NCBI GenBank assembly: GCA_049282265.1
Contig: JBAPTR010000162.1
Coordinates: 39,814 to 71,813, forward strand
Source of the DNA: Desulfatiglandaceae bacterium
GTDB lineage: Bacteria; Desulfobacterota; DSM-4660; Desulfatiglandales; Desulfatiglandaceae
Direction: 5' to 3'
Length of the DNA stretch: 32,000 nt
Part shown: piece by piece, positions 1 to 32,000 of the stretch
How the letters are laid out: the number at the start of each line of letters is the position of its first letter
Numbering within the stretch: position 1 is the first letter of the stretch
Translations under genes and position numbers: made by a program
The notes under the pieces: generated by a model
Seen by the model: the letters and a program-made list of their open reading frames with translations, nothing else
The model's database searches: none
Told to the model about the DNA's origin: nothing

Positions 1-246
1 AACTACTCGGAAAAGCAGCGAAAGATTGTAAAATCCATCATCCACAATCTTCGGAAGAGAGAACATGAAGCCGACCAGATGGAAGATGAATTCAAGATCC
101 AGGTTTTTGCCACCGAGAAAGACCCGGTGGGCCTGTTTCATCTCGTCAGGCTGGCTGAAACCATCGGCTCCATAGCCGATCATGCCGAAAATGCCGGCGA
201 TATGATGCGGGCCATGATTGCGAAGAAGAAAGGGATGCCTTCCTAA
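1..246 (+). CDS. 3' end of a DUF47 / PhoU-like (TIGR00153-type) protein, 5'-truncated by the window edge
   Basis: Frame 1 is open from base 1 to TAA at 244-246 (81 codons, ...FHLVRLAETIGSIADHAENAGDMMRAMIAKKKGMPS). The helical C-terminus resembles the DUF47/PhoU-like family as I recall it. It is absent from the ORF track because it has no start in the window. Confidence 0.5.
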   Translation, partial: NYSEKQRKIVKSIIHNLRKREHEADQMEDEFKIQVFATEKDPVGLFHLVRLAETIGSIADHAENAGDMMRAMIAKKKGMPS

Positions 247-276
247 AACCGAGTCCGAAACGCGTTTTTAGGACAA

Positions 277-293
277 TCCCGCCGACGGCGGGA
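277..293. other. GC-rich hairpin between convergent genes (possible bidirectional terminator)
   Basis: TCCCGCC-GAC-GGCGGGA is a perfect 7-bp stem with a 3-nt loop. It lies between the DUF47 stop (246) and the stop of the minus-strand phosphoesterase (359). No clean U-tract follows on either strand. Confidence 0.3.
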
Positions 294-358
294 ATGATGC
301 CTTGATGGTGGATCAGGGCCCCGCGTGGCCCAGGATTCCCGCAAGGCTCCAAATCGGC

Positions 359-1561
359 TTAGATCGCGGCCAGTTTAAGAACCGTGATCTCAGATGGCAC
401 ACCCACGCGGACGGGCGGGCCCCAGTAACCGGTACCTCGGCTCACATAGATCCGTGTCTTTCTGAATTGGTGCAGACCCGCCACGAAAGGCTGAATGAGT
501 CCAATAAAAAAATTCCACGGGAAAAACTGCCCACCATGCGTATGGCCGGAAATCTGAAAGTCAAAACCGGCTCTGGCAGCTCCTGAAATGCTTTTGGGCT
601 GGTGGGCCAGGAGAATTTTCATATCCACCGGCGGCGCCCCCGCTGCAGCCTTCCCTGGATCCGAGCGGTGGCTGGGCATGAAACTGCCTCCGCGGTAATC
701 GGTCACCCCGCCCACAAGAAGGCGCCCACGACCGCGCGAAATAACGCGGTGTTCGTTCAGGAGGACCGTAAAACCTAGTGTCTGTATTTTCTTCACCCAT
801 GGAACGACACCGGAATAATACTCATGGTTGCCGGTGACGAAAAAGTTCCCCAGTTCGGATTTCACATCCGCCAGGGGGGCCACATCACGGGCCAATTGGG
901 GGACTGTTCCGTCCACCAGATCCCCGGTCAGGGCCACGATATCCGCTCCAAGCCCATTAACCACCCGGACGACCTCCTCCACAAAAGGACGGCGGATGGT
1001 GGGACTTACGTGGATATCGGTGATTTGAACGATCTTAAAACCATCGAGATCAGCAGGAAGGTTGGCCACGGGAATGGTAATTCTTTTGACCCCCGGGATC
1101 TTTTTTGCCTGCGCCACGCCGTAGACGGTCAATACGCCTGCGGCGGCCATCATGCCATAATTGGCACCATTGATTAGAAAGCCCCTTCGCAACGGATTTT
1201 CAGGAACAGCCGCAAGACTCTTCTTCGGCCGGCGACCCCTGAAACCGATCCTCACTATTCTGAAAAAAAGGGCAGGTAATATGAAGATGTCCCGGACTAT
1301 CTGGAATGTGAAAATGAAACTCAGAAAACCAAGTCCCAGATATCCCGACCAGACAAGCACATCGATAGCGGCGTTTTCAATTCCGGCCCTTCGAAGCAAG
1401 AGCGTCACGGGGATGGTAAAGAAGATCGCCACAATGCTCGCACCTATGGCAATTTTCCAGCTGCGACAGAGGGCGGTTTTACCGAAAAGCCGGCTAGTGA
1501 GATAGGTGGCTACTCCACCGGCAAACACAAAAAATATGGCAAGAAAAAGAAATGTTTTCAA
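359..1561 (-). CDS. membrane-anchored metallophosphoesterase (calcineurin-like fold)
   Basis: 400-aa ORF. The N-terminal ~130 aa are hydrophobic TM segments. Phosphoesterase motifs follow: DIHVS, GDLVDG, GNHEY and GHTHGGQ. Confidence 0.85.
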   Translation of the reverse strand: MKTFLFLAIFFVFAGGVATYLTSRLFGKTALCRSWKIAIGASIVAIFFTIPVTLLLRRAGIENAAIDVLVWSGYLGLGFLSFIFTFQIVRDIFILPALFFRIVRIGFRGRRPKKSLAAVPENPLRRGFLINGANYGMMAAAGVLTVYGVAQAKKIPGVKRITIPVANLPADLDGFKIVQITDIHVSPTIRRPFVEEVVRVVNGLGADIVALTGDLVDGTVPQLARDVAPLADVKSELGNFFVTGNHEYYSGVVPWVKKIQTLGFTVLLNEHRVISRGRGRLLVGGVTDYRGGSFMPSHRSDPGKAAAGAPPVDMKILLAHQPKSISGAARAGFDFQISGHTHGGQFFPWNFFIGLIQPFVAGLHQFRKTRIYVSRGTGYWGPPVRVGVPSEITVLKLAAI

Positions 1562-1846
1562 TGTCTACGCCAGGTCAGGTGCCTCTCCCATCCCTGGATT
1601 ACGTCTCACAGGGTGCCCGAGAGCAGGGCGATGCTCGCAGCGGTCCCATCCGTTCACAATACCGTCCTTCTAAACACGGAAGCAGGTTGCTCTCTTACCA
1701 CAAATTCTCCAGAATTCAAAGAACTTTGCGCCATATCACTTTTTTTGGACAAGGCCCATTTCTTTCATCAAATTAATATGGTAAGGGAATAGATCCTGGA
1801 AGCCTTGAAAACATATGGGGTGGCGTAGAGAAGATTTGGAGGCTAC

Positions 1847-3058
1847 ATGAAAGAGAAAAAGACCATCGCCGTTGTGGGAACCTTTGATTCCAAGGGTGAC
1901 GAGCACTTGTTTTTAAAGAAACAGATCGAGGCGCGCGGTTGCAGGGCCCTGACCATCAACATAGGGACAGCAAGGCCCTCCCCTTTTCCCCCTGACCATG
2001 ATCTCTTCTCTGATGTCGTTCTCGGGAAGGATCTTGCGAACAAGGGTCGTGATGAGATGATCCAGGCTGTTATTTCGGCGGCCAGGGAACTGATCCGGGA
2101 AATCTATGGACGGGGCGAGATCCACGGGATCATCTCAGCAGGCGGCGGCACGGGCACCCACCTGGGCACGCGCATCATGCAGGCTCTTCCCATGGGCATC
2201 CCCAAGGTGATGGTCTCCACGGTGGCCTCCCGGGACATGTCGAAGACCGTGGGCACCAAAGACATCACCATGATGCACAGCGTAACGGACATCATGGGGA
2301 TCAACAGCCTGACCGGCGCCGTCCTGGACAAGGCCGCGGCCGCGGTCTCCGCCATGGCCGGGAGCAACTGGAAGAGCGGGGAGCCGAAAAAGCGCATTGC
2401 GCTGACCATGTTCGGGTTCATCACCAGGGCCGCCGAGCAAATCAGAGAGCACCTTGAGGCCCTTGGTTATGAGGTCATTCCCTTTCACGCCAACGGCACC
2501 GGGGGAAATGCCATGGAAGAACTGGCCAGGGAAGGCAGCTTTGACGGAATACTGGATCTCGCCACCCACGAACTGGCCGACGAGCTAAAGGGTGGCTACT
2601 GCAAGGGGATCGGGCCGTTGCGCCTCGAGCCTATCAACGGCAGGACCGTCCCCCGGTTGGTGGTGCCGGGCGGCCTCGACTGCGCTGTCCTGGAGTTCAC
2701 CCGGCAAAACGTCCCCCCGGAGTTCAAGGATCGGAAGGTCTTTTTCTATGATTTCCGTTCGGCCATCCGCCTCAACCTGAAAGAAACGTTCAACCTGGCG
2801 GAACAGGTTGCCGGAAAGCTGAACCGGGGCCCCTCCACCGTCAGGTTGCTCATCCCCCTGGGCGGCTGGTCAGAGGCCGATCGAGAGGGGGGGCCGCTTT
2901 ATGACCCTGATATGCGCGATGCCTTCATAGAAAAATTGAAAGAGAATCTGGCCCCCCAAATCCGTGTCCTGGAAGTGGACAGTCACATCAATGATCCGGC
3001 CTTTACCCAACTGGCATCATCGACGATGCATGAGATGCTCAATAAAAAAGATGGCTGA
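1847..3058 (+). CDS. UPF0261 / Tm-1-like ATP-binding domain protein (paralogue 1)
   Basis: 403-aa ORF with GGAGG 6 nt upstream of the ATG. Paralogous over its full length to 11317..12552, sharing blocks such as GGGTGT...G, PKxMVST/AVSS, TMFG/TQFG, PxGGWS. The architecture matches bacterial UPF0261 proteins as I recall the family. Confidence 0.7.
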   Translation: MKEKKTIAVVGTFDSKGDEHLFLKKQIEARGCRALTINIGTARPSPFPPDHDLFSDVVLGKDLANKGRDEMIQAVISAARELIREIYGRGEIHGIISAGGGTGTHLGTRIMQALPMGIPKVMVSTVASRDMSKTVGTKDITMMHSVTDIMGINSLTGAVLDKAAAAVSAMAGSNWKSGEPKKRIALTMFGFITRAAEQIREHLEALGYEVIPFHANGTGGNAMEELAREGSFDGILDLATHELADELKGGYCKGIGPLRLEPINGRTVPRLVVPGGLDCAVLEFTRQNVPPEFKDRKVFFYDFRSAIRLNLKETFNLAEQVAGKLNRGPSTVRLLIPLGGWSEADREGGPLYDPDMRDAFIEKLKENLAPQIRVLEVDSHINDPAFTQLASSTMHEMLNKKDG

Positions 3059-3067
3059 CGGAACGGA

Positions 3068-4012
3068 TTATTTCCAGTGGTCAAAGATCCGGGACATGAT
3101 GTCCCGCAACCCGTCCCCGGGCTTCTCCTGGGCAATCTTCAGGAGGATATCCACGAAGGCCTGGGCCGGCAGACTGAGGTTCTGGTTTTCCAGGTACGCG
3201 ATACTCACATCCAGATAAATGCTCGGCCCTTCCAGGGGCAAGGTTGCCAGCCTCTTTTCCTGGAGTTCAATTGAAACGGCTTCCCGAACAAGGAACGAAA
3301 CGCCCTCCCCCCGGTGGACGAGTTCCTTTATGAATTCGGCGTTGCTCGTCTCCATCAGGATATCGGGGGTACACTGGTTCCCGGCGAAGAGCGCGTTGAC
3401 CTTTTTTCGTGTCCCCGATCCCAACTCCTTCATGATAATGGGCTCCCGTGCCAGGTCATTGACCGAGATCGCATCCCTTGATGCGAGCGGATGGTCAGGT
3501 GCGAGAATCACCACGAGTTCCTCCTGGCTAAAGGGGATAAAGCGCACATCGGGATTCTCTTCGGCCCTGGCGATGACCGCCACCTCGTTTTTCAGATCCA
3601 CCAGGCTGTGGATCATGTCCGCGGAACTGCCCTCATCCAGGTGTATCTTGATCTGGGGATAGGCCTCGTGGAAATTGGTCACCAGAAAGGGCATGAAGTA
3701 ACGCGCATAGGTCTTGGTGGTTCCCAGCCGTAAGACACCCCGCTTCAGCTCCCGCATCTCCTCGATGACATTTTCAAGGTCCTTTTCGCATGCAAAGATC
3801 CTCTTGGCATAATCGAAGAGCGCCCTGCCCTCCTCGGTCAGGTAGATATTTCTTCCCTTCCTCTTAAAAAGCTTCAGGCTGCATTGCTCTTCAAATCGCT
3901 TGATCTGTGCCGTCACGGCCGGCTGGGTAATGTAAAGCCTTTCAGCGGCCGCCGTGCAGCTGAGATGTTTGGCGGTCATATAGAAGACCCTGAGGTGATG
4001 GAGATTGATCAT
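3068..4012 (-). CDS. LysR-family transcriptional regulator
   Basis: The N-terminal HTH (MINLHHLRVFYMTAKHLSCTAAAERLYITQPAVTAQIKRFEE) is followed by a LysR substrate-binding domain. I place the start at the internal ATG (4012), which gives a canonical LTTR N-terminus, not at the TTG at 4045. The gene is divergent from the pps-like operon. Confidence 0.9.
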   Translation of the reverse strand: MINLHHLRVFYMTAKHLSCTAAAERLYITQPAVTAQIKRFEEQCSLKLFKRKGRNIYLTEEGRALFDYAKRIFACEKDLENVIEEMRELKRGVLRLGTTKTYARYFMPFLVTNFHEAYPQIKIHLDEGSSADMIHSLVDLKNEVAVIARAEENPDVRFIPFSQEELVVILAPDHPLASRDAISVNDLAREPIIMKELGSGTRKKVNALFAGNQCTPDILMETSNAEFIKELVHRGEGVSFLVREAVSIELQEKRLATLPLEGPSIYLDVSIAYLENQNLSLPAQAFVDILLKIAQEKPGDGLRDIMSRIFDHWK

Positions 4013-4078
4013 TGGTATTGATGGACCGTTCCTATCCCTAAACAAAATTTATAACGTCACTCTATTCATAAACCAGGG

Positions 4079-4093
4079 TTATGGATACCATAA
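4079..4093. promoter_or_regulatory. candidate LysR box (T-N11-A palindrome)
   Basis: TTATGGATACCATAA has perfect 6-bp inverted arms (TTATGG/CCATAA) around ATA, and contains T-N11-A. It sits in the divergent lysR / pps-like intergenic region, about 12 bp upstream of a -35 element. Confidence 0.4.
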
Positions 4094-4104
4094 TGAAAAT
4101 GAAA

Positions 4105-4133
4105 TTGACAGGTCTTTTTATACCGCTCATAAT
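4105..4133 (+). promoter_or_regulatory. candidate sigma70 promoter of the pps-like operon
   Basis: TTGACA (4105-4110), a 17-nt spacer, then CATAAT (4128-4133). This implies a leader of roughly 150 nt before ATG 4292. Confidence 0.4.
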
Positions 4134-4291
4134 TCATGACATCTGATCTGGCAACCATTTCAGCACCTGTATCCGCGCTTCCTCTCACCTCTCCCGGGCC
4201 GAAACGTGCCAGGACGATTTCAAATGCGATTCCGTTAAGTTAGCCTCACGCATGGCCTTATCAACCACCAACACTACAAGGAGGATTGAAG

Positions 4292-6154
4292 ATGGCAGAG
4301 GAAAAAGCAGGAAGATTTCCGGATCCGCATGAGTACCAAATTCCACCGGAACTTGAAGGCTGGGAGGAGATGTACCCTTCCCATTACCTTTTTTCGGATC
4401 ACAGGAAGGACTGGGAAAAGGCCCAATTCTGGTACCTGGACAAAATCCATGCACCCGAACCCGTACCCCCGCTGGACATGATTTTTCAGGAGGCCTGGCA
4501 GATCTCACTTTCCCAGTACACGACCAGGGTTTTCTGTATCCCCCCGGCCCAGGGCATAGCCCAGCGGATGGTGGGCTGCTACATGTACATCTGTGCCATC
4601 GCCCCGCCACCTGACGAGATTATAGGAGAGAAGGCCCAGCTCTTTGAAAAGCGGGTGTTCTATGTATTCGAGCACTACGATGAGTTGTGGGACAAGTGGC
4701 TGACAAAATTCAAGGCCCTCGGGGAGGAAATGAAAGCGGTGAGGGTCCCTGCCGAACTGCCGAAATACGTACCCGAAGATGAGGTCCTGCCCGCGCCCAA
4801 AGGCTTTTACGATTCCTACAACGTGATGGAGGCCTTCGATATTGTCGCGAACCAGATGATCAAGGGGTGGCAGTATCATTTTGAGATGCTGAATCTCACC
4901 TATCTTGCCTACCTCATGTTCGGGGACGTGACGAGAAAGCTCTTTCCCGGGATCAGTGAGAGCGCCATCGGCAAAATGGTCGCAGGGGCCTACGTCTCCA
5001 TGTTCCGGCCGGAAGAAGAACTCTGCCGCCTTTCGAGGCTGGCCGTCTCTTCAAGGGGTGTGGCGGATATCCTGAAGAGCGATATCTCCGCGGAACAAAA
5101 AATGGCCGAACTCCAAAAAATCCCCGACGGGAAACACTGGCTTGAAGAATATGACAAGGCAAAGGACCCCTGGTTTTATGTCTCCTGCGGCAGCGGCTGG
5201 TACCATCACGAAGGGAGCTGGCTCACCCAGCCCGACATTCCCTTCAGCTACATCAAGAGCTACGTGGAACGTCTGGAAAACGGGGAAACCATTGAACGGT
5301 CCCTGGATGCCATTGACAAAGAGCGCGACGAAACCGTCAATAAATACAGAGAGCTGATCCGATCGGACGAAGACCGGAAATCCTTTGACGACGCCTACAA
5401 TACCATCCGAACCATCTATCGGTATGCCGAGGACCATCTCTTCTGGGTGGAGCACTGGTTTCACACCATCTGGTACGCCAAGATAAGAAAATTCGGAAAC
5501 CTCCTGGTCAAGAACGATATGATTGATCATGTGGATGATATTTTCATGTTCACCCGCTATGAAATCCCCGAAATGCTCACGGAACTCTCCACCGGCTGGG
5601 CCCTTGGCGTTGATATCCCCTTAAGGGGGAGCTTCTACAAGGCCAAGGCCGAAAAAAGGAGAAAGATACTCGAGGCTGCAGGAAAATGGAACCCCACCCC
5701 GGCCCTCGGTGTCCCTCCGGAAGAGGTGGCGGAACCTTTTACCATTATGCTCTGGGGGGTGACAACCGACCGGGTCAAGGAGTGGCTCGAGGGCATGGGT
5801 GAAGTCAAGGCGCTGGGGGATATCTCCGAGATAAAGGGTTTCGCCTCTTCGGCCGGCACCGCGGAAGGTCCTGCAAGGGTGTTGAAGCTCCTCAAGGAGA
5901 TCGTTGATCTCCAGCCGGGAGAGATCATTGTGTGTCCTTCCACCAACCCCTCCTGGGCCCCTGTCTTTACCAAAATCAAGGGGGCGGTAACCGATATCGG
6001 CGGGCTGACCAGCCACGCGGCCATTGTGTGCCGGGAATACGGCGTGCCGTCCGTGACCGGGACCGGTGTGGCGACAGCCTTGATCAAGACCGGGGATATC
6101 ATCCGCGTGGATGGGGACACGGGCAAGGTGACCATCGTCAAAAGAGCGGGATAG
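4292..6154 (+). CDS. phenylphosphate-synthase alpha-like protein (PEP-utilising enzyme, mobile phosphohistidine domain, no PEP/pyruvate TIM domain)
   Basis: AAGGAGG lies 7 nt upstream of ATG 4292; the track's TTG at 4286 is too close to the RBS. The C-terminus carries the swivelling His-domain motif GGLTSHAAIVCREYGVP. The N-terminal ~480 aa (FPDPHEYQIPPELEGWEEMYP...) resemble PpsA-type proteins as I recall them. Confidence 0.8.
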   Translation: MAEEKAGRFPDPHEYQIPPELEGWEEMYPSHYLFSDHRKDWEKAQFWYLDKIHAPEPVPPLDMIFQEAWQISLSQYTTRVFCIPPAQGIAQRMVGCYMYICAIAPPPDEIIGEKAQLFEKRVFYVFEHYDELWDKWLTKFKALGEEMKAVRVPAELPKYVPEDEVLPAPKGFYDSYNVMEAFDIVANQMIKGWQYHFEMLNLTYLAYLMFGDVTRKLFPGISESAIGKMVAGAYVSMFRPEEELCRLSRLAVSSRGVADILKSDISAEQKMAELQKIPDGKHWLEEYDKAKDPWFYVSCGSGWYHHEGSWLTQPDIPFSYIKSYVERLENGETIERSLDAIDKERDETVNKYRELIRSDEDRKSFDDAYNTIRTIYRYAEDHLFWVEHWFHTIWYAKIRKFGNLLVKNDMIDHVDDIFMFTRYEIPEMLTELSTGWALGVDIPLRGSFYKAKAEKRRKILEAAGKWNPTPALGVPPEEVAEPFTIMLWGVTTDRVKEWLEGMGEVKALGDISEIKGFASSAGTAEGPARVLKLLKEIVDLQPGEIIVCPSTNPSWAPVFTKIKGAVTDIGGLTSHAAIVCREYGVPSVTGTGVATALIKTGDIIRVDGDTGKVTIVKRAG

Positions 6155-6181
6155 GTAAACGCCTCCTCTCCGGCGGCCTGC

Positions 6182-6219
6182 GGGGGTGGGTGAGGGATTT
6201 TTCATTCCCCACCCACCCC
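6182..6219 (+). other. strong GC-rich intercistronic hairpin between the alpha- and beta-like genes
   Basis: GGGGTGGGTG(A)GGGA - tttttcat - TCCCCACCCACCCC gives 14 bp with one bulged A and an 8-nt loop. No U-tract follows. Confidence 0.5.
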
Positions 6220-6288
6220 TTGCCGGAACAACCCGACCCCTCCCGGGGAAGGGACCGTCAGGGTGGAAAGGCATTCAAGGAGCAAGGC

Positions 6289-7359
6289 ATGGATTACGTG
6301 CTGAATTTCAAAAACGTGGACAGGACCTCTCTGCCAGTGGTAGGGGGCAAAAATGCCAGCCTGGGAGAAATGATCAAGACCGGTATTCGCGTGCCGCCGG
6401 GATTCGCCGTCACTACGCAGAGCTACCAGAGTTTCATCACCGCGACGGGCATTCAAGAGGAGATCTTTCACCTCCTCTCCGATCTTGATGTGGATGATAT
6501 GGAAGCGCTCAACGCCGCCAGTGCCGGCATTCAAAAGCTGTTCCTGAAAACCCCCATGATAGGAGAAATCGCAGCGGCCATCGCCTCCGAATATAGACGT
6601 CTCTGTGAAACCTCCAGTCTGAAAAATATCCCCGTTGCGGTTCGATCAAGCGCCACGGCTGAAGACCTTCCAACGGCAAGTTTCGCCGGCCAGCAGGATA
6701 CCTATCTCTGGATTCAGGGAGAAGACGCGGTGGTTCAAAACGTCCAGAAATGCTGGGCAAGCCTTTTTACGCCGAGGGCCATCAGCTACAGGGTCAAAAA
6801 TGGCTTTGCCCACGAAAAGGTCCTGATCAGCATTGGCGTACAGAAGATGGTCAACTCCAAGGCCGCAGGAGTCTTGTTTACCCTCAACCCCACAAACGGG
6901 GACCCGTCCAAGGTGGTCATCGAAGGAAGCTGGGGTCTTGGGGAAACAGTGGTGTCCGGTTCCGTGAACCCGGACAAGTTTGTGGTGGACAAGGTGGTCA
7001 TGGAGACGAATGAAAAAACCATCTCCAAAAAGCATATTGAATGCATTTTTGATCCCCGGAAGGGAACAGTGATTGATGCGGATGTGGCTGAAGACAGACA
7101 AAGGGTTTGCTGCCTCCAGGATAGAGAGGTACTGGAACTGGTTCAGATTGCCAAGCGCATTGAAGACCATTATCGCCGCCCCATGGATGTCGAGTGGGCC
7201 ATCGACCAGGACGTGAATTTTCCGGAAAACGTCTTTATTGTCCAGGCGCGTCCGGAGACGGTCTGGAGCCAGCGCAAAAAGGAACCCCTTATCGGGAAGA
7301 AGAGCGGGTTCCAGCTGCTCATGGAACAGGCCATGAAACGGATCAAGATTCCAGGATAG
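6289..7359 (+). CDS. phenylphosphate-synthase beta-like protein (PEP synthase N-terminal ATP-grasp / nucleotide-binding domain)
   Basis: The start is set at ATG 6289, with AAGGAG 6 nt upstream. The protein begins MDYVLNFKNVDRTSLPVVGGKNASLGEMIKTGIRVPPGFAVT, the classic PEP-synthase/PPDK N-terminal motif. The track's upstream extension (5932-6288) overlaps the previous gene and is Arg/Gly-rich junk. Confidence 0.8.
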   Translation: MDYVLNFKNVDRTSLPVVGGKNASLGEMIKTGIRVPPGFAVTTQSYQSFITATGIQEEIFHLLSDLDVDDMEALNAASAGIQKLFLKTPMIGEIAAAIASEYRRLCETSSLKNIPVAVRSSATAEDLPTASFAGQQDTYLWIQGEDAVVQNVQKCWASLFTPRAISYRVKNGFAHEKVLISIGVQKMVNSKAAGVLFTLNPTNGDPSKVVIEGSWGLGETVVSGSVNPDKFVVDKVVMETNEKTISKKHIECIFDPRKGTVIDADVAEDRQRVCCLQDREVLELVQIAKRIEDHYRRPMDVEWAIDQDVNFPENVFIVQARPETVWSQRKKEPLIGKKSGFQLLMEQAMKRIKIPG

Positions 7360-7497
7360 GCCTGGGATTTCCCAAAGGGCCGTCGCCTCGGGCTCATGGA
7401 GTCCCGGGCAGCAGGATGAAGGTCCCCATTTCCCCGCCATTTCCATGAAATCAGGGGAGAGACTACATCAAAACCAGAATGAGGAGGCTGTATTCTT

Positions 7498-8901
7498 ATG
7501 AAAAGCATGAGAGATTTCATCGCCCAGGCAGAGGCGGAAGGAATGTTGAAGCGGATCAAGGCGGAAGTGGACTGGAACCTGGAACTGTCCCACATTGCCA
7601 AGCTGAACGAAGAAAAGAAGGGACCCGCGCTCCTGTTTGAAAATGTGAAGCATTACAAGTCGCCCGTGATTACCAGCGTCTGTACCACCACGGAGAGGCT
7701 GGCCCTGATCATGGGGGAGCCCAGGGATTCGACACTTGTGGACCTGATGAGGGTATGGGTGGAAAAGCACGACAACGCGATTCCCCCCAGATATGTTGAT
7801 GAGGCCCCCTGCAAGGAAAATATCATGACGGGAGATGATATTGATCTCTTCAAATTCCCGGCACCCAAATTCTATCCCCTGGACGGGGGTCGGTTTTTTG
7901 GCACGGCCCACTTTGTTGTGACCAAGGACCCGGAGTCGGGATGGGTCAATGTAGGAACCTACCGGCTGCAGTTGCTGGACAAAAACCACCTGGGCACCCA
8001 GTTCATCAGGGGCAAGCATTCCGACATCATGCTCAAAAAATACCAGGCCATGGGCAAGCCCATGCCGGTGTGTGTGGTGGTGGGATGCGATCCCCTGCTC
8101 TTCCTCATGGGGGCGGCACGCCTCTCGGCATTCGAGTCCGAATATGATTTCGCCGGCTCCATCCGTGGCGAACCCATAGAGGTGGTCAAAGCCGAGACCA
8201 ATGACCTTCCTGTGCCGGCCACCGCCGAGATCGTCGTGGAAGGAGAAGTGGATGCGGACAAGTTCATGGAAGAGGGTCCTTTTGGTGAATACACAGGATA
8301 TTATTCCGGCGTCGGCACGGACCCGAGAAATTTTATCGATGTCAAGTGCGTGACCTACAGGAACAACCCCATATTCTGGGGCACTACCGTGGGCAGAGCG
8401 GTTACGGATACCCACATGACCATGGCCCTTACTTATGGCGCTACCCTGTGGCAGCAGCTTGTGACCATGAAGATTCCGGGGATCAAGGCCGTCTACTGTC
8501 CACCCGAAGGATCCGGAAGGTTTCTGGCCATCATCTCCGTGAAGCAGATGTATCCCGGGCATGCCGACCAGGTCCTCACTGCGGCCATTTCAACGGAAAT
8601 GGGTGCCTATGGGCTCAAGACCGTCATCGTGGTGGATGAAGACATCGACCCCTGGGACATCCCGCGGGTCATGTACGCCCTCAGTTTCCGGTTTCAGCCC
8701 AACCGGTCACAGGTCATCAAGCGGGGGAGATCCACGCCGCTGGATCCATCCCTGCCCCTTGATTCCAGGCACATAACAGGGAGACTCCTCCTGGATGCCA
8801 CGATTCCCTATGACTGGAAGGAAAAGCCCATCCCCATCGTGCTGGATCCGGACCTTGTCAAGAAGATCCAGGGGCGGTGGTCGGAACTGGGGCTTGATTA
8901 G
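7498..8901 (+). CDS. UbiD-family prFMN-dependent (de)carboxylase, phenylphosphate-carboxylase-subunit-like
   Basis: 467 aa with GAGGAGG 10 nt upstream. UbiD hallmarks include ...GTYRLQ..., MPVCVVVGCDP and EEGPFGEYTGYY. Confidence 0.9.
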   Translation: MKSMRDFIAQAEAEGMLKRIKAEVDWNLELSHIAKLNEEKKGPALLFENVKHYKSPVITSVCTTTERLALIMGEPRDSTLVDLMRVWVEKHDNAIPPRYVDEAPCKENIMTGDDIDLFKFPAPKFYPLDGGRFFGTAHFVVTKDPESGWVNVGTYRLQLLDKNHLGTQFIRGKHSDIMLKKYQAMGKPMPVCVVVGCDPLLFLMGAARLSAFESEYDFAGSIRGEPIEVVKAETNDLPVPATAEIVVEGEVDADKFMEEGPFGEYTGYYSGVGTDPRNFIDVKCVTYRNNPIFWGTTVGRAVTDTHMTMALTYGATLWQQLVTMKIPGIKAVYCPPEGSGRFLAIISVKQMYPGHADQVLTAAISTEMGAYGLKTVIVVDEDIDPWDIPRVMYALSFRFQPNRSQVIKRGRSTPLDPSLPLDSRHITGRLLLDATIPYDWKEKPIPIVLDPDLVKKIQGRWSELGLD

Positions 8902-9047
8902 GATCGAATAGTATCAGCGAATAACCAAATTCATTCACAACGTGGACGTTGCTCCTACAGCTCATTTCATGATCAATCTCCGTAGGAGCGACCTCATGGT
9001 CGCGAACATGGGTTTAGACACGTTCAACACTTGCAGGAGAATAAATC

Positions 9048-9575
9048 ATGCCACAAGACAACATGCTGGAGGGCAAGAAAGTCCTCATTGTGGACGACGA
9101 ACCGGATGTGCTGGCCACGCTGGAAGAGCTGCTGTCCATGTGTGGAATCACAAGAGCCTCGAATTTCGAGGAGGCCAAAGCTCTCCTGGAGACCCGGGAA
9201 TTCCACGTGGCGGTTCTGGATATCATGGGAGTCGACGGATACGGGCTCCTGGAAATAGCACGGCAAAGAGGCATCCCTGCCGTGATGCTCACGGCCCATG
9301 CCTTTACACCGGACAACCTCGTCAAATCCATCAAGGAGGGAGCCGCCAGCTATATTCCCAAGGAGGAAATCGCAGGGATCGCGGATTTCCTGGTGGATGT
9401 GCTCAATGCGAAGGCCGCGAAAAAAGACCCCTGGGAGGCCTGGCAACGGAAGCTGCCCGCCTCCTACTTTGCGAGGAGATGGGGCGCCGCGTGGGACGGT
9501 GTTGATAAGGAATTCTGGGAAAAATTTAGAGCGGGTATAAAGGACAGAGGATCTAAGTCCAAAGAATCCGAATAA
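9048..9575 (+). CDS. stand-alone response-regulator receiver protein (CheY-like) with a short C-terminal extension
   Basis: KKVLIVDDEPDVL...VAVLDIMGVDGYGLL...VMLTAHAF...K are the receiver-domain acidic pocket, phospho-Asp and T/K positions. The ~55-aa tail shows no recognisable HTH. AGGAGA RBS. Confidence 0.85.
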   Translation: MPQDNMLEGKKVLIVDDEPDVLATLEELLSMCGITRASNFEEAKALLETREFHVAVLDIMGVDGYGLLEIARQRGIPAVMLTAHAFTPDNLVKSIKEGAASYIPKEEIAGIADFLVDVLNAKAAKKDPWEAWQRKLPASYFARRWGAAWDGVDKEFWEKFRAGIKDRGSKSKESE

Positions 9576-9602
9576 TAAAAGCAAATTGTAGGGAGGGATG
9601 AT

Positions 9603-11264
9603 GTGAAACCTATTCGTTATGATCAAGCACAGGTAGAACAATATTTGCAGCGCGGATATTGGGATAAAACGATTCTGCCTGATTACTGGGACAGGAATGC
9701 CAGGCTATGGCCCGACAGAGAGGGACTTGTGGACTCCACAGGCAGGAGGCTTACCTGGAAAGAAGCAGCGCTGAAAATAGACAGAATTGCCTTTGCTATA
9801 ATCAAAGACATGAAACTGAAAAGGGATGAAAGGCTGATGGTTCAGCTGCCCAACTGCGTGGAACAGGTTCTGGTACGCCTTGCCTGCGAAAAGGCAGGCG
9901 TCTTGTCTATTCCCGAAATGACGACCTTCCGTTTGACGGAGTTGAAAGACATTGCCGGTCGGACTGATGCCGCGGGTATTGTAATACCGAAAGTGTACCG
10001 AAAATTCAACCATTATGATATGGCGAAAGAACTCCAGGCCCATGTGCCAAGCCTCAAACATATTATAATTGCGGACGAGGACGTTCCCGAGGGCTGCATC
10101 TCTCTTCAAGAAATCATGAAACGCGCTTATGAGAAGCAATACGATCTCATTGAGCTCAAAGCAAGAAATCTTGATGCGATAGAAGAGATCGGGTTTCTGA
10201 TTACGACTACGGGGACCACTGGTCTTCCCAAGCTCATTGAACACCGGATTGCGGCCCGTGAGATATGGACAGCAAAATCACACGTGAGAAACTGGCAACT
10301 CGGTCCTGACGATTGTGTCCTCGCCATAGCGCCCCTGGCCGGGGCCGCAGGCGGCACACCTGCCTATGTTACCGCCCCGGTAGGCGGAGCCAAGATTGCG
10401 TTGGAGTATCAATATCGTGGTGAGGAAACTCTTGAATTCATGATGAAAGAAAAAGTCACGGTCATTGCCGTGGTCCCTACCCAATTGGCAAGGTTACTCG
10501 AGTTGCCACTGGTAAAATATGATTTATCATCCCTGCGCATCATAAAAACCGCCGGGGGATATTTGCCGCCGCCTTTGGCCAAAGAAGCCGAAGAACGTTT
10601 TGGCTGTCCCATACTCGGCACCTATGGTACGCAGGATACGGGTTCAATATCAGGCGTGCCCATAAATGCCTCCAAGGAACAGCGGTACACAACAGTAGGC
10701 AGATTGCACCCTGGAATTGAGATAAAAATTCTGGATGATTCCGGACACCCGGTGAAAAAGGGCGAGGTCGGGACCCTTTGGTTCATAGGTCCCGGAAACT
10801 CTATCGGCTACTACAGAGACCTTGAAAAAACAATGACCGAGGCATTTGATAAGGATGGCTTTGCCACTCCGGGTGACCTTGTCACACTATTGGACGATGG
10901 TTATCTCAAAATAATGGGGAGGAAAAAAAATATTATCATCCGGGGCGGACAGAATATCTACCCGAGAGAGATAGAGGACTACCTCGTCACCCATCCCGAC
11001 GTCACAAACGCCGCCGTAGTTCCCATGCCTGATCCGGAAATGGGTGAACGTGCTTGTGCCTTCATTACATTTAAAGAAGGGAAACAATTTACGTTTGAGG
11101 AGATGATTGAATTTCTGAAGGGCAAGAAAATCGCCCCGTTTAAATTGCCCGAGAGGTTGGAAGTCTTGGATGCCCTTCCTCTCGTGGGTGAAAGCGGAAA
11201 GATAGATAACAAGGCCATGGTTCAAATGATCACTCAAAAGCTCAAGTTGGAAGGGAGCCTATAA
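9603..11264 (+). CDS. AMP-forming aryl/acyl-CoA ligase (adenylate-forming superfamily)
   Basis: GTG start with GGGAGGG 5 nt upstream. It carries the P-loop-like TTTGTTGLPK, GTYGTQDTG, and GDL...GYLKIMGRKKNIIIRGGQNIYPREIE motifs. Confidence 0.85.
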   Translation: MKPIRYDQAQVEQYLQRGYWDKTILPDYWDRNARLWPDREGLVDSTGRRLTWKEAALKIDRIAFAIIKDMKLKRDERLMVQLPNCVEQVLVRLACEKAGVLSIPEMTTFRLTELKDIAGRTDAAGIVIPKVYRKFNHYDMAKELQAHVPSLKHIIIADEDVPEGCISLQEIMKRAYEKQYDLIELKARNLDAIEEIGFLITTTGTTGLPKLIEHRIAAREIWTAKSHVRNWQLGPDDCVLAIAPLAGAAGGTPAYVTAPVGGAKIALEYQYRGEETLEFMMKEKVTVIAVVPTQLARLLELPLVKYDLSSLRIIKTAGGYLPPPLAKEAEERFGCPILGTYGTQDTGSISGVPINASKEQRYTTVGRLHPGIEIKILDDSGHPVKKGEVGTLWFIGPGNSIGYYRDLEKTMTEAFDKDGFATPGDLVTLLDDGYLKIMGRKKNIIIRGGQNIYPREIEDYLVTHPDVTNAAVVPMPDPEMGERACAFITFKEGKQFTFEEMIEFLKGKKIAPFKLPERLEVLDALPLVGESGKIDNKAMVQMITQKLKLEGSL

Positions 11265-11316
11265 TTTCATCAGTCTGATGGACCAGGTGATTGTAGCGGA
11301 AATCACAGCATAAAAT

Positions 11317-12552
11317 ATGAGAAAAGATATCATCATTGCGGTTATGGCAGAGGAAAAGTGGGAAGAAGCGGAGTTCCTGCGCCGGCAAATTGAATCCTTC
11401 GGGCAAAGGGCCAGGATTATGGATATAAGTTTGCTGCAAGAACCCCCGGGGACCTGCCATATTGCCCGGGAAGAGGTTATCCGGGCCAGCGGCCGAATGC
11501 CTGACGAAGTGGCACTCGTATCGGATAGAGGGAAACGGATGCCCATCATGGTGGAAGGGGCCAGGAAAAAGGCACTCGATCTCTACTCCAAGGGAAATCT
11601 TGCGGGCATAATAGGCATAGGTGGAACTACAGGGACCCAAATGGGAACCGATATTATGAAGGTCCTCCCTTTTGGAGTCCCAAAATTGGCTGTTTCGAGC
11701 ACGGCATCAATTCCGGGACTTGCCACAAGATACATGGGGACAAAGGACATTACCCTCATGCACACGGTAGTGGAATTTACAGGGCTTAATGACTATATGA
11801 AAAATGTTCTGGCCAGGGCCGCCGGCGCTATTTGCGGAATGGTGGAAGGCTCTGCCCGTTTTCCCGTTTCCACGTCCAATAAGAGGGAAAGGCCCTTCAT
11901 TGCCATGACACAATTTGGGCCTTGCGAGGAATGTGCCGTAAACGTCAGGAAGCAGCTTGAACAGAAAGGCTACCAGATTGTGGCTTTTTCGGCCTCAGGT
12001 TCCGGCGACAGGGCCATGGAGGAAATGATAGAAAAACAGGATATGTTCCGTGCCGTAATCGATCTTGCCCCGGGTGGAGTGGGTGAAGAGCTGCTTGGTT
12101 TTGCAAGGGCGGCAGGTTCCACCCGATTGGAGGCCGCAGGCCAAAAAGGGATACCGCAAATTATCGCCACGAGCGGAGTCAATTTCGGCTCCCCATTCAA
12201 GCGAAGGTATAAGCCTGAATATGAATTTCGAAAAAAGTATGACTACGATGCAGCCCGCACCTTCATGAGGTTATCTCATGAAGAACTGACTCTGATCGCT
12301 CTCACCATTGCAGATAAGCTCAACAAGGCACAGGGTCCGGTAAAGGTAGTAGTCCCCATTGGTGGCTGGTCGTCGGTTGACAAGAGAGGATCTTCCTTCT
12401 ACGATGGAGTAGCAGACAGCGTATTCGTTAAGGCCCTTGAAAACCGACTGAGGCCGGATATCGAGATCACGAAAGTTGACGCAGACCTGGAAACTCCTGA
12501 ATTCGCCGGGGCGGTGGTAAACGCTGTTCTTGATATCTTGAGAAATAAATAG
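11317..12552 (+). CDS. UPF0261 / Tm-1-like ATP-binding domain protein (paralogue 2)
   Basis: 411 aa, colinear with 1847..3058. Its stop TAG (12550-12552) overlaps the GTG (12552) of the next gene as TAGTG. Confidence 0.7.
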   Translation: MRKDIIIAVMAEEKWEEAEFLRRQIESFGQRARIMDISLLQEPPGTCHIAREEVIRASGRMPDEVALVSDRGKRMPIMVEGARKKALDLYSKGNLAGIIGIGGTTGTQMGTDIMKVLPFGVPKLAVSSTASIPGLATRYMGTKDITLMHTVVEFTGLNDYMKNVLARAAGAICGMVEGSARFPVSTSNKRERPFIAMTQFGPCEECAVNVRKQLEQKGYQIVAFSASGSGDRAMEEMIEKQDMFRAVIDLAPGGVGEELLGFARAAGSTRLEAAGQKGIPQIIATSGVNFGSPFKRRYKPEYEFRKKYDYDAARTFMRLSHEELTLIALTIADKLNKAQGPVKVVVPIGGWSSVDKRGSSFYDGVADSVFVKALENRLRPDIEITKVDADLETPEFAGAVVNAVLDILRNK

Positions 12553-12947
12553 TGGAATTTACAATCACCACCAGCAAGGGACATTATGATCTGGAAGCAG
12601 CGGTCAGATCTGTCGGGAAAGATCTGCTTGTGGCTATCTGGGGCGGGGAGCAGCCCCACATCGGCGCGACGGCGGTTGCCCAGCCAAGACCGAGCCTGAA
12701 GGATCCCGAGAGGGTCAGCGCAACCGCATCGATATTCTGCCTTCTGGGACACAAGGAAGATGATCTCGCGAAGGCCGTGGCGGAGATCCTGGCGGCCGCT
12801 CTGAATACGACTGTGGTGGTAACCGCCGGCATTCACTGGGACAACCTGGATGCTGAAGGGATCAGCAGGGTCCTCCAAAACAGCGAGATTCTGGTTGACC
12901 TGATTCTGGAGCAAATCGGAACCCTATCCTCCCGTGACGCCGGATGA
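12552..12947 (+). CDS. LpdD-like small protein (putative prenylated-FMN chaperone / UbiD accessory subunit)
   Basis: 131 aa. The motifs LLVAIWGGEQPHIGATAV and VVVTAGIHWDNL match the GG..PHIG and TAGIH blocks I recall from Lactobacillus plantarum LpdD. It sits directly upstream of ubiX. Confidence 0.6.
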   Translation: MEFTITTSKGHYDLEAAVRSVGKDLLVAIWGGEQPHIGATAVAQPRPSLKDPERVSATASIFCLLGHKEDDLAKAVAEILAAALNTTVVVTAGIHWDNLDAEGISRVLQNSEILVDLILEQIGTLSSRDAG

Positions 12948-12969
12948 GAGGCGGAAAGGCGCTACACGC

Positions 12970-13542
12970 ATGACAAAACGAATCGTTATCGGCATCGCGG
13001 GGGCGAGCGGCGTGATTTACGGCGTCCGGATGCTCCGATTGCTCCAGGGCAAGGGTTTTGAAATCCATCTCATCGTATCCGAAGCCGGCGCAAGAAACCT
13101 TGAGATTGAAACCGGTTTTGACCTGGATCAGGTGAGGGCCCTGGCCGACCATGTGTACGATAATCGTGATATGGCCGCCTCCCTTGCGAGCGGTTCATTC
13201 CTCACGGAGGGAATGGTGGTCATTCCCTGCACAATCAAGACCCTGTCCGGGATCGCCAATTCCTATACGAACAACTTGATGGTAAGGGCCGCTGACGTGA
13301 CACTGAAAGAGAAACGAAAGCTGGTCCTGGTGGTCCGGGAAACCCCTCTTCACAAAGGACATTTGAGGTTAATGACCATGGCGGCTGATATGGGTGCTCA
13401 TATCCTGCCACCTGTCCCGTCTTTTTACCATAAACCCGAGACCATTGAAGACATCCTGGATCAGACCATCGGAAAGATTTTCGATTACCTCTCAATAGAT
13501 CATAATCTGTTCAAAAGGTGGCAGAGTGAAGGGCAGCGATAA
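12970..13542 (+). CDS. ubiX: flavin prenyltransferase UbiX
   Basis: MTKRIVIGIAGASGVIYGVRMLRLL...SGSF...IPCTIKTLSGIA...RAADVTLKEKRKLVLVVRETPLH.GHLR...PPVPSFYH is near-colinear with E. coli UbiX. An alternative GTG start at 12934 would overlap the LpdD-like stop. Confidence 0.92.
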   Translation: MTKRIVIGIAGASGVIYGVRMLRLLQGKGFEIHLIVSEAGARNLEIETGFDLDQVRALADHVYDNRDMAASLASGSFLTEGMVVIPCTIKTLSGIANSYTNNLMVRAADVTLKEKRKLVLVVRETPLHKGHLRLMTMAADMGAHILPPVPSFYHKPETIEDILDQTIGKIFDYLSIDHNLFKRWQSEGQR

Positions 13543-13604
13543 AAGGATTACTATTGCGTGTTTGTGATTTTTCGGCTTTGGGGAATCAGGAAAATGCGAT
13601 ACGC

Positions 13605-13938
13605 TCACATCGTGCTTTGACATTGGACTTTTTGACTGATCTCTTCTGCAGCCTGCCTTGTGCTCCTGATCACCATCTCCATTTTCTCCTCATTTACGCC
13701 TGTCTTGAATCCAACAGCCCAGATAGCGGATGGAATCTGATTCCAGCCCCTTATGGGCGCCGCCACGGCCCATACACCTGAAATATACTCCTCATAAATC
13801 AGTGGCGTATACCCTTTCCCTTGCCTGCGGTATCTCTTCAAAATATTGTTGTGGATTCGTTGTGCTATTCTCGGTGAAATGGGAAATTTCCATTTCCATG
13901 ATCATTTTTGTGCCATCGTTCATCTCGCTGAACATCAT
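13605..13938 (-). pseudogene. iclR remnant (internal deletion plus frameshift)
   Basis: The 78-aa ORF (..YEEYISGVWAVAAPIRGWNQIPSAIWAVGFKTGVNEEKMEMVIRSTRQAAEEISQKV) parallels the C-terminus of the intact IclR at 16303..17073. The remnant start codon (13916-13914) reads ATG GCA CAA AAA TGA. A 1-nt insertion (GATTTATGAGGAG vs GATTACGAGGAG) also breaks the frame. Confidence 0.75.
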
Positions 13939-14038
13939 TTGATTTTTCCATCCTTAAAGATCTACTATCAACAAGGCAAACAGTTACACCAGAATTGATA
14001 TAACATGTTATTATCCATATCTTTCATCGTTTTTTTGC

Positions 14039-14066
14039 TTGACACTATTTTTTCTTATGTTATCTT
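14039..14066 (+). promoter_or_regulatory. candidate promoter of metF (copy A)
   Basis: TTGACA, a 16-nt spacer ending in TGT, then TATCTT (extended -10-like). The same architecture is conserved in copy B. Confidence 0.4.
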
Positions 14067-14173
14067 ATGAATTATATGGTAGGTTCTTCATCCTGAACAG
14101 ACCAGATTATTACTCTTTTTCTACGGTCTTTATAAAGCTGACTTCAGCAAAAGCGGGGCGGAATGGATTACAG

Positions 14174-15109
14174 ATGATGGAGACAAAGACACCCAGTAAG
14201 CTGGAAAAAATCCTTGCGACAGGACATGTAGCCGTAACATCCGAATGCGGCCCTCCCAGGGGAAGTGATCCCGGAATCATTATCAAGAAGGCCGAATTGA
14301 TCAAGGACCATGTTGATGCCATTAATGTCACGGATAATCAGACAGCCATGACAAGGCTGTGCAGTCTGGCCTCAGTCGCTCACCTCAAGCTAATAGGCCT
14401 TGAGCCGGTCCTCCAGATGGTTGTGAGAGATCGGAATCGGATCGCACTCCAAAGCGATATCCTGGGGGCAGCCTCTTTTGACATTCATAATATGCTCTGT
14501 CTGTCCGGAGACCATCAAAAATTCGGCGACTGTCCTGACGCCCAGAATGTATATGACATCGATTCCATGCAGCTCATTCGCATGGCCAGGCACATGCGGG
14601 ATGAGGGAAAATTTGTGGGAGGAGATGAGATCAACCGACCACCCCGCATGTTCGTGGGTGCTGCGGCCAACCCTTTTGCCGACCCGTTTGAAATCCGCAT
14701 CCCTCGTCTCGCTAAGAAAATCGCGGCAGGGGCCGAGTTCATTCAAACCCAGTGTATCTATAATGTGGACAAATTTGAATTGTGGATGAAACAAGCGCGG
14801 GACCGGGGCCTCCACGAAAAGGTCTACATACTGGCAGGGATAACCCCGATAAGATCAGCCGGCATGGCAAGATACATGAAAAACCGCGTCCCCGGCATGG
14901 ATGTCCCGGATGAAACCATCAAGAGAATGAGCGGCGTATCTGCAAAGAAACAACCTGAGGAAGGGATTAATATTTGTGTGGAAACCATCCAAAGGCTGAA
15001 AGAGGTTGAAGGGGTCAGGGGGTTCCATATCATGGCAATAGAGTGGGAAGAAAAAGTCCCGGAGATCGTGGAAAGAAGCGGGCTTTATCCGAGACCGAAG
15101 ATAAGCTGA
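14174..15109 (+). CDS. metF: methylenetetrahydrofolate reductase, acetogen/anaerobe MetF type
   Basis: The start is set at ATG 14174 (MMETKTPSKLEKILATGHVAVTSECGPPRG...). The protein shows a MetF-like TIM-barrel pattern (INVTDNQ..., LCLSGDH, FVGAAANPF, GAEFIQTQ). The track's TTG 14039 extension is AT-rich promoter sequence. Confidence 0.8.
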   Translation: MMETKTPSKLEKILATGHVAVTSECGPPRGSDPGIIIKKAELIKDHVDAINVTDNQTAMTRLCSLASVAHLKLIGLEPVLQMVVRDRNRIALQSDILGAASFDIHNMLCLSGDHQKFGDCPDAQNVYDIDSMQLIRMARHMRDEGKFVGGDEINRPPRMFVGAAANPFADPFEIRIPRLAKKIAAGAEFIQTQCIYNVDKFELWMKQARDRGLHEKVYILAGITPIRSAGMARYMKNRVPGMDVPDETIKRMSGVSAKKQPEEGINICVETIQRLKEVEGVRGFHIMAIEWEEKVPEIVERSGLYPRPKIS

Positions 15110-15162
15110 ATTGTAATCCTCTAAAATTGTACGCGAATAGCGGTGGCAGGAGATGAAAACCC

Positions 15163-15549
15163 ATGTCCTATTTTGTGGTAAACGAAAACTGTAATGGATG
15201 CCTGGCGTGCGTGGAGAACTGTCCCGCAAACGCATTGAGATTTAAAGACACAGACGAAAACCGTACCATTTTGCATAATATGGCCAAATGCGTCAGGTGT
15301 GCCAATTGCTGGCGAGTCTGTCCTCAGCAGGCCATTGAATTCCAGCACTTTCTGGAAAACGAGTGGGACGAAGTCAAGTCCCTGGACCTGGTCCATTGCA
15401 GGGTTTGCGGTGAGCCCATTTACACCACAGACCTTGAAAAGACCTTGACCGGGAAAACAGGCAGTGAGATTGATGCCCTTTGCCCAAAACACAGGGAATT
15501 GGATTTCGCTGCCAGGCAGGCACTGGTCCCTTTCAGGAGGGCCGCATGA
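15163..15549 (+). CDS. 2x[4Fe-4S] ferredoxin-domain protein with a Cys-rich C-terminal extension
   Basis: CNGCLACVENCP and CVRCANCWRVCP motifs, then CRVCG...CPKH. AGGAGA RBS. Confidence 0.75.
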   Translation: MSYFVVNENCNGCLACVENCPANALRFKDTDENRTILHNMAKCVRCANCWRVCPQQAIEFQHFLENEWDEVKSLDLVHCRVCGEPIYTTDLEKTLTGKTGSEIDALCPKHRELDFAARQALVPFRRAA

Positions 15550-15562
15550 AGAGAGGTAAAAG

Positions 15563-16231
15563 ATGATCGTAGCTGATCTGAAACCTGTGGGTGAGATAGC
15601 CGAATCAATATCGCCATTTCAAAAAGTCTCCATAGTGGCCTGTGGAGGGTGTGTGTCCGTATGCCTCACCGGTGGCGCCAGTAGCGCCGATACCCTGGCA
15701 AGGGAACTCTCTCATCCCAGACATTACAAAGAGCGCCCGCCGATCCTCGCTACCACAACCATCCAGAGACAGTGTGAAAAAGATTTCGTTACGGCTTACC
15801 TCAACCTCCCCCGTGACACAGACGCCATTCTGTCAATGGCATGCGGTGCAGGAGTCCAGACCCTGGCTGAGATTTTCGGCAAGGTCCCTATTCTCCCGGC
15901 CCTCAATACCAGCTTCCTTGGATCGTTGGACGAGCCGGGGGTGTGGCGCGAAAAATGCCAGGGGTGTGGAAGCTGTGTGCTGGCCTTTACCGGGGGTATA
16001 TGCCCTGTTACCCGATGTGCCAAGCACCTCCTCAATGGTCCCTGCGGCGGTTCAAGTAACGGCAAGTGCGAAATAAGCAAAGACGTCGATTGTGCCTGGC
16101 AGTTGATCATAGACCGGCTCAAGGCACTCGGCAGACTCAATGACTATGAAAAAATCTTTCCCATCAAGGACTGGTCATCAGACCGGGGGGGAGGCCCCCG
16201 GTCAATGCAGTTCTCCAGTAAAAAAACCTGA
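15563..16231 (+). CDS. metV: MetV-like protein (methylenetetrahydrofolate reductase C-terminal domain family)
   Basis: CPVTRCAKHLLNGPCGGSSNGKCEISKDVDCAW matches the MTHFR_C/MetV signature (..NGPCGG...G.CE...). It follows metF, as in the MetFV systems of anaerobes. Confidence 0.75.
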   Translation: MIVADLKPVGEIAESISPFQKVSIVACGGCVSVCLTGGASSADTLARELSHPRHYKERPPILATTTIQRQCEKDFVTAYLNLPRDTDAILSMACGAGVQTLAEIFGKVPILPALNTSFLGSLDEPGVWREKCQGCGSCVLAFTGGICPVTRCAKHLLNGPCGGSSNGKCEISKDVDCAWQLIIDRLKALGRLNDYEKIFPIKDWSSDRGGGPRSMQFSSKKT

Positions 16232-16302
16232 TGGGTGGAGCATTTATAAAATCGGGGTAGCGCCAAAGTCTAAACCGGGAAATAAACAAGAAGGAAAGCC
16301 TG

Positions 16303-17073
16303 TTAGATTGTTCTTTGACATTCGACTTTTTGACTGATCTCTTCAGCTGCATGCTTTGTGTTCCTGATCAGCGTCTCCATTCCCTCTTCATTCTGGCCTG
16401 TCTTGAACCCAACGACCCAGATGGCTGATGGGACCTGCTTCCAGCCCCTTATGGGCGAAGCTACTGCCCATACGCCTGAAAGATACTCCTCGTAATCAGT
16501 GGCGTATCCCATCTGCCTTGCCTGCTTGATCTCTTCAATATAACGCTGTGGATCCGTTATGCTATTCTCGGTAAACTGGGGAATTTCATTTTCCATGATC
16601 ATTTCTCTGCATCGTTCCTCCTCCATTGACGCCAGTATTACCTTGCCGGCAGCCCCTGCAAAGAGTGGGATTCTCGATCCTTTCGGTGATGTGATATTGA
16701 GATCATGCCTTGAATCCACCACATCCAGGATCGTGATACGCCTTCCATTGAGCACGCCAATGTAAGTCGTTTCCCCGGTCTTCTCATTGAGTTCTTCCAG
16801 AATAGGCCTCGCCAGATCCTTGAGATCAATCTGGGAATAGGCCCGCCTGCCCAGTTCAAAGAGGGTCAATCCAAGGGTGAATTTTCTTGTTCTGGGGTCA
16901 CGCAAAATGGCCCCCAGTTCTTCCAATGCGGAAGCTACACCGTGGACTGTGCCTTTGCTCATCTCCAGTGCATTTGCCAGATCGCTGAGCCCTAATCCGT
17001 CGATTGACTTCGAGATGAGTTGCAAGATCTCAAAAGCCTTTCCTACCGCAGGAGCCTGATATTTTCGCGCCAT
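16303..17073 (-). CDS. IclR-family transcriptional regulator (intact copy)
   Basis: 256 aa with an N-terminal wHTH (AVGKAFEILQLISKS..GLGLSDLANALEMSKGTVHGVASALEE) and a C-terminal IclR effector domain. Confidence 0.9.
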   Translation of the reverse strand: MARKYQAPAVGKAFEILQLISKSIDGLGLSDLANALEMSKGTVHGVASALEELGAILRDPRTRKFTLGLTLFELGRRAYSQIDLKDLARPILEELNEKTGETTYIGVLNGRRITILDVVDSRHDLNITSPKGSRIPLFAGAAGKVILASMEEERCREMIMENEIPQFTENSITDPQRYIEEIKQARQMGYATDYEEYLSGVWAVASPIRGWKQVPSAIWVVGFKTGQNEEGMETLIRNTKHAAEEISQKVECQRTI

Positions 17074-17191
17074 TGTTCACCTCGCTGAACGTCTTACGTT
17101 TTTAAACCTTTAAGAAAATCCTGTCAACCAGGAAAATGGTCGTACCAAGAAATGATATAGCACCTTATAATTCAACGTTTCCATCACTTTT

Positions 17192-17219
17192 TTGACAATA
17201 TTTTCTTTTCTGCTATTGT
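17192..17219 (+). promoter_or_regulatory. candidate promoter (copy B), now positioned to drive the hdrA-like/AOR operon
   Basis: TTGACA, a 16-nt spacer ending in TGC, then TATTGT. Homologous to the copy A promoter. Confidence 0.4.
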
Positions 17220-17292
17220 GTGAATTATCTTATGAGTTCGTCATTCCGAACAAAGCAGATTATTGCTCTTTTTGGAGCCAACGGGATTGCAG

Positions 17293-17540
17293 ATGAGTGA
17301 GACAAAGACACCCAGTAAGCTGGAAAAACCTTGCGGCAGGCCATTTAGCGGTGACATCCGAATGCCACCCTCCCAAGGGAAGTGATCCCGGAGTCATTAT
17401 CAAGAAGGCCAGATTTATCAAGGATCATGCTGACGCTATTGATGTCACGGACAACCAGACGGCAGTGACCAGGTTGTGCAGTCTGGCCTCGGGAATCCAC
17501 CTCAATGCATTGGGCCTTGATCCAGTCTTCCAATTGGTGT
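17293..17540 (+). pseudogene. metF 5' fragment (2-nt deletion frameshift, truncated after ~95 codons)
   Basis: ATG 17293 reads MSETKTPSKLEK as in metF, then loses frame: GGAAAAACCTTGCG here vs GGAAAAAATCCTTGCG in copy A. The homologous frame (LAVTSECHPPKGSDPGVIIKKARFIKDHADAIDVTDNQTAVTRLCSLAS..) ends where similarity stops near 17540. Confidence 0.75.
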
Positions 17541-17648
17541 TGACGGCCGACATCCGTTGGGATAGTCTAAGTTTGAAAAGCTTACATCTTGCTGTGTCAT
17601 GAACATTTCAATTCGGGAAAATACTTTATCCCATAGAGGTCCGTACAA

Positions 17649-18950
17649 GTGGAGCAAAAAGCTGTACTCATTATAGGCGGAGGCATAGCGGGCATTCAGG
17701 CCTCAATAGACTTAGCGGACATGGGCATTAAGGTCTATCTGGTGGAGAAGAAGCCAAGCATTGGTGGGCGCATGGCGCAGTTGGACAAGACCTTTCCCAC
17801 AAATGACTGTTCAATGTGTATCCTGGCCCCAAAGATGATTGAGTGCAAAAACCATGAAAACATTCAACTTCTGACCTATTCAATGCTGGATGAGATTAGT
17901 GGTGAGGTGGGTCGATTCAAGGCCAAGGTTATAAAAAAGGCCCGTTTTGTAGAGGAAGACAAATGCGTGGGATGCGGCGAATGTGCTGAAAAATGTCCGA
18001 CAAAGGTGCTTGATGATTTCAATGCCGGGCTGGGCAAGAGAAAAGCGATTTACAAATATTTTCCCCAGGCGGTTCCTTCCACCTACGTCATAGATCCTGC
18101 TTATTGTCGGACTTTGAACGGGAAAAAGTGCGGCGTCTGTGAGAAAATATGCAAGGCAAGGGCTGTCAATTACAAGCAGAAAGATCAGGCTCTGATCCTT
18201 GATATAGGTGCGGTTATTCTGGCGACCGGCTTTGATCTGTACGATGTGGCCCCACTGAAGGAGTATGGTTGGGGTAGGATAGACAATGTCATTACCGCAA
18301 TGCAGTTTGAGAGGATGATATGCGCATCCGGTCCGAGCGGTGGACATTTGAAACGCCCATCCGATGAAAAGGAGCCCTCAAGACTCGCCTTTATTCAGTG
18401 CGTAGGATCAAGAGATATCCGGCACAAGAGATATTGTTCGGCGGTCTGTTGCATGCATGCCACAAAAGAGGCCATACTGGCCCATGAGCATTACCCTGAT
18501 TTGACATCAACCATATTCTATATGGATATGAGGGCCGTGGGAAAGGGCTTCCAGGATTATGTTCACCGGGCAAGGGACCAGTATGATGTTGAATATGTGC
18601 GCGCAAGGCCGGGGAGGGTTACCGAAAATGAGGAAAATCAAAACCCTATTATCCATTATGAGGACACGGTAAGGAGGGAGCTTAACGCAAGGGAGTTTGA
18701 TATGGTCATCCTGTCTCAGGCCCTCATACCGACTGAAAGCAATGTTTCAATTGCCAAAAAGCTGGGCATAGACTTGGATGAATTTGGGTTTATTTCAACG
18801 CCGGAAAAACTGGCTGATCCGTTCGGCACCACGAGAGACGGTATCTTCGGATGCGGTTTTTGTCAGTCTCCAATGGATGTTCCGGATTCAGTTGTAAGGG
18901 CGTCGGCAGCGGCCTCAAAGGCGGCTGAAGTACTTTCACTAGGTGTATAA
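17649..18950 (+). CDS. HdrA-like FAD / Fe-S flavoprotein (module 1)
   Basis: GTG start. It has the FAD fold LIIGGGIAGIQASIDLADMG, the FPTNDCSMCIL motif, an inserted ferredoxin (CVGCGECAEKCP ... CGVCEKIC) and the CSAVCCMHATKEA motif typical of HdrA. Confidence 0.8.
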   Translation: MEQKAVLIIGGGIAGIQASIDLADMGIKVYLVEKKPSIGGRMAQLDKTFPTNDCSMCILAPKMIECKNHENIQLLTYSMLDEISGEVGRFKAKVIKKARFVEEDKCVGCGECAEKCPTKVLDDFNAGLGKRKAIYKYFPQAVPSTYVIDPAYCRTLNGKKCGVCEKICKARAVNYKQKDQALILDIGAVILATGFDLYDVAPLKEYGWGRIDNVITAMQFERMICASGPSGGHLKRPSDEKEPSRLAFIQCVGSRDIRHKRYCSAVCCMHATKEAILAHEHYPDLTSTIFYMDMRAVGKGFQDYVHRARDQYDVEYVRARPGRVTENEENQNPIIHYEDTVRRELNAREFDMVILSQALIPTESNVSIAKKLGIDLDEFGFISTPEKLADPFGTTRDGIFGCGFCQSPMDVPDSVVRASAAASKAAEVLSLGV

Positions 18951-18964
18951 GGAAAGATGTCAGC

Positions 18965-20677
18965 ATGGCACTAAGGATAGGCATTTTTGTATGCCACTGC
19001 GGTACAAATATAGGTGGGATCGTTAATGTCCCCGAGGTTGTTGAGTATGCTCGGAAGTTGCCGAACGTAGTATGTGCCGAGGGAAACCTATACACATGCT
19101 CAGAAGACGGTTTATCCGGGATTCGATACAAGATAAAGGAATATGACCTTAATAGGGTAGTGGTGGCCTCCTGCACGCCTCGGACACATGAGATGCTTTT
19201 TCGAAAGAATTGCGAACAGGCTGGCCTCAATAAGTACCTGTTTGAATTTGTCAATCTGAGGGAGCAATGCTCCTGGGTCCATATGGAAGATCATGATGGC
19301 GCAACAGAAAAGGCAAAGGATCTGGTTCGCATGGGAGCCTGCAAGGTCAGTTTGTTGAACCCCTTGGAGGACATCGCCTCAGAAGTAATAGGGGCATGTA
19401 TGGTGATTGGAGGGGGCATCTCCGGCCTTTCCGCCTGCCTGACGCTGGCCAACCAGGGCTATCAGGTTGAATTGGTCGAGAAAAAAGATATACTGGGTGG
19501 GCTGTTAAGAGATATAAACAGGGTTTTTCACACCAATGAGCCCTCTTCAGACCTCTTGGATCCTTTGATCAATTCTGTGCTAACGCATGATAATGTCACG
19601 GCCCACCTAAAGACGGAACTGCTTGGTGTTAAAGGGTTTATTGGCAACTTCACGGCCACGTTAAAGAAAGGCCTTCGGACGCAAGAATTGAAAATAGGCA
19701 CGATTATCGTCTCCACCGGCGCGAGCGAACTCAAGCCGGAGGGAAGCTTTGGGTATGGACAGTTTGATAATGTAATGACACAACTGGATTTCGAAAAGAG
19801 ATACAAATCCGATTACAAGGACCTGAACCGGATCGTGATGATAAACTGCGTGGGTGCCAGGGTGGATGAAAGGACCTATTGTGGCAGATTCTGCTGCATC
19901 ACCGCTATAAAGAATGCCATTTTAGCGAAAGAGGCCAATCCCGGAGCAGAGGTGAGCATATTGCATCGAGACATTATGGCCTGTGGATCGGTCTTCGAGG
20001 ACTACTACCGGGGGGCCTTGAAGGTGGGGATCAGGTTCATCCGGTATAATGCCGATCGGCCTCCAGTGATCTTGGGTAATGGTAATGTGGTTGAGAGGGT
20101 CAAAGTCTACAATGAGCTGGTTGGAAGAGATATTGAATTGGATGTGGATGCTGTTCTGTTGACAACGCCGCTTGTGCCGGGGGAGGATACACGGCAACTT
20201 TCCAGGATAATGAAAATACCGGTTGGAAATGACGGGTTTTTCCTGGAGGCACATCAAAAACTCAGGCCGGTTGAGTTCCCTTCGGACGGTATCTTTATTG
20301 CCGGATGCGCGCGTTATCCCACAGAAATATCAGAATGCATTGCCCAGGGGTATGCGGCAGCAGCCAAGGCGGCGGTCCCCATGGCCCAAGGCCGGGTTAT
20401 CAGCGATGCATTTACTTCGGAGATTGACCCACTGAGGTGCTCTGCCTGCGGGAGATGTATAGAAATCTGTCCTTTCGGGGCTATTGACTGGACTGATTGG
20501 GAAGACCCATCCGGAACAATAAGGACAGTGGCCTTGGTAAACCCCACGGAGTGTAAGGGATGTGGGCTATGTGTGGCCTCCTGCCTCAGCGGTGCTATGG
20601 ACCTAAAAGGATTCAGTGATGAACAGATCCTGGCAATGGTCAGTTCCATGGTGGAAATAACAAGCCAGGTTGCTTAA
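18965..20677 (+). CDS. HdrA-like flavoprotein (module 2) with an N-terminal Cys-rich domain and a C-terminal 2x[4Fe-4S] ferredoxin domain
   Basis: The N-terminus (IGIFVCHCGTNIGG...ASCTPRTHE...REQCSWVH) is followed by a second FAD fold (MVIGGGISGLSACLTLANQG). Then come CGRFCCITAIKNA and the C-terminal CSACGRCIEICP / CKGCGLCVASC motifs. Confidence 0.8.
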   Translation: MALRIGIFVCHCGTNIGGIVNVPEVVEYARKLPNVVCAEGNLYTCSEDGLSGIRYKIKEYDLNRVVVASCTPRTHEMLFRKNCEQAGLNKYLFEFVNLREQCSWVHMEDHDGATEKAKDLVRMGACKVSLLNPLEDIASEVIGACMVIGGGISGLSACLTLANQGYQVELVEKKDILGGLLRDINRVFHTNEPSSDLLDPLINSVLTHDNVTAHLKTELLGVKGFIGNFTATLKKGLRTQELKIGTIIVSTGASELKPEGSFGYGQFDNVMTQLDFEKRYKSDYKDLNRIVMINCVGARVDERTYCGRFCCITAIKNAILAKEANPGAEVSILHRDIMACGSVFEDYYRGALKVGIRFIRYNADRPPVILGNGNVVERVKVYNELVGRDIELDVDAVLLTTPLVPGEDTRQLSRIMKIPVGNDGFFLEAHQKLRPVEFPSDGIFIAGCARYPTEISECIAQGYAAAAKAAVPMAQGRVISDAFTSEIDPLRCSACGRCIEICPFGAIDWTDWEDPSGTIRTVALVNPTECKGCGLCVASCLSGAMDLKGFSDEQILAMVSSMVEITSQVA

Positions 20678-20734
20678 CCCTGGCTCTCAAATACCTTGAG
20701 TGTCACATATCCTTGAAGACAAGGAAGATACAAC

Positions 20735-21262
20735 TTGAAAAGGGAAGACATCGATCCCATAGAAAATGAGCAGGCGGGCGAGATCAAAACAAGGATCACG
20801 ACCCTCATAGAGAAAAATAACCTGTATTTCTGTTTGGAGTGCGGGAAGTGCTCGGCTGTTTGTCCCATGCTGGAATTCTACGGGAGTTATGTCTATGATC
20901 GTTCCCCCAGGGCGGTGGTGGAGCGCCTGTCGTTTGACCCCGAAGGGTTCGACGATGAGGCTTTGTGGTATTGCCTGGCGTGCCAGGAGTGCACTTTTTT
21001 CTGTCCGTCCGGGGTAGACTTTCAGGACTTCACGATAGCATTGAGGGCGCTCTTGCTGAGGCATGGATTCAAGAAGTATGCGCTTTTTTGTCCCGTTTGC
21101 GGCACTTATATTATGCCGAAAAAGGAGTTTGAAAATTTCCAAAAAACCATGAATGACGAAAAAATCGGTGAGCTTCTATCTGTATGTCCTCGGTGTAAAA
21201 CCACCGGTTATGTTGAGATATTGCATCGGGTTGCCCCCATACAGAAAAGGCCAAAAAGGTAA
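20735..21262 (+). CDS. HdrC-like 2x[4Fe-4S] protein with a C-terminal zinc-ribbon extension
   Basis: CLECGKCSAVCP and CLACQECTFFCP, then CPVCG-x29-CPRCK. The start is a TTG with AGGAAG upstream, so the exact start is uncertain. Confidence 0.6.
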   Translation: MKREDIDPIENEQAGEIKTRITTLIEKNNLYFCLECGKCSAVCPMLEFYGSYVYDRSPRAVVERLSFDPEGFDDEALWYCLACQECTFFCPSGVDFQDFTIALRALLLRHGFKKYALFCPVCGTYIMPKKEFENFQKTMNDEKIGELLSVCPRCKTTGYVEILHRVAPIQKRPKR

Positions 21263-21300
21263 ACCCCCCAAATATTTATTTTCATGGAAAGGAGCGTATC

Positions 21301-21594
21301 ATGGCAATAGAAAATGAAAGATTGTCATCGGCAGAAACCCTGCGTAAGACCAGGACCTATGGCAAGGTCAGGTGTCACAATCCCAGCTGCATGGAACGGA
21401 TCGAGCCGCCTGCCGGGGCGGATCATGTCAAATGTCCCACCTGTGGTATGGAGTATCGTATTTTCTGGGTCAACCCCAATCTTCCAAGGATACGGGGTCC
21501 GGTTTGGGACGTGAACCGGAAGATAGCCCAAGAGGCTCTTGCCGGGGAAAAAACAACAACATCGAAAAAAGCGACAAAGAAGGGAGGGAAGTAA
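21301..21594 (+). CDS. small zinc-ribbon protein with a Lys-rich tail (unknown function)
   Basis: 97 aa with AAAGGAG 6 nt upstream of the ATG. It has CHNPSC-x14-CPTCG and a tail KTTTSKKATKKGGK. Its stop lies 1 nt before the AOR start. Confidence 0.55.
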   Translation: MAIENERLSSAETLRKTRTYGKVRCHNPSCMERIEPPAGADHVKCPTCGMEYRIFWVNPNLPRIRGPVWDVNRKIAQEALAGEKTTTSKKATKKGGK

Positions 21595-21595
21595 G

Positions 21596-23536
21596 ATGGC
21601 TCTGGATCGAAAGATTGCTTACATTGATCTCACCACCGGTGAAATTGAGACCAAGCCTATCCCGCTCGAGTTGAGGAAGAAATTTCTGGGCGGAAGGGGC
21701 CTTGATGCCTATCTATTGTATAACAATACGAAAAAGGGATGTGATCCGCTTGGCCCTGGGAATACCCTGATGGTAAGTGGTGGGATATTGTCCGCCACCT
21801 GCGCCTCAGCCACTGCCAGAACACACATCATGGCGAAATCTCCCCTTACAGGCCTGCTTGGCAGCGCAAACATGGGAGGATTCTTTGCGCCGGAACTTGC
21901 TTGGGCCGGCTTTCATCATCTCGTCATCAAGGGGAAAGCGGAAAAGCCGGTCTATATCTGGATCCATAACGGGGAGATTGAGATTCGGGACGCCGCTCAA
22001 CTGTGGGGAAAAACCACCACAGAGACCCAGTGGGCCATTCGAGAAGAACTGGGTGATGAAGACATCAAAAGCGCGGTCATCGGCCCTGCCGGCGAAAACC
22101 TGGTAGCCTTTGCAAATGTCATGACCGGCATAAAGAACGCTGCAGGAAGAACCGGCATGGGCTGCGTCATGGGCTCAAAAAACCTGAAAGCCATCGCTGC
22201 CAGGGGTACTATGGATGTCAAGATTGCCCATCCTGTTGAGGCCCTTGAATACAACAAGCGCTTCATAAATCAGATCGTCAGCGCAAAGGTAAACCAAACC
22301 CAGGGAGCACTCGGAACACCATTCATCTGGGGGGCAACCAACTCCTGGGGCGGGATAAGGTGCAGGAACTTCCAGTACAACCAGCTTGAAAACGCCGACG
22401 ACATTGAACCTGAGGCAATTGACGACGTATGCAATGAGACAATGGGCCCACACCACATGACCGGCTGTTTTGGCTGCCAGGTCCATTGCCGCGCACAATA
22501 CAAGATTCCATCCGGTCCCTATGCTGGAAAATATGATGAAGGCCCTGAGTACACCTCACAGGGTGCATTTTGTGGAGAGCCGGAATGCAGGAGCATGGAA
22601 ACGCTGCTGACCGGTAATCACCTGGTGGATCAGTTTGGCATGGACAACCTTGAAACGGGGAGCATCATCTCATGGGCCATGGAGCTGTATGAGCTTGGTA
22701 TCCTGAGCAGCAAGGATACCGACGGCCTTGATCTGAGATTCGGCAATGATGAAGCTCTCCTCGAGATGGTAAAGCGAATCTGCTACAGAAAAGGCTGGCT
22801 GGGAGATGCCCTTGCCGACGGTGGCATTCCCGCGTCTGAAAAGATAGGAAAGCATTCCTTTGACTATCTGATCCAGGTGAAAGGGATGAACAATCTCCAT
22901 TCCGATGAAAGAGCCACCCCTGGGCTGGCATTGAACATTGCCACGGCCTCCAGGGGATCCGACCATCTGAGGAGCCGGCCCGCCATAGACCTTTATCACC
23001 TGCCCGAGGAAGTGCTCAGGAAGATTTACAGCAACCCTGTACCCTACGACGGCCCCCTGAGTTCTGAACACACTTCCTACGAGGGAAAGCCATGGCAGGT
23101 CTTCTGGCAGGAAAACTGTTATATGGCGGTAGATTGCCTTGGGATCTGCAAATATCACACAACGTTCCTGGGAGCCACGCTCCCTAATTTCGAGGACTGG
23201 CCCAAGGTGCTCTACTACAACACAGGCATCGAAATGACCCCAAGAGAAATCTGGGATGTCGCTCTAAGATGCAATATCATGGAAAGGCTCTTTAATCTCA
23301 GAGAAGGCCTCTCGAGAGAAGACCTCAAGAAAGGCGACATGCTGAATCACCGCTATTTTGATGAGCCTTGCAGGCGTGGAGCCCGGGATGTGATTGGTTT
23401 GAAGATAGACAGAAAGAAGTTTAAGAAAATGATCGATGAATTCTATGAGCATCATGGCTGGGATGAGAATGGTATTCCCACGCCAGAGACGTTAAAAAGG
23501 CTTGATGTGCATAAAGAGCCTTCACACCTGCTTTAG
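21596..23536 (+). CDS. aldehyde:ferredoxin oxidoreductase (AOR) family tungsto-/molybdopterin enzyme
   Basis: The start is set at ATG 21596 (AGGGAGGGAAG upstream). The N-terminus is MALDRKIAYIDLTTGEIETKPIP..LGGRGL. It carries the GMGCVMGSKNLKAI block and the Fe-S motif CFGCQVHC, at ~646 aa. The 19-aa Lys/Arg-rich upstream extension in the track is rejected. Confidence 0.9.
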   Translation: MALDRKIAYIDLTTGEIETKPIPLELRKKFLGGRGLDAYLLYNNTKKGCDPLGPGNTLMVSGGILSATCASATARTHIMAKSPLTGLLGSANMGGFFAPELAWAGFHHLVIKGKAEKPVYIWIHNGEIEIRDAAQLWGKTTTETQWAIREELGDEDIKSAVIGPAGENLVAFANVMTGIKNAAGRTGMGCVMGSKNLKAIAARGTMDVKIAHPVEALEYNKRFINQIVSAKVNQTQGALGTPFIWGATNSWGGIRCRNFQYNQLENADDIEPEAIDDVCNETMGPHHMTGCFGCQVHCRAQYKIPSGPYAGKYDEGPEYTSQGAFCGEPECRSMETLLTGNHLVDQFGMDNLETGSIISWAMELYELGILSSKDTDGLDLRFGNDEALLEMVKRICYRKGWLGDALADGGIPASEKIGKHSFDYLIQVKGMNNLHSDERATPGLALNIATASRGSDHLRSRPAIDLYHLPEEVLRKIYSNPVPYDGPLSSEHTSYEGKPWQVFWQENCYMAVDCLGICKYHTTFLGATLPNFEDWPKVLYYNTGIEMTPREIWDVALRCNIMERLFNLREGLSREDLKKGDMLNHRYFDEPCRRGARDVIGLKIDRKKFKKMIDEFYEHHGWDENGIPTPETLKRLDVHKEPSHLL

Positions 23537-23632
23537 GTTGTTTTGACCTGCAAAAATAGGTCGAACCCATTTTGGGGAAAACCGAAACCAGATCCTTTGG
23601 AACTGGGTTCTCTGCTTGAGAGGAGGAAATCA

Positions 23633-24130
23633 ATGGAGAAAATCTTGATGATAAATTACCAGAAGTGCACCGGCTGCCGTTTGTGTGAGCTCGTGTGCAC
23701 TGTAATGCATGACGGGGTTTCAAACCCTTCCAGAAGCCGGATAAAGGTAATGAAATGGGAATCGGAGGGGCTGTATATCCCAATGGCCTGCCAGCAGTGT
23801 GATGATGCCCCCTGCATGAATGTATGCCCGGTCAAGGCAATCTCGCGTGACGAGGATTTTGGCTTTCTTACAGTAGATTACGACCTGTGCATTGGGTGCC
23901 GTTCCTGTGTGGCGGTATGCCCCTTTGGTGCTATGAATTATAACGTGATCGACAAGAAGGTCTTCAAGTGCGACCTTTGCGGTGGAGATCCTCAGTGTGT
24001 GCGGTTTTGCGAGGAAAAGGCCGTTGATTATGTTGACGCCGACAGGGTAAGCATATTTAAGAAAAAAGATGCAGCAAAAAGATTGTCTGTTGCACAAAAG
24101 GAGACCATGTGTTTGCAGGTGGCCGTATGA
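23633..24130 (+). CDS. 4x Cys-cluster polyferredoxin (DmsB/AorA/BamC-like electron-transfer subunit)
   Basis: AGGAGG 6 nt upstream of ATG 23633. Motifs: CTGCRLCELVC, CQQCDDAPCMNVCP, CIGCRSCVAVCP and CDLCGGDPQCVRFC. Confidence 0.85.
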   Translation: MEKILMINYQKCTGCRLCELVCTVMHDGVSNPSRSRIKVMKWESEGLYIPMACQQCDDAPCMNVCPVKAISRDEDFGFLTVDYDLCIGCRSCVAVCPFGAMNYNVIDKKVFKCDLCGGDPQCVRFCEEKAVDYVDADRVSIFKKKDAAKRLSVAQKETMCLQVAV

Positions 24131-24260
24131 TCAATACCCCAGGCTTCTTCATGGCCTTTCTTTTGCCCTTATTATAATAGGGGAGCAGTTTGGCCCTTTG
24201 AAAGAATCCTTGTGGGATGCCACACCCCTGAGGGGATTCTTCTAAAGGTACACTTCCGTC

Positions 24261-24310
24261 GCGGCCGGCTTTAAATGCCCTTCCATGGGATCAGCCGGCC
24301 GCACTTTTCA
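24261..24310 (+). terminator. possible intrinsic terminator after the AOR/polyferredoxin operon
   Basis: GCGGCCGGCT (24261-70) and AGCCGGCCGC (24293-302) form a perfect 10-bp stem, followed by ACTTTTCA. The 22-nt loop is long and the U-tract short. Confidence 0.4.
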
Positions 24311-24315
24311 TAGAG

Positions 24316-25776
24316 TTGATTGGAAATAGAGGTCGAGAGATAACAGTGGACGCAGATAGAATTGAATTGCTTTCAGTTGGTGTAGACGTGGGAACCTCTA
24401 CAAGCCACCTGGTTTTTTCAAACCTGGTATTGGAAAGGGATCCGAAATCCCCTACCAAACGTTTTCAAATCAAGGAAAGAAACATCATTTATGAGGGAAA
24501 AATAGTAGATACCCCGATGCTGGACAAGAATACAATTGATGTGGAAAGGCTCTCCGGCTTTTTTGAGGAAGAATATAAGCGAGCGGGAATTGACGCCGGA
24601 GATATTCAAAGTGGCGCGGTTATTGTAACTGGAGAAATGGCCAAAAAAGACAATGCAAAGCAAATAGTAGAGGCATTGTCAAACGGGGCGGGAAATTTTG
24701 TCGCAGCAACAGCAGGGGCAAATTTCGAAAGCCTATTAACAGCAATGGGTTCAGGGGCGGTAGATAGATCAAAGCGATACAACAAGACAATATTGTCCTG
24801 CGACATCGGCGGAGGAACATCGAACATCGCCATATCAAAGAATGGACGGGTTCTGTCAACAAGCTGCATATCTGTAGGGGGCAGATTACTTGGTGTAAGT
24901 TCTGAAGGAAGGATTTGGAAGATCGATGAACCTGCAACGGAAGTTATGAAAGAGATTGGGTTGCATTACAAAATCGGTGACAAAATCCCGGAAGAGGATA
25001 TTGGAAGCATAGCAACAAGGTTTGCCGAAATATTGATTGAGGTCATTACCGGTCCGGCCGCTTCCCCTTTGGCCAAGCGGTTAATGATGACTGATGATCC
25101 GGATTTTCCAGGCAGAATAGATGAATATATGTTTTCAGGGGGTGTCGCAGAGTTGATATACGGGGGTAATGGCAGTTACAAGGATATGGGAAAGATTTTA
25201 GCCGATAAAATAAATTCGTTGATACCGAAATTGACTGCTCCGGTTATAGAGCCTGAAAACAAGATCAGGGCCACCGTTATTGGAGCAGGTGCATATTCAT
25301 TATCCATTTCCGGCTCATCCGGATTCATGGATAACAAAATTTCATTTCCCATAAGAAATATTCCCGTAATCAGGGTCGATATCGATGATTCGCAATTGAG
25401 CCGTGATCACATTATATCTCAGATAAATGTCGCATTTAGAAGATTTGACAAAAACGAAGGCGAAGAAATTGTTGCATTATATTTCAAAAACCCGGCCAGG
25501 GCTTATTATCCCGAATTAGAGTTGTTTGCGAAATCTATTGAAGCCGCTCTTCCCAATTCGATTGATAATAGAATACCGATTATATTGATATTTGAAAAAG
25601 ACATCGCATGCGGGGTGGGGAATGTCATCCGCCGGGAAACCGGATTGAAAACAAATTTCCTGTCATTAGATGAATTGATTTTGAAAGAAGGAGATTGGAT
25701 CGATATTGGTGAGCCACTGGTTAACGGTCAGGTGTTTCCCGTTACGGTAAAATCTCTTATTTTCAATAGGAACTAG
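24316..25776 (+). CDS. EutA-like ATPase (ethanolamine ammonia-lyase reactivase family, ASKHA fold)
   Basis: LLSVGVDVGTSTSHLVFS... and SGAVIVTGEMAKKDNA...FVAATAGANFESLLTAMGSGA are colinear with E. coli EutA as I recall it. The start is ambiguous: TTG 24316 or GTG 24346. GTG 24346 gives an EutA-like N-terminal length. Confidence 0.75.
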   Translation: MIGNRGREITVDADRIELLSVGVDVGTSTSHLVFSNLVLERDPKSPTKRFQIKERNIIYEGKIVDTPMLDKNTIDVERLSGFFEEEYKRAGIDAGDIQSGAVIVTGEMAKKDNAKQIVEALSNGAGNFVAATAGANFESLLTAMGSGAVDRSKRYNKTILSCDIGGGTSNIAISKNGRVLSTSCISVGGRLLGVSSEGRIWKIDEPATEVMKEIGLHYKIGDKIPEEDIGSIATRFAEILIEVITGPAASPLAKRLMMTDDPDFPGRIDEYMFSGGVAELIYGGNGSYKDMGKILADKINSLIPKLTAPVIEPENKIRATVIGAGAYSLSISGSSGFMDNKISFPIRNIPVIRVDIDDSQLSRDHIISQINVAFRRFDKNEGEEIVALYFKNPARAYYPELELFAKSIEAALPNSIDNRIPIILIFEKDIACGVGNVIRRETGLKTNFLSLDELILKEGDWIDIGEPLVNGQVFPVTVKSLIFNRN

Positions 25777-25900
25777 GGCCCCTTTCCGGTTTCCGCCGGG
25801 ACAGAAGCCCGACGGGCAGGAGATGTCCTGTAAAGCTTCGCCCCTTTTGCTTTTGAAGGTAGCAGCTTATCTTGTTGTGTTAGCCAGGGAACGGAAAAAA

Positions 25901-27268
25901 ATGGCCATTGTGGCCAGCTATTTTGCGGGGGAAAGCTATGGCCTTCTCGGCCCCCAGCTGGCCGCAACCGTGATAGAAGAAAACACCCCCTATGACTGCA
26001 TTGTTATTGCCGTTACCAGAGAGGATGGAAAGTCCGCTCTCAGACAAGCGCTCGCAGCCTTTTTCGGATCTCAGGTCCCCATAGTCGGGTTTTCTGGTCT
26101 GGGCGGACGGCAGGATCTCTTCCGACTTGCCGGAGAACTGAAAGATAAGGGTGCCATCACAATCCTTGCCGGGCCCCAGTCTGATGTGGATTATTTGGGA
26201 GAAGTGGACTGGCAGGTCCACGATCATCGCTTCAAGGGGTTTTCAAACGAATTTTCTTTTGCCCTCCACGGCCCTGCCGAACAGATCATCAATTTTCTGG
26301 ACAATACGGATACAAATGCAGCTGAACAAATACCGGGGCTCATCAAATACGCTGATGATGGAAGCCTGCTTCGCAATCCTGAAAAATCCTGGAAACATCG
26401 CTTTCTGAGGAAAGTGAAATGGGACAACGTGTTCAGGGTAGAAAAAGCAGGGCTCAAACCCCTGAAGGTTACCACCGGCCAAGTGCTTCAGCAGATCGGT
26501 TGCCCTTATGCGGCTCAGGGAAGATGGATAGAGATTGACTATCCTGTATCGCTCTCTCAGGGACATGACCGTAAAGTCAGGCTCTTCTCAAAAGGGTGCA
26601 GTTTCTGTGACGTGGCCGTGGACAAAGGATTCTGCGGGATCATGGACATGGAGACGGTTCTGGCCCAGATCCAATGCCTGCCGCATGGAGATGATAACAG
26701 GAAGATCCCTTTTGAGCTTATCAACGAAAATGCCTGTGCGGGGCTCCGGGATTTGCTCTCAGAGACCCGGGAAAAAGGTGTAATGCTCACTCAGGTCAAC
26801 CTCACGGTGAGGGCCGACTGGTTCATCAAGAGTGAGAATAGATTGAGGCAGGCGTTGAAACTGGCCAAGTCCATGGGCACCACGATTCACCTGGGATCGA
26901 TGGGATTTGAGTCTTTTGACAACAGCATACTGAGAAATCTGAACAAAGGGGTGAACGTCGACACAAACCTGCAAGCAATTCAGTTGATCCGCCATCTGAA
27001 AGAGGACTATCCCGAGCACTGGACATACTCCAGGGCTGACGGCTCTATTCACGGCTTTATTCACCCCACTCCGTGGGACACGGAGCAAACCTGGGCAAGT
27101 ATTCAAACGACTTTCAGGGAACATGCCCTGCCCCTGGACATCCTCCCCGACCACAGCATTCCCCTCATCATCCATCATGCGTCCGCATTAGGAGATTGGA
27201 TAAGGCAGATAGAAAAAACAGAGGGCCGGACGTTCAAGAGGCTCGATACAATAATCGAATGGTGGTGA
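25901..27268 (+). CDS. B12-binding-domain / radical-SAM-like protein with a non-canonical Cys motif (function unknown)
   Basis: The start is set at ATG 25901 (MAIVASYFAGESYGLLGPQLAA...). The N-terminal Rossmann-like segment resembles the cobalamin-binding domain of class B radical SAM enzymes. The core has GCPY-x..-KGCSFC (C-x31-C-x2-C) and a GSMGFESFDNSILRNLNKG block, like the radical-SAM G.ES motif. Assignment is by pattern only. Confidence 0.45.
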   Translation: MAIVASYFAGESYGLLGPQLAATVIEENTPYDCIVIAVTREDGKSALRQALAAFFGSQVPIVGFSGLGGRQDLFRLAGELKDKGAITILAGPQSDVDYLGEVDWQVHDHRFKGFSNEFSFALHGPAEQIINFLDNTDTNAAEQIPGLIKYADDGSLLRNPEKSWKHRFLRKVKWDNVFRVEKAGLKPLKVTTGQVLQQIGCPYAAQGRWIEIDYPVSLSQGHDRKVRLFSKGCSFCDVAVDKGFCGIMDMETVLAQIQCLPHGDDNRKIPFELINENACAGLRDLLSETREKGVMLTQVNLTVRADWFIKSENRLRQALKLAKSMGTTIHLGSMGFESFDNSILRNLNKGVNVDTNLQAIQLIRHLKEDYPEHWTYSRADGSIHGFIHPTPWDTEQTWASIQTTFREHALPLDILPDHSIPLIIHHASALGDWIRQIEKTEGRTFKRLDTIIEWW

Positions 27269-27402
27269 TGATTAGCAGCTGATTCATACCCCCTTACGCT
27301 CCTGCTCATGTATGGGTTCTTGGGGGCTGACGCTCTCTTTTGTATATTGCTCTTCCGGAAGGTCAAAACGGAGGCTTCCGGATTGAGCGATAATAACAGC
27401 TC

Positions 27403-27590
27403 TCTCTTACTGGCGTCTAATATTCTCCAGTAAAGCACTGCCACAATTGAAGCTGACACCACATATGTTGCGGTAGATTTTTCCTTGACGCCTAATTGGA
27501 ATTATTTTATAGTCTTTCACAACAAAGCGAGTTCTTATCAATAGAAAACGATTTTTTATCAACTCAACTCATCTCAACCAACTGATGCAT
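27403..27590 (+). repeat. direct repeat copy 1 (promoter-bearing cassette)
   Basis: The core 27403-27520 aligns with 28961-29069 at about 90% identity by eye (...GCGTCTAATATTCTCCAGTA.AGCACTGCCACAATTGAAGCTGACACCACATATGTTG.GGT.GATTTTTCCTTGAC...TATAGTCTTTCAC). A weaker tail shares TTATCAACTCA-type words. Confidence 0.75.
27485..27513 (+). promoter_or_regulatory. near-consensus sigma70 promoter inside repeat copy 1
   Basis: TTGACG, 17 nt, then TATAGT. Confidence 0.5.
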
Positions 27591-27772
27591 CGAAGAAAAT
27601 TTTAAGAACAATTCTCTGGGGTGGAATGATCATTGGTGCCGGCTCACTGATGGGTGGCTGCAAAGGTGTTACTCGAAATGATCTCCGCATTCGGCAAACC
27701 AGCTAAGCAGTGAACAGCTGATGACCATGGAAGATTAGCGGAAAGCGGCTCCCGCCGAAACAGGAGGCTCTA

Positions 27773-28429
27773 TTGGCTTTTTCTCCCCCCCCCTGGCTGA
27801 AAGAACGCTGGCCCCTTTGGGTTGCGAAACTCCTCCTTTTCCTCTCCAAGCTGGTCCGAACCAGGGCTTTCGGTCTGGACCAGTTTGATAAGATCCCCAA
27901 CTTCGCGACGGCCTTCTGGCACGGCGATGAACTGGCCCTTACGCCACGCTTCGGTTATATGGGCCTGACCATCCTCGTCAGCCACTCAAAAGATGGGGAC
28001 AGCATGACCAGGGCGGCGCAACTGCTCGGTTACCATGTCAAGCGCGGTTCTTCCAGCCGGGGGGGCGCGGCCGGTCTCATCGCCCTGATCAAGGCGGTGC
28101 GTGAAGGTCACAGTGTAGTACTGGCGGTTGACGGCCCGCGTGGGCCAAGGGGAGTGTGCAAACCCGGAATCATACGCCTGGTGCAAAAAACCGGTGTCCC
28201 TCTTTTCCCTGTCGGGGTGGCGGTTTCCCGAAAATGGACCTTTGAAAAATCCTGGAACAAAGCCTACATCCCTTTGCCGTTCTCCCGGCAGGTTGTTCTG
28301 GTGGGTAAACCCCTCGTAATTGTCCCTTCCTCTTCCGAGGAGGAGATGGAAAAAAACTGCCACGCCGTCGAAAAAGCGCTTCGTCAGGTCCATGATGAGG
28401 CCCAACAGAAACTCGAAGCCTGGTCATGA
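27773..28429 (+). CDS. DUF374-domain protein (lysophospholipid-acyltransferase-like superfamily)
   Basis: TTG start with AGGAGG (27762-27767) 5 nt upstream. Motifs: FWHGDEL, VSHSKDGD, RGSSSRGGAAGL, LAVDGPRGPRG and GVPLFPVG. Confidence 0.75.
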   Translation: MAFSPPPWLKERWPLWVAKLLLFLSKLVRTRAFGLDQFDKIPNFATAFWHGDELALTPRFGYMGLTILVSHSKDGDSMTRAAQLLGYHVKRGSSSRGGAAGLIALIKAVREGHSVVLAVDGPRGPRGVCKPGIIRLVQKTGVPLFPVGVAVSRKWTFEKSWNKAYIPLPFSRQVVLVGKPLVIVPSSSEEEMEKNCHAVEKALRQVHDEAQQKLEAWS

Positions 28430-28533
28430 CCCACTCCTGAGGGGCACGGCAAGAAAATCCTTTTCTCAATGGATTTAATTAGTTAAGCTTTATCAACTCA
28501 TCAATTCTGATAATATTTTTGCAGACATTGCAG

Positions 28534-28848
28534 ATGCCCCTCCCCTCTTTGACGGCGAGAGCCGATGCCGATGCCCTTGAATGGCTTGCAACCATGGCCT
28601 CCCTTGTCCCCAGGAAGGGAGAGCATATGGTCAGGTACTTTGGATATGACAGTAACGTATCCCGGGGTAAGCGGAAAGAATGGGACAGCAATTAACTGAT
28701 ACCCTCCATTCTGGAACCGGATGGCTCATCCAAAGAATACAAAAAAAACTGGGCAAGATTGATTCAAAAGATTTCTCTGACGATTACCTCTATTGCGACC
28801 CGGATTACCTCGTTGAGGCTTATGAACAGTGTTAATCCAAGGCCTTAG
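28534..28848 (+). mobile_element. decayed C-terminal remnant of an IS91-family (Y2 rolling-circle) transposase
   Basis: One frame reads ...DALEWLATMASLVPRKGEHMVRYFGYDSNVSRGKRKEW..* with an in-frame TAA at 28693-28695. It continues ...KEYKKNWARLIQKI.... The (V/I)RYYG.YSN..RGKR and (S/N)WARLI.KI blocks are as I recall for IS91-type transposase C-termini. The N-terminal ~3/4 of the gene is absent. Confidence 0.55.
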
Positions 28849-28960
28849 CCTCATGGCCTTTTAAAACCTGGCCTTTGAATCTCGGGGATTGGTGTGCCCG
28901 GATTACGCCCAAATGGCGTCAATTTCAGCAGATTCCTATCTCTCGAAGGACCTCTTTTAC

Positions 28961-29110
28961 TCGCGTCTAATATTCTCCAGTACAGCACTGCCACAATTGA
29001 AGCTGACACCACATATGTTGTGGTTGATTTTTCCTTGACACCCAATCGGAATTACTTATAGTCTTTCACGAAACAGCGCGTTTTGATCAACATCAACTCA
29101 ACGCTGATGT
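28961..29110 (+). repeat. direct repeat copy 2 (promoter-bearing cassette upstream of the rdhA-like gene)
   Basis: Aligns with 27403-27590, offset 1560 bp at the core. Confidence 0.75.
29035..29062 (+). promoter_or_regulatory. near-consensus sigma70 promoter inside repeat copy 2
   Basis: TTGACA, 16 nt, then TATAGT, about 95 nt upstream of ATG 29157. Confidence 0.5.
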
Positions 29111-29156
29111 AATTGCTTATTCTGGTTAGAGAAATATTGGCATGGGGAGGTGATGA

Positions 29157-30626
29157 ATGTTCATTACAATCTTAGTCTGGGTTGGAGCGGCACTCCTGAT
29201 TTTCCAGGCCGCAATCGGCCTGTCCTTTTTGATCTCCTGTATCTGGGAAAAAGAAGAACGTGCGTCCCTTTTTGCAGCAATTCAGTTTCTAGGCATGGTG
29301 GCGCTCATCTTTTTTTTCTTTTACCTGAAAGCGATCGATTTTTTCGAGACAACCACTGGTGCTTCTCTGTTGATTGCAGGTTTTGTTGCCGCGGGCGGAG
29401 CGGTATTTTTTCTGGTACGAAAGACTGCTCCAAATCCAAAGGCTTTGCAGGGGGCAAGAGGGCTTATTGTGGGGGAAGTCGAACGGTTTGATGAGAGGGC
29501 ACAGGTGTTTGCGCGGAATCGTTCCATTCCACCCGGTTCGGAGCAATATAGCAGATTTTACAATGACCACCCTGAGCTGGAGGAATATGACAGTGCGAGA
29601 CGCAAAAGAGGCGGCCCCCTGGGACATCTCGGTTCCATAGACAGCTCTTCCGGTACACCCAATGTTGCCGCTACTCTTGCAGCCCTTTCCATTCCCTTGC
29701 ACCTCTCCCGTCCTGAGCAGTATCAGCCTCAACAACACCCTCAATTCAAAGACAACAAAGTTGATCTGAGTCCGGAAGAGGCTACACAAAGAGTGAAAGG
29801 ATACGGGCTCATGCTCGGGGCCGATATGGTCGGCATAGCCGAAATAAACCCCCTATGGGTCTATTCCCATCGGGGAGAAATTTTCAACGAGAACTGGGAA
29901 GACTGGGGAACGGAAATCGATTTATCCCACAAGTATGCGGTGGTTATTGCCGAAGAAATGGATTTCAGGATGGTGGGCACGGGCCCGCATACGCCAACTG
30001 TTATCGAAAGCATGCGAAACTATGCAAAAGGGGCATTCATCTCCACCCAACTCGCTGCGTTCGTCGCCAACCTCGGCTATTCAGCCACGGCGAATCACCT
30101 TCGCCATTATGACACCATGCTGGTGCCTCTTGCAGTGGATGCCGGGTTAGGGGAACTTGGGCGTCTTGGATACCTGGTGACCAAGGCATACGGCCCAAGA
30201 ATCCGCCTGAGCGCGATAACGACAGACCTTCCTTTGATTCCCGACAAACCCGATGACATCGGCGTTGAGGACTTCTGCAAGATTTGCAAGAAATGCGCAA
30301 CCTGCTGTCCTTCAAGGTCCATCCCGTTAGGTGAACAAAAGCCGTTTGACGGGACGTTGCGTTGGAAGCTGAATGAAGAAACCTGTTTCGATTATTGGGG
30401 CAAGGTCGGTACCGATTGTTGTATCTGCATGCGCGTCTGTCCCTGGGGCCATGCCACCACCTTACCCCACCGCATAATCAAATGGGTTGTCAGCCGCAAC
30501 AGCATCTCACGTCGCATTTTTTCGGCCATGGATGATGTATTTTATGGCAAAAAACCCCGATCGAAGGACGCCCCGGCATGGGCAAGTTTCGGAAAGAAAA
30601 AAGGCGGTGATGAATTAACAACCTGA
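29157..30626 (+). CDS. membrane-anchored reductive-dehalogenase / QueG-family Fe-S protein
   Basis: GGAGG 6 nt upstream. Three N-terminal hydrophobic helices are present and there is no twin-arginine motif. The C-terminus has CKICKKCATCCP (C-x2-C-x2-C-x3-CP), and C-x12-C-x1-C-x3-CP (CFDYWGKVGTDCCICMRVCPWG), typical of RdhA/QueG. Confidence 0.7.
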   Translation: MFITILVWVGAALLIFQAAIGLSFLISCIWEKEERASLFAAIQFLGMVALIFFFFYLKAIDFFETTTGASLLIAGFVAAGGAVFFLVRKTAPNPKALQGARGLIVGEVERFDERAQVFARNRSIPPGSEQYSRFYNDHPELEEYDSARRKRGGPLGHLGSIDSSSGTPNVAATLAALSIPLHLSRPEQYQPQQHPQFKDNKVDLSPEEATQRVKGYGLMLGADMVGIAEINPLWVYSHRGEIFNENWEDWGTEIDLSHKYAVVIAEEMDFRMVGTGPHTPTVIESMRNYAKGAFISTQLAAFVANLGYSATANHLRHYDTMLVPLAVDAGLGELGRLGYLVTKAYGPRIRLSAITTDLPLIPDKPDDIGVEDFCKICKKCATCCPSRSIPLGEQKPFDGTLRWKLNEETCFDYWGKVGTDCCICMRVCPWGHATTLPHRIIKWVVSRNSISRRIFSAMDDVFYGKKPRSKDAPAWASFGKKKGGDELTT

Positions 30627-30645
30627 ACCAAAGGGAAAGGAGGGT

Positions 30646-30918
30646 TCACCCGCCGGCCAGCATAACGGTTATATAAATCTCATCCCCGTCCCGGACCGGC
30701 TTTGCCAGTTCTTCCGGATAAGCACTTTCCAGGTTTACATAAATCTCCATATTGTTACGCAGCTTTTCTCTTTTTTCGAACAATACTTCTCTAAAGGCGG
30801 GGTATCGGCCCACCAGTTGGTCAAGACATTGGCCGACTGTACTTCCGTCCACTTCAACCTTGCTCAAGCCATCCATATATTGACGATGCGTTTTATGAAT
30901 ATTAATTATGATACTCAT
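30646..30918 (-). CDS. MoaD/ThiS-family ubiquitin-like sulfur-carrier protein
   Basis: 90 aa ending in ...DGDEIYITVMLAGG (C-terminal Gly-Gly). AAAGGAG RBS. Confidence 0.8.
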   Translation of the reverse strand: MSIIINIHKTHRQYMDGLSKVEVDGSTVGQCLDQLVGRYPAFREVLFEKREKLRNNMEIYVNLESAYPEELAKPVRDGDEIYITVMLAGG

Positions 30919-30991
30919 ACTGAACTCCTTTCATATTCCAGGGACCAATCCCGTATTTATTTTTATTGGTCCAAACAAGGATATCATACAC

Positions 30992-31019
30992 TTGACTACC
31001 ACAGCAACAAGCATATAAT
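30992..31019 (+). promoter_or_regulatory. near-consensus sigma70 promoter for the FAD-subunit gene
   Basis: TTGACT, 16 nt, then TATAAT, about 100 nt upstream of ATG 31121. Confidence 0.5.
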
Positions 31020-31120
31020 CTAATCGCATTGTTCGTTTCGGATCCATACCTGAACCCACCACGACAATGTGCTGCCACATGTTTGATGACAAGAAAAAAC
31101 ATAAGAGGAAAAAAAGAGAT

Positions 31121-32000
31121 ATGCTCTTACCAAAATTCCGTTACCATGAACCTGCCACGCTGGAAGAGACCTGCGAGATGATGGCGGATCTGGGAAACCG
31201 GGCCAGGCTCCTTGCCGGTGGAACCGACCTCATCGTCAATATGAAAAAAAAGATCCTTGATCCCGAACACGTGGTGTTCCTGGGAAGGATTGAAGAACTC
31301 AAGGGAATCGATTCACACGACGGCACCATCAGAATCGGTGCCCTGATGACTGTGGCCGAGATTGCCGAATCCCCGGACATCAAGACCCCATTGCCCGCCC
31401 TTGCCCACGGTGCCTCCGTCCTGGGATCGCCCCTAATCAGGAATCTGGCCACTGTGGCGGGGAACCTGGTATCGGCCAGACCCGCCGCCGACCTCCCCCC
31501 TTCACTCATGGCCTACGCGGCCAAAGTTGTTCTCCGAAAAAAGGACCGCAAAAGGCAAGTCCCCTTGAAAGATTTTATCCAGGGTCCGGGCAAAACCGCC
31601 ATGGAGCCCGAGGAAATCCTCACGCATATTGTGCTCGACAGACCCCCTGCCGGCAGTGGGGCCGCCTACATCAAACTGGGGAAACGCAAGGCTCTCGAAA
31701 TATCCCTGGTGAACGTGGCCTCTTATCTTTCGCTGGACGAATCCGATGATTCTGTTGCTTCGGCCCGTATCGTCATGGGCGCCGTCGGTCCAACGCCCCT
31801 GCGGGCGACGTCCGCCGAGAAACTCCTGATCGGTGAAAACCCCTCCCAGCAGCTCTTTGAACGGGTCGGCGAGGCAGCGGGGCTGGAGAGCCGGCCCATA
31901 GACGATTTCAGGGGGTCGGCGGAATACCGCCGTGCCATGGTCAAAGTACTCACTGAAAGGACACTCAGGGCGGCCTATGAGCTGGCCCGGGGTTCATTGT
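31121..32000 (+). CDS. FAD-binding subunit of a xanthine-dehydrogenase/CO-dehydrogenase-family molybdenum hydroxylase (CoxM/HcrB-like), 3'-truncated by the window edge
   Basis: The frame is open from ATG 31121 to the window end (293 codons): MLLPKFRYHEPATLEETCEMMADLGNRARLLAGGTDLIVNMK...GSPLIRNLATVAGNL...FRGSAEYRRAM. It is absent from the ORF track because no stop lies in the window. Confidence 0.85.
   Translation, partial: MLLPKFRYHEPATLEETCEMMADLGNRARLLAGGTDLIVNMKKKILDPEHVVFLGRIEELKGIDSHDGTIRIGALMTVAEIAESPDIKTPLPALAHGASVLGSPLIRNLATVAGNLVSARPAADLPPSLMAYAAKVVLRKKDRKRQVPLKDFIQGPGKTAMEPEEILTHIVLDRPPAGSGAAYIKLGKRKALEISLVNVASYLSLDESDDSVASARIVMGAVGPTPLRATSAEKLLIGENPSQQLFERVGEAAGLESRPIDDFRGSAEYRRAMVKVLTERTLRAAYELARGSL

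Follow-up and report, generated by a model that had tools for sequence, protein, structure and literature searches.

The closest described counterpart of the locus analysed here is the phe cluster, H567DRAFT_02049-02059, of Desulfatiglans anilini (Ahn 2009; Xie & Muller 2018; Xie 2020). This species and our source metagenome-assembled genome (MAG) are members of one bacterial family. The cluster encodes Pps-alpha (615 aa), Pps-beta (358 aa), a single Ppc-beta (468 aa), UbiX, a receiver protein (175 aa), a UPF0261 protein (403 aa) and a 'DHB-AMP ligase' (552 aa), and its products are much more abundant on phenol (PMC6114531; PMC7500099 Table_1). Specifically, the receiver (02050) increases 6- to 9-fold on phenol and the UPF0261 protein (02057) is phenol-specific in the proteome (PMC7500099 Table_1). 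Extracts of D. anilini form phenylphosphate from phenol and ATP (PMC6114531; PMC7500099 Table_1); attempts to demonstrate phenylphosphate carboxylase in such extracts did not succeed.

Comparison of the window (the whole stretch of 32,000 nucleotides analysed here) with the phe cluster disclosed the same protein families, with lengths of 620, 356, 467, 175, 403 and 553 aa for the counterparts of the six proteins whose sizes are given above, and UbiX in both loci. The window ligase shares its size and annotation class with the phenol-induced D. anilini ligase 02058, and neither cluster contains pps-gamma, ppc-alpha, ppc-gamma or ppc-delta. Judged from family, size and gene content, and not from alignment, the window proteins are putative orthologues of the phe proteins. 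Cultured D. anilini thus already has this unusual set of parts, and the pps-ppcB cluster of Geobacter metallireducens likewise has ppcB alone, without ppcA or ppcC (PMC6114531), so the architecture that the preliminary description called non-canonical is not new. The two Desulfatiglandaceae loci nevertheless differ: the window has LpdD, a second UPF0261 gene and another gene order, while the phe cluster has hcrABC and a phenylacetate-CoA-ligase-type 4-hydroxybenzoate ligase (02049).

The ppsABC-ppcBDAG clusters of Thauera aromatica and Azoarcus sp. KH32C share with the window a split dikinase followed by a PpcB-type UbiD and UbiX. Identities to the Azoarcus proteins are 41.7% for PpsA, 52.7% for PpsB, 49.6% for PpcB and 51.3% for UbiX, and the PpsB and UbiX values lie close to the distance between the D. 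anilini phe and T. aromatica proteins (42/38/49/56% identity; PMC6114531). In contrast to these clusters, the window lacks PpsC (CBS), PpcA, PpcG, PpcD, a second free UbiD and any DUF120 or NUDIX genes for cofactor supply. The receiver, two UPF0261 proteins, LpdD and a DhbE-like ligase are present instead, and the regulator is of the LysR type rather than a sigma-54 regulator. The earlier assignment as an ATP-dependent aryl phosphorylation and carboxylation cluster distinct from the Thauera/Azoarcus type holds.

Layout and conservation of the locus

Every element that had been named for positions 4292-13542 was found at its place (Table 1). The genes for the PpsA-like protein, PpsB, UbiD, the receiver-only protein, the ligase, UPF0261, LpdD and UbiX occupy one strand, 3' of the divergent LysR gene, and adjacent operon genes are separated by <=150 bp. 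The second UPF0261 gene is located upstream of this main set. The LysR reading frame could extend to 4045. A predicted promoter, resting on a consensus match only, falls within the LysR-PpsA intergenic region.

Table 1. Features of the locus, with positions counted from the first nucleotide of the window.
Feature	Position	Strand	Basis
UPF0261 type a (403 aa)	1847..3058	+	PF06792 + PF23189
LysR-family transcriptional regulator	3068..4012	-	HTH_1 + LysR_substrate domains; divergent from operon
Best sigma-70-like promoter match (predicted)	4105..4133	+	TTGACA-17-CATAAT, 11/12 positions; consensus match only
Phenylphosphate-synthase alpha-like subunit (PpsA-like, 620 aa)	4292..6154	+	PF00391, NF006153
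Phenylphosphate-synthase beta-like ATP-grasp subunit (PpsB, 356 aa)	6289..7359	+	PF01326 PPDK_N, E 9e-121
PpcB-type UbiD-family prFMN-dependent carboxylase, single copy	7498..8901	+	TIGR02724, all three UbiD domains
Receiver-only response-regulator protein (175 aa)	9048..9575	+	PF00072 at residues 12-106
Aryl-acid adenylating enzyme (553 aa)	9603..11264	+	AMP-binding + AMP-binding_C
UPF0261 type b (411 aa), paired with ligase	11317..12552	+	PF06792 + PF23189
LpdD-type prFMNH2-binding chaperone (131 aa)	12552..12947	+	PF21758, E 2e-37
UbiX flavin prenyltransferase (190 aa from ATG 12970)	12970..13542	+	NF004685

Relatives of PpsA were detected in 333 species genomes. The best 80 of the 333, all of them Desulfobacterota-type MAGs, have the synteny in common, with PpsA orthologues 78-87% identical. 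Among those GTDB species loci whose length allowed a decision, synteny was observed for PpsB in 61/64, UbiD in 46/51, UPF0261 in 24/26, UbiX in 23/26, and the receiver and the ligase in 21/26 each, and an opposite-strand LysR gene stands upstream of PpsA in 35 of 41. PpsA, PpsB and UbiD remain adjacent in 46 of 51 loci. The arrangement is far beyond chance, and the operon is real and strongly conserved.

Dikinase pair, UbiD enzyme and flavin supply

A Pfam search of the PpsA-like protein gave the PEP-utilizers mobile domain alone (residues 543-613), with the swivel histidine, His575, in GGLTSH; the PEP-utilizers_C TIM barrel was absent. The protein thus has its substrate-binding region at the N-terminus and the phosphohistidine swivel domain at the C-terminus, and its calculated mass of 70.9 kDa agrees with the ~70 kDa expected of the alpha subunit of phenylphosphate synthase. 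PpsB, the ATP-grasp subunit, is encoded apart from it. Both observations bear out what had been read from the open reading frames.

The PpsA-like protein passes the broad subfamily model NF006153 (845 against a cut-off of 578) and stays below the canonical PpsA equivalog NF006152 (590 against 723), on which Azoarcus PpsA scores 1300; no specific PRK08296 equivalog was passed. Dikinases of other aromatic pathways are about as near to it as canonical PpsA, at 45.6% (haloarchaeal) and 39.8% identity (a PpsA-like protein of a Rhodococcus plasmid, not shown to be HpeH). The acetovanillone dikinases HpeHI/AcvAB are likewise PpsAB-like split enzymes for a phenolic OH, but their partners are a biotin-dependent carboxylase and a phosphatase, whereas the partner in the window is UbiD. 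The PpsA clade forms a separate 50%-identity cluster, with the next full-length cluster just 45% identical.

The swivel subunit also bears on whether the locus could serve to activate aniline, as phenylphosphoamidate, in the manner of the D. anilini ani cluster. There, as in the window, a pair formed by a UPF0261 protein (03869, 411 aa, the length of our type b) and an acyl-CoA synthetase (03870, 549 aa) adjoins the split dikinase Pas-alpha/beta and Ppc-beta; all are aniline-induced, and Pas-alpha/beta also accepts phenol. Pas-alpha, however, has 554 aa with His512, whereas the window protein (620 aa, His575) resembles Pps-alpha (615 aa, His571). UbiX is present in the window and in the phe cluster but not in ani, which acts on aniline and depends on a further Ppc-beta encoded in a different cluster. 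In addition, no Hcr-like deamination reductase lies near the window genes, and their very wide distribution better fits a common natural substrate. Together, these features make aniline activation very unlikely.

The single UbiD protein contains the motifs NVGTYR and EGPFGEYTGYY, and the R/E/E motifs are conserved. It passes TIGR02724 phenyl_P_beta (509 against 469) and does not reach TIGR02723 phenyl_P_alpha (217 against 565), in agreement with its identities of 49.6% to Azoarcus PpcB, 32.7% to PpcA and 30.9% to the ORF7 UbiD. With respect to the clades of characterised phenylphosphate synthase and carboxylase, membership in which would make this simply the known phenol pathway, UbiD thus falls marginally inside (509 against 469) and PpsA outside (590 against 723).

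UbiX scores 261 bits against the NF004685 cut-off of 188, and 242 on TIGR00421; its reading frame opens at GTG 12934. The start of LpdD overlaps the stop codon of UPF0261 type b, and the protein matches the LpdD structures 8pzh, 8p4w and 8po5 at E ~6e-7. LpdD functions as a prFMNH2-binding chaperone (PMC10865409). With UbiX and LpdD both encoded, the proposal of on-site prFMN supply stands, as does the reported set of UbiD, CoA ligase, LpdD-like protein and UbiX, all matched by domains and profiles.

UbiX, UbiD and the LpdD chaperone encoded together are also the signature of the LpdBCD/VdcBCD hydroxyarylic acid decarboxylases, and the NCBIfam matches include VdcC and VdcB. The three proteins could in principle be a reversible Vdc/Lpd/Shd-type decarboxylase working in the decarboxylating direction, uncoupled from the kinase genes. 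Against this, UbiD scores 342 against 650 on the VdcC model and UbiX 239 against 290 on the VdcB model, while the PpcB cut-off is passed, and the window is without a VdcD-type small subunit. The trio is furthermore coupled to a dikinase. PpsA, PpsB and UbiD are adjacent in 46/51 loci and all genes are placed on one strand with short gaps, and we regard an uncoupled decarboxylase as extremely improbable.

To search for canonical subunits, we used the annotated proteins of Azoarcus sp. KH32C (NC_020548.1) in tblastn. PpsC, PpcD and PpcG gave no match in the window at E<=1 or in ~88 related loci at E<=1e-3, and PpcA matched the single UbiD alone in both, so that a second alpha-type UbiD is absent there. 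The small ORFs of the window had no NCBIfam match. The reported lack of PpsC, a second UbiD and gamma/delta-like subunits is thereby confirmed. Geobacter, by comparison, is reported by Schleinitz et al. 2009 to retain ppsC and a nearby ppcD. The PpsC-type gamma subunit is stimulatory and non-essential (PMC6114531).

Receiver, ligase and UPF0261 proteins

The receiver-only and UPF0261 genes proved to be real and conserved. The receiver protein has no output domain in Pfam and ends in a conserved Trp/Phe-rich tail; its DD/D/T/K catalytic residues are invariant across 47 orthologues, and its gene stands directly 3' of UbiD in 28/44 loci. The adenylating enzyme is probably a hydroxybenzoate-CoA ligase, as suggested by its best PDB matches, salicylate-AMP ligase 5wm2 (E 3e-66) and DhbE 1md9 (E 3e-62), although it reaches no NCBIfam equivalog cut-off. 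Read by eye, the ligase lacks His-Asn-Tyr, the substrate motif of DhbE.

Both UPF0261 proteins match MarK (Saro_1862, PDB 9MPY), a UPF0261-family kinase for aromatic compounds from Novosphingobium aromaticivorans, at E ~1e-50 (type a, 2.5e-49; type b, 1.5e-50), and type a also matches Tm-1 in the PDB (E 1.4e-50). MarK and a biotin carboxylase work together in the aerobic breakdown of acetovanillone. The ATP-site residue Lys16 and the phenol-binding residue Gly195 of MarK are kept in both, while His219, which binds the phenolic oxygen, is found in type a alone and is replaced by Ser in type b and in 6/6 of its close orthologues. Among type-a orthologues, Lys16 is present in 29/31 and Gly195 and His219 in 31/31. 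Type a is an ATP-binding protein of the Tm-1/MarK family and may be an ADP-forming kinase for phenolics; a UPF0261 gene lies 5' of LysR in 16/41 loci. Type b and the ligase diverge in step with each other (r 0.72), and the relatives closest by UbiD have another ligase/UPF0261 subtype, giving two distinct cassette subtypes.

Proposed substrate and reaction

Taken together, the locus is probably a Desulfatiglans/Desulfobacterota-type operon under LysR control, through which an uncultured relative of sulfate reducers phosphorylates phenol or a very similar phenolic with ATP and then carboxylates it. By analogy with the Thauera aromatica enzyme, the ATP-grasp subunit PpsB would phosphorylate His575 in the PpsA swivel domain at the expense of ATP, and PpsA would in turn phosphorylate the oxygen of the phenolic substrate, yielding aryl phosphate, AMP and phosphate. 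The single PpcB-type UbiD could then replace the proton para to the phosphate-activated oxygen by CO2 to give 4-hydroxybenzoate, with UbiX presumably making the prenylated flavin and LpdD handing it to UbiD. The adenylating enzyme may then activate this acid as a CoA thioester, which would enter the benzoyl-CoA pathway.

The substrate had been considered fully open; we favour phenol because the D. anilini phe and ani and the G. metallireducens clusters already show such an architecture. In agreement with phenol, UbiD scores above the PpcB equivalog cut-off, the gene content corresponds to that of the phenol-induced D. anilini cluster and synteny is kept across dozens of species. Several observations do not fit as readily: the PpsA score below the canonical cut-off and its similar nearness to other-pathway dikinases, and a ligase without the DhbE motif or an NCBIfam equivalog. 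Furthermore, xanthine-dehydrogenase-family (4-hydroxybenzoyl-CoA reductase) genes, which the D. anilini cluster has, are absent from the annotated ORFs of the window and from the two related loci inspected (L086 and L088). Phenylphosphate carboxylase activity with phenol has also never been demonstrated, nor the carboxylation step reconstituted, for this cluster type. The conserved receiver, UPF0261 and ligase genes may supply what is missing.

The same chemistry could instead serve another phenolic that is widespread in marine sediments; catechol, hydroquinone, cresols, alkylphenols and hydroxy-acetophenones are examples. This would be consistent with the separate PpsA cluster, its equidistance from canonical PpsA and dikinases of other aromatic pathways, the failure to pass a specific PRK08296 equivalog, the two cassette subtypes, the lack of hcr genes nearby and the very wide spread of the clade over 333 species genomes. 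We nonetheless consider such a substrate unlikely: UbiD scores as a PpcB equivalog and the parts list is that of a phenol-induced cluster. Finally, the ~80% conservation of PpsA between orders speaks for a single substrate retained throughout, and against a variety of them.

Split dikinase and UbiD enzyme

The best-supported reading of our comparisons is that the operon, which runs from the PpsA-like gene to UbiX, would serve phenol activation of the Desulfatiglans type. By analogy with Thauera aromatica biochemistry and Desulfatiglans anilini proteomics, the split dikinase would make an aryl phosphate, the PpcB-type prFMN enzyme would carboxylate it to 4-hydroxybenzoate, and the adenylating enzyme would form the CoA ester. 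UbiX and LpdD would supply and load the cofactor for UbiD (LpdD function: PMC10865409). The eight genes lie on the plus strand with gaps of 150 bp or less between neighbors, and a terminator scan of the intergenic gaps within the operon found no convincing terminator. Rfam and tRNA scans of the window gave no matches. The gene description in the preliminary description was accurate and the feature is real, as borne out by domains, motifs, and family cut-offs.

Coordinates of the operon and neighboring features in the window
Feature	Position	Strand	Length (aa)	Basis
UPF0261_a	1847-3058	+	403	ORF listing, family scans
LysR	3068-4012	-		ORF listing, family scans
Promoter-like match (candidate)	4105-4133			Consensus match, 11/12 positions; top match in LysR-PpsA gap
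PpsA-like	4292-6154	+	620	ORF listing, family scans
PpsB-like	6289-7359	+	356	ORF listing, family scans
UbiD	7498-8901	+	467	ORF listing, family scans
Receiver-only protein	9048-9575	+	175	ORF listing, family scans
AMP-binding ligase	9603-11264	+	553	ORF listing, family scans
UPF0261_b	11317-12552	+	411	ORF listing, family scans
LpdD	12552-12947	+		ORF listing, family scans
UbiX	12970-13542	+		ORF listing, family scans
Duplicated segment, first copy	13605-14426
Truncated IclR	13605-13938	-
MetF, ferredoxin-like protein, MetV (DUF5981)	14174-16231
Intact MetF	14174-15109
Duplicated segment, second copy	16303-17602
Intact IclR	16303-17073
Truncated MetF, 5' copy	17297-17602
HdrA-like protein (two ORFs), HdrC-like protein	17649-21262
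AOR with 4Fe-4S partner	21596-24130
AOR	21596-23536
EutA-like reactivase homologue, then 481-aa protein	24316-27268		486; 481
Reductive-dehalogenase homologue	29157-30626

As the canonical reference we used a cluster located by a tblastn search of plasmids, namely the phenol cluster annotated on pAZKH, a plasmid of Azoarcus sp. KH32C, with the gene order sigma-54 regulator, ppsA, ppsB, CBS-protein gene, ppcB, ppcD, ppcA, ppcG, UbiD, UbiX, DUF120, NUDIX, and AMP-binding. PpsA and PpsB are 41.7% and 52.7% identical to their Azoarcus counterparts. As first described, PpsA has a swivel domain and no TIM barrel was found; residues 543-613 form its sole domain, a PEP-utilizer mobile domain in which the His of GGLTSH is residue 575, and the separate ATP-grasp subunit, PpsB, is a stand-alone PPDK_N protein. 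An AlphaFold prediction of PpsA with 34 close homologues (mean pLDDT 54, pTM 0.48) was too poor for a fold search.

PpsA passes the broad subfamily model NF006153 (845, cut-off 578), as do haloarchaeal and Rhodococcus homologues, and falls below the cut-offs of NF006152 (590 versus 723; canonical PpsA reaches 1300 bits) and of the Rhodococcus-type model NF006150 (560 versus 650). Its distance from canonical PpsA is about the same as from the haloarchaeal dikinases (45.6%) and those of Rhodococcus (39.8%), and the genes beside these encode a dioxygenase or P450 as well as phosphatases. The substrate can therefore not be settled from the dikinase alone, and a phenolic substrate other than phenol is the likeliest of the rival explanations; the assignment to phenol is carried mostly by the partner of PpcB type and the parallel with D. 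anilini. The two split pairs in question are located on megaplasmids, that of Natribaculum luteum (L095, 8944-11973) and pRB98 of Rhodococcus oxybenzonivorans (L096, 7835-10797). Their neighbors encode a Rieske dioxygenase or a P450, along with phosphatases of the HAD, HD, or metallophosphoesterase kind, a setting that resembles phenolic "phosphate protecting group" pathways of aerobes.

UbiD carries the motifs NVGTYR and EGPFGEYTGYY, which are common to PpcB, PpcA, and the third UbiD of Azoarcus. It scores 509 on the PpcB equivalog TIGR02724 (cut-off 469; canonical PpcB, 1105), lies below the cut-offs of the PpcA and VdcC models, and is 49.6% identical to PpcB, 32.7% to PpcA, and 30.9% to the extra UbiD. 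A plain decarboxylase is the least likely of the rivals. LpdD matches Pfam PF21758 and LpdD crystal structures, and UbiX exceeds its NCBIfam cut-off and is 51.3% identical to Azoarcus UbiX.

The lack of a PpsC-like gene, a second UbiD, and small Ppc subunits was confirmed by tblastn with the Azoarcus proteins against the window and about 88 related loci. The CBS protein, PpcD, and PpcG had no match in the window (E<=1) or in those loci (E<=1e-3), so that their absence is a constant of the cluster type rather than an accident of the window, and the only match to the PpcA query was the single UbiD gene. Small ORFs in the gaps were rejected as PpcG or PpcD for want of family matches, and those at 13605-13938 are pieces of a truncated IclR copy.

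Distribution and the D. anilini clusters

With each GTDB species represented by one genome, a scan recovered PpsA relatives in 333 genomes. The best 80 of these are 78-87% identical, all are metagenome-assembled genomes (MAGs), and most are labeled Desulfobacterales, Desulfatiglandales, or "Deltaproteobacteria". The dikinase is very highly conserved, at about 80% identity across orders. In a search of 1.84 billion cluster representatives the clade formed one 50%-identity cluster, and the next full-length relatives outside it were at most 45% identical. Mapping of the window proteins onto the related loci showed that the gene order is kept in most of them. Counted over loci long enough to judge, PpsB is conserved in 61/64, UbiD in 46/51, the divergent LysR in 35/41, UPF0261 in 24/26, UbiX in 23/26, the receiver and the ligase each in 21/26, and LpdD in at least 16/26. 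The comparison adds that the Desulfatiglans-type module is very widespread and that the UPF0261 proteins, the receiver-only protein, and the DhbE-like ligase belong to it as much as UbiX does. Unlike nearly all loci, the complete-genome MAG CP070652.1 (L057, 10001-21857) has an 80%-identical PpsA followed by no recognizable PpsB or UbiD.

D. anilini is a cultured member of the same family, studied by Xie & Muller 2018 (PMC6114531) and Xie et al. 2020 (PMC7500099). Its phenol (phe) cluster, H567DRAFT_02049-02059, encodes a phenylacetate-CoA-ligase-type ligase, a 175-aa "response regulator", Pps-beta (358 aa), Pps-alpha (615 aa, His571), three Hcr subunits, UbiX, a 403-aa UPF0261 protein, Ppc-beta (468 aa), and a 552-aa "2,3-dihydroxybenzoate-AMP ligase" whose function is given as unknown (PMC6114531, PMC7500099). 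The architecture had been put forward as non-canonical, but every named part is already present in this published, phenol-induced cluster; the window cluster belongs to a cluster type already described and does not represent a new architecture, and by itself it holds no new chemistry. The window proteins are probably orthologous to the phe proteins, as judged from family, size, gene content, and taxonomy rather than sequence alignment. P0164 and P0131 were rejected as D. anilini counterparts, given their unrelated genomic contexts.

The last of four abundance columns in the D. anilini proteome table was read as the phenol culture, from the paper's Ppc-beta2 peak on phenol. On that reading, the phe UPF0261 protein is all but confined to phenol (0, 5e7, and 5e7 versus 2.5e9), the phe ligase rises 15-19x on phenol, and the receiver rises 6-9x (PMC7500099). 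The aniline cluster encodes Pas-beta (353 aa), a 411-aa UPF0261 protein, an acyl-CoA synthetase (549 aa), Pas-alpha (554 aa, His512), and one Ppc-beta (PMC6114531, PMC7500099). Its UPF0261 protein was detected in the first two columns only, read as the aniline and 4-aminobenzoate cultures (PMC7500099). Aniline as the substrate, to which this related gene set would also point, ranks below another phenolic and above plain decarboxylation; in the D. anilini work, aniline conversion in vitro required two Ppc-beta proteins from different clusters.

Phenol activation in D. anilini leaves two questions: how a sulfate reducer, living on very little energy, meets a cost of up to four ATP equivalents for activating phenol, which the authors called unclear, and how carboxylation proceeds without alpha, gamma, and delta subunits (PMC6114531). 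Extracts showed phenylphosphate synthase at no more than 0.52 nmol/min/mg, attempts to detect phenylphosphate carboxylase failed, and the authors took the absent ppc-gamma to point to "a different catalytic mechanism"; Geobacter metallireducens has a ppc-beta homologue only (PMC6114531).

Accessory proteins

The first activity of a UPF0261 protein was described in 2025 for Novosphingobium MarK, which phosphorylates acetovanillone and other phenolics, converting ATP to ADP (PMC12624787). Neither D. anilini paper came up in a full-text search for "UPF0261", so the protein appears undiscussed there under that name. Both UPF0261_a, encoded upstream of LysR, and UPF0261_b, encoded beside the ligase, match the MarK structure 9MPY (about E 1e-50). 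MarK residues 10-403 were rebuilt from the printed alignment, checked against the paper's residue numbers, and compared with 70-odd UPF0261 proteins from related loci. In type a, ATP-site Lys16 is kept in 29/31 orthologues, and the two residues that contact the phenolic oxygen in MarK, Gly195 and His219, in all 31. Type b keeps Lys16 and Gly195, with Ser at position 219 in 6/6 close orthologues and in 14/18 members of the other subtype. UPF0261_a, with its conserved His219, may be an ADP-forming phenol kinase, which would halve the ATP cost relative to AMP-forming PpsAB.

The nearest solved relatives of the ligase in the PDB are aryl-acid adenylating enzymes, namely salicylate-AMP ligase and DhbE. 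No call of 2,3-dihydroxybenzoate or salicylate specificity was made: at the position of the DhbE substrate motif, which we take to be His-Asn-Tyr, the ligase reads Gly-Ala-Ala by eye, unaligned. Judging from sequence divergence, the ligase and UPF0261_b behave as a two-gene cassette. Their pairwise divergences are each other's best correlate (r 0.72), and the three loci closest by UbiD (L007, L017, and L062; 91-92%) carry a different ligase/UPF0261 subtype (46-48% identity). The cassette may act on an aromatic acid or its CoA ester. At L090 (10001-18894), where pps and ubiD genes are absent, a UPF0261 protein 66% identical to UPF0261_a has as neighbors an AMP-binding ligase, a TRAP transporter, and a second ligase (553 aa), indicating that the pairing recurs outside the phenol-type cluster. 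In three Desulfatiglandales-type loci (L086/L046, 16793-17422; L058; L060), a low-molecular-weight phosphotyrosine-phosphatase-family gene (PF01451) lies between ligase and UPF0261_b; it could encode an aryl-phosphate phosphatase linked to the cassette.

In the receiver, the acidic pocket, phospho-acceptor Asp, Thr, and Lys are invariant among 47 orthologues, and the aromatic-rich tail is conserved. Neither the window nor the annotated related loci contain a histidine kinase gene. The receiver gene directly follows UbiD in 28/44 loci, the position held by ppcD behind ppcB in Azoarcus. Receiver and HAD active sites resemble each other, and the protein may take the phosphoryl group from the aryl phosphate onto its Asp, replacing the HAD-type delta subunit. 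The size-matched receiver of D. anilini (02050) appears, from our reading of the proteome table, about as abundant on phenol as catabolic enzymes (PMC7500099).

We consider it unlikely that the accessory genes are the missing catalytic parts of a distinct, cheaper phenol carboxylation in strict anaerobes, with UPF0261_a as kinase, the receiver in place of the delta phosphatase, and the cassette acting on the acid or its CoA ester. If true, this would bear both on the lack of reconstituted phenylphosphate carboxylase activity from these bacteria and on the way in which sulfate reducers cover the cost of activating phenol. Anoxic sediments commonly contain phenol and related phenolics, as products of fermentation and of pollution. 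The conserved accessory genes of this enzyme system offer direct experiments, made concrete and cheap by the MarK work identifying UPF0261 as a phenolic kinase fold.

Genes downstream of the operon

A segmental duplication (80-93% identity) follows the operon. The truncated IclR copy stands directly after UbiX and the truncated MetF copy before the HdrA-like genes, with intact IclR and MetF both between them; in L007 and L017 the order is simply UbiX, IclR(-), MetF. The MetF, ferredoxin-like, MetV, HdrA, and HdrC set is presumably the methylene-tetrahydrofolate reductase complex of Wood-Ljungdahl-type anaerobes. The tungsten-type aldehyde:ferredoxin oxidoreductase (AOR) was rejected as a BamB-type benzoyl-CoA reductase (Pyrococcus furiosus AOR, 312 bits; BamB 4z3w, 215 bits, partial). 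An AOR with its ferredoxin partner likewise borders the phenol-type clusters of L068 (80% identical) and L088. The 481-aa protein has no Pfam or NCBIfam match, and homologues 56-58% identical lie beside the cluster in L012 and L023. The reductive-dehalogenase homologue scores 178 bits on TIGR02486 (cut-off 160) and, by eye, shows two Cys-rich, Fe-S-like motifs and an N-terminus that is hydrophobic and probably spans the membrane.

Follow-up and report, generated by a model that had tools for sequence, protein, structure and literature searches.

Phenol Activation in Anaerobes and the UPF0261 Family

The activation of phenol and its subsequent carboxylation consume up to four ATP equivalents, which raises the question how strict anaerobes, with little energy to spare, meet this cost and what they use in place of PpsC and of the gamma and delta subunits of the carboxylase, which they lack (Xie and Mueller 2018). 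In Thauera aromatica, the pathway is run by PpsABC and PpcABCD, of which PpsC is an AcuB-like CBS-domain protein of ~24 kDa, PpcC the gamma subunit, and PpcD a HAD phosphatase. Desulfatiglans anilini has a phenol cluster (H567DRAFT_02049-02059) and an ani cluster (03866-03876) that each contain a UPF0261 protein left uncharacterised by the authors, and in vitro PasAB together with two UbiD subunits turn aniline into 4-aminobenzoate without a UPF0261 protein (PMC7500099).

The prototype of this ATP-binding family is Tm-1 of tomato, whose N-terminal region (3WRV, 3WRW, 3WRX, and 3WRY) is followed by a fused TIM-barrel domain; the protein acts by binding a viral replicase. In bacteria, the family is represented by MarK (Saro_1862, PDB 9MPY) of Novosphingobium aromaticivorans, an ADP-forming phenolic kinase described in JBC in 2025, which takes the place of the PpsAB-homologous dikinases AcvAB and HpeHI (PMC12624787) and which makes outdated the statement, in a preliminary description of the DNA studied here, that UPF0261 proteins have no assigned bacterial function. 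Among MarK homologues the nucleotide motif D14-T15-K16 is >90% conserved, the aromatic pocket consists of G195, H304, and H219, the last of which forms a hydrogen bond to the phenolic oxygen, and both MarK and Tm-1 form dimers via their N-terminal domains (PMC12624787). Our literature search yielded nothing relevant that ties Tm-1-like/UPF0261 proteins to anaerobic phenol metabolism, or DMAP kinases to UbiX; the ORM2 benzene paper proved to be unrelated.

A Catabolic Operon for Anaerobic Phenol Activation

Here, we describe a stretch of 32,000 nt (contig JBAPTR010000162.1 of GCA_049282265.1, positions 39,814-71,813, forward strand), referred to as the window, which contains two UPF0261 genes, named U1 and U2. 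The genes for U2, an LpdD-family protein, and UbiX make up the 3' end of a single catabolic operon that serves to activate phenol anaerobically and has the order PpsA, PpsB, PpcB-type UbiD, receiver protein, ANL ligase, U2, LpdD, UbiX (Table 1). From the UbiD gene to UbiX, a promoter and terminator scan gave no convincing intergenic terminator, the consensus matches being intragenic only, and class II benzoyl-CoA reductase genes (BamB/BamC) lie downstream of UbiX. The PpsB-like protein is likely to start at ATG 6289 behind AAGGAG, as inferred also from the length of its homologues (355-359 aa); the mechanical ORF begins at 5932. The position of the receiver protein between the UbiD and ANL genes is kept in related loci.

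Like T. aromatica, the window encodes UbiX and homologues of PpsA, PpsB, and PpcB. It differs in lacking PpsC, PpcC, and PpcD, as among the scanned window ORFs there is none with a CBS domain of the PpsC type and none for the Ppc gamma or delta (HAD phosphatase) subunits, with U2 itself having UPF0261 domains only. The window has instead the receiver protein, a ligase of the DHB-AMP type, the two UPF0261 proteins, and LpdD.

Table 1. Features of the phenol operon and its surroundings (positions in the window).
Feature	Position	Strand	Evidence
U1, second UPF0261 paralogue, 403 aa, canonical motifs TFDSKG and FHANG	1847..3058	+	Pfam, 9MPY/Tm-1 alignment, motif tables
LysR gene, back-to-back with U1	3068-4045	-	
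PpsA-like phenylphosphate synthase subunit, PEP-utilizers mobile domain	4286..6154	+	PF00391; NF006153 845 bits
PpsB-like subunit, PPDK_N ATP-binding domain	6289..7359	+	PF01326
UbiD-family carboxylase, phenylphosphate carboxylase beta-subunit (PpcB) type	7498..8901	+	TIGR02724 509.1 bits (cutoff 468.95)
Stand-alone receiver-domain protein, 175 aa, between UbiD and ANL genes	9048..9575	+	PF00072; PDB receiver matches
ANL-superfamily aryl-acid AMP/CoA ligase, 2,3-dihydroxybenzoate-AMP-ligase type	9603..11264	+	Pfam AMP-binding, NCBIfam
U2, UPF0261 (Tm-1/MarK family) protein, 411 aa	11317..12552	+	Pfam, NCBIfam, 9MPY alignment, motif tables, AlphaFold fold match
TAGTG, U2 stop and LpdD GTG start with one base in common	12550..12554	+	Direct sequence reading
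LpdD-family protein, 131 aa	12552..12947	+	PF21758 profile and L. plantarum LpdD structures
UbiX flavin prenyltransferase, 190 aa	12970..13542	+	NF004685 and TIGR00421

The LpdD and UbiX Genes

The assignments of the three 3' genes to the UPF0261, LpdD, and UbiX families are far above chance. The LpdD gene reaches 127.8 bits against PF21758 (cutoff 27) and matches the crystal chains of Lactobacillus plantarum LpdD (8PZH, 8P4W, and 8PO5) over residues 4-105 with E=6e-7, while the UbiX gene scores 261.7 bits with NF004685 (cutoff 188) and 242.8 bits with TIGR00421 (cutoff 108.9). Proteins of the LpdD family are prFMNH2-binding chaperones (PMC10865409). The stretch 12552-13542 is the same co-transcribed gene pair as LpdB/LpdD of L. 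plantarum, with a UbiD enzyme as client, but in the window LpdD precedes UbiX, and no UPF0261 gene adjoins the pair in L. plantarum. The LpdD gene adjoins ubiX also in the related loci L105-L107 and L109-L111. By this homology, LpdD and UbiX are the known module for prFMN synthesis and delivery to a UbiD carboxylase, with prFMNH2 binding predicted for LpdD, and the UbiD carboxylase at 7498..8901 is the prFMN client.

The gene boundaries agree with the preliminary description in that the stop codon of U2 (TAG, 12550-12552) overlaps the GTG of the LpdD ORF (GTG 12552-12554 to TGA 12945-12947) and in that UbiX follows after a spacer of 22 nt, at ATG 12970. On four public contigs with the identical protein, independent gene calls place all three boundaries alike, with U2 of 411 aa, LpdD of 131 aa, whose first base is also the final one of the U2 stop codon, and UbiX of 190 aa. 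GTG 12934, previously offered as an alternative start of UbiX, is indeed in frame but is rejected by these calls and by the profile alignment, in which residue 3 counted from ATG 12970 aligns with profile position 2. Upstream of the LpdD GTG there is no Shine-Dalgarno-like GGAGG, only GAGAAA, which makes coupling by re-initiation plausible.

A UPF0261/LpdD overlap of 1-4 nt is found also in L010, L011, L105, L109, and L111, hence in six loci with the window, and speaks for the proposal that U2 uses ATP in supplying or maturing prFMN, either as a prenol/DMAP-forming kinase or as a loader acting with LpdD and UbiX. Kinase chemistry on a hydroxyl group has a precedent in the family (MarK), and in most loci with the LpdD-UbiX pair a UPF0261 gene (U2 or U1-like) lies directly 5' of it, sometimes with an HD phosphohydrolase between that could in principle yield DMAP from DMAPP. 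However, LpdD-UbiX also occurs without UPF0261 in L106/L107, as in L. plantarum, and LpdD occurs alone in L108.

UPF0261 Proteins in Desulfatiglans anilini

The phenol cluster of D. anilini resembles the window in having PpcB (02059), a DHB-AMP-type ligase (02058), a UPF0261 protein (02057), and UbiX (02056) in order, in its 175-aa receiver protein (02050), and in the absence of the Ppc gamma and delta subunits; it differs in that no LpdD is reported beside UbiX. In the ani cluster, the aniline-induced UPF0261 protein 03869 adjoins Pas-beta (03868). From synteny only, we infer that 02057 and 03869 are of the U2 type.

In the published proteomes, the values for 02057 in cells grown with 4-aminobenzoate, aniline, benzoate, and phenol are 0, 5e7, 5e7, and 2.5e9, and UbiX 02056 was found in phenol-grown cells only, at 3.9e7 (PMC7500099 supplement), so that the UPF0261 protein is ~50-fold induced by phenol and stands ~65-fold above UbiX. 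The corresponding values for 03869 are 5.4e9, 6.5e8, 0, and 0 (PMC7500099 supplement), making this paralogue abundant on aniline, where UbiX is undetected. In D. anilini the abundance of UPF0261 protein is near that of the catabolic enzymes. In this sole organism with data, the levels of the UPF0261 protein and the adjacent UbiX thus contradict the stoichiometric production that had been deduced from the tight spacing of the genes, and they also argue against a role of U2 in prFMN supply.

U2 as a Divergent UPF0261 Protein

Profiles and a two-domain fold place U2 in the UPF0261/Tm-1-like ATP-binding family. It scores 158.6 bits with PF06792 (E=2e-46; cutoff 27), 204.5 bits with PF23189 (E=1.6e-60; cutoff 27), and 358 bits with NF002674 (cutoff 335), and it aligns over its full length with MarK (9MPY) at E=1.5e-50 and 29% identity. 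The AlphaFold model of U2 (pLDDT 75.6) has the two-domain alpha/beta/alpha fold of Tm-1 and MarK; its best fold matches in the PDB are 9MPY and 3WRW/X/Y (E 1e-26 to 1e-22, TM-scores 0.6-0.7), and all matches after these have E > 1e-4. The likeness to the Tm-1 N-terminal region is also expressed by E=8e-47.

At the place of the family motif TxD[ST]KG, U2 has MAEEKW (E12-E13-K14), which is invariant in 40/40 subfamily members, and by which D14-T15-K16 of MarK becomes E-E-K with only the lysine retained; the ATP-contact residue mapped from Tm-1 is Lys20 alone. His219 of MarK is replaced by Ser within an FSA[AS]G motif, His304 by Tyr and His348 by Val in all U2 members, and a G-P-C-E-E-C loop at the G195 position of the pocket retains the Gly. 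The E-E-K and Ser219 residues are invariant among the U2-type sequences of Desulfobacterota and Dehalococcoidia, whereas Tm-1 keeps the corresponding motifs GTADTK and FHATG that U2 has lost. U2 and MarK share the UPF0261 architecture with Lys16 and Gly195, and both are encoded in aromatic catabolic clusters that start by phosphorylation of a phenolic OH. Unlike MarK, which is partnered by a biotin carboxylase, U2 sits with a Pps dikinase, a UbiD carboxylase, and an ANL ligase in strict anaerobes, and any kinase activity of U2 is putative. As U2 has neither the D14-T15-K16 motif nor the pocket residues H219 and H304, and thus none of the defining residues Asp14, Thr15, His219, His304, and His348, we reject its assignment as a plain MarK-type phenol kinase.

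The loss of the family-wide Asp-Thr and of His219, both kept by the paralogues, would also fit a non-catalytic pseudoenzyme that regulates, scaffolds, or senses ligands for a partner, which could be the ANL ligase or a canonical UPF0261 kinase (U1 or Ux). A second UPF0261 gene is found beside or near U2 in 14 loci, and a canonical one in L017, L117, L118, L116, L110, the L005 group, and the window; related phenol loci also hold a third paralogue that resembles MarK (40% identity) and keeps all key residues. The dimerisation of MarK and Tm-1 through their N-terminal domains likewise favours a partnership of this kind. Such a partner is, however, not in view at many U2 loci (L002, L004, L020, L024, L105, L109, and L111), and the D. 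anilini proteins reach almost the abundance of catabolic enzymes. In addition, MAEEKW, FSAxG, and CxxC are invariant and not drifting, which suggests a new functional site, and the invariant changes combined with 57-85% identity within the subfamily indicate purifying selection on this site and not decay. We regard a pseudoenzyme as unlikely.

Genomic Neighbourhood of U2

Neighbourhoods were sampled for two groups of the UPF0261 family, the U2 subfamily and the U1 clade. The preliminary description had expected a prFMN function to show in linkage to ubiX and ubiD, and U2-subfamily genes are in fact strongly co-located with ubiD (13 of the 15 loci that extend 4 kb or more upstream) and often with ubiX (14/25), so that the prFMN idea is not refuted by its own test. 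The most conserved neighbour of U2 is nevertheless the ANL ligase, whose gene immediately precedes U2 in 20 of 22 related loci, whereas LpdD follows within 200 nt in only 3 of the 16 loci of an unbiased sample. For the U1 clade, to which the window paralogue belongs, UbiX is present in 1/39 loci and LpdD in 0/39. U2 travels mainly with the ANL ligase, rather than with the adjoining prFMN-cofactor genes.

Single loci give the same picture. In L005, L009, L012, L013, and L023, LpdD-UbiX is located upstream, where it follows another paralogue, while in L117 UbiX-LpdD is at the start of the operon, 8 kb from U2 at the other end. In L017 and L116, ANL-U2 occurs with another UPF0261 gene but with UbiD, UbiX, and LpdD out of view. 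U2 has moreover lost the conserved His through which MarK contacts the hydroxyl of the acceptor. Of the proposed prFMN role, then, the genes, their coupling, and the co-location with ubiD and ubiX stand, but the tight link is to the ANL ligase and not to LpdD or UbiX, and we consider it quite unlikely that U2 supplies or matures the cofactor.

Genes for LMWPc phosphatases adjoin U2 in L110 and L117, and genes for HD phosphohydrolases in L004, L020, and L110. Phosphotyrosine, on which the LMWPc family acts, is an aryl phosphate, and these phosphatase neighbours favour a role of U2 in phosphoryl chemistry.

In the Dehalococcoidia loci, U2 comes after PpsB/PasB-like genes, with UbiX not in view, and in L016, L019, and L022 it follows them directly. 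This arrangement, the adjacency of 03869 to Pas-beta in D. anilini, the lack of a CBS-domain ORF among those scanned in the window, and the presence of pps in U2 clusters (except the ANL-U2 modules L017 and L116, where pps is not in view) would all suit U2 as an auxiliary subunit that stands in for PpsC in the aryl-phosphate synthase and stimulates PpsAB/PasAB. Those two modules at the same time count against such a subunit, as does the fixed neighbour of U2 in Desulfobacterota, which is the ANL ligase and not Pps. U2 and PpsC are unrelated by sequence and fold, and PasAB is active in vitro without UPF0261 protein (PMC7500099); since PasAB and the UbiD subunits work on their own, the core chemistry does not strictly depend on UPF0261. 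We regard a stand-in for PpsC as quite unlikely.

A Proposed Role in Phosphoryl Chemistry

The reading that we prefer, at about even odds (a probability of roughly 0.5), is that within this phenol operon U2 stands outside the prFMN module and takes part in the nucleotide and phosphoryl chemistry of the pathway. LpdD and UbiX would make prFMN and deliver it to the UbiD carboxylase, and U2 would be a pathway-dedicated, strongly conserved, divergent member of the Tm-1/MarK family of two-domain nucleotide-binding phosphotransferases; it travels with the ANL ligase, with Pps/UbiD genes, and often with a canonical UPF0261 paralogue. From the gene identities, the conserved motif changes, the neighbourhood counts, the MarK precedent, and the phenol induction of the syntenic D. 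anilini protein, we infer that its step in this chemistry most likely concerns phenol, phenylphosphate, or 4-hydroxybenzoate. U2 would either be a phosphotransferase whose acceptor pocket has been remodelled or contribute the non-canonical subunit to a UPF0261 hetero-oligomer. The overlap between U2 and LpdD would then reflect compact operon packing in one sublineage, and not an obligate U2-LpdD-UbiX complex.

Several observations count against a place of U2 in the phosphoryl chemistry: U2 lacks the defining residues of MarK, the phosphorylation of phenol is already provided by PpsAB, PasAB and the UbiD subunits work in vitro without UPF0261 protein, and a UPF0261 gene (U2 or U1-like) is directly upstream in most LpdD-UbiX loci, with the overlap into LpdD recurring in six loci, which suits the prFMN proposal.

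A more specific and improbable version of the proposed phosphoryl chemistry is that U2, either by itself or paired with a canonical UPF0261 protein, is an aryl-phosphate-binding phosphotransferase that replaces the hydrolytic PpcD. The pocket enlarged by Ser219 would hold phenylphosphate, the phosphoryl group would return to ADP/AMP, phenolate would pass to the UbiD carboxylase, and the ANL ligase would trap the product. If this is true, activating phenol would cost sulfate reducers and syntrophs only about half as much ATP, and the scheme could explain why phenylphosphate carboxylase activity was never measurable in extracts of these organisms.

The sharply defined UPF0261 subfamily with MAEEKW and FSAxG is a fixed part of anaerobic phenol operons in two phyla, and these motifs provide a sequence signature for annotating U2-type proteins. 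The correction of U2 as the likely enzyme of prFMN supply matters for the heterologous activation of UbiD carboxylases. Concrete genes to clone as candidates for the unexplained steps of the pathway are those of U2, U1 or Ux, the receiver protein, and the DHB-AMP-type ligase.

Gene Content of the Phenol Locus

The window is an anaerobic phenol-to-benzoyl-CoA locus that holds two UPF0261 paralogues, termed U1 and U2. No gene for PpsC (CBS-domain), PpcD (HAD-family) or the small gamma-subunit is found among the scanned ORFs of the window. The mechanically called PpsB ORF (5932-7359, +) overlaps PpsA by 223 nt; the true start is probably the ATG at 6289, preceded by AAGGAG, from which PpsB has 356 aa (homologues 355-359 aa). 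Downstream of UbiX are MTHFR-like genes and ferredoxin genes, a gene for an IclR regulator, HdrA-like genes, and the class II benzoyl-CoA reductase genes BamB/BamC. Two gene groups near the IclR regulator and BamB/BamC each recur in one related locus from other genomes or metagenomes (group one in L111, group two in L008), and may be extra conserved components of this reductase region. The 32-kb window has no genes of 4-hydroxybenzoyl-CoA reductase type (FAD_binding_5, Fer2, MoCoBD); such genes directly follow or adjoin UbiX in L105 (9007-12854), L109 (7059-10907), and L117 (11736-15378).

Features of the window. ANL, aryl-acid AMP/CoA ligase.
Feature	Position	Strand	Remark
U1, second UPF0261 paralogue	1847-3058	+	
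LysR regulator	3068-4045	-	
PpsA-like	4286-6154	+	
PpsB-like	6289-7359	+	
UbiD, phenylphosphate carboxylase beta equivalog	7498-8901	+	score above equivalog cutoff
Receiver-domain protein, stand-alone	9048-9575	+	175 aa
ANL ligase	9603-11264	+	2,3-dihydroxybenzoate-AMP-ligase type
U2, UPF0261	11317-12552	+	
LpdD-like	12552-12947	+	
UbiX	12970-13542	+	
Group one: MTHFR-like, ferredoxin, DUF5981	14039-16231	+	
Group two: EutA-like, then unassigned 481-aa ORF	24316-27268	+	

4-Hydroxybenzoate-CoA ligases are usually of the PaaK type, from which this ligase differs; its counterpart in Desulfatiglans anilini (02058; H567DRAFT gene numbers) is strongly induced by phenol. The receiver protein, whose acidic-pocket, Thr, and Lys positions align to NtrC, keeps its place between the UbiD gene and the ANL gene in almost every related locus. 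Instead of a regulator, it may be a phospho-acceptor or an analogue of PpcD, which is missing here; in the D. anilini phe cluster, a CheY-like protein of 175 aa (02050) attains an enzyme-like abundance of 6e9 on phenol.

The U2-LpdD-UbiX Junction

The stop/start overlap TAGTG between the UPF0261 and LpdD-like genes, with UbiX 22 nt further on, was reported in the preliminary description and is confirmed by the sequence as well as by independent gene calls, which place the same three boundaries on four public contigs with identical protein (among them CAYTPP010000002.1, 139,561 nt, of MAG GCA_964439845.1). The U2 ORF (411 codons; PF06792, E=2e-46; PF23189, E=1.6e-60) ends with TAG at 12550-12552, the last base of which is the first G of the LpdD-like GTG (12552-12554). 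The LpdD-like ORF (131 codons, TGA at 12945-12947) matches PF21758 with 127.8 bits and the Lactobacillus plantarum LpdD crystal chains with E=6e-7. The UbiX ORF (190 codons; NF004685, 261.7 bits, cutoff 188) opens with ATG 12970; an in-frame GTG is also present at 12934, but the ATG is preferred because the profile alignment begins at residue 3. The LpdD GTG has no strong Shine-Dalgarno sequence ahead of it in the window sequence, so that re-initiation coupling from U2 to LpdD appears plausible. A terminator scan from the UbiD gene to UbiX gave no convincing intergenic terminator. As an arrangement, the three genes show nothing beyond the usual packing of known families in an operon.

A Divergent UPF0261 Subfamily

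UPF0261 had been regarded as a family without assigned bacterial function, a premise now outdated because the activity of MarK (Saro_1862) has been published (Hall et al., 2025, JBC; PMC12624787). With ATP as donor and ADP as product, this UPF0261 homodimer (PDB 9MPY) adds a phosphoryl group to the phenolic hydroxyl of acetovanillone and similar aromatics, and it takes the functional place of AcvAB and HpeHI, dikinases homologous to PpsAB. Residues D14, T15, and K16 of the nucleotide site (the last equivalent to Tm-1 K20) and G195, H219, and H304 of the aromatic pocket are more than 90% conserved in MarK homologues, and His219 forms a hydrogen bond to the phenolic oxygen (PMC12624787).

The alignment of U2 with MarK is full-length (E=1.5e-50, 29% identity), and the sole strong PDB matches of its AlphaFold model (pLDDT 75.6) are 9MPY and Tm-1 structures. 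Database searches at E≤1e-20 return more than 2,000 proteins, the best 120 of which are 65-85% identical. In U2 and in 24/24 species-representative orthologues, M-A-E-E-K-W stands in place of T-x-D-[ST]-K-G and F-S-A-[AS]-G in place of F-H-x-x-G (His219 to Ser), and MarK His304 and His348 correspond to Tyr and Val. U2 was considered as a MarK-type phenol kinase and rejected, as these defining motifs are replaced. The replaced positions are invariant in 40 aligned subfamily members, which argues for a new functional site and not for decay. At the MarK Gly195 pocket-loop position, U2 carries a G-P-C-E-E-C loop with a CxxC motif (residues 201-206, window ~11917-11934), invariant in 40 aligned Desulfobacterota-type U2 proteins and lacking in Dehalococcoidia variants; the loop could serve as a metal or redox site.

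U1 and its relatives retain TFDSKG and FHANG, and a third type found in related phenol loci (Ux) has 40% identity to MarK and retains every key residue. U1 lies back-to-back with the LysR gene, 5' of ppsA; the order U1, LysR (-), PpsA is seen again in many metagenome loci, and U1 is often followed by Ux.

Gene Neighborhoods

One genome per GTDB species was scanned for U2, giving 24 loci from MAGs of Desulfobacterales, Desulfatiglandales, and Dehalococcoidia; for annotation, their ORFs were called and compared by BLAST with the proteins of the window. An ANL ligase gene stands immediately 5' of U2 in 20/22 loci with enough sequence, and nothing else in the locus is as well conserved as this adjacency. 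The association of UPF0261 with ubiX, ubiD, and lpdD raised in the preliminary description was checked on the U2 subfamily and holds for UbiD (5' of U2 in 13 of the 15 loci that extend 4 kb or more on that side) and UbiX (anywhere in the locus in 14/25), but not for LpdD, which lies within 200 nt 3' of U2 in only 3/16 loci and within 1 kb in 5/16. Five loci (L005, L009, L012, L013, L023) have the order UbiD, receiver (3/5), U1-like, LpdD, UbiX, ANL, U2, so that U2 is operon-terminal and LpdD is preceded by another paralogue. Dehalococcoidia loci L016, L019, and L022 have a PpsB/PasB-like gene followed by U2, with no UbiX in view.

Among the closest LpdD relatives (L105-L111), the window order is repeated in L105, L109, and L111 with overlaps of 1-4 nt. 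L110 reads receiver protein, UPF0261, ANL, LMWPc (low-molecular-weight phosphotyrosine phosphatase family), UPF0261, HD, LpdD, UbiX; a PaaK-type ligase precedes LpdD-UbiX in L106 and L107, where UPF0261 is absent, and LpdD stands on its own in L108. The operon of L117 starts with UbiX and LpdD and ends with ANL, LMWPc, U2, and another UPF0261, while L118 has U2, another UPF0261, and UbiX alongside an IS21 element. L017 (7813-12151) holds an isolated unit of ANL, U2, and UPF0261, and L116 (5564-10233) a module of UPF0261, ANL, U2, and an enoyl-CoA hydratase-family gene; no Pps, UbiD, UbiX, or LpdD occurs in the surrounding 4-9 kb of these modules (for Pps, UbiD, and UbiX in L116, within 9 kb). 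In the U1-clade sample (80 metagenome loci, 39 informative), PpsA lies within 6 kb 3' of U1 in 14/39 and another UPF0261 within 1 kb in 9/39, UbiX occurs in 1/39 and LpdD in 0/39, and the remaining neighbors are heterogeneous. U2 is thus a signature gene of Pps, UbiD, and ANL-type operons, with the ANL ligase as closest partner and a canonical UPF0261 often alongside; U2-LpdD-UbiX is one recurrent operon layout, not a conserved unit.

Phosphohydrolase genes lie beside U2 in several loci (L004, 11227-11829; L020, 8038-8574; L110, 3496-4098 and 5370-5972; L117, 8425-8961). In L004 and L020 the HD-domain gene begins at the stop codon of U2 and separates U2 from LpdD; in L110 it begins 7 nt after U2. 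LMWPc separates ANL from U2 in L110, as it does in L117. The substrate of the LMWPc family, phosphotyrosine, is an aryl phosphate. Both phosphohydrolase types would fit aryl-phosphate handling, and DMAPP phosphatases would be an equally good reading of them.

Expression in Desulfatiglans anilini

Two D. anilini proteins were assigned to the U2 type by synteny. The phe cluster (02049-02059) encodes PpcB, the DHB-AMP ligase, 02057 (403 aa, annotated 'Uncharacterized protein, UPF0261 family'), and a UbiX-like protein; in the ani cluster (03866-03876), 03869 adjoins Pas-beta 03868 and ligase 03870.

Protein levels in D. anilini (supplementary proteome of PMC7500099).
Protein	4-Aminobenzoate	Aniline	Benzoate	Phenol
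UPF0261 02057	0	5.0e7	5.3e7	2.5e9
ANL ligase 02058	8.5e8	8.0e8	6.6e8	1.26e10
PpcB 02059	1.5e9	8.8e8	8.8e8	1.8e10
UbiX 02056	0	0	0	3.9e7
Receiver protein 02050 (175 aa)	1.06e9	8.8e8	6.9e8	6.0e9
UPF0261 03869, ani cluster	5.4e9	6.5e8	0	0

Because of these levels, the UPF0261 proteins are regarded as abundant, substrate-induced pathway proteins. The proteome of this one organism argues against the suggestion that the UPF0261 protein is made stoichiometrically with UbiX, since 02057 is ~65-fold more abundant than UbiX and 03869 is expressed in conditions in which UbiX is undetected. The same values argue against a role confined to UbiX; participation of U2 in prFMN supply or maturation, with which DMAPP phosphatases beside U2 would agree, is unlikely.

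PasAB and two UbiD subunits are enough for aniline carboxylation in vitro (PMC7500099), so UPF0261 is not strictly essential to the core reaction. That U2 is a non-catalytic partner is doubtful, and a PpsC-like stimulatory role, suggested earlier to fill the place of the missing subunit, is quite unlikely. The D. anilini authors did not discuss the UPF0261 proteins; they note that carboxylase activity could not be measured in extracts, that the energy cost for a sulfate reducer lacks an explanation, and that ligase 02058 is of 'function unknown'.

A Proposed Role in Phosphoryl Chemistry

We propose that LpdD and UbiX would supply prFMN to the PpcB-type UbiD, the known role of this module (PMC10865409), and that U2 would act with the ANL ligase, Pps, and a canonical UPF0261 in the chemistry of nucleotides and phosphoryl groups on the aromatic substrate. 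U2 would be either a phosphotransferase whose acceptor pocket has been remodelled or a non-canonical subunit. Taken broadly, such a pathway-phosphoryl role has a probability of about one half. The gene identities, operon context, divergent invariant motifs, neighborhood statistics, and induction by phenol and aniline in a cultured relative are established. New in the literature searched are a sharply delimited UPF0261 subfamily with altered catalytic motifs as a fixed, induced part of anaerobic phenol/aniline carboxylation operons, and the fact that such operons often hold two to three UPF0261 paralogues, including a MarK-like one. These proteins can be tested as candidates for two gaps in how strict anaerobes carboxylate phenol, the unexplained energetics and the missing subunits.

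Follow-up and report, generated by a model that had tools for sequence, protein, structure and literature searches.

A split HdrA pair upstream of a conserved tungsten-enzyme trio: a candidate class-II-benzoyl-CoA-reductase-like system in a Desulfatiglandaceae bacterium

The stretch of DNA analysed here (the window; 32,000 nt) comes from a Desulfatiglandaceae bacterium, a sulfate-reducer relative from sediment. Between positions 17649 and 24130 it contains six genes that all lie on the forward (+) strand and are separated by gaps of 1–96 nt, in agreement with the tight one-strand spacing described in an earlier note on this DNA; the genes named there (those for MetFV, two HdrA, HdrC, a ribbon protein, AOR, and a polyferredoxin) were all found where that note had placed them. 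In order, the six genes encode HdrA433, an HdrA-like protein of 433 aa (17649–18950); HdrA570, an HdrA-like protein of 570 aa (18965–20677); HdrC175, an HdrC-like 2x[4Fe-4S] protein of 175 aa (20735–21262; Fer4_8 2e-11, Fer4_17, and HdrC models at 1e-10 to 5e-11, below cutoff); a Cys4 zinc-ribbon protein of 97 aa with a basic tail (21301–21594); a pterin (tungsten) catalytic subunit of the AOR/WOR family of 646 aa (21596–23536; AFOR_N 3e-76, AFOR_C 4e-100); and a four-cluster polyferredoxin of the WorS/AorA/BamC small-subunit type (23633–24130; Fer4_11, Fer4_7, and YdhY/HydN-type models). The polyferredoxin has four Cys motifs and is 165 aa counted from the ATG, the same start as in public assemblies. 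The ribbon gene stops 1 nt before the AOR start, and the gaps flanking hdrC are 38–57 nt. The best promoter-like site upstream of these genes (17192–17219, +; 10 of 12 consensus matches plus a TG extension) and a terminator-like hairpin 3' of the polyferredoxin gene (24141–24157, +) are both consensus matches only; the sites at 17192 and 24141 and the tight gene spacing were counted in favor of one operon.

The conserved neighborhood continues beyond 24130 with genes for an EutA-like double-ASKHA ATPase (24346–25776, +; PF06277 1e-135, below the EutA equivalog cutoffs), a conserved 455–481-aa protein that matches no Pfam or NCBIfam model (25823–27268, +), and a ThiS/MoaD-like small protein (30646–30918, −; PF02597 2e-06) that probably has a role in pterin cofactor synthesis.

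A conserved unit, henceforth referred to as the trio, comprises the ribbon protein, AOR, and the polyferredoxin. Its relatives were identified in 254 species-level genomes, of which the best 80 are all MAGs, and AOR is 78–98% identical among trio loci. The ribbon protein is encoded directly upstream of AOR in 65 of 81 loci, and the polyferredoxin lies 3' of AOR in 74 of them. The 97-aa ribbon protein belongs to no Pfam or NCBIfam family, and in the 623 clusters of its family every source name given is either "hypothetical protein" or an automatic zinc-finger or zinc-ribbon label; we regard it as the putative third subunit. An IclR gene adjoins the trio in 54 of the 81 loci; the EutA-like ATPase (28 loci), the 455–481-aa protein (18 loci), and a ThiS/MoaD-like gene (24 loci, often with MoeB, MoaA, MobB, or MoeA) are also encoded nearby. 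The slot upstream of the trio is interchangeable between loci. Its occupant may be the split HdrA pair with HdrC; MetV and a ferredoxin, in some cases together with MetF; a membrane-anchored ferredoxin without HdrA, which is the commonest partner elsewhere (23 loci); or, in type-D loci, an NADH-oxidase-like flavoprotein and a polyferredoxin, an arrangement reminiscent of AorABC.

Upstream of the six genes, the + strand encodes a MetF-type methylenetetrahydrofolate reductase-like flavoprotein (14174–15109; PF02219 7e-36), Fdx128, a 2x[4Fe-4S] ferredoxin with a C-terminal CxxC...CP ribbon (15163–15549; Fer4_7 5e-14), and a MetV-like Fe-S protein (DUF5981; 15563–16231; PF12225 2e-37). The earlier note was right to place the hdr block downstream of metF-fdx-metV, but the two are not contiguous, because metV is separated from the first hdrA by a gene for an IclR-family regulator that is divergent from the hdr–AOR genes (16303–17073, −; HTH_IclR, IclR_C; below-cutoff similarity to the PcaR/PcaU/PobR subfamily) and by a 575-nt spacer. 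The note also overlooked a truncated metF 5' remnant in this spacer (17284–17538, +; ORF 17297–17602), which has 82.5% DNA identity over 257 nt to the 5' end of metF (14165–14421). Where the remnant lies, sister genomes have metF itself; there, a minus-strand IclR gene is followed by genes for MetF, Fdx, MetV, the small protein, and AOR. MetF orthologues that are 82–91% identical are encoded within the AOR operon of four loci (L008, L009, L010, and L020), MetV adjoins the trio in approximately 19 species loci, mostly without MetF, and intact MetF is absent from the close relatives L089–L091. The best explanation of these comparisons is that MetF-fdx-MetV is an alternative electron module of the same enzyme, able to fill the slot that the Hdr module takes elsewhere, and not, as had been supposed, a partner of the Hdr module; it would have been retained here following a rearrangement that left the metF stub behind. 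A MetFV–Hdr complex was rejected on the grounds that the two modules replace each other in one slot across genomes.

The same replacement upstream of the trio makes it very improbable that these genes are independent neighbors, with MetFV and the Hdr-like proteins serving the Wood–Ljungdahl pathway or a Qmo/Flx-like redox loop and AOR being unrelated to them. MetFV–HdrABC–MvhD complexes are established in acetogens, the metF remnant is directly upstream of hdrA433, and the HdrA pair with HdrC is also found elsewhere without AOR, beside MvhD and a Flx-like NAD(P)H module, all of which would fit such independence; however, the closest relatives are without MetF, the IclR gene parts metV from hdrA, the genes from hdrC to AOR are as closely spaced as described above, and a search from the HdrA side identified HdrA433 orthologues collinear with the trio in approximately 20 independent metagenome loci. 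Because the HdrA pair occurs without AOR, it is a general-purpose core, which counts against the interpretation favored below.

Both HdrA proteins contain the sequence C-x3-CC-x4-K, confirming the Cys–Lys signature noted previously, and they cover complementary parts of methanogen HdrA. HdrA433 spans residues 145–567 (464 bits to 5odc_A), which correspond to a TrxR-like flavin core and an inserted 2x[4Fe-4S] ferredoxin domain; it conserves the motif DKTFPTNDCSxCILAPKM and is the only one of the two to combine CxxC (C54/C57) with CC-x4-K (K273), the hallmarks of a bifurcating site. HdrA570 matches residues 5–238 and 318–650, that is, an N-terminal cluster domain, an insert-less flavin core that lacks CxxC, and a C-terminal 2x[4Fe-4S] ferredoxin domain, and has NRVFHTNEPSSDLL where TNDCSxC is expected. 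The hallmarks described for BamE (bioRxiv 10.64898/2026.04.10.717634) distinguish its bifurcating TrxR1 from its non-bifurcating TrxR2 in the same way as HdrA433 is distinguished from HdrA570, and the two proteins together would correspond to a BamE cut in two, carrying seven Fe-S clusters and two FAD in total. The order HdrA433–HdrA570–HdrC–small protein–AOR–polyferredoxin is collinear in approximately 10 species genomes. In L059 and L078 both halves are fused, in unchanged order, into one BamE-like protein of 1034–1039 aa that adjoins FlpD+HTH, NuoE-, NuoF-, and NuoG-N-terminal-like genes; this BamEFGHI-like set lies directly upstream of an AOR trio that is 83–84% identical, and a membrane ferredoxin is present at the same loci. 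These matches support the suggestion of the earlier note that the two genes represent a split double HdrA.

As reported previously, no homologues of HdrB, MvhD, or NuoEF were found in the window, where tblastn with FlpD/MvhD, CCG, NuoE, NuoF, and BamI-like probes returned generic ferredoxin motifs only; the locus thus matches neither the MetFV–HdrABC–MvhD nor the full Bam template.

AOR is 34% identical to Pyrococcus AOR (PfAOR) and 29% identical to BamB, with bit scores of 312 (1aor), 309 (9mqx), and 215 (BamB). Overall it resembles aldehyde oxidoreductases more than BamB, which counts against a benzoyl-CoA-reductase-like reading, and its alignment with BamB revealed neither an equivalent of the tungsten ligand Cys322 nor the Glu251/His255/Glu257/His260 proton-relay loop. 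In its sequence, AOR is therefore not of the BamB type that the earlier note had raised as one possibility. Nor is it an ordinary aldehyde oxidoreductase: using second-shell residue definitions from PMC12096430 and PMC13328260, we found that Thr243, His448, Glu311, Tyr312, and all cluster Cys and pterin ligands are retained, but that Glu313 is replaced by Thr320 and Tyr427 by Ser436 in all 79 family members examined. With half of its four defining second-shell residues invariantly replaced, AOR is not a canonical aldehyde oxidoreductase; it may dearomatize or dehydroxylate its substrate or act on an acid or aldehyde. The best reading of the alignments is that AOR represents a new catalytic clade; the AOR-family and small-protein source names that were seen are all generic, and the clade was not found in a full-text literature search.

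A bifurcating or confurcating aldehyde oxidoreductase, similar to a Class IV WOR but with an HdrA-type instead of a WorABC-type module, would oxidize aromatic aldehydes (e.g., 4-hydroxybenzaldehyde) or reduce the acids that correspond to them and split the electrons between ferredoxin and a second carrier. The bit scores, the retained residues, and the AorABC-like type-D loci are in line with this reading, as is the existence of bifurcating WORs that oxidize aldehydes (PMC12318220; PMC13328260). We nevertheless consider it unlikely, as the invariant replacements affect the proposed proton acceptor (Glu313) and a residue that positions the substrate (Tyr427), where characterized AORs vary by single conservative changes only (PMC12096430), the window contains no alcohol/aldehyde pathway genes, and strong sequence conservation and dedicated IclR control would be unusual for a broad-range detoxifying enzyme.

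The genes immediately upstream encode phenylphosphate synthase, a phenylphosphate carboxylase beta equivalog, UbiX, an LpdD-like protein, and an aryl-CoA ligase. The association with phenol genes recurs in L006/L007, L010, and L029, and in L068 bamB–bamC is directly upstream of the trio. In total, only about 10% of loci adjoin phenol genes, a point against the interpretation favored below. HcrB/C-like genes are present, and no HcrA-type large subunit is encoded within 10 kb. Judging from this context only, we infer that the substrate is an aromatic acyl-CoA of the phenol/4-hydroxybenzoate branch, with 4-hydroxybenzoyl-CoA, again from context only, as the leading specific candidate, albeit one of low probability.

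Taken together, the region 17.2–24.2 kb may be a single operon whose products assemble into a cytoplasmic pterin (tungsten) enzyme with several subunits. We interpret this enzyme, with confidence evenly balanced, as a tungsten enzyme that is driven by HdrA, represents a new catalytic clade, resembles class II benzoyl-CoA reductase, and probably acts in the phenol/4-hydroxybenzoate branch; its substrate and wiring are proposed from context and analogy. The catalytic unit would consist of AOR with its altered active site, the four-cluster ferredoxin, and the ribbon protein, coupled to a flavin-based electron-bifurcation core of two complementary half-HdrAs. HdrA433 would provide the bifurcating flavin site as well as the inserted ferredoxin domain, which serves as the low-potential arm in HdrA systems that are known. 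The N-terminal cluster domain and the C-terminal ferredoxin domain would come from HdrA570, along with a second flavin core whose role is probably structural, and the HdrC-like protein, without a CCG (HdrB) half, would complete the core. By analogy, low-potential electrons from the bifurcating flavin would reach the tungsten site via the inserted domain and then the polyferredoxin and would drive a difficult reduction there, while the high-potential electron would exit via the HdrC-like protein to an acceptor. The design principle is that of the BamBC–BamE–BamD core of class II benzoyl-CoA reductase, from which the locus differs in its catalytic clade and in having no BamF and no BamGHI.

HdrC175 ends in a CxxC...CPxC ribbon and has no CCG domain. 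The membrane-anchored ferredoxin found at other loci is homologous at its C-terminus to residues 78–175 of HdrC175 (E 3e-10) and in its C-terminal part to Fdx128 (E 1.5e-14); compared directly, HdrC175 and Fdx128 give an E value of 1.8e-4 only, so that the link runs via the membrane ferredoxin. All three share a CxxCG...CPxC ribbon at their end. This homology between the C-terminal half of HdrC175 and its slot-mates suggests that the docking site of the trio may be the HdrC arm and not the inserted ferredoxin domain. In addition, a reaction with a constant need for super-low-potential electrons would be difficult to square with the 23 loci that have the membrane ferredoxin only. A further point against the HdrA-driven reading is that no electron-input module is evident in the window, which has neither MvhD/BamF nor NuoEF-like genes nor a GltD insertion.

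The HdrC175 homology and the membrane-ferredoxin loci bear on the possibility that the same complex works with reversed energetics, the trio replacing HdrB at the HdrC (high-potential) arm so that an exergonic reduction at the tungsten site, such as the reductive dehydroxylation of 4-hydroxybenzoyl-CoA, pulls bifurcation, while the inserted domain of HdrA433 reduces ferredoxin or, in variants with a GltD-like insertion, NAD(P)+. The enzyme would then conserve energy and not consume low-potential electrons. HdrB is absent, HdrC175 is encoded immediately upstream of the trio, the 23 membrane-ferredoxin loci would fit a substrate whose redox couple is compatible with quinones of the pool, and the GltD variants place their NAD(P)H module inside the inserted ferredoxin domain. 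Partners of the MetF/MetV type, which operate around −200 mV, are a further point in favor. However, the substrate redox potential is a guess, the window has no evident donor module, and the co-occurrence of a BamEFGHI-like set and a membrane ferredoxin in L059 and L078 fits the latter as the high-potential exit. Moreover, in BCRII, the only solved analogue, the inserted ferredoxin domain bears the tungsten module, and BamD sits on the E4/HdrC side (bioRxiv 10.64898/2026.04.10.717634). On balance, reversed energetics appear improbable to us, and we retain the reading of an HdrA-driven reduction at the tungsten site. The operon resembles the machinery for the oxygen-independent breaking of benzene rings, and its tungsten enzyme is uncharacterized yet occurs in hundreds of species.

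We established the gene content of the window from an ORF listing combined with Pfam and NCBIfam scans. Upstream of the block that encodes the AOR-family subunit (AOR) lies a phenol-activation cluster comprising phenylphosphate-synthase-like PpsA (4286–6154), a phenylphosphate-synthase-like PpsB ORF ending at 7359, a UbiD protein (7498–8901) whose score against the phenylphosphate carboxylase subunit beta model exceeds the curated cutoff, an aryl-CoA ligase (9603–11264), and UPF0261, LpdD-like, and UbiX proteins (up to 13542). The cluster contains two UPF0261 paralogs (1847–3058 and 11317–12552), and its LpdD-like gene adjoins ubiX; UPF0261 is found again in the phenol clusters of three other loci (L006, L010, and L029), two of which (L006 and L010) also contain the LpdD-like gene, which was not detected in L029. 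This recurrence suggests accessory roles in the carboxylation step. MetF (14174–15109), the two-cluster ferredoxin Fdx128 (15163–15549), and MetV (15563–16231) follow, and then an IclR regulator on the opposite strand (16303–17073). Next come the HdrA-like HdrA433 (17649–18950) and HdrA570 (18965–20677), the HdrC-like HdrC175 (20735–21262), and the three genes that we call the trio, which encode a 97-aa Cys4 zinc-ribbon protein (small97, 21301–21594), the 646-aa AOR (21596–23536; Pfam AFOR_N 3e-76, AFOR_C 4e-100), and a four-cluster polyferredoxin (23633–24130). By consensus match only, the two best promoter-like sites of the region are at 14039, 5' of metF, and at 17192, in the 575-nt spacer 5' of hdrA, and a terminator-like hairpin is at 24141, 3' of the polyferredoxin gene.

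The gene list, sizes, and motifs in the earlier note were correct, as was its statement that HdrB/CCG, MvhD/BamF, and NuoEF-like genes are missing: there are no FlpD/MvhD, CCG, NuoE, or NuoF homologs anywhere in the window, and the window variant of the Hdr–AOR block has no recognizable electron-input module. Its placing of MetFV beside this block was right in terms of gene list but overlooked what separates them, namely the divergent iclR gene and, in the spacer, a truncated 5' copy of metF (17284–17538; 82.5% DNA identity over 257 nt). Further downstream, in the 24346–27268 region, the window encodes an EutA-like double-ASKHA ATPase that scores below the EutA equivalog cutoffs and has no ethanolamine lyase nearby, and 3' of it a 455–481-aa protein without a family match, in which the N-terminus is Rossmann-like and a GCSFC motif is present; these two could form a maturation or reactivation system for the AOR enzyme. 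A 489-aa protein (29157–30626) with an N-terminal membrane domain matches the reductive dehalogenase model TIGR02486 (178 bits, curated cutoff 160).

Comparison of the two HdrA-like proteins with solved methanogen HdrA (5odc, 8rvu) revealed that they are complementary halves of HdrA. HdrA433 corresponds to HdrA residues 145–567 and has the thioredoxin-reductase-like flavin core and the inserted two-cluster ferredoxin domain without the N-terminal domain and the C-terminal ferredoxin domain; HdrA570 corresponds to residues 5–238 and 318–650 and has the N-terminal cluster domain, the flavin core, and the C-terminal ferredoxin domain without the inserted ferredoxin domain. Of the two flavin-core hallmarks, TNDCSxC and CC-x4-K, HdrA433 has both, with DKTFPTNDCSMCILAPKM at the first motif (Cys54 and Cys57) and Lys273 in the second. 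HdrA570 retains only CC-x4-K; it reads NRVFHTNEPSSDLL at the first motif and therefore has no Cys pair. The pair is thus predicted from its motifs to be a double HdrA with one bifurcating and one non-bifurcating flavin site, present as two genes with the CxxC in HdrA433 only, and the bifurcating flavin would be held by HdrA433. In whole-complex cryo-EM of class II benzoyl-CoA reductase, BamE is a fused HdrA dimer in which the bifurcation hallmarks, a Cys59–Cys62 disulfide and Lys280, are found at the first flavin site only; its clusters E1/E2 belong to the C-terminal ferredoxin domain and E5/E6 to the inserted ferredoxin domain, E4 and E7 lie next to the two FADs, and E3 lies beside the disulfide (bioRxiv 10.64898/2026.04.10.717634). 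By analogy with HdrA, E3 is probably the cluster of the N-terminal domain. HdrA433 and HdrA570 would jointly account for seven clusters and two FADs, the complement given for BamE in its published description. In two other loci (L059 and L078), the halves are fused in the same order in one protein of 1,034–1,039 aa, to which HdrA433 matches over residues 22–443 (46% identity) and HdrA570 over residues 468–1023 (41% identity). Domain complementarity and these fused homologs together bear out the earlier proposal of a split double HdrA.

Sequences of PfAOR, AmWOR1-L, and GmBamB were rebuilt from HMMER alignments, that of GmBamB (4z3w) being read from its alignment to the true BamB found in L068, and were aligned with 79 family members. 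The closest solved structures are PfAOR (312 bits, 34% identity) and AmWOR1-L (309 bits); BamB scores 215 bits (29%). The AFOR_N plus AFOR_C architecture is that of AOR sensu stricto. The cluster ligands Cys288/291/295/494 of PfAOR correspond to Cys291, Cys294, Cys298, and Cys518 and are conserved in all 79 members. The pterin-binding residues Arg76, Asp338, and Asp489 correspond to Arg75, Asp345, and Asp513; Arg75 and Asp513 are likewise conserved in 79 of 79, and the Asp345 position is Asp in 62 and Asn in 17. PfAOR Thr243 and His448 are kept (Thr241 and His457), but Glu313 is replaced by Thr320 and Tyr427 by Ser436 in every member. On these two replacements, we rejected the AOR as an ordinary member of the AOR group. 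A bifurcating aldehyde oxidoreductase is nevertheless a possible functional alternative because the overall similarity of the AOR is highest to that group.

The suggestion in the earlier note that the AOR may be of the BamB type did not hold at the sequence level. Cys322 of BamB is a tungsten protein ligand conserved in all BamB and YdhV (PMC12096430), and its column is occupied by Asp314 (78 Asp, 1 Glu) in a register that is uncertain by about one residue; no Cys occurs in the AOR loop 299–325. The Glu251/His255/Glu257/His260 loop of BamB, which holds its Zn/proton-relay residues, is missing, with Gly246 at the His260 column, and only Trp259 in the proton-relay region is common to the AOR (Trp245). 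The AOR is 29% identical both to GmBamB and to the genuine BamB ortholog in L068; true orthologs are much closer, with 80% identity between the BamB proteins of Desulfatiglans anilini and Geobacter (PMC6114531). On this identity and the loss of Cys322 and of the proton relay, we rejected BamB orthology. In reviews, a Thr/Glu/Tyr/His tetrad defines AOR sensu stricto, and the Cys ligand defines BamB together with YdhV; as judged from its aligned residues, the window AOR family falls outside both definitions. It has an invariant, family-specific Cys508; a Cys pair (C326/C331) was rejected as a family feature because it is not conserved. The source databases name all the AORs "aldehyde ferredoxin oxidoreductase family protein" or similar and list small97 only under "hypothetical protein" or automatic zinc-finger/zinc-ribbon labels.

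A search in one genome per species identified AOR relatives in 254 species-level genomes. The best 80 of these 254 are 82–91% identical to the window AOR, are all MAGs, and are labeled Desulfobacteraceae, Desulfatiglandales, Syntrophaceae, and Olavius symbionts, with a few bins carrying other labels; pairwise identity in the family is 78–98% (median 83%). Neighbors were counted using tblastn and all-against-all ORF clustering in 81 loci, which comprised 79 species loci from the genome scan, L005, L006, and the window. The polyferredoxin is encoded downstream of the AOR in 74 of the 81 loci and the small ribbon protein immediately upstream in 65, and an iclR gene is nearby in 54. Genes for an EutA-like ATPase (28 loci), a MoaD/ThiS-like protein (24), and the 455–481-aa protein without a family match (18) also occur near the AOR, and the pterin-cofactor genes for MoaA, MobB, MoeA, and MoeB often adjoin AOR loci. 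The AOR trio is a conserved unit, and its partners swap between genomes. Three further genes accompany some loci. A shortened AOR paralog (517–555 aa; L027 7210–8763 on the minus strand, L062, L071, and L079), with an intact N-terminal domain and partial C-terminal domains, lies upstream of the trio in divergent orientation together with a second polyferredoxin in loci with MetV and Fdx128; a gene for the selenocysteine elongation factor SelB adjoins the membrane-ferredoxin version of the locus (L030 and L077); and a molybdopterin oxidoreductase of the Mo/W-bisPGD family (~682–695 aa) is encoded near the trio and bamB (L068 3907–5955 on the minus strand, L029, L061, and L063), in L029 with its own polyferredoxin.

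The partners occupy one slot between iclR and the ribbon gene, and four types of module were found there: HdrA433 + HdrA570 + HdrC (type A); MetV + Fdx128, with MetF as well in only five genomes including the window (type B); in 23 loci, a 341-aa membrane protein that has helices at its N-terminus and two clusters in its C-terminal domain (type C); and an NADH-oxidase-like flavoprotein with a second polyferredoxin (type D). The window is a hybrid of types A and B, and its metF stub is at the same position as metF in the type B sister loci L008, L009, L010, and L020. L089–L091, whose HdrA433 is 97% identical, keep Fdx128 and MetV without an intact MetF. The ubiX–hdrA region (window 13607–13907 and 17284–17538) is prone to rearrangement: apart from the metF stub, several intergenic segments are found at other positions in the 97%-related contig L091, in which fdx and metV are kept and an intact metF is missing. 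In acetogens, MetFV-HdrABC-MvhD likewise has MetF, MetV, and Hdr-like genes in one neighborhood; in the system described here, however, MetFV and the Hdr-like genes alternate at one slot rather than acting as partners, the divergent iclR separates MetFV from hdr, HdrB and MvhD are lacking, MetF is dispensable in close relatives, and sister genomes have MetF-Fdx-MetV co-oriented with the AOR trio and no Hdr. MetFV as the partner of the Hdr proteins was rejected on this synteny, given the alternation at one slot and the missing MetF in close relatives.

A reciprocal metagenome scan with HdrA433 collected 51 loci. About 20 with enough flanking sequence have the order HdrA433-HdrA570-HdrC-small-AOR-polyferredoxin, and about 12 have the HdrA pair and HdrC without an AOR (L097, L099–L104, L106, L107, L109, L111, and L133). 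An MvhD-like gene then follows in four of the AOR-less loci (L106, L107, L109, and L111), and in L111 (9001–17692), the sole AOR-less locus annotated further, genes for Flx-like subunits (Fe-S and NAD(P)H-binding) and for an FAD_binding_5 protein come after it. By its gene content, this sister group appears to be a split-HdrA version of Flx-Hdr-type complexes. The occurrence of the HdrA pair and HdrC without an AOR marks the split HdrA core as a general bifurcation module, recruited to the trio but not exclusive to it. In several genomes, and in many of the ~20 AOR-containing loci, the HdrA433 ortholog carries a GltD/NfnB-like NAD(P)H-binding domain inside the ferredoxin insert, for a total of ~896 aa; this insertion consists of Fer4_20 and Pyr_redox_2 and is ~460 aa long (L014 4675–7365, L021, L005 4257–6947, and L112–L123). 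The arm that normally serves ferredoxin would thereby gain an NAD(P)H site.

HdrABC-MvhAGD of methanogens and FlxABCD-HdrABC of sulfate reducers share with the window the flavin core with TNDCSxC and CC-x4-K, the N-terminal, inserted, and C-terminal Fe-S domains, and an HdrC-type two-cluster protein, and the sister split HdrA pair in L111 adjoins MvhD and a Flx-like module. In contrast to these complexes, the window distributes the HdrA domains over two polypeptides, predicted to form an obligate heterodimer instead of a homodimer, lacks HdrB (CCG, non-cubane clusters) and MvhD, and has a pterin enzyme as terminal enzyme. QmoABC has two HdrA-like flavoproteins and a QmoC with a membrane haem-b domain, and is linked to aprAB. 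The two-HdrA layout of the window is similar; HdrC175 has no membrane domain and matches the qmoC model weakly (1e-07, 31 bits vs. a cutoff of 300), and aprAB is not nearby.

Different modules of the slot have one element in common. The C-terminus of the membrane protein has homology to residues 78–175 of HdrC175 (E 3e-10) and to Fdx128 (E 1.5e-14), and the C-terminal ends of all three have CxxCG, 20–25 residues, CPxC[KR], and a basic tail. A ferredoxin-plus-ribbon element is therefore common to all three, and it may act as a docking or electron-transfer adaptor for the trio. We infer that the six products, HdrA433, HdrA570, HdrC175, small97, AOR, and polyferredoxin, would form one complex in which one branch of the electron bifurcation would feed the tungsten site. 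By analogy with class II benzoyl-CoA reductase (BCR), we favor a wiring in which electrons would pass from the inserted ferredoxin domain via the polyferredoxin to tungsten, with HdrC175 as the high-potential exit. Nearly as well supported is the opposite wiring, in which the AOR would sit on the HdrC arm in place of HdrB and ferredoxin or NAD(P)+ would be reduced at the expense of an exergonic reduction, for example a dehydroxylation; the adaptor homology and the abundance of quinone-linked and MetV-linked versions of the trio argue for it.

The likeness to class II BCR (BamBCDEFGHI of Geobacter metallireducens, a Bam[(BC)2DEFGHI]2 complex; BamBC, 4z3w) on which the favored wiring draws includes an AOR-family pterin subunit with a polyferredoxin, coupling to a double HdrA-type flavoprotein with bifurcation hallmarks at one flavin site only, an HdrC-like two-cluster element on the other arm, and an aromatic-catabolism context. 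Moreover, the orthologous trio adjoins fused BamE-, BamF-, BamG-, BamH-, and BamI-like genes in L059 and L078, and bamBC itself in L068. Unlike in class II BCR, the catalytic subunit is 29% identical to BamB, lacks Cys322 and the relay loop, and keeps AOR-type Thr243 and His448; the window polyferredoxin has four cluster motifs instead of three; two genes take the place of BamE; of BamD, only the HdrC-like half is present, with a zinc-ribbon tail and neither CCG domain; BamF and BamGHI are absent from the window; and there is an extra 97-aa ribbon subunit. As the earlier note recognized, the locus fits neither the MetFV-HdrABC-MvhD nor the full Bam template, with HdrB, MvhD/BamF, and BamGHI all absent from the window. 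Aldehyde:ferredoxin oxidoreductases sensu stricto and the multisubunit WORs (PfAOR, 1aor; AmWOR1 WorABCSL, 9mqx; Aromatoleum AorABC, 8c0z) share with the window enzyme the AFOR_N/AFOR_C fold, the [4Fe-4S] ligands and pterin-binding residues, the WorL–WorS pairing, and, at 34%, the highest identity to any solved structure, and their bifurcating (Class IV) and NAD-linked (Class III) versions provide precedent. They differ in that Thr and Ser replace Glu313 and Tyr427 invariantly in the window AOR family, which has an extra ribbon subunit, putative dedicated IclR control, and aromatic-degradation contexts, and in that the bifurcating module of the window is HdrA-type rather than WorABC (NuoEFG/HydABC-type). 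Of Class IV WorABCSL, WorL- and WorS-like subunits are present, but the window has no NuoE/F-like genes.

Genome context bears on the substrate. Phenol-pathway genes flank the trio in the window, L006/L007, L010, and L029 and partly in L008/L009 and L089–L092, an association found in only about one-tenth of loci; other trio loci repeatedly contain genes for thiolase, CoA ligase, enoyl-CoA hydratase, and acyl-CoA dehydrogenase, and a genuine bamB (820 bits to 4z3w) and bamC immediately precede the trio of L068. The window has a candidate gene for every step from phenol to 4-hydroxybenzoyl-CoA. Just past a ThiS gene are HcrB-like (FAD_binding_5/CO_deh_flav_C) and HcrC-like (Fer2/Fer2_2) genes (window ~31121–32000 and beyond; L088 11965–13324), and within 10 kb of them there is no HcrA-type (xanthine-oxidase-family) large subunit. 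The D. anilini phenol cluster does include the alpha subunit (PMC6114531). We propose 4-hydroxybenzoyl-CoA as a candidate AOR substrate from this context because the HcrA-type subunit is missing even though HcrB/C-like genes are present. The HcrB/C-like genes may be relics or may encode an additional electron-transfer module; L010 also has the HcrB-like gene, with a 154-aa ORF 3' of it.

Our proposal, which we advance tentatively and as less than an even chance, is that the trio represents a new, widespread catalytic clade among the tungsten enzymes (relatives occur in those 254 species-level genomes, mainly Desulfobacterota) that catalyzes a reduction of aromatic CoA esters rather than aldehyde chemistry, for example as a tungsten-dependent 4-hydroxybenzoyl-CoA reductase replacing molybdenum HcrABC in strict anaerobes, and that is served by plug-and-play electron modules (split or fused HdrA bifurcation core, MetV/MetF, quinone-linked membrane ferredoxin, and NAD-linked flavoprotein) all docking via the shared ferredoxin-plus-zinc-ribbon adaptor. 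In the 2026 classification of tungsten oxidoreductases, bifurcating (Class IV) enzymes occur only with WorABC or as Bam complexes, and HdrA is named only in connection with BamD and BamE. Among AOR/WOR members, non-aldehyde chemistry and an HdrA-type bifurcation module as driver are each so far known only from class II BCR (PMC13328260). A full-text literature search that included PMC13328260, PMC12096430, PMC6114531, PMC7500099, PMC6129605, PMC1924859, PMC5109826, PMC5946492, PMC13101534, and PMC13416013 returned no description of the AOR clade, of an HdrA-coupled AOR outside class II BCR, or of a tungsten-dependent 4-hydroxybenzoyl-CoA reductase. The use of an HdrA-type module to drive an AOR-family enzyme is known from class II BCR; in the present case, the catalytic clade would be new and comes with a modular partner system.

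The trio and its slot constitute a natural experiment in modular wiring, with one catalytic unit, at least four electron-delivery modules, and HdrA core variants that are split, fused, or equipped with an inserted NAD(P)H domain. The heterodimer of complementary half-HdrAs is a minimal, genetically separated BamE and could allow experiments to tell apart what each of the two flavin sites does. Should the same kind of coupling also serve a second clade, far more widespread and with a changed active site, the BCR design would be a general solution and not a one-off, and, if the proposed reaction is correct, the trio could account for a step of anaerobic aromatic degradation that has no assigned enzyme in sulfate reducers and syntrophs.
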